From positions 1 to 44,082 of IMG/VR virus record IMGVR_UViG_3300002098_000009: a stretch of DNA of 44,082 bases. One strand, 5' to 3'. Source of the DNA: a virus. Its lineage: Duplodnaviria > Caudoviricetes. Below the pieces are notes generated by a model. It did no database searches and was not told where the DNA came from. It saw only the letters and a list, made by a program, of their open reading frames with translations. Positions within the stretch are counted from its first letter, which is position 1. Every line of letters begins with the position of its first letter. The position numbers were made by a program, and so were the translations under genes. This document shows positions 1-44,082 of the stretch, in pieces.

Positions 1-66
1 GCAGGCTGAACGTGAATCCCTTGACTCCAAATCTGCCCCAGACCTCGCCGAATGTATGCGAGTATT
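1..66. repeat. 66-bp terminal direct repeat, identical to 44017-44082 (circular assembly overlap)
   Basis: gcaggctgaa...gcgagtatt is identical at both ends, and the helicase reading frame runs through the junction. Confidence 0.95.
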
Positions 67-304
67 CGCCAAGCAAGCCACAACCCTAGGCGGTGCCATT
101 GCATACATTCGTCACATGTTTGCACTTTCCGGCGGCAAGATCAAATTCATGACAGGCCACAAAGCCAAGGGCCTTGAATTTGACCATGTTTACCATCTTG
201 ACTCGGACCTGCTGTCTCTCCACGGCCAAGACCCGAATATCCACTACGTCATCGACACGCGGCCGAAAGAGCGGCTGAGTTATATTCGCACGGAGAACAT
301 GTAA
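1..304 (+). CDS. C-terminal part of UvrD/Rep-like SF1 helicase (continues from 42917)
   Basis: Motif V MTGHKAKGLEFDHVY and motif VI YVIDTRPKERL; in frame with 42917 across the 66-bp overlap. Confidence 0.9.
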   Translation, partial: QAERESLDSKSAPDLAECMRVFAKQATTLGGAIAYIRHMFALSGGKIKFMTGHKAKGLEFDHVYHLDSDLLSLHGQDPNIHYVIDTRPKERLSYIRTENM

Positions 305-633
305 TGGCCCTTTCAGATCAAATCGCTGCATATGAAGATTGCCTCGACCTTTACGAACGCGCCATGTCCGACGGTAAAGGCGCCAGAGTAATGCTTGAAA
401 ATGAAAATCAAGCGCGGTTATTTCAGCTTCGCATGAACCACGCCCGAGTGCTTCTTCGCCAAGATTCCAAACAAATCTATGACAAAATCGATCCACGATA
501 TGGTAAGTCTCAATACGATAAATTCGCTAATAAACTTCGTCAAGACGTCGAAGGCAATTGGTGGGTTTATGTAGAACAAACCATCCAGAACCTTCTCGCC
601 ATTGAAGGTCTTACAGAAATTGAATCCACATGA
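304..633 (+). CDS. hypothetical protein (109 aa)
   Basis: TAATG-coupled to the helicase and ATGA-coupled to the next gene. Confidence 0.75.
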   Translation: MALSDQIAAYEDCLDLYERAMSDGKGARVMLENENQARLFQLRMNHARVLLRQDSKQIYDKIDPRYGKSQYDKFANKLRQDVEGNWWVYVEQTIQNLLAIEGLTEIEST

Positions 634-851
634 AAGATGAAGTAATCCAAAAACTTCTTGACCGTGCTGCCGATGAAGAAATCGGGATCGCGGTCAAAAC
701 CAACAATCCGGGTAACTTACAGCAACTGATTCTCGATTACATAAGAAGAAACCCAAACCCAGATCATCAGAAATTCAACATCGCTATCCCATCAATCCCC
801 GAGCATATCTTCATTGCCCGTAAGACCACAGACCTTAACGAGGATTTCTGA
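630..851 (+). CDS. hypothetical protein (73 aa)
   Basis: ATGA overlap with the upstream ORF; operon context. Confidence 0.7.
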   Translation: MKDEVIQKLLDRAADEEIGIAVKTNNPGNLQQLILDYIRRNPNPDHQKFNIAIPSIPEHIFIARKTTDLNEDF

Positions 852-1096
852 TGTGGTGGTCATCCGTCGACAAGCGAAATATATTAATCCGTGAAATGCA
901 AGTCGCCGGGTACACATACAGATACCTTGCTCAGGTCTGGGGCTTATCAACCGTCAGAATATGGGTGATCTGCAATGACAGAATTCCACCGAACCAACAT
1001 AAATCTCTTCGCAGACGATGTAGCATATCTAACGCGGCGTTATGGAACCGGCTGGACCGAGAGAGTCAGAGAAATGGTCCGCCAACGAGTCCGTAA
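851..1096 (+). CDS. putative helix-turn-helix DNA-binding protein
   Basis: RNILIREMQVAGYTYRYLAQVWGLSTVRIWVIC fits an HTH pattern; GAGG RBS and TGATG coupling; the C-terminus overlaps the next gene. Confidence 0.55.
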   Translation: MWWSSVDKRNILIREMQVAGYTYRYLAQVWGLSTVRIWVICNDRIPPNQHKSLRRRCSISNAALWNRLDRESQRNGPPTSP

Positions 1097-1187
1097 ACTT
1101 AAATCTAACGATCTAGAAGCCGACTCCGAGGACCTGCGTCAGTCGATTATATCTGAATTTGGAGAATATCCCGATGAAACAGATTGA
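975..1187 (+). CDS. putative ribbon-helix-helix-like small DNA-binding protein
   Basis: HRTNINL strand followed by two helices (DDVAYL / WTERVREMVRQRV). Confidence 0.55.
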   Translation: MTEFHRTNINLFADDVAYLTRRYGTGWTERVREMVRQRVRKLKSNDLEADSEDLRQSIISEFGEYPDETD

Positions 1188-1232
1188 AGCTAAATATCGT
1201 AAATTAACTCGGCTCCAACGCATAGGTGCTTC

Positions 1233-1442
1233 ATGAGCAATGACCTCGACGAACTTATGTCACGCGATCCGCTAGAACTATCGTCCCAAGATATCGACGC
1301 AATTATCGACTTTCACCGCAAAGCTCGGGCCCGTCGAGCATCCGGCGAAAAAGTAACCAAGCCCAAGATTGACGTTCAAGAAATCCTATCCAAAACCATG
1401 GCCAAGCCGGTTGATGCTAATCCAATCAAGCGGAGGATATAA
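1233..1442 (+). CDS. hypothetical protein (69 aa) ending in PIKRRI
   Basis: AGGT RBS; TAATG coupling to the nuclease gene. Confidence 0.75.
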   Translation: MSNDLDELMSRDPLELSSQDIDAIIDFHRKARARRASGEKVTKPKIDVQEILSKTMAKPVDANPIKRRI

Positions 1443-2440
1443 TGTCCGATCAAGCCGATCAAACCCTCGACGAAACCCTGCTAACTATAGGTTCAACCTC
1501 TCCATTCTTGCCGGGGACCAATATCCAATTCGCATGGGATTCAACTTCTCTCGGCCTAATTAAAACCTGCCCTCGACTTTATCAATACACCATGGTTGAT
1601 GGTTGGGCCTCAAAAGATACTTCTGTACATCTTCGCTTCGGCATCGAATACCACCAAGCCCTGCAAGAATACGACGTCTCGCGGATGAATGGGGTTCCGC
1701 ATGAAGATGCTATTCATGACGTTATTCGCGAGCTTCTTATTCGGACTGCTGATTGGATTGTTGACGAGTCAACTAAGTCCGGGAGGTATAAGAATCGCCG
1801 GACTTTGCTTGGTCTTGTCATCGACTACCTTGATCATTTTCGCGATGATACTTGCACTACATACATTCGCTCCGACGGCACTCCAGCCGTAGAACTTAGC
1901 TTTCGGTTTGAACTCGACTTTGGTCCTCAAACTGTCGACGGCATATATCAGCAACCCTATATCCTCTCCGGCCATCTTGACCGTGTTGTTTCCTTCAACG
2001 ACCAACTTCTCGTCATGGATCATAAAACCACAACCACAACTCCCGGCCCGTATTACTTCGCGCAATATGAGCCGAACAATCAAATGACTCTTTACACCTA
2101 TGCAGGTCAGATAATCCTTCATACTCCGATCAAAGGCGTCTGTATCTCCGCAGCCCAGATTCTTCTAACTGAGCCTAATCGTTTTGTCCGGGGATTCACC
2201 TATCGCACAGAGGATCAACTCAACGAATGGATGAACGATCTTCAACTGACCCTGCAAATCGCGGAGCAATACGCTCAGATGAATTACTGGCCCATGAACG
2301 ACACGGCCTGCGACAAATTCGGCGGTTGCAAATTCCGCGGCATCTGTTCCAAATCTCCAGACGTCCGGGAAATGTTTCTCAAGACCGATTTTATCAAACA
2401 GGCACCGGAAGATCGGTGGAATCCGTTGAGGTCACGATGA
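1442..2440 (+). CDS. PD-(D/E)XK (Cas4/RecB-like) exonuclease with Fe-S staple cysteines
   Basis: CPR at the N-terminus, VE...GHLDRV...VMDHKT, QMTLY, and C-terminal C..CKFRGIC. Confidence 0.88.
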   Translation: MSDQADQTLDETLLTIGSTSPFLPGTNIQFAWDSTSLGLIKTCPRLYQYTMVDGWASKDTSVHLRFGIEYHQALQEYDVSRMNGVPHEDAIHDVIRELLIRTADWIVDESTKSGRYKNRRTLLGLVIDYLDHFRDDTCTTYIRSDGTPAVELSFRFELDFGPQTVDGIYQQPYILSGHLDRVVSFNDQLLVMDHKTTTTTPGPYYFAQYEPNNQMTLYTYAGQIILHTPIKGVCISAAQILLTEPNRFVRGFTYRTEDQLNEWMNDLQLTLQIAEQYAQMNYWPMNDTACDKFGGCKFRGICSKSPDVREMFLKTDFIKQAPEDRWNPLRSR

Positions 2441-2661
2441 AGGATCATGTTATAGTCCCAACCACCATCGTTAAAATCGAAGAAAAATTTGTCGAGTACA
2501 ACCACCGTAAAGGTCCGCTAGGCCATGAGTGCGATAAAGCTTCCATCGGCTGGTTTGTTCAATTCGACGGATCAACCGAGTCGATTAAACTTTGGGATTC
2601 CGATCCCGGATGGCGGGTTGGTGACAAAGTAGATATTCTCTTTCAAAGGAAACCCAAATGA
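2437..2661 (+). CDS. hypothetical protein (74 aa; start corrected to ATG 2437)
   Basis: ATGA overlaps at both ends; GAGG RBS. Confidence 0.65.
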   Translation: MKDHVIVPTTIVKIEEKFVEYNHRKGPLGHECDKASIGWFVQFDGSTESIKLWDSDPGWRVGDKVDILFQRKPK

Positions 2662-3530
2662 CCTCCCTCGCAAAGCACCAATCCAATTCCTTCACCAAGC
2701 TCCTACTTCTAGGTGATGCTAAATCAGGCAAGACCGGTTCCTTAGTCTCTCTCGTCAAAGCCGGATACAAACTTCGCATCGTTGACCTAGATAACCTGCT
2801 TGATATCCTCAAGTATAAAATCCTCGAAATCTGCCCGGACAAAATCGACAACGTCGAAGTCCGAACCATCCGCGATAAATACAAAGCTTCGCCCGGTGGC
2901 ACGGTCATCGACGGCAAGCCCAAAGCATGGACCGACGTCGAAAAACTTCTAGACAACTGGAAATACACCGATGAAGATGGAACTGAATTTGACCTTGGAA
3001 AACCCGCAGAATGGGGTCCTGATTGCATCCTCGTAATTGACAGTCTCTCACGACTCTGTGACGCCGCTTACGATCATCATGAATCAATCGTTCCGCGAGG
3101 TAAATCTGGCGACTTTGACGGACGAACAGTGTATGGAAATGCTCAAGACGACGTCGAAAAGCTTATTGCAATGGTCACTTCAAAGAACTTTAAAGTAAAC
3201 CTAATCGTCATTGCCCATGGTATTTACCAATCTAATCCAGATGGTACCACCAAAATCTTTCCGCAGGGCGTAGGACAAAAACTCTCGCCGAAAATCCCGC
3301 AGTATTTCCCGAACTATGTTCGATACAAGAACCAAAATGGCAAGCGCACGATTCAACTGGAGTCCGATCCTATGATCGACCTTGCCAATACCAATCCCGG
3401 AAAGCTTAATAAGAGCCTCTCAATTGAAACAGGCCTTGCTGAGTTTTTCGCGGTACTTCGTGACAATCCAATACAGGAGGCGCCTGAACGAGAAAAACCC
3501 AAGTCCCTGACTTTGAAGCGTGTCAACTAA
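2658..3530 (+). CDS. AAA_24/Sak4-like ATPase (single-strand annealing/recombination)
   Basis: Walker A GDAKSGKT, VDLDN, Walker B LVIDSLS, VIAH; lies between an exonuclease and an SSB, the usual Sak4 module. Confidence 0.8.
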   Translation: MTSLAKHQSNSFTKLLLLGDAKSGKTGSLVSLVKAGYKLRIVDLDNLLDILKYKILEICPDKIDNVEVRTIRDKYKASPGGTVIDGKPKAWTDVEKLLDNWKYTDEDGTEFDLGKPAEWGPDCILVIDSLSRLCDAAYDHHESIVPRGKSGDFDGRTVYGNAQDDVEKLIAMVTSKNFKVNLIVIAHGIYQSNPDGTTKIFPQGVGQKLSPKIPQYFPNYVRYKNQNGKRTIQLESDPMIDLANTNPGKLNKSLSIETGLAEFFAVLRDNPIQEAPEREKPKSLTLKRVN

Positions 3531-3540
3531 GGAAACCAAC

Positions 3541-3984
3541 ATGTCCAATCCCAACTTTTCTTCCATCCTCGACGAAGCCCCGACCGAAATTGATCGCCCG
3601 AAGCCGCTCCCGGTTGGAACTTATCTCTGTACCGTCGTTGGATCGCCTGTTTACGACAAATCCACCAAGAAGGGCACCCCGTATGTTCAGTTCACCCTCA
3701 AGCCGATCGCGGCCGAAGATGACATCGACGCCGAAGAACTCGCTGACATGGGTGGGTTCGAGAACAAGACCATCCGCGCGACTTACTACACCACCGAAGA
3801 AGCCATCTATCGCCTCGATGAATTCCACGAGCATTGTGGCATTGATCTGACTGAACCTGCCTCGCGCCGGTCTCGGAATGATGACGTCGTCAATGCTCAG
3901 GTTCGCGCGGTGATCAAGCACCGGACTTCGGATGACGGTACTCAGTTGTATGCTGAGCTTGCTCGGACGCTGGCTGCGGATTGA
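3541..3984 (+). CDS. single-stranded DNA-binding protein (DUF669-like)
   Basis: PLPVGTYLCTV...KSTKKGTPYVQFTL pattern; TAAGGA RBS before ATG 3541; follows the Sak4-like gene. Confidence 0.7.
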   Translation: MSNPNFSSILDEAPTEIDRPKPLPVGTYLCTVVGSPVYDKSTKKGTPYVQFTLKPIAAEDDIDAEELADMGGFENKTIRATYYTTEEAIYRLDEFHEHCGIDLTEPASRRSRNDDVVNAQVRAVIKHRTSDDGTQLYAELARTLAAD

Positions 3985-3991
3985 TCTAACT

Positions 3992-4019
3992 TTGGGAGGG
4001 AGCTTCGGTTCCCTCCCAA
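3992..4019. terminator. stable hairpin with cUUCGg tetraloop (terminator or mRNA stabiliser)
   Basis: TTGGGAGGGAGC-TTCG-GTTCCCTCCCAA directly after the SSB stop; no U-tract on the + strand. Confidence 0.6.
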
Positions 4020-4035
4020 TCACAGGAGAAATCTT

Positions 4036-4326
4036 ATGGACGATGTTATGACACAAATCGAAACCGACATTGCTCAATTACTTAATACTCGCGGTCGAAC
4101 TCATGGCGATTATGCAAAGCATGCAGATATAACACAACAAATAAAACTTTCTATGCAAGTAAATGCGTCTAAAATTTGGACTGAATACTCAGCAATGCAG
4201 CGTGAATCACTTGAAATGATCGCTCATAAAATCGGACGCATACTTGCGGGCGATCCAGATTTTCGTGATCATTGGGATGATATTGCCGGGTACGCAAAAC
4301 TTGTAGCAGACCGGTGTACTAAATGA
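4036..4326 (+). CDS. DUF6378-like small phage protein
   Basis: LNTRGRTHGDY...KIGRILAGDPDFRDHWDDIAGYA signature; AGGAG RBS. Confidence 0.75.
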   Translation: MDDVMTQIETDIAQLLNTRGRTHGDYAKHADITQQIKLSMQVNASKIWTEYSAMQRESLEMIAHKIGRILAGDPDFRDHWDDIAGYAKLVADRCTK

Positions 4327-5417
4327 AACCAATCTTTCTCTTAGGCGATAACCGCGGCGAAACCGAGGACAAGCTCAACCTAGACTTTGTGTCTACCGCA
4401 GGTGCTGAACTTATTCGTATGCTTGGCGAGGCCGGGATTCTATCTCTGACTTCTTTCGATCGCGATTATATCCACCGATACTACACCACCAATGATCCCA
4501 GATGCCTAGCCGCAATCTGGGCCCTGCATCCCGAAGTCTACCGAACCAACGTATTCAAAATCAAAGCCCGCGACCTTGAGTTCTTCTGTGGACCCAAAGC
4601 CGAAGGCATCCCCGGATATCCTGCTTTGATCAAATCCAAATATGTCCGGCAGGAATTTGAACCTGAACTCGAAAGGCTCTGCCATGAAATCCTTTCAGTT
4701 GATCCCAATATTATTATTTGCTTTGGTAATCTCGCTTGCTGGGCTCTTAGCGGCGCCACAGGGATTACTAAAGTTCGTGGAACAACATCGCTTTCAACTA
4801 GAACTGTGCTTGACTATAAGCTCCTTCCTACTTATCATCCTTCTGCTGTTCTAAGACAATGGGAGCTCCGTCCAACTATCGTCGCCGATTTAATGAAAGC
4901 TAAAAGGGAGTCTGAATATGGAGAAATTCGAAGACCAATCCGAGAAGTCTGGATTGAACCAACACTCGATGACATTCAATCCTTCATTGAACAACACATT
5001 AACGGCTGCGACTTATTGTCTGTCGATATTGAGACAAGCGGATCACGGATTACTTGCATTGGATTTGCTCCAACCCCACGAATTGCTATCGTTATTCCGT
5101 TCGATGACTGGCGCGCAACAAACGGAAATTATTGGCCGACTAGAGAGGCTGAGCAAAAATGCTGGCGCCTTATCAGGAGAATTCTCGCTGATCCAAGCAG
5201 CCGAAAATTATTCCAAAACGGAGCCTATGATATCGCGTTTCTCTGGCGAGCCTACGGAATAAAAACCATCAATGCCGCCGAGGATACAATGCTTCTATCT
5301 CATGCATTGCAGCCGGAGTCTAAAAAAGGTCTTGGGTACCTTGGCAGCATCTATTCCGACGAAGGCAGCTGGAAACATATGAGGAAGAAAGATGAAACAA
5401 TCAAGAGGGATGCATGA
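4323..5417 (+). CDS. uracil-DNA-glycosylase-like domain fused to 3'-5' exonuclease (N-terminal half of split DNA polymerase)
   Basis: Family-4 UDG-like TNVFK, DPNIIICFG and PTYHPSAVLR; Exo I VDIETS, Exo II QNGAYD, EDTMLLSH. Confidence 0.85.
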   Translation: MKPIFLLGDNRGETEDKLNLDFVSTAGAELIRMLGEAGILSLTSFDRDYIHRYYTTNDPRCLAAIWALHPEVYRTNVFKIKARDLEFFCGPKAEGIPGYPALIKSKYVRQEFEPELERLCHEILSVDPNIIICFGNLACWALSGATGITKVRGTTSLSTRTVLDYKLLPTYHPSAVLRQWELRPTIVADLMKAKRESEYGEIRRPIREVWIEPTLDDIQSFIEQHINGCDLLSVDIETSGSRITCIGFAPTPRIAIVIPFDDWRATNGNYWPTREAEQKCWRLIRRILADPSSRKLFQNGAYDIAFLWRAYGIKTINAAEDTMLLSHALQPESKKGLGYLGSIYSDEGSWKHMRKKDETIKRDA

Positions 5418-5470
5418 TGACTACTGAAACAATGAAATGTATAATTGAAGACTGTGAAAAAGAAAGCTGA
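5414..5470 (+). pseudogene. 18-codon remnant resembling the N-terminus of an HNH homing endonuclease
   Basis: MMTTETMKCIIEDCEKES*; CxxxxCxK zinc-finger start; AT-rich; ATGA-coupled to the upstream gene. Confidence 0.35.
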
Positions 5471-5475
5471 TAAGA

Positions 5476-6975
5476 ATGAAGATAATCAAAACACATGAGA
5501 TGGAGCCAAGCTTACTGTCGGATTTTGAAAGGGATATGGTTTATAACGGCCTCGACGTTTGTGTAACCCGCGATGTGTTCGACGCCCTCCATCCGCAACT
5601 CGACAACCACACCACACCGATTTACAACTTCTCTAAATCCCTCCAAGCTCCAACACTTGAAATGCGCTGTCGCGGCGTCCTCATCGACGAAATCCGCAAA
5701 TCCGAGGTCATAGATGAATATTATGAAAAGATGGAAATCGTTGAAGCAAACCTTAACCGGATTGTTTTCGACGGCATCGGAATGTCACATTTCAATTGGC
5801 GCTCCCCAGCCGATCAGCAACGATTGTTTTACGGAGAACTCGGTCTACCACCGATACGCAAATCAGGACGTCCTACAACGGATCGCGGCGCCAGAGAACG
5901 ACTTGCAGTATATCCAACAGCACAATCAATCGTCGCCCATATCAACGTTCTCGCCGACCTCGGAAAGAAAATCTCCGTTCTTAAAACCGACATTGATCCA
6001 GACGGAAGAATTAGGACAAGCTATAACATTGCTGGAACCAATACTGGCCGATTCTCGTCATCATTATCTGATTTCGGAACCGGAGGAAATCTCCAAAACA
6101 TTGAAGAATTACTAAGATCAATCTATATCTCTGATCCCGGAATGAAGTTCGTCAAGTGCGATGCCAAGTCCGGTGAATCATTCTGTGTCGGCGCAATCGA
6201 ATGGAACCTTTTCCAAGACGGGAGATTTCTTGATGCCTGTGAATCTGGTGACCCTCACACAGCAGTTGCAAGAATTTGCTGGCCTAAGCTTGGCTGGACC
6301 GGCGACCTCAAGCGGGATAAAGATATCGCAGAACGACCTTACTACCGATCTTACTCTTACCGTTTCATGTGCAAGAAACTCGGTCATGGTTCCAACTACG
6401 GTGGTCGACCCGAAACACTTGCCAACCAATCCAAACTTGATATCTCCGTTGTCAGAGACTTTCAACCAAAGTACTTCGCCGCTTTTCCAAGCCATCAGCT
6501 GTGGCAAAAACACGTTGACGATACACTTAGAAAATTTGGATACCTTGTTTCGCTCACTGGACGTAAAAGATGGTTTTTCGGGCGACGTAATGATCCATCT
6601 ACCCTCCGGGAGGCAATTGCTTTTGACCCTCAATGCAGTCTTGCAGACATTGTAAATACCGCGATGGTAAATATCTGGCGTAAAGGTCTGGCAATTATAT
6701 CTATGCATGACCATGACGCATTGACGTTTATGTACCCAGAAAAAGACGAGGATCGGATTATTCCGCTGCTCATGGAAAATCTAGTTGTTCCGGTTCAACT
6801 TAATAATGGCCGAGTTCTTCGCATACCTTACGATTGCCAGACAGGGTGGAATAAAGGCAAATATGATGAACGCAAAAATCCAAACGGGCTCAAAGAATAC
6901 TTCGGCCATGATGAACGGAAGCGGCAAAAGACGGCTGGAGTCATGGATAGAATCATTTATCGAGCAAACAAGTAA
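5476..6975 (+). CDS. family A DNA polymerase, polymerase half
   Basis: GTNTGRFSS, NLQNI, motif A DAKSGE, motif B RFMCKKLGHGSNYG, motif C HDHDA; Exo III YNGLD near the N-terminus. Confidence 0.93.
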   Translation: MKIIKTHEMEPSLLSDFERDMVYNGLDVCVTRDVFDALHPQLDNHTTPIYNFSKSLQAPTLEMRCRGVLIDEIRKSEVIDEYYEKMEIVEANLNRIVFDGIGMSHFNWRSPADQQRLFYGELGLPPIRKSGRPTTDRGARERLAVYPTAQSIVAHINVLADLGKKISVLKTDIDPDGRIRTSYNIAGTNTGRFSSSLSDFGTGGNLQNIEELLRSIYISDPGMKFVKCDAKSGESFCVGAIEWNLFQDGRFLDACESGDPHTAVARICWPKLGWTGDLKRDKDIAERPYYRSYSYRFMCKKLGHGSNYGGRPETLANQSKLDISVVRDFQPKYFAAFPSHQLWQKHVDDTLRKFGYLVSLTGRKRWFFGRRNDPSTLREAIAFDPQCSLADIVNTAMVNIWRKGLAIISMHDHDALTFMYPEKDEDRIIPLLMENLVVPVQLNNGRVLRIPYDCQTGWNKGKYDERKNPNGLKEYFGHDERKRQKTAGVMDRIIYRANK

Positions 6976-8110
6976 TCTTCATTCGCCCGTTATATTTCGT
7001 AAATGGGTTGCGATCACTACCATTGCGGCGGCGCTAGAACAGAAAGTTTGGGTTAAAACTTCGCGTCCGCTTTACCCAAACATTTTTGTTTTCATCGTCG
7101 GCCATCCGGGTGTTGGTAAAACTCGAACCATGCGCGAAGGCCGGGCATATCTAGAACCGCTTCCCGAGTTCCATCTTGCCCCAATATCCATGACTTTCGC
7201 CAGCCTTGTTGATTCTCTTACCGCAGCCAAACGAACCATAATCCATCCGCCAAATGATCCGCTGGAATACAATTCCATGTATATTTGCGCTGACGAACTT
7301 GGCGCTTTCATCCACAAATACGACAACGAGATGATTGATGGATTATCAGCTTTCTATGATCCTGATCCATACCAGCAGGTTCGCCGAACTTCTGAACTTA
7401 AAATTAAAATCAAATCTCCGCAGCTTAATATTCTGTGCGGTACAACCCCACAAAATCTGTCCGACCTTATGCCCGAAAAAGCATGGGGTCAAGGATTTAC
7501 GTCTCGACTGATCATGGTGTTTTCTGATGAACGAATTATCGGCGATGATTTTGCACCAACTGAGGCCCGCCGATCTGATGACCTTGAGCATGACATTAAC
7601 ATCATCAATGGTCTTATTGGCGGTTTTGAAGTCACAGAAGCTTACCGCGAATGTGTCAATAATTGGCGCGCTCTTGGTGAACCTGATACACCAACTCACC
7701 CTAAATTACTCCATTACAATACCCGGCGTCGAACACACCTATACAAACTTTCAATGATATCCGCAATTGACCGATCCAATTCCCTGATCCTAACCCGCGA
7801 TGATTTCAACCGCGCCCTCGGCTGGATGCTTGAAGCCGAAACAACAATGCCCGAAATCTTCAAAGCTGGTGCCACTAATGCTGATGGCCAAGCTATGGAA
7901 GAAATGCTTTACTTCATTAAAATCAATGATCGCGGCCACGGTGTCTCCGAACAAAAACTTACCCGCTTCGCCTCCGATCGAATACCAATCCACTCAGTTT
8001 TCCGAGCGATTGATCTGATGGAACGAAGCGGGCAAATATATGTTTTAGGGACTGATAAAATAACTAAGCTCAGATACTTCTCAGCGGCAAAGCCAGACTC
8101 ACTTCAATAG
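6908..8110 (+). CDS. DUF3987/YfjI-like P-loop ATPase (putative replicative helicase-like protein)
   Basis: Walker A GHPGVGKT, Walker B ICADE, GFTSRLI (Arg finger), C-terminal winged-helix-like segment; start uncertain (6908 preferred over 6785). Confidence 0.7.
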   Translation: MMNGSGKRRLESWIESFIEQTSNLHSPVIFRKWVAITTIAAALEQKVWVKTSRPLYPNIFVFIVGHPGVGKTRTMREGRAYLEPLPEFHLAPISMTFASLVDSLTAAKRTIIHPPNDPLEYNSMYICADELGAFIHKYDNEMIDGLSAFYDPDPYQQVRRTSELKIKIKSPQLNILCGTTPQNLSDLMPEKAWGQGFTSRLIMVFSDERIIGDDFAPTEARRSDDLEHDINIINGLIGGFEVTEAYRECVNNWRALGEPDTPTHPKLLHYNTRRRTHLYKLSMISAIDRSNSLILTRDDFNRALGWMLEAETTMPEIFKAGATNADGQAMEEMLYFIKINDRGHGVSEQKLTRFASDRIPIHSVFRAIDLMERSGQIYVLGTDKITKLRYFSAAKPDSLQ

Positions 8111-8365
8111 ATGCCGAACCAAATCACCCAGCCCAGCAATCCAACCAAGAAGCAACGCAATGACAGCCAAAAGAATCTTCGCGCCTTTTGCTTGGTTTAA
8201 CAAATTCGTGAAATTATCAACCGACTCTTTTATCTCTTTGATATCGGCTTTCAATTCACGAATCTCTTTGTCAACCTGATCGAATCTCAATTGAACCTCG
8301 CGTCGATGACTTTGATTTTCGCTTTCTAGCGCTGTAATACGTTCACCCGCAGGCCTGTCATTCAT
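8099..8365 (-). CDS. coiled-coil protein with C-terminal TM helix (XhlA/holin- or spanin-like)
   Basis: Heptad N-terminus followed by ILLAVIALLLGWIAGL; last gene of the lysis cluster. Confidence 0.7.
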   Translation of the reverse strand: MNDRPAGERITALESENQSHRREVQLRFDQVDKEIRELKADIKEIKESVDNFTNLLNQAKGAKILLAVIALLLGWIAGLGDLVRHLLK

Positions 8366-8380
8366 ATCAACCCCCGAATA

Positions 8381-8414
8381 AATTCCCCGGAGATTAATTT
8401 CTCCGGGGATTTTT
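8381..8414. terminator. bidirectional intrinsic terminator at the convergence of the two arms
   Basis: TCCCCGGAGA-TTAATT-TCTCCGGGGA followed by TTTTT, with an A/T-rich flank on the other side. Confidence 0.8.
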
Positions 8415-8415
8415 A

Positions 8416-8679
8416 TTAGCTGCTCTTCAAGGCAGAAGCACAGATGACCGCAGTCGCCGCGTCAATCTTGGTGAGCATGGTATTGGTGTTTTGGGACTTA
8501 TCAAAAATCCCAATCAACTTCGTGGTGGTAGGTTCAAAGACGCAATAAATGTTGGTCGTTGCCTGCACCACCTGCTTGCCCAGAGCAATCTCTGCTTGAA
8601 GATTTGCCTGCTGGGTGGGAGTTAGATCGTAGAAACAACCACCAAGGGCCAATGGCAAGGCCAGAATAAATTTCTTCAT
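8416..8679 (-). CDS. lipoprotein, putative outer-membrane spanin
   Basis: MKKFILALPLALGG-C lipobox; lies in the lysis cassette. Confidence 0.7.
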   Translation of the reverse strand: MKKFILALPLALGGCFYDLTPTQQANLQAEIALGKQVVQATTNIYCVFEPTTTKLIGIFDKSQNTNTMLTKIDAATAVICASALKSS

Positions 8680-8921
8680 GGATTGGGTCCTTTCGGTCCG
8701 AGATAAAACTTTGACGTATCGCCCGCCTTAGAAGGAATCATACCCAGCACCGCGTTAACGGCATTGCCGATCCCAAGCACCAAAGCAATTATCGCGAGAA
8801 TGGCTTTAACTTCCGCAGGGCTCAATCCCAGATCGGTAAACTGTGCGCTAGCTCCCGAAAGAAAAGCCAGCACCGCCAGCAATACCGACAACCATACGCT
8901 CCATCTTGGATCAAGTGTCAT
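8676..8921 (-). CDS. holin (two TM helices)
   Basis: Two hydrophobic helices and a basic C-terminus; adjacent to the endolysin. Confidence 0.75.
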   Translation of the reverse strand: MTLDPRWSVWLSVLLAVLAFLSGASAQFTDLGLSPAEVKAILAIIALVLGIGNAVNAVLGMIPSKAGDTSKFYLGPKGPNP

Positions 8922-9398
8922 TTACTTCTCCTGTTTTTTAAGGCGGTATGCATCAAGCGCGATTTGAGCCCACTTGATTCGTTCAGCCAAAGCCGGAACA
9001 CCAGCGCGTTCATACAATCGCTCAAAGGCAATTGTGGCTTCTTGAATATTCTTCGATTCTCGGACGTGCGCGAGAACATAGGCGTAGGAATTATTCCTAT
9101 CTTCGCCGGACAGTTCCAGCTTTAGATAACCATAATTTCCTTCATCCGATCGCCAGTCAAGTTTATGTTCGTGGCACCAGTTCAGGAACAACTTCCGACG
9201 AGGCCCTGTCCACTGCTGCCAACCATATCCGCCATATCCCGGAGGCTGGCCGATTTCATGGAGTACAGTAAACCCAAGACATTCGTGTCCGGTATTGCCA
9301 ACAATCCCTGCGGCTTGGTAATCCTCAAGATTAAAATCGCGGATCAACCAGCGCATTATTTCCGGCGCTTTAGATTTAAACACTTCAATCGGTGTCAT
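8922..9398 (-). CDS. endolysin, phage tail-type lysozyme (Phage_lysozyme2-like)
   Basis: QAAGIVGNTGHE, GYGWQQWTGPRR and AFERLYERAG motifs. Confidence 0.88.
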   Translation of the reverse strand: MTPIEVFKSKAPEIMRWLIRDFNLEDYQAAGIVGNTGHECLGFTVLHEIGQPPGYGGYGWQQWTGPRRKLFLNWCHEHKLDWRSDEGNYGYLKLELSGEDRNNSYAYVLAHVRESKNIQEATIAFERLYERAGVPALAERIKWAQIALDAYRLKKQEK

Positions 9399-9430
9399 CG
9401 CCCGCCTCCAAAATATTCATCAACAGTTTT

Positions 9431-12400
9431 TCAATGTCCTTTGGTTGTGCCATACCTTAACCCAACTAGCCAAGACCAAGTACCCTGCGGCTGTTCAACG
9501 CCGGTATTAACGTCAGTTATATACCGAAGAATATGCCCGAATTCTGATGGGAACATTCCAGTCGCAGTACCCAATGCAGTGACACCATCCGCGATTAGTT
9601 TCCCTCGGTGCATTTCATTGAACGCACCATCTTTACCAAAGTCACGAGTCAAATCCGTAAACGATTTATACATTGTTCCAAGCAAGCCCGATTGTGGATC
9701 ACGGCCTGACATAAGCGCGGAAGCAATATCGCGGATACCGACCCAGCTAGATGATAACGTTCTAACTTCGCCTTTTACCGCCCGCCATGCCCAAGATTCT
9801 TCGTGCTTTTTATCCTCAGGTTCCGGCGACACCCAGCTTTCAACAATTGCAGGCCAGATTGCATAAGCAAACAAGCTGGCAGATAATGCTGGAATATCTT
9901 TCGCAGCTTCCGCCCAGCCATCGGCTTTGCCTTTATCAATCGTCGCGCCTGCTTTCCAAAGTGTTTCCATCTGACGATTCATGATATCAGAGAAGAAGTT
10001 ATAAAGCGAGGTTAACCAAGGACTACTATCCCGCATAATCGCGGATCGATTAGTTACCGCAGTTGAACCATGTGCCCGACGTACTGCGCGGTCGGCCATT
10101 TGAACTGCTTCACCGTGGCTGGACCCAGATTCAATCTCATTTTTATACGCCGCAAGCCAAGTAGGAACCGCAGAAAGTTTATCTGACAGGGCCACAGGTT
10201 TTGATGCATATTCCATAATCGTCTGTCTTAGCGACATAAATTTTTGTTTCGCCCCTTGACTGGCAAAAAACCCTCCGCCATAGACTAGATTATTCGAAGC
10301 GCCATACATAGTCTCCATCGCATTACGCTCGCGACGTTGAAGTTCCAATGAGTTATTCATCGCAAAATCATAATTAGATTCACCAGTCCATTCATCGACA
10401 GAGAACATTGACTTTGCAGCATCGTAGAAATTCTTTACACCAACCTCTCGAATCGAAGTCATAGCCGCCGATGGTCCATGCTTCAATACGGTTCCCGGAT
10501 TGAAACCAACCAAGGTTGAAATCAAATTCTGCCGCATAAATCCGCTGACACTTTCCATTGCTTGGTCAGCTTTGGTCATCCGATTCGCGGAATTAGCAAC
10601 CGATTCAAGATATGGTATCAGTTGATCCCGCCATTCAAGTCCATAATTTCGTTTAATTGCTTCTTGGATTCCCTTGTCATAAAATATTTTCTTTGCGTTC
10701 AACACCGCCGGACGCATGGCAATATCGTGTAACATTTGATTAATACGACCGGGCATATCATCAAGGCTCATACTCAACGGCCGAACATCAAATGTTCTAG
10801 ATTTAGTCCAGCTATTTGGCGTTGTTGCTTTATAATAATTCGGCGACATTAGTCCTCCGGCTCGCCCAGATACATCGCCTTGATGCACAGCGGAATGGAT
10901 GATTGGATAATACCCACCTGCATAAGTTCCATGCGGCGTTTTAATCGGCTGAGCCGGTACACTATCAGGCGCGACACCACCAGTTAGCGACCGATACATC
11001 GTGTCACCTTTGGTTTTTATATCTTTGAAAATATTGTCCCAAATTTTCTGAACAAAATCCCAATCTTCTTTATTCGCATTTTGATGAATCCAATTCATCA
11101 TCTGCCCAGATTTAAGTCCATAGCCTCCGGCCATTTTAGCTATATTTGATTTAGTTCCGGCGTTAAGCATGATCGTAAGCAAATGCTTCCGAGTCATTGG
11201 AAAAAGTTCGCCTGAACTTGGATCGCGCCAGATATTATTGGTGACGCTCCGAGTCAAATCACGATCATCTTTAATATCAAGAAGCTTCTTGGAATACTCC
11301 TTAGACCAAGCTTCTTTTTGATTGGCCCCGTCGATAAGCTCATAGAGTATTCGCGACCAATCACCTTTAGGGTCAAACTTATCAAATCGCCCAAACATAT
11401 TTTCAAGGGTTAATGATCTTGCCACGTACCCACGAATTGCTTTAATACCGGGAATACTTGATGTACGCCCCATTACTTGCCCATCGGCATCATACTGAAT
11501 AGGTTCGCCAGTTTCAATGGTTTGAATCATTCGGGTTTTGAGTGTTTCCAAATCAATCTTTTCACCCGCAAGTACGACTTTCATTTCATCACGCGCATTC
11601 CAAGCAAGCGCAGTGAGGCTATCGTGGACGTGGTTAAATTCATCCACGGTCATTTCTTTATATGGCTTGCTCCAATTAGGATCATACAGTTGATCCCAGA
11701 CCGGAATTTCCCTAAGTTCTTTCTGTTTGGTTTTTACAAATTCCTCTAAAGTTCCAGTTTCCCGAGCGCGAATATCATCAGCGATATTTTGTATTGACCG
11801 GCGAACAGGCTTACCGATTCGGATCATAATGTCATGCATATAGTTAGTGTATTCTGGCGCAACACCTTTGACTTCGCGCCGTGCAAATTGCTTGGTGATA
11901 GCCTCAAACTTCGCTTGTGTTTTTTGAAGTTTCAACGCCTCGGCTGCGATAACCGCAGAGATATATCGGTTCTGCAATGATTTTACAGCATCTGCAGCAT
12001 TACCGCCAGCCAAAGATTTAATCGCATCCTGCGAATGTTTCTCAACCGTTGCCATTAGCTTGGCAAAGTTAACCGAACTCATTGGCATATTACCAAACAT
12101 TCGTTTAGCTTCTGCCATAGCAAAGTCTTTATCAATCGTAGAAATACCAGCCTGCATAGCTGCGCCTTGATATTCCTCAGCGATGATATTCAGGTTGTTT
12201 TCGCTCAGCGCTTGATCCCGAGCCTCGGACATAATGTTATCTTGAAGATTTCCATACTTCGCCTGCATTTGACGATTGGTTTCGTCGTCAATGACTTTAC
12301 GCAACATTTCCTGTGGCGAGCGGCCTTCTTTAGCGGCGTTGTATTTACCTAACGCAGCGATCATTTCATCGCCGGAAGTGTATCCAAACATGCTGGCGAC

Positions 12401-15148
12401 AGAGTCAACTGGCAGTCCAGACTTGGCATAGTAATGATCCGGAAGACTCGCTTTTTGAGCTTCGGTCAAATCATCTTCGGCCAGCGGATATCGTTGACGC
12501 AACTTCTTCTCTTGAAGTTCGCCCGATCCGATAAACAAATCCGCAGCAACGTCAGGTCGCTGACGGATAGTCTGTGTTACCTGTTTTTCAATCTCGGTTT
12601 TATTCTCTTCCCATTCTTTAGTCTGTTCCCGCTTTTGCTCTTTCTCAGCCCGTGCGATTGAAGCTTCGAGGTCGGACTTATACCGCTCTTCAACTGACTT
12701 CCTAAGTTTCTGGAAGGTATCTTCATCAAGTCCAACTGCCTCAGCACGGAGTTTGTCGGCCCAATCTTCTTGGAACTTTGGCTCCTGTCCCTGATAAATA
12801 TCCGGATGCATCGGGGGACCGGGTTCACGGCCAGCGACTTCCCCAGAATAAACCTTTTCAAAAATATCATCGAACGTCGGTTCACGCCCAAGAATCGACT
12901 TCAATCGATCTTTGACTGATTCCCAGATTTCCTGAATCTTCTGGAATATTTTCGAGGTTTCAGCATTTGCAGCTGAATCTTTATTCGCGGCCCAAGTTCG
13001 AAAAGCTTCGGCGATAGCTTCCTCGTGCTGCTGGGCTTTAGTCAGCGTCGGATAACGATCTTCGATATTATGCTGACCAATCCAATCCTCGTCAATCGAC
13101 GATCGAATCAGCTGGTTCCATTCCCTTGGTTCAAAGAAACCAAGCTGGCGCAGAAAATGAATCGATTCATGACGATGCGTTCCGATTGGGTCAGGCCCAA
13201 ACAGATTAATCAGAACATCAGGCAACCGATCCGGATGAGAAATAAACACACCCAGCGGATTAGACCCGCGAGATGTTGTTATCTTTCCAGTTGGAATAAG
13301 ATTAGCCTTGCCACCAGTCAGTGTTTCATTTTCAAAATTTAGTTTTGAAACCAATGCTTTCTCAGCTTCGGAATACAACTCCCGCGGTTTAACCTGCGCA
13401 GTCACAGTTGGATGAAAGCTTCTTTCCCATGCAGAATTAAACACACTTCGCATTAAATTGAAATTATCAATATTTTCAAGTTCGGCAAGTTTAACCTTCG
13501 GATAAGCCAAATCTGTATACGCCGTGCCAGCAGCGTCCCTAGCGCCAGTAACCCGATGACCTGTGACTGTTTCAAAATCGGGATAAAGTTCTTTGATCTG
13601 GCGCTTCAAGTCCCGAATCAAACTCGGACCGAATGAATTTGCCCACATACCTGCCGCACCACTCATCATCTGAACGTGCAAGGTCTTGGTGGCTTCATCC
13701 GGAACCAAAGTTATCTGGCCAACTTCTTCTTTATTGTGATCGTATATCTTATACTCGTGATACATTTCGCCGCCAAACTGAGCATTGTATTTCTCAGTTT
13801 CAACATCACGTAGCAACGAAATCTTCCGATCACCCATGGCAAACATAGGCTCAAGGCCTTGCGACCGAACCACAGGCAACGGGGCATCAACTACCGTCTT
13901 AGGTGCTGATCCTTCGGCGGCTTCCGCAGCTGTGATTCCCTGCGGCCACATGCGAATATCGTCATGCAACTGCCGAGCCACTGCAGGGTCAACATGCGTC
14001 AGCCAGTCTTTAATCGGAATATGAACATCTTCGCCGGTAGTCTTAGCAAGCTCAAGTGCATCTTCAATTCCGGGAGCCCAGCCAAGTAGACCATCATCAG
14101 CCGAAGGGATTCTATCGCCGTAAAGTTCTGCGACTCGATCCCCAGAGATTCCAATTGTCGAGTTGCCATAATGTTGTTCGGCAAATTGGTTAAACATTTC
14201 CGGTGAGCGTTCTTTGGTCATGCTTGCTTGAGCATTAGCCAAATCTTCATCTAACCGATCAAGTGCAGAAGAATTAGCATCAGCATACATCTTGTCAATT
14301 TCAGGATGCACTCCGCGTGGAGGCATCATGCCATTCTCTAAATATGGCTTAGCAGCTGCGGCAATCTCCTGCGCTTTAGCCATATCCTGAGCATGCTTCC
14401 GCTCAAGAACTTCCTTGGCATCATTACCACCCTCGCCTGAAATAAGTTTGCGTTCGGTTTCAGCTTCTATATCACGAGAAAAAGCTTCGGCACCTTCTTT
14501 GCTACCGCCGAAAACTTGATACGCCGCGCCAGCCGCACCTTTACCAGCGCCTGTGGCACCGCCCATGAAGCCACCAAAAGCGGACGCAATATCTTCTCCG
14601 GTGGTACCAACCAGACCTACGAGGTTAACCAACGGAACCAACGCAGGATTAACCTTATCGCGCGTGTCGATTGCCCATTGCATTGAAGCCGGAGTCTCGG
14701 TGCCAAATCCGCGAATAGCCCCAGCAACACCGCCAGCAACGCCAGACAGCAAAACCTGACTCAATGAACCGGGTTCAGCCCGAGAATCTGGATTTGCAAT
14801 TTCATCAAGCGCGTCGAGGAAGCCTTTAGTTTGCTTAGCACCTTGAGAAAATCCGCTAAGATTACCGTAGTCATCATTTGAAACAATCGGAGCCATGCTC
14901 GAAGAACGGATATACTGTTGAATCTCCGGCGAGTTATGAACAATATTAGCAACCATCCGCGCTTTGGTATCAGAATCAAATCGATCAAGATTCGGATAGA
15001 TCACAGGCGCAGGTGTGCCTGTGGCTCGAGACAATTGAATTGCTCGGGCACCTTGATCCGGATTTTCATCGATATTAGCAGCCGCTATTCGCATCGGCTG
15101 ATAGATATCATTCTCGATCGAGTCCGATTCAAAATCAAAATCGTTCAT
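9431..15148 (-). CDS. large internal virion/ejection protein (T7 gp16 position), large polyvalent type
   Basis: 1905 aa, helical; last of the internal-protein block; HESIH (HExxH) plus EEAIAE zincin-like motif. Confidence 0.8.
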   Translation of the reverse strand: MNDFDFESDSIENDIYQPMRIAAANIDENPDQGARAIQLSRATGTPAPVIYPNLDRFDSDTKARMVANIVHNSPEIQQYIRSSSMAPIVSNDDYGNLSGFSQGAKQTKGFLDALDEIANPDSRAEPGSLSQVLLSGVAGGVAGAIRGFGTETPASMQWAIDTRDKVNPALVPLVNLVGLVGTTGEDIASAFGGFMGGATGAGKGAAGAAYQVFGGSKEGAEAFSRDIEAETERKLISGEGGNDAKEVLERKHAQDMAKAQEIAAAAKPYLENGMMPPRGVHPEIDKMYADANSSALDRLDEDLANAQASMTKERSPEMFNQFAEQHYGNSTIGISGDRVAELYGDRIPSADDGLLGWAPGIEDALELAKTTGEDVHIPIKDWLTHVDPAVARQLHDDIRMWPQGITAAEAAEGSAPKTVVDAPLPVVRSQGLEPMFAMGDRKISLLRDVETEKYNAQFGGEMYHEYKIYDHNKEEVGQITLVPDEATKTLHVQMMSGAAGMWANSFGPSLIRDLKRQIKELYPDFETVTGHRVTGARDAAGTAYTDLAYPKVKLAELENIDNFNLMRSVFNSAWERSFHPTVTAQVKPRELYSEAEKALVSKLNFENETLTGGKANLIPTGKITTSRGSNPLGVFISHPDRLPDVLINLFGPDPIGTHRHESIHFLRQLGFFEPREWNQLIRSSIDEDWIGQHNIEDRYPTLTKAQQHEEAIAEAFRTWAANKDSAANAETSKIFQKIQEIWESVKDRLKSILGREPTFDDIFEKVYSGEVAGREPGPPMHPDIYQGQEPKFQEDWADKLRAEAVGLDEDTFQKLRKSVEERYKSDLEASIARAEKEQKREQTKEWEENKTEIEKQVTQTIRQRPDVAADLFIGSGELQEKKLRQRYPLAEDDLTEAQKASLPDHYYAKSGLPVDSVASMFGYTSGDEMIAALGKYNAAKEGRSPQEMLRKVIDDETNRQMQAKYGNLQDNIMSEARDQALSENNLNIIAEEYQGAAMQAGISTIDKDFAMAEAKRMFGNMPMSSVNFAKLMATVEKHSQDAIKSLAGGNAADAVKSLQNRYISAVIAAEALKLQKTQAKFEAITKQFARREVKGVAPEYTNYMHDIMIRIGKPVRRSIQNIADDIRARETGTLEEFVKTKQKELREIPVWDQLYDPNWSKPYKEMTVDEFNHVHDSLTALAWNARDEMKVVLAGEKIDLETLKTRMIQTIETGEPIQYDADGQVMGRTSSIPGIKAIRGYVARSLTLENMFGRFDKFDPKGDWSRILYELIDGANQKEAWSKEYSKKLLDIKDDRDLTRSVTNNIWRDPSSGELFPMTRKHLLTIMLNAGTKSNIAKMAGGYGLKSGQMMNWIHQNANKEDWDFVQKIWDNIFKDIKTKGDTMYRSLTGGVAPDSVPAQPIKTPHGTYAGGYYPIIHSAVHQGDVSGRAGGLMSPNYYKATTPNSWTKSRTFDVRPLSMSLDDMPGRINQMLHDIAMRPAVLNAKKIFYDKGIQEAIKRNYGLEWRDQLIPYLESVANSANRMTKADQAMESVSGFMRQNLISTLVGFNPGTVLKHGPSAAMTSIREVGVKNFYDAAKSMFSVDEWTGESNYDFAMNNSLELQRRERNAMETMYGASNNLVYGGGFFASQGAKQKFMSLRQTIMEYASKPVALSDKLSAVPTWLAAYKNEIESGSSHGEAVQMADRAVRRAHGSTAVTNRSAIMRDSSPWLTSLYNFFSDIMNRQMETLWKAGATIDKGKADGWAEAAKDIPALSASLFAYAIWPAIVESWVSPEPEDKKHEESWAWRAVKGEVRTLSSSWVGIRDIASALMSGRDPQSGLLGTMYKSFTDLTRDFGKDGAFNEMHRGKLIADGVTALGTATGMFPSEFGHILRYITDVNTGVEQPQGTWSWLVGLRYGTTKGH

Positions 15149-16974
15149 TGCCGCGGTGGCTCCGGCTCAGAGGGAACGGGGGCAGAAACAGCGCGATTGG
15201 TTGTTTTGCCACCAAAGAGTTTATTATAGTTATCAGTCATCATGCGAAGCTTATCGGTAACTTGCAACTGACGAATTTGTTCATCGCTTGGAGTAGGCAT
15301 ACCGTTCTTTTTATAAATACCAAGAACTTTTTCTTTATACCCTGAATCAAGCGAATCAGTATATAATGGCTTAGAATTAGTTCCAAAAAACATACCCGGA
15401 ACCTGAATGTCTTGCATCAACTGTGTGCCTAGTTCTTTAATCTCTTTGTCATTCGGCGGACGTTTAAGCTTATCCGCTAGATCAGACAAAGCTTCGCCAA
15501 ACGTACCATTGAATTTATAATACGAAGTCGGATTTCGAGTTTTACTTATCCCAACCGCAGGATCATCTAAAATTGGACGCATGATAGACATGGCTTTTGG
15601 AAGGAAATTATCCTTCATGGTATTGTTGAAAACTTTATTCCGCAGGTCCAGAAGTTTCTGCGCGTATTCATTTGGCATGTGTAGATCGTTCATATCGACA
15701 TTCAATGCCTTTTCACGCTCCGCTGGTGTCGCATTAAGATCGGTCAACATACCGCGAAGTGTGTGATAATAGGCCATGTTCTCTGGCGTTGGTGCATAGT
15801 CGCCATGAATTGCGTTATATGACAACCGGCGATTAATTGCACCTTGAGTCTTAGGGTCAGAATTAAGATAAGCTGCTTTAGCATCTGAAGGAAGTTCTTC
15901 AACCGAACCCGGAAGTTTACCATCTTTCATGCCGACGCCATAGACTGCGCCTTGGAGAATGTTGGTGTAATTAAACTGCGTGGCGCGTTTAATTGAATCG
16001 TCCCTACCACGAAGTTGTTCAACTTTTTGGATCAAAGCGTCTTTAAATTCTGGATCATCTGGGCCTAGAGACTTAGAACGCTGCTCAGCGATATCCCTAA
16101 GCTCCTGTGCAGATTTGCCTTTGTTCGCCGGATCGTTATAAATCTCCGCGGCTTCCTTGGCAGTGACCTTGGTCAATGTCGCAGTTCTAATCTGACCTTG
16201 GAGGGTTTTCGCTGTATCAGAATCAACTGTTCCGGCCTTGATCGCGGTATCCAGCATAGACTGGGCGATGAATGGATCATCGCCAAGAGCCCCGCTGATA
16301 CGCTTGGCGGTGAGGTTATTATTAAGTTGAAAGGTATGGTTGTCCGCGTAGTCCTTGTCACGACCCATCACAGAGGCTGTGAGTTCACCTACTTGGCGAT
16401 TAGTCTTCAACGCCTGCTGATACGCATCTTCATCGTCAGGATGCTGCATGGCATAGTTACCATCAGCCTCCGCTCGGTCATGCGCCGTGCCAAGCATGTA
16501 GGATTTATTTTCATTACCTGAGTGAGCCGCCGCAGCCATAGTTGTTCGGCCTTCCATAGACCGCGATTGTTGGTTGAAGGCTTGAACAGCGAATGGCGAA
16601 GTCAATCGACCTGCGATTTTCTCGCGGGTTTCGGCAATAGACTTTTGAAAGTCTGGCAACCCAGCAACAGCATCTTTACCTGACTTAGATTTATAATCCG
16701 CGAACTGTTTTCCAACTTCGGCCATATAATCTGTCATCGCCGCATCAGCATCAGCCTTTTCATTTAGCTGCTGGATTGCATAGGCACGGGCAAATAGTTC
16801 ATTGCCGACGTTATCGGCAACTTGGCCTAGATGCTGAGTGGCAGCCGCCGTTGCGCTTCCAAAAGCAGACTCCGGCGCATTTATCTGCATCGACGGTATC
16901 GGCCGATCTTCCGGCGCAATTGACGGGGTTGGTGAATATGGAACTTGACTAGCCATTACCGTCCGAGGCTCCAT
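15145..16974 (-). CDS. internal virion/ejection protein (gp15 position)
   Basis: Helical and Ala/Gln-rich; synteny between the gp14-like and gp16-like genes; start may be the second Met. Confidence 0.7.
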   Translation of the reverse strand: MEPRTVMASQVPYSPTPSIAPEDRPIPSMQINAPESAFGSATAAATQHLGQVADNVGNELFARAYAIQQLNEKADADAAMTDYMAEVGKQFADYKSKSGKDAVAGLPDFQKSIAETREKIAGRLTSPFAVQAFNQQSRSMEGRTTMAAAAHSGNENKSYMLGTAHDRAEADGNYAMQHPDDEDAYQQALKTNRQVGELTASVMGRDKDYADNHTFQLNNNLTAKRISGALGDDPFIAQSMLDTAIKAGTVDSDTAKTLQGQIRTATLTKVTAKEAAEIYNDPANKGKSAQELRDIAEQRSKSLGPDDPEFKDALIQKVEQLRGRDDSIKRATQFNYTNILQGAVYGVGMKDGKLPGSVEELPSDAKAAYLNSDPKTQGAINRRLSYNAIHGDYAPTPENMAYYHTLRGMLTDLNATPAEREKALNVDMNDLHMPNEYAQKLLDLRNKVFNNTMKDNFLPKAMSIMRPILDDPAVGISKTRNPTSYYKFNGTFGEALSDLADKLKRPPNDKEIKELGTQLMQDIQVPGMFFGTNSKPLYTDSLDSGYKEKVLGIYKKNGMPTPSDEQIRQLQVTDKLRMMTDNYNKLFGGKTTNRAVSAPVPSEPEPPRQ

Positions 16975-17555
16975 TGCGTCAACGGATCATTGCCGGTGTA
17001 GTCGCTGCTACTGCCAGAGTTATACAACCCAACCTGTTGAGCCTGTGACCATTTACTAGCAACCGATCCGGCGGTGCCAAGGACAGATGAAACCCCGCCT
17101 ATAACACCCGCAAGCATTTCATTATTACCGGCAGCTTTATAGGCACCAGCCTGTGCTTCATCGGTCGCTGCTGTAACCCGAAAATCATAAGCAGTCTTAG
17201 CTGCGTTGGATCGGATTTGGTTTAGGTCCATTCCGGTGATAGTCTGTTGAGACTTTTGAACCTGTTTTGAGGAACCTGAGTTTACATCAAGACCACTGGA
17301 ACTTTGAGCCGCGATTATCTGACCCTGGCGCTGTCCGGCTTGGAGGCCATATTTCTGGGCTGATTGTTCACCCTGTTGCAGGGCCAGATCAGAATTTTGC
17401 AGGGCTATCTGGGCATTAAGTTTTGCAACGCTCGCCTGATAGTCATACATGCCCTGTTTGGACATACCGCCGAATATTGAACCGACAGCGCCAATAGCAC
17501 CGCCAGCTACAGTCGAACTGGTCCCGAGTGAAGCAAGTGCAGCTGGCGATCCCAT
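16956..17555 (-). CDS. internal virion protein (gp14-like)
   Basis: Gly/Ala hydrophobic ends, Gln-rich core, SSGLDVNSGS motif. Confidence 0.75.
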   Translation of the reverse strand: MGSPAALASLGTSSTVAGGAIGAVGSIFGGMSKQGMYDYQASVAKLNAQIALQNSDLALQQGEQSAQKYGLQAGQRQGQIIAAQSSSGLDVNSGSSKQVQKSQQTITGMDLNQIRSNAAKTAYDFRVTAATDEAQAGAYKAAGNNEMLAGVIGGVSSVLGTAGSVASKWSQAQQVGLYNSGSSSDYTGNDPLTQWSLGR

Positions 17556-17971
17556 CAGGTCCTCACAATTTCAAAAGGATACGCACCATTAACCGGATGA
17601 CCAAATTCAGCGCCAACCCATTGAAGCCAAATCATTGCTTCACGATTCATGCAGAGGCCGACGATCTTGGAATACAGCGTTAGCATTTTTGCCGTGACCT
17701 TCCGGGATTCTCTCATAAAGATCAACTTATGTTTAACCAACCCCGGACAATGTTGCATCCAAAGATGTGCAACATCGGATAGCGCGGTCTGTGGAACGGT
17801 GCCGAAAATGCAAAGAAGATCATCCCCATAAAAAGCTGCGTGAACCGGTATTGATATTCTCGCAGCTTGTAGGATAATTTCCTTTTCATTTTCGGTTATA
17901 CTATCCCCCAAATATTGAGAAATCAATCTTTCAGTTTGGGTTAAATCTATTTGATACACCTGAATTTTCAT
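17555..17971 (-). CDS. gp13-like GNAT-fold protein
   Basis: LCIFG...AHLWM...AMIWLQWVGAEF; follows tail tubular protein B. Confidence 0.7.
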   Translation of the reverse strand: MKIQVYQIDLTQTERLISQYLGDSITENEKEIILQAARISIPVHAAFYGDDLLCIFGTVPQTALSDVAHLWMQHCPGLVKHKLIFMRESRKVTAKMLTLYSKIVGLCMNREAMIWLQWVGAEFGHPVNGAYPFEIVRT

Positions 17972-20784
17972 CTGTCATCCCCGATTGTATAGGACGGGAA
18001 TACGCCAAGAATTGTCGAAGGATAAGGATTTGATTGCTCGATACAATACTGACCCGGAACTGTGTAAGTCGGCGACAAGAATGTTCTAGCGTCACCTGTG
18101 ACAAGATCAGTCACAATTTGAGATTGCTGCCCGGTCAGCATTGACGAAACATTTCCGCGAACAAGGTCTTTCATTGGGGTCAGATGATTAAAATCTGGAC
18201 CAATAGACAAACCTAAAGTCTGTGACACTCTGACGTCAACATAATTAATTTTCTTAACCTTACCCTGCACCGAGGGCTCGCCGACCTCAAGTGCCAAAGT
18301 CTGAAGCTTGCAGGTATAAGGCAAACCTACAGTGACTTTTGAGGCCGGAGTTGCAAGAGTGAATTGGCCAGACGCAGGCATAGTAAACGGCGGGATAATT
18401 ACTCCATCCGCAAGACCAGTAACAACCTGTCCTGCAAGGTGAGTGAAACCTTTAAAAGTGCTGACTGGAAGACCGGAATACTGTAGCGCTGAGTCCACAC
18501 ACCAAGCGTCTTTAACGCCGTTTGGAAATATACGTTCAGCAATGCGTTCAATGTATTGGACTGAAACGCCGTTAATGTTACGTTGAACTACAGTATAAAC
18601 TGCGTCAACATTACCAGCTGTCGCAGTTGATTCGGTTACAGTCGTAACGGATTTAAACAACCCATTGGTTGTCAAATGATGTGCCCAGCCAATAAAATCT
18701 TGTTCCTTCAAAAAAGTCAGTGACAATAGCTGCCCATCATCACGAACAGCCCAAACATCATAAAAAGGCTGTTCAGCCCAAGCCCATTCAAGAATGTTAT
18801 ATCCATAGAATAAGTGTGAGGACAGAACTGAAATATCTGTGCCGGTAAATACGTTGAAATAAATATTAAACGCAAGATCACGAACACCAGAACCTTTTGA
18901 CTGGACATACAATACGTCATAATTAGCCACAATGGGTGGGACGTCATTTGCACCAACAAAGCTTTGGGCATTGGCTACGATGGCACTTGGGGTAATTGCA
19001 GACCCGCTTGATCCACCATTAACCAACCAAGAAGCTTTATCGGTTAGGATTAACATGCCGGAAGTCGAAGATACAATCGCTTTGATTGTATTAAGTGTCC
19101 CTGATACCAATGTTCCCGTGATAGCATCATCAGCACGGCTTGGGTCGGAAATATCAAAATTATAATAGCTGCCGGGTTTAGACATATAAAAAGTCTGAGG
19201 CGAACCCGGAGGCGCAGCAAGAACCAATCGTTGCTGAGAAAAGCTTGGAACAGTCGGATTGCCGTTGGAAGTCGCGGATAGAGTTGTAGTCGCAGTTGCT
19301 GCACCAGCACTGAAATTAACGCTCGGCGGGGAAAGATAACCAGCGCCTGAGGTCAACGGAATGACTTCGCCAACGCCCCAAGTTGCAGTCAAAGTAGCGC
19401 CTGTGCCCGACCCGGTTGTATTAGTCTGGGCGCTAGGACTGGATGGAACAGAACCTGAGGCAACGTAACCGGGGTTAACTACAGCCCAAGAAGTAATGGC
19501 ACCGGCTGTGACACCGAGAACTTGCATTACGATGCCACCGGGAAATTGAATGGTGTCATTAACAACAAATCCAGTACCGCCGGAAGTAATTGTTGGAGTT
19601 CCCTGAACTTGAAGTACAGCAATACCAGTCGCCGGGATGGTGCAGGTACCGACGAATGTTATAGTTGGAACCGCAGTATAACTGCCATGAGCAGTAACGG
19701 TGACCGTGCTAACACCAGAGCCTGTGAAAGGATTTTGCGAAATCGGCGGAGTTTGAGAATAATCCGCTGAGATATTTGAATCGATAAAATTGGTGCCTTT
19801 GCAAGTGCCGATGAAACCGTATTGGACACCATATGGAATAACGCCGAAATATGAAACATTAGATTCATAGACGTTGTAACCAACTGCACCTTGTGCAGCA
19901 GTCCAAGAAATTTGGTTTGTCCCGGCAGTCGTACGAATATCTTGTTTACCACCAAGAGCAGCGACAACTGATAACGAAGATTCTTGGCCATTCACATCAA
20001 TAGATGTAACTCCATAGCTGTAATAAACTGAACCAAAACCTAAAGTTGTTGTGGCTATAACATTAGTAGGTGCAACCGAAGTTGAACCAATAACAATCGG
20101 AAGCAGCGTCCAATCTGTTGCGGTGACTAGAGTTAACACATATGGCGGATGATTCGGATGGCAGAGTATCATTTGATTGATACTCTGCGCAAATTTAATA
20201 AGCCGTAAATCATCAGCCGAAGTATATGGACTGGCAATAGTATAAACCCGCGCAGCATTGCCGCCTGTGGTATAAGCAGGGAATCCGGTTGAGTCTAAAT
20301 TATTACCGTTAAGATCGCCGAGAGTTACATTTGACCCTGAAACATTCAATACAGAGAAAAACCGATTATCTAACGGAATCATACCCCCGACAGAATTAAT
20401 GTAAATCCAATCACCCGTTGCAAAATTATTTCCGGGGACAGATATAACACACGGATTGGCTTGGGTCGCAGCTGTAATGCTAAATGCATTTTCAAGGATC
20501 ATACCGCCATTATAAATAAATCGCATGTATCCATTGCCAATTTCAATGACGTAACCCACATTGAAACTGGCCTGAAAATTGATAATCCTGACTTGCGTGG
20601 CAGATTTATAGGCTTGGATTATATACTGAGTTCCGGCTCGCGTTGAAGCACCGCCCCGGTAATCAACAAAGAAATTCTCAAGCAGCGCCGCGCCTGATCG
20701 ATACTTTTGAAGATCAACTCGGGCGTTTAGATTCGGAGCCCACTCGCCAGCATTAAAGCTAGCTTGATTAGCAATATCAGCCAT
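17968..20784 (-). CDS. tail tubular protein B / nozzle (gp12-like) with beta-rich insertions
   Basis: QASFNAGEWAP...RVDLQKY N-terminus, FSQQRLVLA, SKPGSYYNF, GWAHHLT, VDSAL. Confidence 0.88.
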   Translation of the reverse strand: MADIANQASFNAGEWAPNLNARVDLQKYRSGAALLENFFVDYRGGASTRAGTQYIIQAYKSATQVRIINFQASFNVGYVIEIGNGYMRFIYNGGMILENAFSITAATQANPCVISVPGNNFATGDWIYINSVGGMIPLDNRFFSVLNVSGSNVTLGDLNGNNLDSTGFPAYTTGGNAARVYTIASPYTSADDLRLIKFAQSINQMILCHPNHPPYVLTLVTATDWTLLPIVIGSTSVAPTNVIATTTLGFGSVYYSYGVTSIDVNGQESSLSVVAALGGKQDIRTTAGTNQISWTAAQGAVGYNVYESNVSYFGVIPYGVQYGFIGTCKGTNFIDSNISADYSQTPPISQNPFTGSGVSTVTVTAHGSYTAVPTITFVGTCTIPATGIAVLQVQGTPTITSGGTGFVVNDTIQFPGGIVMQVLGVTAGAITSWAVVNPGYVASGSVPSSPSAQTNTTGSGTGATLTATWGVGEVIPLTSGAGYLSPPSVNFSAGAATATTTLSATSNGNPTVPSFSQQRLVLAAPPGSPQTFYMSKPGSYYNFDISDPSRADDAITGTLVSGTLNTIKAIVSSTSGMLILTDKASWLVNGGSSGSAITPSAIVANAQSFVGANDVPPIVANYDVLYVQSKGSGVRDLAFNIYFNVFTGTDISVLSSHLFYGYNILEWAWAEQPFYDVWAVRDDGQLLSLTFLKEQDFIGWAHHLTTNGLFKSVTTVTESTATAGNVDAVYTVVQRNINGVSVQYIERIAERIFPNGVKDAWCVDSALQYSGLPVSTFKGFTHLAGQVVTGLADGVIIPPFTMPASGQFTLATPASKVTVGLPYTCKLQTLALEVGEPSVQGKVKKINYVDVRVSQTLGLSIGPDFNHLTPMKDLVRGNVSSMLTGQQSQIVTDLVTGDARTFLSPTYTVPGQYCIEQSNPYPSTILGVFPSYTIGDDR

Positions 20785-20787
20785 GCA

Positions 20788-21876
20788 TCACCCAAAGATC
20801 GGATAAAGACCACCCCAATCATAGCCGGTATATGGGCCAGAGTATGGGGTTGCAATGTCAATGCCGCGAATCCGAAGCCAGTCGGGGGTTACGTCATTGA
20901 TAGTAAAACCATCATTAGCATCGCCTGTGCGTGCATATTGAATCGAAGCGTTGGCTTCTTGTATGGCCATGTTGGCGAGTTTTTTATCGCCAGTCAATGG
21001 AATTGTTATTGTTGCGCCGAGAACTTTGGCCCAAGCGTCTTGGAACATGTCATCCATGACATTTGGATCGGTGACGTCTCGACAGTAAACTGCGGTTGCA
21101 AATTCTTGATTGGTAAGGATCACCCGCTGCGGTGCCGCGGAACCTTGAGTAAGATTAAACGTAGCACCAGTACCATTACCCGATGAAGTTGCCTGTGCTA
21201 CAGGATTAGATTGGATACTGAAATAGCTACCACCTAGAGGGGGATTTGAATCTGGCAATTGTGCAACAACCGCGGCAGTTAGAATTGAACCCGAACCATT
21301 CACGGTTAAAACAACTATTTGGGCCGGTGCACCAATTGGGGCGTTGGTATTAGGACCTGTCGGAAGGGTGATAATTTCACCGGCAACATAACCTGATCCA
21401 CCAACGGCAATGGCAACAGCATTAACCGGCAGAAATGTATCGGTTTGAATTTGAAACTTAACTGGCGGACCTTGCCAGAAGCTGGCTGCACCGCCTGTAA
21501 CCGCGGTTGTGATTGGGATGCCACCAGCGAATCCTGTTTGAGTCGCTGGGATTAACCAACAAATTCGCAAAGCATCTACAGGGTATTGATATTCATATGC
21601 CCAAGGTGGTGCAGGCTGACCCGGCTGCCAAAGAGTCGTTGCGGCAGAAGTATTTTCAGGCGTTCCCGGCGCAGAAGTTATATAAACAAGATTAGCTGTT
21701 CGCATCGCACAACCCCACGGAGCCATGCGAAGAAGGCGTTTACGGATATTGTTAGCGACCAAATTGATCTGAATCGCTTCGTTGGTAGAATTTGCCGCGA
21801 GTTCAGCATCGGTCACCGTTGTGCGGGTACCGGGAACTTGCAACGCACGATTTGCAATATCCGTAAACGTAGTCAT
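20788..21876 (-). CDS. tail tubular protein A / adaptor (gp11-like) with insertion
   Basis: DIANRAL...LLRMAPWGCA...WAYEYQYPVDALRI...MDDMFQDA. Confidence 0.85.
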   Translation of the reverse strand: MTTFTDIANRALQVPGTRTTVTDAELAANSTNEAIQINLVANNIRKRLLRMAPWGCAMRTANLVYITSAPGTPENTSAATTLWQPGQPAPPWAYEYQYPVDALRICWLIPATQTGFAGGIPITTAVTGGAASFWQGPPVKFQIQTDTFLPVNAVAIAVGGSGYVAGEIITLPTGPNTNAPIGAPAQIVVLTVNGSGSILTAAVVAQLPDSNPPLGGSYFSIQSNPVAQATSSGNGTGATFNLTQGSAAPQRVILTNQEFATAVYCRDVTDPNVMDDMFQDAWAKVLGATITIPLTGDKKLANMAIQEANASIQYARTGDANDGFTINDVTPDWLRIRGIDIATPYSGPYTGYDWGGLYPIFG

Positions 21877-21879
21877 TGG

Positions 21880-22068
21880 TTATCGCTTTCCTTGGGTACC
21901 GGCGTTGCCATGATTGGTACCACCACCAAGACCGGGACGTTCATGCATGTGATTCTTCGGCCCGAGTGGCGGTAAATAAGGAAGTTCTTTCTTTTCTACC
22001 TTACCGCCGTTCGCAGCGCGGGAACCAGAAGTTCGTTCAGGTCCAAAATGAGAATGAAAATCTTTCAT
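21880..22068 (-). CDS. small basic Gly-rich protein ending GTQGKR
   Basis: GGAGG RBS; ATGA coupling. Confidence 0.7.
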   Translation of the reverse strand: MKDFHSHFGPERTSGSRAANGGKVEKKELPYLPPLGPKNHMHERPGLGGGTNHGNAGTQGKR

Positions 22069-22247
22069 TTCGAATCCTCCACGGGTTTGCCTGACAAGTC
22101 AAATTCTGCCTGATCTGAATTAACAGGCTCAGCCAGATGAAGCTTCGCTAGTTCAATGGCAGCCGCTTTGGCAAGCTGAGCTGCCTCGGGAACACCAACC
22201 GACATGTGGATGATATTAAGCAGCAGCGACGCGCGTTCAAAATCCAT
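22065..22247 (-). CDS. hypothetical protein (60 aa)
   Basis: AGGAG RBS; operon context. Confidence 0.7.
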   Translation of the reverse strand: MDFERASLLLNIIHMSVGVPEAAQLAKAAAIELAKLHLAEPVNSDQAEFDLSGKPVEDSK

Positions 22248-22256
22248 GATTATCTC

Positions 22257-22457
22257 CTAATGTTTACCCTGAGAACCTTTTGTATGCGTGGTACAACCTT
22301 TCATCGGAGCTTCGAGGCCGCGACCTTCATAAACCTGAACCGACCGAGTCCGTACCTGATGGATGCCGATTTCAGAAACTGCGGCAGGGTTTATACCTCG
22401 GGACTTGGGTTCGATCTTGGTGCCAGCAACCACAGTATTTGCTCTGCCCTGTTTCAT
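22257..22457 (-). CDS. small basic protein ending GSQGKH
   Basis: GGAG RBS; ATGA coupling. Confidence 0.7.
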   Translation of the reverse strand: MKQGRANTVVAGTKIEPKSRGINPAAVSEIGIHQVRTRSVQVYEGRGLEAPMKGCTTHTKGSQGKH

Positions 22458-22822
22458 TTGTCATCTCCGGGTTTAGCCAGCTGGCGAGTATGATCCCAAC
22501 GGTTCATTGGGTCTTTACCCATTTCACGGCGAACCTTTTCAAAAGTGCCGCCATCAGAATGAGCTTCTTCGAGCAACTGACGATAACGATCATCGCATCG
22601 TTCAGCTTCACGAAGAATATAATGCGGAATTACATGGCCACGCTCGGTATACATGTTCATAACATCATGAACATCGTGCATGTACATGATAAATCGCCGC
22701 ATTTTCTCAGGCACTTCGGATTCAGCCTCGACCATAGAATTAACAACTTTCGCCAACATGCCTTTGATGATGGCGATATTCTGATCGATGGATTTGAGAT
22801 AGGCTTCGATTGCATCTGACAT
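22454..22822 (-). CDS. hypothetical protein (122 aa)
   Basis: AAGG RBS; tightly packed in the late operon. Confidence 0.7.
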   Translation of the reverse strand: MSDAIEAYLKSIDQNIAIIKGMLAKVVNSMVEAESEVPEKMRRFIMYMHDVHDVMNMYTERGHVIPHYILREAERCDDRYRQLLEEAHSDGGTFEKVRREMGKDPMNRWDHTRQLAKPGDDK

Positions 22823-22836
22823 TGGTTGCGCCTTGG

Positions 22837-24699
22837 TTATTGTGTTGGAATTACGCCGGAGATATTAAGTGTTGCACCTGACGCTGCCGGAGTTAGGTTG
22901 CTGTATGTGAAACAACTTAAATTGTTCGAGGCGGCTTGGGTTTCGCAGACTAGGCTGTTTCCGCCAACGCCATCGCTACGGCCAAGAATTGGAACTGAAG
23001 AAACTGTTGAGTACCAAGGTGTGGTGAAGCTAACAGCGCCAGTACAGGTGCCGGCATTTGTGATCGGGATTGTAACATAAATCCAAGCAGATTTGCCATC
23101 AAGGTTATCGTAAATGCCTTTGACTGTGCCAAGAGTTGTGATGCTTCCACTGCCGCAGGTGATGGTTGGTGTCCAAGAATCATACCCAAGAGGATTGGCA
23201 CCGATGTTGATTCGGTTGGAACCAATGTCAGAATAACCATGAGGCATGTTGATTTGAGAAGCAAGCATACCAGCAGGAATATTAAGGTCTGCGATTCGAA
23301 CGCCACCCACTGCGCCTTTGGTTATATTGTATGTTCCGATGGAAAGATAAGATGCATTGTTGCCAATCGCTATAGGCGGGAGTGTATTGCCAATGGAACA
23401 ATTAGTTACATTCAGGTTTGAAATCTGAACGTGCGCCGGTGTGGTTGGACCGATGCTAATACAGTTTGTATTATACGAACCATCGATGTTTAGATTGCTA
23501 TATTGAGACAGCGGCGCATCGATTAGTAGAGCTTGAATTGGATTGGTTCCATATCCCTGACCTGCGGTATAGAGAGTATTGACAGTAAAGTTTTTTGCGT
23601 TAGATGTTGCGTAGACACCGTAAGCAGGTGCATTAACACCATTCGGAGAATCTGACCAGAAACTATCCAATAAAATATTCGCCCCATCGGCGAGGAAATT
23701 AATCGTATGGCCGTAAGACAAGCTCATACCGTCAATGGTTGCTCCGTCTTGAAGCCCGGTGAATGAGAAACCATAACTACTGCGGGGAAGGCCGGAAAGT
23801 GCGGTGACGGTGCCGTTATTGACTTGAGCAACAGTAGCCCAAGGCCAGACATGAACAGAAGTATAAAGTGACGTATCGTCGTTTGGCCCAGAAATCAAAC
23901 CGGCGTTGCAATCAAGATTCACGTTACGAAAATGGCCGCGGCTCAGGGTTGTACCTACGCTGGTGAAGCAAGTATCGAAACCCATGATAAGAACATTTTC
24001 GAGCGTAAAGTCATTGAAATGAGACGTAGATGATGGTAGATCAACTGCTGTGCCAACCCAAGCCGAAGAATTATTCTGCGGAAAAGACATACCATAAGGT
24101 GTGATTAAGCAACCGCGAATGGCCGTGGAATTATTGCCGTGAATTTTCGCCGATGTTGCGAGACGAATTTGACTCATGGTGTTGTAAATTGTGCCTTGAG
24201 TGTTATCAGATGCCCAACCAGTATTGAATGATTGACATTCAAGCGATGAACCAGCGGGTAGAGTAATGCTAGATGCAAGATAAATCTGGCCCGAAGATTC
24301 AATCATGCAACGTCCGCCGGTGCCAGAGTTGGCAGCAGCGGAAAGACAATTATTGATCGCGGTGGTCGAATCAGCTACACCAGTCAAATCAGCGCCATAT
24401 TCGGCACCGGCCCAATAGGTAACAAGCTTAGATGAAACCGCGGAGGTTGATGAACCAAAGAGCGAGCCAAGCGGCGCCGAGAATAACTGAGCTGCGCCTG
24501 TAACGCCAGTACCGCCGTAGATTTGATTGGCCGCAATCGATGGTAGCGTGACCGATGGGCCAAGTGAATTATGCACAAACGCAGTTGAGGCGCAGGCATT
24601 GGAATTATCACCAGTTGGTCGCGTGGCGCAGGTTGTGTTCTGGGCCAACACCGGGCTAGCCCAAAACAAAAATCCCAAGAGTAGAAAAAGTTTTTTCAT
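22837..24699 (-). CDS. tailspike/depolymerase-like beta-helix protein with N-terminal Sec signal peptide (620 aa; start ATG 24699)
   Basis: ATGA coupling at 24696-24699; MKKLFLLLGFLFWASPVLA|Q; GDNSNACASTAFV fibre motif; YGADLTGVADSTTAIN pectate-lyase-like start; WTPTIT C-terminal fibre domain. Confidence 0.8.
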   Translation of the reverse strand: MKKLFLLLGFLFWASPVLAQNTTCATRPTGDNSNACASTAFVHNSLGPSVTLPSIAANQIYGGTGVTGAAQLFSAPLGSLFGSSTSAVSSKLVTYWAGAEYGADLTGVADSTTAINNCLSAAANSGTGGRCMIESSGQIYLASSITLPAGSSLECQSFNTGWASDNTQGTIYNTMSQIRLATSAKIHGNNSTAIRGCLITPYGMSFPQNNSSAWVGTAVDLPSSTSHFNDFTLENVLIMGFDTCFTSVGTTLSRGHFRNVNLDCNAGLISGPNDDTSLYTSVHVWPWATVAQVNNGTVTALSGLPRSSYGFSFTGLQDGATIDGMSLSYGHTINFLADGANILLDSFWSDSPNGVNAPAYGVYATSNAKNFTVNTLYTAGQGYGTNPIQALLIDAPLSQYSNLNIDGSYNTNCISIGPTTPAHVQISNLNVTNCSIGNTLPPIAIGNNASYLSIGTYNITKGAVGGVRIADLNIPAGMLASQINMPHGYSDIGSNRINIGANPLGYDSWTPTITCGSGSITTLGTVKGIYDNLDGKSAWIYVTIPITNAGTCTGAVSFTTPWYSTVSSVPILGRSDGVGGNSLVCETQAASNNLSCFTYSNLTPAASGATLNISGVIPTQ

Positions 24700-25085
24700 G
24701 TGTTTGAATCCATGACAGTCAGGGGATTGGTTGTACCGGCACCTGTGACTGCCAATGCCTGCCACGCGCCTTGGCATTCGCCCGATATATCTAAAGTACC
24801 GCCATTACCAAATACTCGACGCATACCGCCAAGGGCTGCATTGGTTGGAGTCAAAGCAACATTTGATGGAGTAGTTGGAGCAGTTCCTAAAACATTTTGA
24901 ATATAACTTGGGCCAATAAAAATATCATTTGGCCCCGGATTATGGAACGTGATGCGTTGCCGCGACGGATTGGCCTGAGCTACTACCGTCGCGGTTGTTT
25001 CATTGATGTTATTGTAGCCGTAGACTTTACCGCCGGAGGCAGATGAAAAAGTCTGCGGACCACCAACGCCTCCGACGATTGACAT
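24696..25085 (-). CDS. small beta-rich virion protein (129 aa)
   Basis: ANPSRQRITFHNPGPNDIFIG pattern typical of small jelly-roll virion proteins. Confidence 0.65.
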   Translation of the reverse strand: MSIVGGVGGPQTFSSASGGKVYGYNNINETTATVVAQANPSRQRITFHNPGPNDIFIGPSYIQNVLGTAPTTPSNVALTPTNAALGGMRRVFGNGGTLDISGECQGAWQALAVTGAGTTNPLTVMDSNT

Positions 25086-25086
25086 A

Positions 25087-25194
25087 TTACTTCCCCTTCA
25101 TAGGCTTGCCGGGCTTACCAGCAGGCATCTTCTTACCGGGCATTGCCTTACCGGGCATCGCCTTGGGTTCAATTTTCTTCGGCATCTTAGCCAT
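25087..25194 (-). CDS. 35-aa Lys/Pro/Met/Gly-rich basic peptide (absent from the ORF track)
   Basis: MAKMPKKIEPKAMPGKAMPGKKMPAGKPGKPMKGK*; GGAG RBS; TAATG-coupled to the upstream gene and fills the gap exactly. Confidence 0.7.
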   Translation of the reverse strand: MAKMPKKIEPKAMPGKAMPGKKMPAGKPGKPMKGK

Positions 25195-25694
25195 TAGACT
25201 CTCCGGGTGATTGAAGCAAGAATCTCCTGATTCTGCTTTGCCTGAACAGCGAGAATTTCGACGAGGTCTTTAAGTCCCGGGATTTCAACCGGCGCTGAAG
25301 CCTTCTGAGCCATTTCAATTTGAAACTTATCAACCAGCGACTGAGAATAGGTGCCGAGGTCAGTCTCAGGTTTATAGCTCCAAGCATGTTCAAAGCTATC
25401 AGAGATAGCCTTGGCTTCATCGTCGAGTGGAATCATGTCCGGAGTCGGATCACCGATGAATACCTTATCGGTAGATTCACCTTTACCTTCATGGCAGACA
25501 ATGACTTCGCCTTCCATGTTATCTTTAAAACCCCAGCGATTAGTCCAAGAATCCGGGTCTCTGGGGTCAAGGAACGTCGGAACAGGGATTCGCATACGGC
25601 GTTCTTTGCCGGTCGTGCGGTCGTTTTCTTTATATTCCCATTCTTCACCGGGGATATTAAGATAGTGCCCGGCCATAAGTTTCCATCTAGCCAT
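25194..25694 (-). CDS. hypothetical virion-module protein ending SITRRV
   Basis: GGAG RBS; TAATG coupling. Confidence 0.75.
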   Translation of the reverse strand: MARWKLMAGHYLNIPGEEWEYKENDRTTGKERRMRIPVPTFLDPRDPDSWTNRWGFKDNMEGEVIVCHEGKGESTDKVFIGDPTPDMIPLDDEAKAISDSFEHAWSYKPETDLGTYSQSLVDKFQIEMAQKASAPVEIPGLKDLVEILAVQAKQNQEILASITRRV

Positions 25695-26314
25695 TAGTTA
25701 GTCTCCTGCCATTCCATAGAAATCGCCAGAACACCCGAAGAAATAGAAACGCCATTGAGATTCAGGCAAACCTGCTGGGTGGTATTTTTCTGCAAAACCA
25801 AACCATGTTCAAACATGTCAACGGCAGAACCGAAAACAAGTTCAAAAGGCCGACCAACAGTTGTGGTGACACCAAATGATACCGCCGGAGCTTTCATCAA
25901 TGAGGGCGATGAATCTACAACCGTAGGATTAGCAGTGTAAGCTACCAACGTCGCGGTTGAAGCCTGATCGGCTGGAAACAATGGAACAGCCACAGGAGCG
26001 GCAAGAGAAGTCGCTGCCGTGCCACCGGTATCAAGAGAAACACGACGATAGACTAGCACAGGAGTTGTGATTGCCGTACCGGCGGTTCCTGAAAGAATAA
26101 CCCGTCGAATGGTTATATTTCGAGTGGCTCCGGGTGAGATACAAAAGATATCAGTCGCCGACGCTGCGGGAACGAGGCCGACCGAGGAAGCGGTGTAGGT
26201 TGGATTCTTGATGATGCCAGAAATTGTACCAACCTGTGGCACAACATTCACCTGAGCGAATGATGGGGCAATAAGCCCCACCAGCGCCAGAATGAAGAAT
26301 ACAAATTTCTTCAT
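25694..26314 (-). CDS. beta-sandwich decoration-like protein with Sec signal peptide
   Basis: MKKFVFFILALVGLIAPSFA|Q; Thr/Ala/Val-rich; follows the capsid cement gene; GGAG RBS. Confidence 0.75.
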   Translation of the reverse strand: MKKFVFFILALVGLIAPSFAQVNVVPQVGTISGIIKNPTYTASSVGLVPAASATDIFCISPGATRNITIRRVILSGTAGTAITTPVLVYRRVSLDTGGTAATSLAAPVAVPLFPADQASTATLVAYTANPTVVDSSPSLMKAPAVSFGVTTTVGRPFELVFGSAVDMFEHGLVLQKNTTQQVCLNLNGVSISSGVLAISMEWQETN

Positions 26315-26326
26315 CTGAGTTCTCCG

Positions 26327-26881
26327 TTAGTTGGCGACAGTAATACCGGCGGGATAGCCAGAATAAGCACCACCAGTACCAAGGATTTGATCATCACGAT
26401 CAATGACGATCTGCGCTTCAATCGTGCCGGTGGAGTGGGTACCAACAGAAATAAAGCGCATGCGGAGAAATCGCGGAACCGCCTGACCCGGAACCGGACG
26501 GGGCACGTCGATGTTAGCAAGCTGAGCACCAGCAACAAGCTGAGCCTCAGCAATCGCCTGCGACTGCCACATGACGGTGTAAGAACCCGGGGCACCAGAG
26601 CCGTTGTCAGGGGCACCATCGAGTTCAAGCTGAAGGCTGGTACCGCCAGTGAACGCAACCGGACAAATAGCCGAGAGCTTGAGCGCCGGATCATCACCGA
26701 CGCCAAGATCACGAGCACCACCGCCGGAGGCCGAATTGGGAAGACCCGAAACACCAAGATCGATGATGTTAGAGGCAATCTGAGTGCCAGCCGTCGGAGA
26801 GTCGGTCTGAGCACCGGCTGTGATGCCACCGGTGGCGCCGTTAGACGTGCCGGTGAAAGTGAGGAGCCCGTCAAGAATCAT
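26327..26881 (-). CDS. capsid cement/decoration protein (BPP-1 Bbp16-like)
   Basis: MILDGLLTF...SNIIDLG...RDLGVG...FTGGTSLQ...RFLRMRF; directly after the MCP. Confidence 0.8.
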   Translation of the reverse strand: MILDGLLTFTGTSNGATGGITAGAQTDSPTAGTQIASNIIDLGVSGLPNSASGGGARDLGVGDDPALKLSAICPVAFTGGTSLQLELDGAPDNGSGAPGSYTVMWQSQAIAEAQLVAGAQLANIDVPRPVPGQAVPRFLRMRFISVGTHSTGTIEAQIVIDRDDQILGTGGAYSGYPAGITVAN

Positions 26882-26883
26882 GA

Positions 26884-27927
26884 TTACACCACCTGAGCTT
26901 CGTTGTTGAGGATTGCGTCGCAGGTCCTGATCGGGATGCCGCGGAACGTGGTAACGACCTTGCCATCGAATTCTTCAAGACGGAGCAGGACGTTAGTCTT
27001 GTTCATCGCCTGAAGATCGAGGTAAGTGCGAACCACGCGGTTACAGTAGATAACCGTGCGGCCCATGTTGGCGCGAACTTCCGGGGTATCAGAGGTCTGA
27101 ATCGCCGAGGCCATCGCAGGGGCGGTGGGCAAGCGATACAGGGCACGAACCAGAAGATTGATGAGGTTGGCCGCAGAGACACCGGTCAGCTGAGTAACGT
27201 CGATGTTAGCGATACGGGCAACATAACGCCAGTCACGCAGAACAAGGCCGATTTCCCACTTGAAATGATCGCGGTACGCCTGATAAGTATTGCCGGAGGA
27301 ATCGGTAACAGGCCACTCGCCCATGTCACGATGCTGCAGGCCGGTGATCTTGCCCTTCGGGAACGTCCCATGGAGCGTGTCGTTGCCCCAAGTCTGAACC
27401 CAGATGGAAGTGTTGGTCGAAGAAGTACCACCGCCATCAAGAACATTGTTCGCCGTCTGAGAGTTGGAAGTATTCTTGGTGGAATACCTTGGAGCCAATC
27501 CGGTGAACCGTTCCGGATTAGTGTGCTGGTTGCCGTAAATCAGCGTCGAAGCAATCTGCTGGGACATGCCTTCAAGAAAGGCCTTGACTTCGGACAGACG
27601 GAACTCGGCGGTGTTGCCGTTAAGGTCGGCGATATCCTTATCGATAACGGCGTAGGTCTCGAGGTTACCGCAGGTATCAACAATCTGCGCCGTAGTCGAC
27701 TTGGCGTTCGGGACACCGGTGTTGAGCAAGCGCCAAGTGGCCTGAGGCAAACCGGTACGGACAGTGGTTTTATGTCCGGTCGGGAGATTGCCTTCCATGA
27801 CGAGCATGTCATCAAGGATTTCATTCGTCTGAGACAGCAATTCGATGATAGACGCGATGCGATATCCATCATCCATGCGCTTAGCCCAATCCGCGTAGGT
27901 TAGGGCTGTGCTACCAATAGTCGCCAT
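26884..27927 (-). CDS. major capsid protein (BPP-1 Bbp17-like, HK97 fold)
   Basis: LTYADWAKR...IELLSQTNEILDD...RTGLPQATWR...PERFTGLAPRY...FRGIPIRTCDAILNNE; strongly biased codon usage. Confidence 0.92.
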   Translation of the reverse strand: MATIGSTALTYADWAKRMDDGYRIASIIELLSQTNEILDDMLVMEGNLPTGHKTTVRTGLPQATWRLLNTGVPNAKSTTAQIVDTCGNLETYAVIDKDIADLNGNTAEFRLSEVKAFLEGMSQQIASTLIYGNQHTNPERFTGLAPRYSTKNTSNSQTANNVLDGGGTSSTNTSIWVQTWGNDTLHGTFPKGKITGLQHRDMGEWPVTDSSGNTYQAYRDHFKWEIGLVLRDWRYVARIANIDVTQLTGVSAANLINLLVRALYRLPTAPAMASAIQTSDTPEVRANMGRTVIYCNRVVRTYLDLQAMNKTNVLLRLEEFDGKVVTTFRGIPIRTCDAILNNEAQVV

Positions 27928-28002
27928 TGTTAAATTCCTGAGTTAGAGTTTGGTTACACAGTTCTGATCTGGGCTAAGCCGTTCGACCTTATTAAGGCTC
28001 AG

Positions 28003-28677
28003 TTACTGTGGAAGATTTGGATACATTGCCGAAGCAAGAGTTGGCCGTTGGGTCTGACCGGATTTGGACTGACCATGCGGCGAGGGACCAGCACCGGATA
28101 CGTTGGTGCCTTCATTAACAAGGCTAGCCAAAGCATTGAAAGCTTTAACAAAAGCAGGATTATCGCCGATGCCGTAGAGATTCATGGCTTCCTGAAACGG
28201 GGTACGAATTTCAGCGGGGATTTGATTCAAGGCCCGGCCGATATTAGTCTTGACTGCATCAATCTTCCCACCGATTTCTTTGTCGGCTTTAAGCTCGTTC
28301 CGCCACTGTTCCTGCATTTTGATGATACCGTCGTCAGTAGACTTCTTCATCGCAGTGAGTTCAGCGTTATGAAAATCTACCAGTTTCTGGGCAGCATCTT
28401 GTGAAAGCCCAAGTTCTTTGAAGATGGGGGTTGCACGCTCGATCGCGGCTGCGTCAAGCTGCTGACCTTCCGACGCGGCAAATTCGTATTTTTCTGGGAC
28501 ACCGTCGGTAGGTTTAGTGGTATCAACGGGGGCCTGTTCATCGGGCTTAGTTTCCGTCAATGGGGCTTTGGACTGATCGATGATTTCACCGGTCGTCGTC
28601 CTCGCCTCCGGGGTATTCGTCATGGGCGGTGTCGTCGTCGACGTTGTCGGCGTTGAGGGGATCACTGGCTCGTTCAT
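28003..28677 (-). CDS. capsid scaffolding protein
   Basis: VPEKYEF, KELGLSQDAAQKLVD, ASAMYP C-terminus; upstream of the MCP. Confidence 0.8.
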   Translation of the reverse strand: MNEPVIPSTPTTSTTTPPMTNTPEARTTTGEIIDQSKAPLTETKPDEQAPVDTTKPTDGVPEKYEFAASEGQQLDAAAIERATPIFKELGLSQDAAQKLVDFHNAELTAMKKSTDDGIIKMQEQWRNELKADKEIGGKIDAVKTNIGRALNQIPAEIRTPFQEAMNLYGIGDNPAFVKAFNALASLVNEGTNVSGAGPSPHGQSKSGQTQRPTLASAMYPNLPQ

Positions 28678-28978
28678 TTGAAATTTCCCGTATGTTTGCC
28701 TCTTCCATCATCGTGACAAAGTATCGCGGGCAATTCGATACTATGTCATTGTAGATTTGCAGTCCAATGTTTCGTTCACCTTTGGAATAGGCTTCGAGAA
28801 GAGCTTCACCTGTGAATGGATCGGCGAAGATATGACATTTGACGAGAAAATCATGAAACCAAGCGCGACCGGGTTGGGTGGACATTGCAGCAACAATGAA
28901 GTTAATCCGATCCGTTTCGCGAAGTTTGGCGAGTTTTTCGTATTTGCGAATATCTTTTCGTTCGCCCGCGTTGCGCAT
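28586..28978 (-). CDS. Bbp19-like head protein
   Basis: MSTQPGRAWFHDFL...AYSKGERNIGLQI. Confidence 0.75.
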   Translation of the reverse strand: MRNAGERKDIRKYEKLAKLRETDRINFIVAAMSTQPGRAWFHDFLVKCHIFADPFTGEALLEAYSKGERNIGLQIYNDIVSNCPRYFVTMMEEANIREISNERASDPLNADNVDDDTAHDEYPGGEDDDR

Positions 28979-29169
28979 TAGTTCAGCCTGTAAATGCCGG
29001 TGTGCTCAGTTTCGAATGAAACCCATTCATCTTCGGATACGCGAACTACGGCAGTCGCTGCAAGATCAGGATCGCTGGTTTCGTCGCCTTCAACAGTGAA
29101 CATGTTAGTTACCGGACAGAGTTCACCGTTGACCCAGATTGAACCAACCACTTTAAAATCAGGTTCCAC
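28978..29169 (-). CDS. hypothetical protein (63 aa, GTG start 29169)
   Basis: GGAGG RBS within the portal 3' end; PVTNMF..GDETSDPDLA; TAATG coupling downstream. Confidence 0.6.
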   Translation of the reverse strand: MEPDFKVVGSIWVNGELCPVTNMFTVEGDETSDPDLAATAVVRVSEDEWVSFETEHTGIYRLN

Positions 29170-30895
29170 CGCCGCCTCCTGTGAGAGCTTGCAAGGCATT
29201 TTGTCCTCCACCAACATCAGCCCCTGCAAGGTTCTTGGCACCTGCGGATAGTTGTTGTGCAATCTGCGCCTGCTGCGCCTGCTGCTGGGCTTGCGCCCGT
29301 TGCTGCCGAATCGCGGCCAAAGCGTCCGGACTTCTTATCATCTTAGGATCATTGTTTAGTAGGCTGGAGTATTTGTCAAGAGAATAATCCACGTCGATGT
29401 TGTCCATAGCCTCAGGAACAACGCCGACGATGTTACCAACTAGCGACAGGACTCGTTCAATGGAAGCAGCCTGCGTGGCTTGCTGGGCCTGAGCTAGCAT
29501 GGAGACAAATTCAATATTCATCATCCGACCCTGAATTTCAGGTGGCGCGGGTGGAAAGATTCCGGCGCGGTTGGCAATGGCAAATACACGTTCAAGAACG
29601 GGTTTGAGAACTTCGTTGTCGATGCGTTCCAACGCAGGACCAAGCATGATTAAAGATTCAGATTTACGCAGGTCCCATTCGACCGCGGTAACATTGGATC
29701 GGGTTTCGTATTGAGACGCAACTTTAAGAACGTCGTTGAAGAAGATTTGGGATAGCCGAGATTTTACTTCGGTCAGGTCCTGAGTGATTTCCTGTACCGG
29801 AAAATGCGTGTCGTATACCGAGGAAAATCCGGGTTTGCCGGAGGCGGTGTAACCAGAAACAAAAGTAATACCGCCGGGAGTTAGATTAGCTGGCTGGTTC
29901 TTAAGTTGAACGTCGGCGACCAGCGGAGGGTTGACCATTTTATCAATGGCTTGCGCCTTGCGCCGAGTTTCAAGTTGAAGTTGCTTCTGGTCGGGTAGAG
30001 CATCCATACCCGGCGAACGACCGTAAGGATCATTAGAAACTACGTCCCAGCGACCGGTGATATTTGGTTGCTCAAGAAATCCCCGCTTGCGGAGAAATCC
30101 CGGTGGACTGGCAGCACCGCCTTGGGGGGAAGTTGAACCGCCCCATTCCCAATAAGCTTCGCGGAAAGCAAAACGTTCGGGGATACCAAATTCTTTAGCG
30201 CGACCGTCGTCATTGGGTTCAATGGAATGTGCGACGATCAGTTCGCGGGTGAGATTGGCACCCTTGGGATCGTCATAAAGTTGCTGGATTGGGCCGGAAC
30301 AATTATCGTAACCGAACTCTTTGACACAGGCATCGACAGTCATAGTAAATTCGCGATAGAATACCGTCGGCCGATATTTACCGTCGATATCAATATAATA
30401 TTCACCAAGGCAGGGATTGATGCAATTAACGACATTTTCGAAATCTTCGTAGATCAGCATTGTCGCTGTACCGAAGATTACAAGATCGAAGTAGAACACT
30501 GCGATAGAGTTGTAAAAATTAGATTCGGCGAAGATTAAATAAAGCAAACGCTCGCACTCGGCAAGCCACAGGCTGACCGGAGAAGTCTGTGTTGAATCAA
30601 GGCGGCCGATTCGGAGGCGAAACCATGGTGTGGTTGGAGAAGATTTGCCTGAGACAAGACCTGACGCAAGATTGCGCGCATAAATACATGCCGATGAATC
30701 AAGAATATGTTGATTAATCGGGGCGCCGCGAGCCATTTGATTTGGTGTAATGAGCCATTTATACCGGCGCGGAAGGAAGTAATCCGCGAGTTCGCGCCAA
30801 TGTGTCCACGGTGAATAGCGGTTGACTCGCAGGCCAAGTAAACGACCTTCGGAATATGCGCGAAATTTAAGGTCAGTTTCCGATATGTTGGGCAT
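29159..30895 (-). CDS. portal (head-to-tail connector) protein
   Basis: WRELADYFLPRR, SNFYN, DLVIFGTA, PYGRSPGMDAL, TAVE...LGPALER, Gln-rich tail. Confidence 0.92.
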   Translation of the reverse strand: MPNISETDLKFRAYSEGRLLGLRVNRYSPWTHWRELADYFLPRRYKWLITPNQMARGAPINQHILDSSACIYARNLASGLVSGKSSPTTPWFRLRIGRLDSTQTSPVSLWLAECERLLYLIFAESNFYNSIAVFYFDLVIFGTATMLIYEDFENVVNCINPCLGEYYIDIDGKYRPTVFYREFTMTVDACVKEFGYDNCSGPIQQLYDDPKGANLTRELIVAHSIEPNDDGRAKEFGIPERFAFREAYWEWGGSTSPQGGAASPPGFLRKRGFLEQPNITGRWDVVSNDPYGRSPGMDALPDQKQLQLETRRKAQAIDKMVNPPLVADVQLKNQPANLTPGGITFVSGYTASGKPGFSSVYDTHFPVQEITQDLTEVKSRLSQIFFNDVLKVASQYETRSNVTAVEWDLRKSESLIMLGPALERIDNEVLKPVLERVFAIANRAGIFPPAPPEIQGRMMNIEFVSMLAQAQQATQAASIERVLSLVGNIVGVVPEAMDNIDVDYSLDKYSSLLNNDPKMIRSPDALAAIRQQRAQAQQQAQQAQIAQQLSAGAKNLAGADVGGGQNALQALTGGGGGT

Positions 30896-31058
30896 TTTGA
30901 TTCTCGGTCTGAGACTGCATTAACCGACCTTCGGAATGCATTTGAGCCGCCGCCATGAGTTCAAATTCAGGCTTTACTGGCGGAAGCTGTGGCTGGATTA
31001 CTTGGCTTTGGGATTGTTGCGCATTGCGCTTGGGTCTGGAAAGAGGAACAACGGGCAT
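30873..31058 (-). CDS. hypothetical protein (61 aa)
   Basis: ELMAAAQMHSEGRL; packed between its neighbours. Confidence 0.6.
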   Translation of the reverse strand: MPVVPLSRPKRNAQQSQSQVIQPQLPPVKPEFELMAAAQMHSEGRLMQSQTENQNAQHIGN

Positions 31059-31060
31059 GG

Positions 31061-31342
31061 TTATTGCCCCAAGAGAGTTTTGTTTGAGGTATTTTGTTGC
31101 ATCGGAGTGGCAGCTGATGCAAGGAAACTCGGCGGCGCGGCAGGTTTGTTTGTGGACGGTGTTCCGGTCGGAGATTGTGCCGGTGCAGGCGGTGCTGGTG
31201 CAGAAGGGGCTGAAGGTTTAGAGCCAAGACTGGAAAGTAGTGTACCTCCTGCAAGACCAGCGAGTCCGGCGGCTCCGGCAGATGAACCAAGAAATGATCC
31301 GATGCCAGAAATGGCGGCACCGATTGAAATTGGATCAACCAT
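31061..31342 (-). CDS. small Gly/Pro-rich virion protein ending KTLLGQ (start ATG 31342)
   Basis: Typical pre-portal podophage protein: hydrophobic Gly-rich N-terminus, Pro linker, TLLG C-terminus. Confidence 0.7.
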   Translation of the reverse strand: MVDPISIGAAISGIGSFLGSSAGAAGLAGLAGGTLLSSLGSKPSAPSAPAPPAPAQSPTGTPSTNKPAAPPSFLASAATPMQQNTSNKTLLGQ

Positions 31343-31343
31343 G

Positions 31344-32849
31344 TTAAGCATCCATCCGTTCAGAGGAATGCGGGTCCCATTCAGTGATGATTTCAGACTT
31401 GTGTGGATAGTCACCGCCGGCGAGGGTATTAGGATTCAGCGGATGAGCGAAGGTTAGGACTAGAGCGTCGATATCATCCAGCGAAATACCATTACCATCC
31501 TCGTCCACCAAATCTTCTTTACGTTCAAGAATGATTTCGTCTTTGACGTTGAAAGTGTAGCGGATTGCCAGCATCTGCCTGCGGAGCTCAGGGTCTGGCG
31601 GAAGTGCACCACCTTTGAGCCACGCTCGACAGGCTCCATACATTGCAGCCCGATTGTTTGCGTATTTCTCACCGGCATTACCCCACACAGTGTTGTAGAT
31701 TACATCTTTTCCGCCGAATTGAACTTCATAGCAGAACAGGCGCTTGTTGCGAACTTGATCCACAACGCCACCGCCAACACCACCACCGTCAATCATTATG
31801 CCGTCGGAGTGATAGCGAAAATGAGCTTGAAGAACGGCATCGGATAGTTGAGTTGTGGAATATCCGTTAAAACGTTCGCGAGCGATGGTGCGGGCATCGC
31901 GGCCCTTACGTGGGAAAATAACCGAGGCATTAGCGCCGAATCGGGCGACGTCGACACCAAGGGCCAATGGATCAGTTTTGTCAACGTAGACTTCTCGAGT
32001 CATAGCCTCATCGATTTCGGCCGCGGAAAAGAATTCCATCAGGCCTTTACGAGGGAATTGGCCAAGAACACGAACGCGCACAAAGTCAGAGTCGAGGCCA
32101 TAAGCTTCGATCCAGTTGTTCAGGCGGGCTTTATTGGTGACTCGAACATCGCGTGAATCGATCTGGCGATGACGCCATTGCTTTGCAAATTTGCCACCTT
32201 CGAAACACTCGCGGAATCGACCAGAGTTTTTAGTTGGGTTGCCGAAGATAAGCCAGAGGATTTCGGTGTCAGAATCGGTCAGCGCACCTTCGGCGGTTTC
32301 ATAGATGATATCTGGAATTTCAGAACCTTCGTCGAAGATTAGGAGGATTCGCTTGCCTTGGTTATGAAGACCCGCGAAGGCCGCCGGGTTCTTCTCTGAC
32401 CAAGGGATCATGTCGATGCGCCAAGTACGTTCACGGTCAGGGTCTTTGGAGAACAGACCTGTGGCTGTAAGGTTGTAATGATCGCGAGCGAACCAACAAA
32501 GATTAAACCATTTACCAAGTTCAGCCCATGTTTTGGTTTTAAGCTGAGTTTCGGTGTTGGCTGTAATGACTCCGCGAGTGTCGGGGTAGGTGCAGAACGC
32601 CCACATGATGATCCACGCCACAGTGGCGGATTTGCCGATGCCGTGGCCGGAGGCGATGGCGATTTGCACGGCGGTTTCGGTATCGACAATCCCATCGCGG
32701 ATCATATTCATGAGATCGCAGGACCATTCATCAGGGCCGGAGAATTTCTCAAGAACTGTGCCGGGCTCGCCCCAAGGATAGGCGCCGAGGGTGAACGCGA
32801 GAGGATCGCCCCGAACTTCTGCCAGCCATGCGAATAGGTCTTGGTTCAT
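31344..32849 (-). CDS. terL: terminase large subunit
   Basis: Walker A SGHGIGKS, Walker B LIFDEG, motif III GNPT, nuclease GVDVARFG...IDGGGVG...DDIDALVLTFA. Confidence 0.95.
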   Translation of the reverse strand: MNQDLFAWLAEVRGDPLAFTLGAYPWGEPGTVLEKFSGPDEWSCDLMNMIRDGIVDTETAVQIAIASGHGIGKSATVAWIIMWAFCTYPDTRGVITANTETQLKTKTWAELGKWFNLCWFARDHYNLTATGLFSKDPDRERTWRIDMIPWSEKNPAAFAGLHNQGKRILLIFDEGSEIPDIIYETAEGALTDSDTEILWLIFGNPTKNSGRFRECFEGGKFAKQWRHRQIDSRDVRVTNKARLNNWIEAYGLDSDFVRVRVLGQFPRKGLMEFFSAAEIDEAMTREVYVDKTDPLALGVDVARFGANASVIFPRKGRDARTIARERFNGYSTTQLSDAVLQAHFRYHSDGIMIDGGGVGGGVVDQVRNKRLFCYEVQFGGKDVIYNTVWGNAGEKYANNRAAMYGACRAWLKGGALPPDPELRRQMLAIRYTFNVKDEIILERKEDLVDEDGNGISLDDIDALVLTFAHPLNPNTLAGGDYPHKSEIITEWDPHSSERMDA

Positions 32850-34471
32850 TTACCCATCACCGTCCAAGCAGACCCATTGCAGTTGACTGTGTAGTAGGTG
32901 GAAGCGCCGCCGGTTACTGTTGCGCCCCACGCGAGAGCCCCGGTTCCATCCGAGACGGCTTTGAGTGTGCCCTTCGCGCCGGAGTTGCACGTCCCGAGCG
33001 CCGCGACTGTCGTTGGTGTCAACAATAGAGACGGGGCAGAAATTTGTCCGACAATGCTGAGACTCCCATTGTTGGAAACATCAAACGTGGCGATGTCTCG
33101 CGTCCCGTTAAAAAGAGCGAGCCCTGTCCCTGAAGCATTGTACCATTGCAGATTCTCGCCCGACCCTGTGCGCGAATTGGCAACGAGGCCCCCATTTGCG
33201 CCACTCGCGGCGATGCTTCCCCCGAGAAGATTGCCGGTCCCGTCAACGCAGAACTGAAAGGTTTTAATGGCGCAACCGGTGAACGTGACGTTGGAAAAAT
33301 CAATGCCGTGAAGCGCGCCCGGCAGGAATGCAACCGGATTCGCGGCGTAGATAAGACGGCCTGTCGTTGCCTCGATAGGCCAGTAGCTATCCTCTCGACC
33401 AATGGAAATGCCAACCTTCACGCCGACATTCGAGGCGCTGTCGCTCGTCAGCGCGAGAAGGCTGTCATGCACCGCACCCTGTATCTTGTCATTTCCACTG
33501 CCATCTCCACCAGAAACGAGGGACAGTGCTGATTTGACGGCGACCGAAGATGCGGTCATCGCCATCACGTCGATCTCGGAACCAAGCCCTTGCAGGTTCG
33601 TCGCGCCTGAATGGGCGGTGCTGATCGCGCCCATTGCGTAGAAGTTCCCCTTAGAGTTGGCGAGGCTTGTTCCCGTCCCACCATCGGCGGAATAAACATC
33701 CATGTGAGGGAACGCGGACGTGTAAAATCTCGCCGGGTTGAGCGCATCCGACGCCCCGTTGAAAGTCGTAAAAAGGCTGAGCCCTGTCTGCGCACCACTC
33801 GCACCAGCGTTGATCGCGTGGTTCATCTTGACGGCGATATTTTCAGCCGCCGTGTCTTTTATGGTGGATGTCGTGTTGAACAGGTACACATTCGAGTCAG
33901 CAGCACTACTCGTGCCGGACAACCCGCCAGAAAAGAGCCCCCCGTAAGGTAGCCACGATTTGACTCCGGTCTGTTGAAGCACGCTCGTCCCGTTGATATT
34001 GTACGACAACCCCGATGACAGATTCACGTCGCCCGTAAACGTGTCGCCCGTCTTATTCACCGGGAAGGAGTTCAGCATCCATTGCTGGTAGATACCGGAA
34101 TATTGATATGTTGCGGCGATCCCGCTGGCGGTGACGCATGCTGCGGGTCCACCGGCTGCGACTGTATCGGGCGAGGTTGCGACAACGGTGATTGTACCGA
34201 CAGCACCACCGAGGCAACCGATGGATATAAGCTGACCATCGAATGCTGGGAAGGGCATGTTGACGGTCCAGCTGGTGATGTCGCCAACTGCGTAGACATT
34301 GATGTTGGCCGGGTTCGCGGCTTGATGGACGGTGGTTGATACCGTCCCGCCGGATTGGACGTAGATCGCGCCGGTGGCATAGACAGGCGGGTTTAGATAG
34401 CCTTGGGCCCACGCAAGAGTCGTGGTGATAAGGACCAATGCGAAAGTGCTAAGAAAAATTCGCTTGCGCAT
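32846..34471 (-). CDS. tail-fibre-like protein with Sec signal peptide, located between terS and terL
   Basis: MRKRIFLSTFALVLITTTLAWA|Q; VNKTGDTFTG fibre motif; C-terminal TVAALGTC...VSDG...VTGG...CNGSAW fibre-tip-like domain. Confidence 0.75.
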   Translation of the reverse strand: MRKRIFLSTFALVLITTTLAWAQGYLNPPVYATGAIYVQSGGTVSTTVHQAANPANINVYAVGDITSWTVNMPFPAFDGQLISIGCLGGAVGTITVVATSPDTVAAGGPAACVTASGIAATYQYSGIYQQWMLNSFPVNKTGDTFTGDVNLSSGLSYNINGTSVLQQTGVKSWLPYGGLFSGGLSGTSSAADSNVYLFNTTSTIKDTAAENIAVKMNHAINAGASGAQTGLSLFTTFNGASDALNPARFYTSAFPHMDVYSADGGTGTSLANSKGNFYAMGAISTAHSGATNLQGLGSEIDVMAMTASSVAVKSALSLVSGGDGSGNDKIQGAVHDSLLALTSDSASNVGVKVGISIGREDSYWPIEATTGRLIYAANPVAFLPGALHGIDFSNVTFTGCAIKTFQFCVDGTGNLLGGSIAASGANGGLVANSRTGSGENLQWYNASGTGLALFNGTRDIATFDVSNNGSLSIVGQISAPSLLLTPTTVAALGTCNSGAKGTLKAVSDGTGALAWGATVTGGASTYYTVNCNGSAWTVMGK

Positions 34472-34479
34472 AGGGGACC

Positions 34480-34836
34480 TCAGTAGTAAGAGACAGTAAT
34501 ATCACCTGCGGCGGTAGCAGTAACAATGGTTAGACCGGTTGTGAAATTTACGTCAAAAATCGCGCAGCCTTGGATGCTTGCGTAGGAAGTTATCGTGCCG
34601 ATCTTGGTTCCGGACGCGGCGGTGTTGTCGTAGATGGTAATGGTTTCAGTCGCGGCCGGGGTATCGATGCAGATGGTATGGAGGATACCCGGCCCGGATT
34701 TGACAACGATGGTTGCGTCGGTGGTAATGTTGACGTATTTATACGCGGTAATCACTAGCTGCGGTGAACCGAAAGTCTGGGCGAAAGCTGAGGTCGCAAA
34801 TAATGCGGCGAAGATTGCTGCGAGGATGCGTGACAT
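34480..34836 (-). CDS. small beta-sandwich virion-type protein with Sec signal peptide (start ATG 34836)
   Basis: GGAGG RBS; MSRILAAIFAALFATSAFA|Q; YVNITTDATIVVKSGPGILHTI...TIYDNTAASGTKI. Confidence 0.75.
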   Translation of the reverse strand: MSRILAAIFAALFATSAFAQTFGSPQLVITAYKYVNITTDATIVVKSGPGILHTICIDTPAATETITIYDNTAASGTKIGTITSYASIQGCAIFDVNFTTGLTIVTATAAGDITVSYY

Positions 34837-34859
34837 AGTGGCCTCCGAAAATGAAAATC

Positions 34860-34951
34860 CCCCGGCCACTCAAGCGGGTACCAAGCCTAATACCTACGAG
34901 TAGCCGGGGGATAATTCAGTGGAACAGCCGGCAAAAAAGCCCCACTGAATA
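34860..34951 (-). promoter_or_regulatory. two hairpins between terS and the signal-peptide genes (attenuator or processing elements)
   Basis: CCCGGCCACTC...GAGTAGCCGGG and ATTCAGTGG...CCACTGAAT inverted repeats. Confidence 0.4.
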
Positions 34952-34953
34952 GG

Positions 34954-35496
34954 TTATTCTTCGATCTGTTTGATTTGCCGGGACCGTGCGATGGCTTTCT
35001 CGAGGTTGGCCGCGAAGTCTACGTTGTAGTTGATCGACGCGGATTTCTTGTGGTAGCCGACGCGATCGGCGGAAGAGTCAGCGATTGCAATTAGCCGCTG
35101 GAGCGGGATGGGTTCGTTGGATTCTTCGGCTTCGTCAAGGGCATCGTTGATTAGTCGCCAAGATTTGATGCCCGCGGAATAGACGAACTCGTTGTATTGG
35201 TCGATAGATTCTTTCCACGATTGATCGGCCATTTCGCGGTATTTGGCGATAAGTTCTTGCATGGCCGGAGAGTTCTTGAGGATGCTCACGCGAGTTGGAG
35301 TGTAGCCAACTCGGCGAGCAATTTCGGAATTGGGGAGGCCGGAGGCGATCAGCCGGGCGACCACATGGTGGGAATCCCGAAGTTTCTTGATTCCGATTTT
35401 GGCCGAAGGTTGGCGCAGGTATTCGACGTCAGCCCGGTCAAGCGGACGGACTTCGAGAACATAGGCCGAAGCTGGCCTGCGATGTTGGAGGGTCAT
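34954..35496 (-). CDS. terS: terminase small subunit (putative)
   Basis: N-terminal HTH (GLPNSEIARRVGYTPTRVSIL), helical core, ADRVGY motif; upstream of terL. Confidence 0.7.
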   Translation of the reverse strand: MTLQHRRPASAYVLEVRPLDRADVEYLRQPSAKIGIKKLRDSHHVVARLIASGLPNSEIARRVGYTPTRVSILKNSPAMQELIAKYREMADQSWKESIDQYNEFVYSAGIKSWRLINDALDEAEESNEPIPLQRLIAIADSSADRVGYHKKSASINYNVDFAANLEKAIARSRQIKQIEE

Positions 35497-35819
35497 TATA
35501 TCCTCCGAACAATTGGAGTTGAAACAGGGACTAGGTGGGCCAAGGGAACATTACCTCGGGGAGAATGCTCCAAGACTAAAGCCGCGTGTACCGCGTCGAT
35601 TGCATCAGGATGCACCGGCTGAATTTGAACTCGATCGAAGACAACTCCGGGGATCGGCATCCAAGGCGCCGCGGATTTTTTGCCCAAAGATCGGTGCATC
35701 ATGATCCGCGCCAACATCGGCCCCCGCGCCTTGCCGATGTATTCCACGCGCCCGCGATAGGACAGGATATAAATCCCGCCTTTGAGAATTTCGCTGACGT
35801 CGGTAAACCCCGGTTCCAC
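35496..35819 (-). CDS. GIY-YIG nuclease-like protein ending PIVRRI (GTG start 35819 preferred)
   Basis: GGIYIL...VEYIGKA...ARIMMH; GGAG RBS before GTG 35819. Confidence 0.7.
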   Translation of the reverse strand: MEPGFTDVSEILKGGIYILSYRGRVEYIGKARGPMLARIMMHRSLGKKSAAPWMPIPGVVFDRVQIQPVHPDAIDAVHAALVLEHSPRGNVPLAHLVPVSTPIVRRI

Positions 35820-35845
35820 AGGCCCAATCTCCAATTTACAATTCC

Positions 35846-35904
35846 ATTGAAACACAAATCCTTCCCGAAGTCAAGCGGATAATTTTTTGGTGTATGATAC
35901 ACCA
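35846..35904 (-). promoter_or_regulatory. putative late promoter with upstream palindromic operator
   Basis: TTGACT-N17-TTCAAT on the - strand; perfect inverted repeat TGGTGTA-TGA-TACACCA at 35888-35904 in an AT-rich context. Confidence 0.45.
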
Positions 35905-36031
35905 GATTGAAATTTTTTATTTCGGGGGACGAAGTGGTTTGGGCGCCGCGGGAAGCCCAAATTTTGGCCCCCGGTGGGTGGCCGGGGGCCTTACAGATCG
36001 AGAAGTGATCGAGGGATAGGCTAGGGAGGGA

Positions 36032-36286
36032 TTATCCCTCGGACTTAGTGGTAAACTCGGAGGCGTGAGCCTTGACGAAGGCTTGAATCTCCGGCCATGC
36101 GGAGTTGAGCTTATCGAATTGGGACTTGTAGAGAGTGATCGGGAAACGCCCCATGCCATAGATGGAGAGCGCGCCCTTGGCGGAGACTTTCAGGGTTAGC
36201 TTGCCAGTCTTAGCAGCGGCGAGGGCTTCGATAATGGCGATGAGCTCGGCGGGGGATTTGGCGGAAAGATCGGGAAGAGTGGCCAT
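36032..36286 (-). CDS. conserved small protein (84 aa, start ATG 36286), possibly DNA-binding
   Basis: GGAG RBS; LKVSAKGALSIYGMGRFPITLYKSQF motif recalled from conserved hypothetical proteins. Confidence 0.75.
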   Translation of the reverse strand: MATLPDLSAKSPAELIAIIEALAAAKTGKLTLKVSAKGALSIYGMGRFPITLYKSQFDKLNSAWPEIQAFVKAHASEFTTKSEG

Positions 36287-36331
36287 GGGGAAAGTCTCCA
36301 ATGTTGCGGCGGTAGCGCCGTTGACGTGAAC

Positions 36332-36360
36332 AACATCGCATGGTCCGGGGATCGGGTCAA
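36332..36360 (-). promoter_or_regulatory. putative leftward sigma70-type promoter
   Basis: TTGACC-N17-GATGTT on the - strand upstream of ATG 36286. Confidence 0.45.
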
Positions 36361-36894
36361 GCCGGATGCGAATCACAAAATCGTGATCGGGAAGGGCCGC
36401 GGCTTGGCGCGGGGATTGCAATGCGGGGGTGCAAGGTCTGTGCCAAGGGATAGTATGCAAAGCTCATGTCAAGGGACAGCCTAGGACAGGCTAGGACAGC
36501 CTTCCCCAACTTACCAAGACATATCCCTCTCCCAAACCTGCTGATTACCTTCGGATAACCCTCGGAAACTCCTCCGGTCCCCTTCTAGAAACCCTCCCAT
36601 AGCCGGTCAAACCGATTTCCGGCACCCCCTGCCATCCCTAGGGGTAACGCGCTAGGGGCGGGTATCCCCCTCCCACTATCTAAATCTCTCATATTATTAT
36701 TACGACTTAGTAGAGTAGGTGGGGATAGGGGAGGATAAGGGGTCTAGGGTGAGGGGTCTAGGGTTTCTACTTGACCGGCTATCAGGGGGGTTCTAGAGGG
36801 TTTCTAGAGGGGGTCTGGAGGGTGACTGGAGGGTAGGGAGAGTCTCAACCAAGGTTTACCCTCGGATATGGTGAGAAATTACTGAAAATTGTGG

Positions 36895-36923
36895 TTGATT
36901 TTAAATCAGGTATGGGTTATACT
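36895..36923 (+). promoter_or_regulatory. rightward sigma70 early promoter
   Basis: TTGATT-N17-TATACT; the -35 overlaps the palindrome TGATT-TTA-AATCA. Confidence 0.65.
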
Positions 36924-37145
36924 TAGGACATGATCGAGATTGGGTTCAGCGGATTACGGTGCCCTTGGATAGGTTGAATACCCTATGCGACAAATCGACG
37001 CGGCGGATCAAATCTTTGTGATCGGAAAATTGATTTGTTCTCGATCCGGTCCGGTTTTGTTCACGGCGACCCGCCACAATTCCGCCGCAATTGGGGCGGA
37101 TGATGGGGACCGTCGGCGATGCGACAGGTTCAGGAGATCAAGCCA

Positions 37146-37319
37146 ATGTCCTTAGACCAAGCCATTGAAGCCTTTGATGATGCCAGTTCTTTCGGTGCAG
37201 CGATTGCGCTATACCGTGCAGCAAGCCAAGCCTATAAGAACAGGGAAATCACCGAAGAAGAATTTCAGGCAATAACCAATCGCTGTGCGGTTTACCTTGG
37301 AGGCGATCATGCTTCGTAA
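37146..37319 (+). CDS. early hypothetical protein (57 aa, start ATG 37146)
   Basis: AGGAGATCAAGCCA-ATG leader. Confidence 0.65.
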   Translation: MSLDQAIEAFDDASSFGAAIALYRAASQAYKNREITEEEFQAITNRCAVYLGGDHAS

Positions 37320-37524
37320 GTTCGGCGGGATATACTTCCTATCCATCGGACCTTTCCGCTTCTCATTCTGCAAGGTGAAATCATGCTCGATCAAGTCTCA
37401 ACCCAAGCAATCATCAATTGCATCGAATGGAACAGGGAGAAACTTGAAAGTCTCCAAAGCCTTAAGCCCAGCCTGTTCTACAACACAAGAGATATCTCAA
37501 GGGACATTGCCCGGTATACATTGA
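37309..37524 (+). CDS. small early protein (MLRKFGGIYFLSIGPFRFSFC...)
   Basis: GGAGG RBS; the C-terminus runs into the next gene in another frame. Confidence 0.5.
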   Translation: MLRKFGGIYFLSIGPFRFSFCKVKSCSIKSQPKQSSIASNGTGRNLKVSKALSPACSTTQEISQGTLPGIH

Positions 37525-37565
37525 ATATCTCTCGTCTCGAAACTTACTTGGAGCAGCGCCTATGA
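37383..37565 (+). CDS. early hypothetical protein (60 aa)
   Basis: AAGGTG RBS; ATGA coupling downstream. Confidence 0.55.
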   Translation: MLDQVSTQAIINCIEWNREKLESLQSLKPSLFYNTRDISRDIARYTLNISRLETYLEQRL

Positions 37566-37711
37566 GTATCCAACGCCAATTCAATCGCCACGGTGAAAAC
37601 CGTACCCCGCCAAAGGCTCCAGCCAAAGGCACGCCAGATAAATCCCTGATCGAATATTCCTACTCCGACGGAACCAAGCGAGTCTTACACTTCCGCAAGG
37701 GATGGCGCTAG
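37562..37711 (+). CDS. 49-aa early protein ending RVLHFRKGWR (absent from the ORF track)
   Basis: GGAG RBS; ATGA coupling; MSIQRQFNRHGENRTPPKAPAKGTPDKSLIEYSYSDGTKRVLHFRKGWR*. Confidence 0.6.
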   Translation: MSIQRQFNRHGENRTPPKAPAKGTPDKSLIEYSYSDGTKRVLHFRKGWR

Positions 37712-37765
37712 GGATTTCCAGCCTGAGCCAATGGGTGCGATACATTGGCTCACACAGGCAATCCC
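37711..37765 (+). promoter_or_regulatory. long interrupted hairpin, RNase III-site-like
   Basis: GGGATT...TGAGCCAATG-GGTGCGATA-CATTGGCTCA...AATCCC. Confidence 0.55.
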
Positions 37766-37879
37766 GCCTGAATAGGTAACATAGATCGGCGATGGATAGA
37801 AGCCTAGCTTCTGGAACCCTAGCAAACGACCGATGGTTTACCAAACTCCGGGCAATCCTGCCCAACTAGAGGAAAGCAA

Positions 37880-38497
37880 ATGGCTGTCCTGAAAATCCCG
37901 GTTACGAAAGCTGGTAACCAGATACTTGAAGTGGACTCGGACTCCATCCCCGATACCATGTTCAAGCTGGCCCTTGCCGAAGGTCTTAAGGTCCTGCTCA
38001 ACAAGGGCATGTCCAAGATCGCTACCAAGGGCCTCGAAGGCGATGAATTGGACAAGGCTAAGGCCGCTGCCATGGAAATCGCTGCTAAGAACCTTGACAA
38101 GCTCAACAAGGGCGAAATCAAGGTTGGTCGTACCGCTGGCGCTACCAAGATTGCTGGCGTGGTTATGACCGAAGCCCGCCGACTGGCGAAGGAAGTGGTT
38201 AAGGATGAGCTTAAGGCCGCTGGATATAAGATTTCCCACGTTGAGGCGTCGGAGATCACCAAGGCTGCCAATGCTCTGATCGAGGCTGATCCTTCGTTTA
38301 TCGAAACTGCCAAGGCCAATATCGAAAGCCGTGCTAAGAAGCCCGCGGCTATCAATATCGCCGCACTTGTCCATGAGTCTCCCAAGCTCGTTGCCAAGGC
38401 TGCCGCTGCCAAGGCGGAAAAGAAGTCTACTCTGTCGGCCAAGCAGGCTGGCAAGGTTGCGCCTCGCAAGGGTCAGTCGGCCGCTCCGGCTCACTAA
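37880..38497 (+). CDS. Lys/Ala-rich, histone-H1-like DNA-binding protein (205 aa)
   Basis: Very K/A-rich tail (AKAAAAKAEKK...AKQAGKVAPRK); strong codon bias; GAGGA RBS. Confidence 0.75.
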   Translation: MAVLKIPVTKAGNQILEVDSDSIPDTMFKLALAEGLKVLLNKGMSKIATKGLEGDELDKAKAAAMEIAAKNLDKLNKGEIKVGRTAGATKIAGVVMTEARRLAKEVVKDELKAAGYKISHVEASEITKAANALIEADPSFIETAKANIESRAKKPAAINIAALVHESPKLVAKAAAAKAEKKSTLSAKQAGKVAPRKGQSAAPAH

Positions 38498-38514
38498 CCC
38501 TGATTACCTTACGG

Positions 38515-38685
38515 CAGATTTGGTAGCAATGAACAGGCACTGGTACGAAGAAGCCTAGGCTGATCTACTATACCAAGTTCAGGATACACAAATCTCCAAC
38601 TAGGCCAGCAATGAACAGCCACTCGCAGAAGCAAGTTCAGGATCGCCTAGACACAAGCCAACTAGTAGGGGATACGTCCCCTACT
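38515..38685 (+). ncRNA. candidate structured RNA with two tandem homologous stem-loops plus a UACG hairpin
   Basis: Two copies of AGCAATGAACAG...CAAGTTCAGGAT closed by different stems; GTAGGGGA-TACG-TCCCCTAC. Confidence 0.45.
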
Positions 38686-38742
38686 TCTCCAAGACAGGCG
38701 TAGCGCCAATCCCGGCCAAGACGCTAGTAAGGAAACCAAGCC

Positions 38743-39273
38743 ATGTCTAACATTGCAGTTGACTCGGTTCTGTCGGCCTTTGCGGAAGCCTATGAGAGCC
38801 ATAAGCGAGTCCCTGAATTGGAATCTCGGATTATTTCCCTTGAAGCCACCCATGCCGAAGATCAGCAGGTCATCACTGATCGGACTAATACCATTGACAA
38901 GCTCGAAACTGAAATCATCGGCTACCTTGATCAAATCAAGAAGCTGGAGGCTGACTTGGCGTCGGCCACCTTTCGTGCAGAGAAGGCTGAGGGGACTGTG
39001 GAGGCAATTCGCAAGTTCTTTCCTGAACCTGAGCCGAAGCCTGTGGAAGTGGTTCAGGCTGAACCTGTGGAGGGACCATCCGAAGTCGTGGCTTCCGTAG
39101 AGACTGTCCCTGCGAATGAATATTGGAACGCTGAATTGGAACCTGTGCCCGAACCCAAGCGTTTCTCCGGCTATTCATGGTGGTCCAAGCCTGATCATAT
39201 CTCGTGGGAAACATTTGTTGCCGAAGGTGGAGAGGCTGAACCCAACCGATATGGATCGGCCTCCGGTTTCTAA
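38743..39273 (+). CDS. acidic coiled-coil early protein (176 aa)
   Basis: TAAGGA RBS; heptad repeats, Pro/Glu linker, Trp-rich C-terminal motif. Confidence 0.75.
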   Translation: MSNIAVDSVLSAFAEAYESHKRVPELESRIISLEATHAEDQQVITDRTNTIDKLETEIIGYLDQIKKLEADLASATFRAEKAEGTVEAIRKFFPEPEPKPVEVVQAEPVEGPSEVVASVETVPANEYWNAELEPVPEPKRFSGYSWWSKPDHISWETFVAEGGEAEPNRYGSASGF

Positions 39274-39325
39274 GACTTTTAACAGCCGGCTAGGGAGTGC
39301 GACCCTAGCCGGTCATTAAAAGCCT
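39273..39325 (+). promoter_or_regulatory. long interrupted hairpin, RNase III-site-like
   Basis: AGACTTTTAA-CAG-CCGGCTAGGG-AGTGCGA-CCCTAGCCGG-TCA-TTAAAAGCCT. Confidence 0.6.
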
Positions 39326-39339
39326 AGGGAGACAAGCCA

Positions 39340-39555
39340 ATGCGTAATGTCGAAGCTATACGAAACCTCGGAGAACTTTATTCCAAGGAAACTCTTATAT
39401 CAACGGCCGTGGTTATTATTGGTGTGTTAACAGGTCTACCTCCGTCCGATATTACCTCGGATATTGCAATGGAAATCTACACCAAATTGCTTGATGAAAA
39501 AGGCTTGCAAATACAATCCATGATTGACGAAGCCATGAAGGAGTCAACCCCATGA
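39340..39555 (+). CDS. early hypothetical protein (71 aa)
   Basis: GGGAGACAAGCCA-ATG leader. Confidence 0.7.
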   Translation: MRNVEAIRNLGELYSKETLISTAVVIIGVLTGLPPSDITSDIAMEIYTKLLDEKGLQIQSMIDEAMKESTP

Positions 39556-39821
39556 CCGCCAGCCGCGCCCAAACATTTGCCCCGCCTAATGCCCTCCGCC
39601 TCTGGACTGATGGCAAATCTATCTATGTCGAACTTTCCGGAAACCCTGTCCATATCATATCCTATCGCCTGACTGAGCAGGGTCTGTCCAAAGCCCTTGA
39701 GCTAATCAAGATCAAATCCGAATTTGCGGGCGAACCACAAAACGAACGGACTTTCAAATTCAAATCTGCATCTGCCGTATTGGCCGAACGCATCTTACGT
39801 GCCCAAGGCATAATCAAATGA
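39552..39821 (+). CDS. early hypothetical protein (89 aa)
   Basis: AAGGAG RBS; ATGA coupling at both ends. Confidence 0.7.
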   Translation: MTASRAQTFAPPNALRLWTDGKSIYVELSGNPVHIISYRLTEQGLSKALELIKIKSEFAGEPQNERTFKFKSASAVLAERILRAQGIIK

Positions 39822-40084
39822 AATACCCGTTGCATACTCTAATCCGGCCCGGCCAATGGCTGTTGATCCCTTGGCCGGGCACAACAGTTCCTGATAGCCT
39901 TAGATCAACTATAGCCAAATCAGGCAAGCGCCATGGGCGACGTTACGCAACCCGTAAAACTGCCGAAGGTTTACATGTAACCTACCTTGGTTCCCGCCAA
40001 CCTGCTGAGGTTTCCAAATGCGCCGACGAAAATACCCCAGCCAACCTGCTGAACCGCGCAAAGATTGGCGCGATCCAAACATGA
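39818..40084 (+). CDS. small basic putative DNA-binding protein
   Basis: KYPLHTL..GQWLLIP...LRSTIAK..KRHGRRYATRKTAEGLHVT pattern. Confidence 0.6.
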   Translation: MKYPLHTLIRPGQWLLIPWPGTTVPDSLRSTIAKSGKRHGRRYATRKTAEGLHVTYLGSRQPAEVSKCADENTPANLLNRAKIGAIQT

Positions 40085-40248
40085 CGGTATCAAGAGATTA
40101 CATTATCCAAGGTTCTCTGTTTAAAGAAGTATCCCCTGAATTTGAACAAAATTTTAGAGCGCGTTCCCTATCCATGAATTCTAAACCGACGTGGCGCGAT
40201 GACCCAACTTACAACCTTGGAAAACCTGCTCGCAGAAATCGACGCTGA
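40018..40248 (+). CDS. early hypothetical protein (76 aa)
   Basis: GAGG RBS; DWRDPNM and WRDDPTYNL internal repeat. Confidence 0.6.
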   Translation: MRRRKYPSQPAEPRKDWRDPNMTVSRDYIIQGSLFKEVSPEFEQNFRARSLSMNSKPTWRDDPTYNLGKPARRNRR

Positions 40249-40540
40249 GGGTTTTCACATCGACATGATCCACCAAAACAACGCCGGATATTGGCAAGGC
40301 TCTCTACGCCCTAAAGACGAAGCCTGTGCAACATATCCAGTCTATGGTGACAGCCTTTACTCCGCCTTAGCCCATGCGTTTGAACTAATCCGCAATGGCG
40401 TTGGTCGTCGAGTGACTTCTCATGTTAACATCTATACCGGCCCGTTTAAAGTTGATCCCGATGCAAAACTATCAAAGTCAGTTACCGAAGCCTTAGCCAA
40501 CCTGCTGCCAAAATCTGAGCCGATAAAACGTAGGATATGA
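40199..40540 (+). CDS. hypothetical protein ending PIKRRI
   Basis: Globular N-terminus; C-terminal tag shared with 1233-1442. Confidence 0.65.
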   Translation: MTQLTTLENLLAEIDAEGFHIDMIHQNNAGYWQGSLRPKDEACATYPVYGDSLYSALAHAFELIRNGVGRRVTSHVNIYTGPFKVDPDAKLSKSVTEALANLLPKSEPIKRRI

Positions 40541-40586
40541 ACGCCGCCTATGTACATTGAGTATTAAAACCGGAAGGAAACAAGTG

Positions 40587-41207
40587 ATGGAAAATACACC
40601 AGTTACACAAATTACCGACGCCAACGGCAATTGTGCCTCGATTAGGCATTGGGGCAGCGAAGAAGCCGCGCGCGCATCGCTGAAAACGCTTAGAAATTGT
40701 AAAAATTGTTGGAACTGCCAGCGCTGCTCAGACTGCTCAGGCTGCGAGAACTGTGTGGATTGCTCAGACTGCTCAGACTGTATGAATTGCTTGGATTGCT
40801 TGAATTGCTCAGACTGCTTGGATTGCTCAAGCTGCATGGATTGCTGTGATTGCTTAGACCGTGAGAAGGGCAAGAAAAACAAAGTTGACGAAAGTTTACA
40901 ACCGGTTATCCCTGTCATCAGTGGGATTCATCAGGCGGTTTATGCCGCCGCTTCCGCCCCAGCCGCGCTCATTATGGAAAATTGGCACACCTGCGAAACG
41001 ACTCATTGCCGCGCTGGTTGGGTCATCACTCTCGCTGGCGAAGCCGGAAAGGCCCTTGAGGAATACTGGTCCACGGACCATGCTGCTTGGTTGATTTACA
41101 AAGCCAGTGACCCCGAGATTGCGCATCGCCCTGATTTTTTCTGCTCGAATGACGACGCGCTCGTTGATATGAAGCGACTTGCGGATGCTGAACGTGCAAA
41201 AACCTAA
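40587..41207 (+). CDS. Cys-rich (Cxx)n repeat protein with C-terminal WHTCETTHCRAGW domain
   Basis: About 21 tandem CxD/N-type triplets; AAGGA RBS suggests start at MENTP. Confidence 0.75.
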   Translation: MENTPVTQITDANGNCASIRHWGSEEAARASLKTLRNCKNCWNCQRCSDCSGCENCVDCSDCSDCMNCLDCLNCSDCLDCSSCMDCCDCLDREKGKKNKVDESLQPVIPVISGIHQAVYAAASAPAALIMENWHTCETTHCRAGWVITLAGEAGKALEEYWSTDHAAWLIYKASDPEIAHRPDFFCSNDDALVDMKRLADAERAKT

Positions 41208-41264
41208 GACCGCCACAAACGATTTACCACGCCGAAAATCCGCCCGAACTCAACAGGAGTAACC

Positions 41265-41576
41265 ATGAGCATTCAAACCCTTCTTAACGGTGAAAAAACC
41301 GTCGAAGCTGTCATCACTCATATCATCACCGGATATCAACATCTAATAGCTACCCCATCCGTTTTGCAACTTATCCACAACTACCCAAGCCTGCTTCATC
41401 TATCCGAGTCTATCGCCAGCTTTATCCCTGTCGTCAATGAAGGCATGGCAGTCGCTGACCTGCTAATCGAATATGGCCCATTGCTCTACAACGTCGGTCA
41501 CACCATCAATATCCATCCGCAGGAAGCTGGGAAATCCATTCACGATCGAGAACTAAACTCCGACATGCCGAACTAG
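41265..41576 (+). CDS. hypothetical protein (103 aa)
   Basis: AGGAG RBS. Confidence 0.65.
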   Translation: MSIQTLLNGEKTVEAVITHIITGYQHLIATPSVLQLIHNYPSLLHLSESIASFIPVVNEGMAVADLLIEYGPLLYNVGHTINIHPQEAGKSIHDRELNSDMPN

Positions 41577-41598
41577 AACCCAAAAGGAGTCCAAGACA

Positions 41599-42003
41599 AT
41601 GCACTGCTTAGAAGGCAAGACCATCACGCAAATTGAACTCGCCTCGGATAAAAAGGCGATACGTTTCACCGTGGATGCAGACGAGTGGATTATTGCGAAA
41701 GCTTTTGGCGATTGTTGCTCTGATACGTGGATCGAACATATAGAACTTCCTGCGGCGGGGCTGCCAGCGAAAGTGCTTTCGGTTGTCGACCTTGATTTGC
41801 TTGGATCGACTGACGACGATTGCCTTAAGGTTTACGGGTTCAAGATTGCGACAGACAAGGGCGATATCATCATTGACTACCGCAACGAATCGAATGGGTA
41901 CTGTGGAGGCGATTTGTACTGGCCCGGGGACTACCATTCCGGCGGTGTCTATGGCCAGAACAATTCGACCGAAGAATATGCGCCGCTGACCGGCGACGTC
42001 TGA
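41599..42003 (+). CDS. conserved phage protein with DCCS...SNGY(C)GG motif
   Basis: GDCCSDTW and YRNESNGYCGG; AAGGAG RBS. Confidence 0.7.
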   Translation: MHCLEGKTITQIELASDKKAIRFTVDADEWIIAKAFGDCCSDTWIEHIELPAAGLPAKVLSVVDLDLLGSTDDDCLKVYGFKIATDKGDIIIDYRNESNGYCGGDLYWPGDYHSGGVYGQNNSTEEYAPLTGDV

Positions 42004-42062
42004 CACAGAAAAGGCCGCCGATGGACTTGTCAGCCGACTTCACCAACAACTAGGAGACAATC

Positions 42063-42308
42063 ATGCGCCATTCAGTTGATGTAACCATCCTCGACGTTGA
42101 ATATGAAGTCATCGTTGATTACAATTATTCCAAAGCATACCCGCCAAGTGAAGATGAGCCGGGTGCCCCCGAACAAATTGAAATAACCGGCGTAAGAATA
42201 GTAAACCAAAGCATCAATCTTCCAATTCCAAACTGGCTTTACCTGTCAGTCGTAGACTTCATCGAACTTCACCACTACCAAAATCTTTGCGAGGAGGCCC
42301 GCGAATGA
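42063..42308 (+). CDS. hypothetical acidic protein (81 aa)
   Basis: AGGAG RBS; DEPGAPEQIEI motif. Confidence 0.7.
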   Translation: MRHSVDVTILDVEYEVIVDYNYSKAYPPSEDEPGAPEQIEITGVRIVNQSINLPIPNWLYLSVVDFIELHHYQNLCEEARE

Positions 42309-42619
42309 TAAACTTTCTTCGCCGAATCTTCGGCATAACCGAAATCAATCGGTTAACCGTGGAAATCAATCGCCTGATCGAAGAAAATATCAACCTGCAA
42401 GATCAACTTTCCACTGAGCAAAACATCAATGCAAAACTGGTAGAAATAATTCGCGATATGGATCAGCAAATCTGGACCTTGGGTCAACAACCTTCATGGG
42501 AACGGATGCAACCATTATTTGCAGATTTACTTGAAGACACAACTAAACGAATGAATGAAGAATCTTCGCGTATACGCGACATACTTATTCCAGAAATCCG
42601 AAAGGTCTTCCATGACTGA
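42305..42619 (+). CDS. coiled-coil hypothetical protein (start ATG 42305)
   Basis: GAGGAGG RBS; ATGA coupling. Confidence 0.7.
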   Translation: MINFLRRIFGITEINRLTVEINRLIEENINLQDQLSTEQNINAKLVEIIRDMDQQIWTLGQQPSWERMQPLFADLLEDTTKRMNEESSRIRDILIPEIRKVFHD

Positions 42620-42848
42620 CTCCAAATACTCCACCATCGGCGGCCAAGTCACGCGAGGCGAAGCCTACACCAAATTCATGTATCACCTTCGCGAAGCCCA
42701 AGATCAAGCCGCGGTTTTGGCCCATCTTCACAATACCGAAGATTCGCATATGGACAAGCTCATGGCCAAGGGTTGGCTGGGAATATCTGAGTTAATCAAA
42801 CGCATGATAGCGCAGGTGATCGACCTCGCGAAGAATAAATTTCAATAA
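42612..42848 (+). CDS. hypothetical protein (78 aa, start ATG 42612)
   Basis: AAGG RBS; helical. Confidence 0.7.
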   Translation: MTDSKYSTIGGQVTRGEAYTKFMYHLREAQDQAAVLAHLHNTEDSHMDKLMAKGWLGISELIKRMIAQVIDLAKNKFQ

Positions 42849-42863
42849 CGTTAAACTTTCTAC

Positions 42864-42892
42864 TTGCTTTTCCCGGTTATATCAGGTATAAT
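42864..42892 (+). promoter_or_regulatory. sigma70 promoter for the replication operon
   Basis: TTGCTT-N17-TATAAT, 24 nt upstream of the helicase ATG. Confidence 0.75.
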
Positions 42893-42916
42893 CAGGAATA
42901 ATCAGAGGATCAAGCC

Positions 42917-44082
42917 ATGACCCCCACACCCGAGCAATCCGCAATTCTAGACTTCGTTCAAGCCTGCCCCGACAACCTTATGATCCGCGCTTACGCAGGC
43001 ACCGGCAAGACCCACATGCTAACCGAAATCGACAAAGCCTGTGGAACCAATCCCAAGCTCCTGATATGCTTCAACAAATCTATCGCCACCGAAGCAACCA
43101 GCCGCGTTCTTCCTTCGACCACAGTCAAGACCTTCAACTCCCTCGGACACCGGGTTTGGGCCGATGCTTGCGGCAAACGCCTGACCCTCGAAAAATCCAA
43201 AATCCTCAACATCTACCGAGCAATCGCCGATGAAACGTCAGCCGCTGAACGGTCGGAACTTTGGTCTTATTATGATTTGGTATCTTCCGGTGTTAATCTG
43301 GCGCGAGCTATTGGCTACATTCCGCCAAATCATGCGAAAGCATCCAAGGCCTTAACCAACTATCATACCCTAGAGCGCCTTCTCGACGAAACCCCATCAC
43401 CAGATGCCCATGCCTTGATTGATAAAATCCTGAATATCTCCATTAAGCAAGCCTACGACGGCTTAATCGACTTCAACGACCAAGTCTATATGCCAGCCCT
43501 GTTCTCCGGCGCATTTCCTCAGTTTCCGTTGGTGATGATAGATGAATATCAAGACCTTTCTCCGGTTAATCACGCGATGGTGGCTAAGCTCTGCCGCCGT
43601 TCCCGGCAAATTGGCGTCGGTGATGAATGCCAAGCCATATATGGATTTCGCGGTGCTGCCGCGTCGTCAATGTCAGATGCAATCGACCGATTTTCCATGT
43701 CCGTATTGCCCCTCTCGGTTACCTTTCGATGCCCGTCAAATATTGTTCAGAATGTCCTTTGGCGAGTGCCCGACTATAAATCAATCCGAGAGGGAGGTCT
43801 TGTTGAGAACCTTCCTGAACCTACCATCAACGACGACTCAACAGTAATCTGTCGAAATAACGCCCCACTTCTCAAGCAAGCCATGCGCCTACTGATCGCC
43901 GGACATTCTGTTGACGTCGCTGGGGTTGACGTTGGTGCCCGGATTATCAAAACCATGACCAAACTCGGCTCAGAATCCTTGACCCGAGCCCAGACCCTAT
44001 CCGCGATCGACGATTGGCAGGCTGAACGTGAATCCCTTGACTCCAAATCTGCCCCAGACCTCGCCGAATGTATGCGAGTATT
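42917..44082 (+). CDS. UvrD/Rep-like SF1 helicase, N-terminal part (about 467 aa when joined to 67-304; missed by the ORF track)
   Basis: MTPTPEQ Q-motif, AYAGTGKT, CFNKSIA, TFNSLG, IDEYQDLS, GDECQAIYGFRGA, VTFRCP. Confidence 0.92.
   Translation, partial: MTPTPEQSAILDFVQACPDNLMIRAYAGTGKTHMLTEIDKACGTNPKLLICFNKSIATEATSRVLPSTTVKTFNSLGHRVWADACGKRLTLEKSKILNIYRAIADETSAAERSELWSYYDLVSSGVNLARAIGYIPPNHAKASKALTNYHTLERLLDETPSPDAHALIDKILNISIKQAYDGLIDFNDQVYMPALFSGAFPQFPLVMIDEYQDLSPVNHAMVAKLCRRSRQIGVGDECQAIYGFRGAAASSMSDAIDRFSMSVLPLSVTFRCPSNIVQNVLWRVPDYKSIREGGLVENLPEPTINDDSTVICRNNAPLLKQAMRLLIAGHSVDVAGVDVGARIIKTMTKLGSESLTRAQTLSAIDDWQAERESLDSKSAPDLAECMRV
44017..44082. repeat. second copy of the 66-bp terminal overlap
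   Basis: Identical to 1-66. Confidence 0.95.

Follow-up and report, generated by a model that had tools for sequence, protein, structure and literature searches.

The window, by which we mean the whole stretch of 44,082 nucleotides that was analysed, is the complete genome of a BPP-1/epsilon15-like podophage. The GP7 capsid, Bbp16 cement, portal, adaptor, nozzle and ejection proteins are all present, in BPP-1/epsilon15-like order, and a search of this complete genome found no integrase. The closest match of its DNA polymerase is that of Caulobacter phage Kuura (35%), in which none of the structural genes carries a leader. The clade is abundant, with about 650 IMG/VR stretches that fit the capsid patterns. 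Four late genes, here SP620, SP206, SP541 and SP118, encode proteins with predicted Sec leaders (Table 1). Their open reading frames, leaders and cysteine counts agree with the first-pass annotation in all cases, and the leaders themselves contain no cysteine. The only additional leader in the late region is the lipobox of the lipoprotein gene in the lysis cassette. No RNA record was listed for 22837-27927.

Table 1. Features of the late region discussed in the text (aa, positions in the protein named)
Feature	Position	Strand	Description
Lysis cassette	8099..9398	-	directly 3' of last ejection protein gene
Further lysis-cassette ORF	8099-8365	-	lysis cassette
Lipoprotein	8416-8679	-	lysis cassette
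Holin-like gene	8676-8921	-	lysis cassette
Lysozyme	8922-9398	-	lysis cassette
Nozzle	17968-20784	-	938 aa, against 768 in BcepC6B
Tail adaptor	20788-21876	-	leaderless insert of ~140 aa
SP620	22837..24699	-	620 aa, 14 Cys; predicted Sec leader aa 1-19, nt 24643-24699
SP620 module A	aa 20-45	-	tail-fibre repeat with C24/C36
SP620 body	aa ~97-500	-	beta-helix, tailspike-like, by homologues
SP620 C-terminal domain	aa ~500-620	-	
p129	24696..25085	-	leaderless small jelly-roll, translationally coupled to SP620
p166	25194..25694	-	conserved, leaderless; just upstream of p129/p141 cassette
SP206	25694..26314	-	206 aa, 2 Cys; predicted Sec leader aa 1-20, nt 26255-26314
Bbp16-type cement protein	26327-26881	-	leaderless; PF21190/PF20911 matches across 26327..27927
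GP7/Bbp17-type major capsid protein	26884-27927	-	leaderless; PF21190/PF20911 matches across 26327..27927
SP541	32846..34471	-	541 aa, 6 Cys; predicted Sec leader aa 1-22, nt 34406-34471
SP541 N-terminal domain	aa ~23-150	-	conserved, before fibre-like body
SP118	34480..34836	-	118 aa, 2 Cys; predicted Sec leader aa 1-19, nt 34780-34836

The starts of these genes had been said to be backed by coupling or by ribosome binding sites, and this is so: SP620 starts in an ATGA overlap with the p129 stop, and the others have GGAG, GAGG and GGAGG. No in-frame ATG, GTG or TTG among the first 60 codons of these genes is accompanied by an SD-like motif, and there is thus no evident leaderless start in any of the four. 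A 646-aa ORF starting at 24777 was also considered, but it crosses p129 in a different frame and homologues favour the 24699 start. The leaders were called with our own heuristic for the n-, h- and c-regions, which picks out 4 of 4 of these genes and 0 of 28 early ORFs of the same genome, with a background of 1 in 452 core proteins of relatives and 11 in 1837 antisense ATG starts. By this heuristic the basic n-region, hydrophobic h-region and small residues at -3 and -1 are present and conserved across homologues. No lipobox is present in any of the four, nor is there a clear membrane anchor, the best 19-residue hydropathy being 1.05-1.86. SP206, SP541 and SP118 have no cysteine close to the leader end, and C24 of SP620 is 5 residues beyond the cleavage site, without a lipobox.

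The conservation is best seen in SP206, which has homologues in 1030 clusters. In the best 120 of these the leader is only 29% identical, against 76% and 62% for the mature part, and yet all 114 of the full, Met-initiated leaders are basic and hydrophobic, with a length of 18-27 and Ala at -1 in 102 and at -3 in 104. C183 is present in 120 and C58 in 119 of the same 120 homologues, and both lie within strands in the structure model.

Cysteine parity follows the leader. Among 111 non-redundant leader-bearing proteins 95 have an even number of cysteines, 6 an odd number and 10 none (95/101 even where cysteine is present), whereas the figures for leaderless core proteins are 162, 185 and 140 (162/347). 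With one leader-bearing protein per family (n=24) there are 20 even, 0 odd and 4 with none. Within one beta-helix family the count is even in 34/40 proteins with a leader and 48/90 without (p=7e-4). Cysteine richness by itself is nothing special, as leaderless beta-helix homologues are comparable (1.7 vs 1.9 per 100 aa). The first-pass annotation also described the cysteines as neighbouring pairs; this suits the two large proteins, with consecutive gaps of 11-42 and 8-36 residues, but not the small ones (gaps of 125 and 35). It was right that the products of the adjacent leaderless structural genes, p129 and the Bbp16 cement protein, have one cysteine apiece. The capsid proteins of phage 7-7-1, too, form a disulfide network (PMC12796354).

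It could be argued that the hydrophobic N-termini are not export signals, and either stay uncleaved as anchors that keep fibres on the cytoplasmic side of the membrane or are bypassed by internal starts. The leader calls are after all heuristic, and there are GTG codons immediately past the SP206 cleavage site. However the conserved -3/-1 residues and leader length, the lack of SD sequences at internal starts and the way that parity tracks the leader within a single family make this very improbable. Sec export and disulfide pairing, as proposed in the first-pass annotation, are strongly supported by leader chemistry that is kept despite sequence drift and by cysteine parity both overall and within the beta-helix family, and for the leader-bearing proteins we consider both to be very likely.

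Where the proteins then act is a separate matter. The same export evidence also fits if they are disulfide-folded outside the cytoplasm and never on virions, serving in the periplasm, at the surface of the infected cell or in the lysate for capsule or EPS removal at release, receptor masking, decoying or superinfection exclusion, with adsorption through inserts in the adaptor and nozzle. We think this the less likely reading, and the evidence on it is given below.

None of the four proteins has a full-length match to a Pfam, PHROG or NCBIfam family, and the names tailspike, fibre and decoration therefore rest on homologues and one fold model. The spike and fibre identities proposed for SP620 and SP541 are supported by the comparisons that follow. 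A PDB sequence search gave no match for SP620 or SP541. SP620 matches the tailspike of Erwinia phage AH03 (E 6e-4), and among its 619 relatives P0123 and P0125 carry PF12708; SP620 has no direct Pfam match, so its beta-helix body is inferred through these homologues and the tailspike match. Its 12 body cysteines are all kept in P0121, and 11 of 12 in P0128. Neither a P22 head-binding nor a T7-type N-terminal anchor is found in SP620, which has the leader and module A instead. Module A resembles PHROG tail-fibre families weakly, with two families that are each matched by 8 of 18 members (best E 1.4e-4); for SP620's own copy the tail-fibre PHROG match is only E 0.064, and PDB 9k09 is at E 0.81.

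In the case of p129 the structure model (pLDDT 84.7) has the PM2 spike P1 as best fold match (Z 9.3, rmsd 2.7, 91 aligned), with STIV turret, SH1 and PR772 vertex proteins at Z 6.5-7.8, near background, and Foldseek found no PDB match at E<=0.001. From the model and its genetic linkage p129 is a candidate cytoplasmic socket for module A, and is likely to be a capsid vertex or decoration protein. Immediately upstream is p166, for which we found no cultured-phage homologue, and which precedes p129 or p141 in 50/51 loci. The next gene depends on which of these is present: p129 is followed by module A in 26/38 loci and by module B in none, while p141 is followed by module B in 12/13 and by module A in none. 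No homology is detectable between p129 and p141. The cassette switches 4 times on the capsid tree, with at least 3 switches forced, and the 91% identity between the loci L070 and L071 runs as far as the opening bases of p141/p129, after which they diverge across the cassette. Bodies downstream of module A are swapped freely among relatives. In L023 the SP206 homologue has a 99-aa neighbour, which was considered as a p129 relative but without support (hhalign probability 0.3).

Across 80 p129 loci there are 72 module-A genes, and a hydrophobic leader is present in 70. In the other two, in L155 and L169, the gene starts at module A, and the leader and the module A cysteine pair are both missing; the L155 gene has tail-fibre and depolymerase PHROG matches. 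That the same module and slot also occur in leaderless, Cys-free form argues against a purely envelope role, as does the tie of a conserved N-terminal module to a leaderless partner, which would be superfluous for a soluble enzyme. On the other side p129 has no neighbouring module-A gene in 6/80 p129 loci, so the pair is not obligatory, which counts towards a role off the virion. Linkage of the genes alone can also explain co-inheritance of the cassette.

SP206 lies directly after the cement gene and its fold model is a jelly-roll beta-sandwich, with viral fold matches down to E 6e-12; in PDB Foldseek found no match at E<=0.001, jelly-roll capsids, C1q/TNF and 9k09 being above the cut-off. We found no cultured-phage homologue, and one scan of a genome collection gave only 3 SP206 homologues, which were distant. 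From sequence and model SP206 is likely to be a head decoration or small adhesin. For both SP206 and p129 a place as capsid decoration or vertex fits the jelly-roll and the head-module position; neither matches a solved decoration protein significantly. SP118 is small and beta-rich, and is the upstream neighbour of an SP541-type gene in 6/7 loci. Over aa 182-538 the body of SP541 has matches among the module-A proteins of L004, L146-148 and L228, and in a pairwise comparison SP541 matches CDS_0099 of Burkholderia phage Bm1 (E 4e-9).

It may be that docking is confined to the large fibres with modules, which would sit on the head or neck as dispensable whiskers and adsorb reversibly in soil or biofilm, with SP206 and SP118 as periplasmic helpers or chaperones. 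Many relatives replace SP206 with other small leader-bearing families and some lack it altogether, SP118 is placed before SP541-type genes, and the p129 fold resembles vertex proteins more than tail parts, if weakly. But SP206 has a viral jelly-roll, as in other phage proteins, and keeps its place in head modules even when the phage is of another kind, as shown by an unrelated prophage type whose head module has a leader-bearing homologue. We see this division of roles as doubtful, and it overlaps our preferred explanation, differing only in which parts dock.

The survey of relatives was of 80 capsid-selected loci, many of them near-duplicates, and 63 of these have between them 168 leader-bearing ORFs, which makes the trait a feature of the clade. 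About 18 of 48 leader-bearing proteins scanned match PHROG tail, connector or virion families, and domains found include Collar (E 3e-13), Peptidase_S74 (E 7e-11) and pectate-lyase/beta-helix; for the L100 fibre no homologue was found in cultured phages. Collar and S74 domains are hallmarks of fibres and favour a virion role, but GDSL esterase and beta-helix passengers, also present, could work as soluble enzymes.

The first-pass annotation found no fibre gene without a signal peptide. For whole genes this stands, now for a complete genome, and it counts against a role off the virion; but the adaptor has its leaderless insert, which counts the other way. Such cytoplasm-made inserts in adaptor and nozzle could, judging from sequence, supply receptor binding or docking without an exported part. 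The canonical place for a tailspike, behind the ejection proteins, is unoccupied here and in each clade member with a locus that reaches it. Together with the linked leaderless partner gene and the leaderless, Cys-free versions in the same slot, this lends indirect support to addition at lysis, which the first-pass annotation proposed and which would still be a prediction.

With regard to known systems, P22/epsilon15/BPP-1-type podophages (BcepC6B gp18, AH03 tailspike) share the chassis of GP7 capsid, Bbp16 cement, adaptor and nozzle, and their tailspikes likewise have a conserved N-terminal module and an exchangeable beta-helix or fibre body. However those tailspikes are leaderless, cytoplasmic and in the slot after the ejection genes, whereas the present clade has leaders, even cysteine counts, another N-terminal module and another location for the genes, the canonical slot being empty. 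P22 tailspike can reportedly join tail-less heads in vitro after lysis. The pIII protein of filamentous phages M13 and fd is a receptor-binding virion protein that undergoes Sec passage and periplasmic disulfide formation before joining the particle, and is thus like what is predicted here. It retains a C-terminal membrane anchor and joins the particle as this is extruded from the living cell, whereas the four proteins have no clear C-terminal anchor and come from a tailed phage that encodes a lysis cassette. Spanins, T4 Spackle and RI, T5 Llp, and lambda Lom and Bor are Sec-exported phage proteins, some with disulfides, but are small lysis or exclusion factors without virion-type modules. Spackle and Llp are precedents for periplasmic and lipoprotein exclusion factors and so for a non-virion role, although most surface exclusion proteins, unlike the four here, have a lipobox or clear anchor.

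A capsid-vertex base that bears a spike or head fibre is known from PM2 (P1), PRD1/PR772 (vertex), HFTV1 (turret) and phage 7-7-1 (capsid fibres), and the small jelly-roll modelled for p129 has PM2 P1 as its top but modest match (Z 9.3). In 7-7-1 each vertex carries a single fibre, with a base proposed to be pentameric, and the passages covered make no mention of export of these fibres (PMC12796354). Two cultured phages have comparable proteins: BcepC6B gp19 and Bm1 CDS_0099 have a Sec-type leader, fibre-like sequence and even cysteine counts (4 and 10), gp19 with a tail-fibre repeat related to module A and CDS_0099 as the SP541 homologue. But BcepC6B also has a tailspike without a leader next to the fibre that has one, and CDS_0099 is not part of the structural module: its neighbours are small and unannotated and the head gene CDS_0016 is distant, which favours a role off the virion. 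The words "signal", "tail fiber" and "tail spike" are absent from the main text of the Bm1 paper (PMC12003559). We found no description in the literature of an export route for fibres or spikes of any tailed phage, and the accessible parts of the phiCbK, AlgoCIS, UFJF_PfDIW6 and 7-7-1 proteome papers mention no exported fibre.

The established view is that tailed-phage particles are completed in the cytoplasm before lysis. The predicted export signals and even cysteine counts suggest that folding of these parts is extracytoplasmic, in which case they would be added to the particle only at lysis. Our preferred reading, to which we give a probability of roughly 0.58, is that the four appendage-like proteins are Sec-exported, folded with disulfides in the periplasm and docked at lysis on particles built in the cytoplasm. 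It takes from the sequence the leaders, cysteine parity, fibre and spike domains, late-operon position, linked leaderless partner and lack of a leaderless fibre gene; Sec transport, SPase I cleavage at AxA before Q, DsbA/B-type oxidation and trimerisation would follow established biology. Particles and appendages would meet once lysis mixes the two compartments, when the freed N-terminal module A of mature SP620 would bind p129, probably on capsid or neck, and SP206, SP118 and SP541 would bind other sockets. Undocked surplus could also strip capsule during release. The likely gain would be that disulfide-stabilised adhesins and sugar-cutting enzymes are held away from the assembly line.

More tentatively, and at a little under even odds, the lineage as a whole, a large and uncultured one of lytic tailed phages, may have split its morphogenesis, with bare particles and leaderless sockets (p129/p141, adaptor insert) made in the cytoplasm, the entire host-recognition kit exported, folded with disulfides and kept in the periplasm, and lysis as the last assembly step. 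Socket and plug would then be exchangeable two-gene cassettes, and gain or loss of leader and disulfide staple together would switch the route.

Even if the proteins act in the envelope, the clade as a whole would export an array of fibres, lectin-like proteins and depolymerases that we have not found described in the papers searched. The question is testable, because the cultured phages BcepC6B and Bm1 carry such proteins. If docking does follow export, infectivity would hinge on host Sec and Dsb and intracellular particles would be incomplete. Host defence would thereby gain a new target, and there would be a new cause of poor culturability and also of poor annotation, as fibres with leaders are readily mistaken for morons.

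On re-examination the four ORFs for which the first-pass annotation had claimed Sec leaders (SP620, tailspike-like; SP206, adjacent to the cement gene; SP541, fibre-like; and SP118, small and beta-rich) matched its description in leaders, starts and cysteine counts. Its statement that there is no leaderless fibre gene also stands, as there is no further fibre-like gene in the remainder of the complete genome. A heuristic for the n-, h- and c-regions called a leader in all four ORFs, against a background of 0/28 early ORFs, 1/452 core proteins of relatives and 11/1837 antisense starts. None of the four has an internal start with an SD motif that would yield a leaderless product, and there is no clear membrane anchor in their mature chains. 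SP206 has 1030 homologue clusters. Its top 120 homologues share 29% identity with the window copy over residues 2-20, as opposed to 76% and 62% over the mature part. Nevertheless all 114 full leaders with a Met start have a basic start and hydrophobic core (five more are Val-initiated and similar in look, and one protein is truncated), and both cysteines are near-invariant. The leaders behave as genuine signal peptides, as far as prediction goes. Mature chains begin with Gln in 106 of the 120 in the alignment-based SP206 count, and in 90 of 111 leader-bearing proteins of loci L025-L102, the latter share being inflated by a scorer that favours Gln.

In 80 loci picked solely by capsid similarity the heuristic called a leader in 168 of 1098 ORFs, spread over 63 loci, many of those without one being short. 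The leader genes of relatives occupy the same slots as in the window: ahead of terminase, behind the cement gene, or behind p129, a leaderless gene preceding SP620. Of 111 non-redundant leader-bearing proteins, 95 have an even number of cysteines, 6 an odd number and 10 none, and with one protein per family (n=24) the split is 20 even, none odd and 4 zero; for leaderless core proteins, not de-replicated, the figures were 162, 185 and 140. A second control was the beta-helix family of SP620, for which 130 of 155 homologues, of at least 400 aa, were retained. The 40 with a leader divide 34 even to 6 odd and the 90 without 48 to 42 (p=7e-4), a few of the latter having leaders overlooked by the heuristic. 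Cysteine density is alike in both groups, and it is therefore parity, not richness, that is the signal.

The body of SP620 is, by prediction, a tailspike-like beta-helix. Its first mature residues form module A, a segment common to many proteins with unrelated bodies, which gives weak but repeated matches to PHROG tail-fibre families and E 0.81 to PDB 9k09. The SP541 body is also found behind module A in other phages, which shows bodies being exchanged among N-terminal modules. Of 7 loci with an SP118-type gene, 6 have an SP541-type gene after it. Pfam gave no match for most of 65 relatives scanned from the 111 (63 heuristic-positive and 2 with leaders judged by eye); individual proteins have Collar, Peptidase_S74, pectate-lyase, GDSL or glycine-rich domains. 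Two leader-bearing beta-helix proteins, P0128 and P0189, have behind the leader N-terminal domains resembling, by eye and without Pfam confirmation, those of leaderless tailspikes among the same hits (P0170, P0179 and P0237). The predicted model of SP206 (pLDDT 84) is a jelly roll whose fold matches uncharacterised phage proteins but no PDB entry at E<=0.001. A leader-bearing homologue with 2 Cys (L023 9890-10495, L022 3941-4546, L024 near 9900-10510) also occurs in an unrelated, contractile-type prophage carried by Paraburkholderia sp. BCC1885 and by two MAGs. Its gene is part of the prophage's head module, flanked by those for Phage_Mu_F and DUF2213.

The p129 gene, whose product is a candidate socket for module A, overlaps the start codon of SP620. 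The p129 model is a small jelly roll with the PM2 spike as top match (Z 9.3), as against scores near background for other vertex and turret proteins. In a 51-locus set 38 loci have p129, with module A next in 26 of them, something else in 8 and none in 4. The other 13 have the unrelated leaderless p141, with module B, which is Cys-bearing and differs from module A, next in 12, and there are zero crosses. The cassette label switches 4 times on the capsid tree (37 rows), and two near-identical phages differ precisely across the cassette (L070 16286-18213 with p141 and module B; L071 11927-14283 with p129 and module A). Gene linkage alone could give rise to this pattern. Among 80 loci fetched with p129, which overlap the first set and include near-duplicates, module A is downstream in 72, with none in 6 and the locus cut off in 2. 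Two of the 72 (L155 2451-4214, L169 442-1911) start at module A, leaderless and without its two Cys, and appear from sequence to be natural cytoplasmic counterparts of the exported module-A fibres. Module A is most simply read as a candidate docking plug, which would function from either compartment and acquire a disulfide if exported.

Features of the window
Feature	Coordinates	Strand	Remark
UDG + 3'-5' exonuclease gene	4323-5417	+	4323-6975, apparently split DNA polymerase A
Polymerase gene	5476-6975	+	as above
Lysis genes	8099-9398	-
Ejection proteins	9431-17555	-
Nozzle	17968-20784	-
Adaptor	20788-21876	-
Four small genes	21880-22822	-
SP620	22837-24699	-	14 Cys
p129	24696-25085	-
SP206	25694-26314	-	2 Cys
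Bbp16 cement	26327-26881	-
GP7 capsid	26884-27927	-
Portal	29159-30895	-	scaffold also present in late operon
Large terminase	31344-32849	-
SP541	32846-34471	-	6 Cys
SP118	34480-34836	-	2 Cys
CxxCxxC early gene	40557-41207	+

CheckV rates the genome (44,082 bases) as 100% complete. It has direct terminal repeats and a minus-strand late operon laid out as in BPP-1 and epsilon15, and no integrase was found. The capsid has a top match of 57% in cultured phages, and of 88-95% for its 80 best IMG/VR relatives. The lysis cassette includes a lipoprotein, which points to a two-membrane host. The nearest cultured match of the split polymerase is Caulobacter phage Kuura (35%), and the CxxCxxC repeat run is flanked by matches to phrog_15341 and phrog_31265, of unknown function.

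BcepC6B has a leaderless tailspike after its ejection genes. In the window lysis-type genes follow there directly, leaving the canonical slot empty. The same position has lysis-type or small genes in 7/7 loci retrieved by the large ejection protein, and in clade members among the 19 of 47 nozzle loci that reached the slot. Among loci reaching that far, the one exception is the distant L237, with a leaderless spike in this position. Adaptor and nozzle have leaderless extra sequence that could serve for host binding or for holding appendages. The adaptor insert, of about 140 aa (aa ~110-248), is absent from BcepC6B gp11 and the 8ck1 connector and matches phrog_9703 'head decoration' (E 1e-5); relatives' adaptors are also long, at about 350-366 aa. 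The four small genes between fibre slot and adaptor (122, 66, 60 and 62 aa) are conserved and leaderless, without family match, the first being next after the fibre slot in most relatives.

In the literature searched, subscription journals being outside its coverage, we found no description of Sec-exported fibres of tailed phages. The nearest working parallel is pIII of filamentous phages, but the fit fails on anchor and life cycle, and that to classical tailspikes fails on the leader. BcepC6B gp19 has a leader, fibre repeat and 4 Cys. Burkholderia phage Bm1 CDS_0099 (L242 2364-5369) codes for a fibre-like protein of 1001 aa; this has a Sec-type leader, and most of its 10 Cys are closely paired. 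The gene lies outside the module for structural proteins in this cultured myophage.

From the sequences and established pathways it is highly probable that the four proteins would pass through Sec, lose their leaders, and be oxidised and form trimers in the periplasm. They would then dock onto particles at lysis, to which we give a probability of roughly 0.6. That they act purely in the envelope or in release seems less likely; a mixed case would overlap both. The 6 loci in which p129 lacks its fibre, the weakness of single matches and the position of the Bm1 homologue outside its structural module count against docking. The leader-bearing appendage-like proteins, which fit no known family tested, are a real feature of the clade as a whole.
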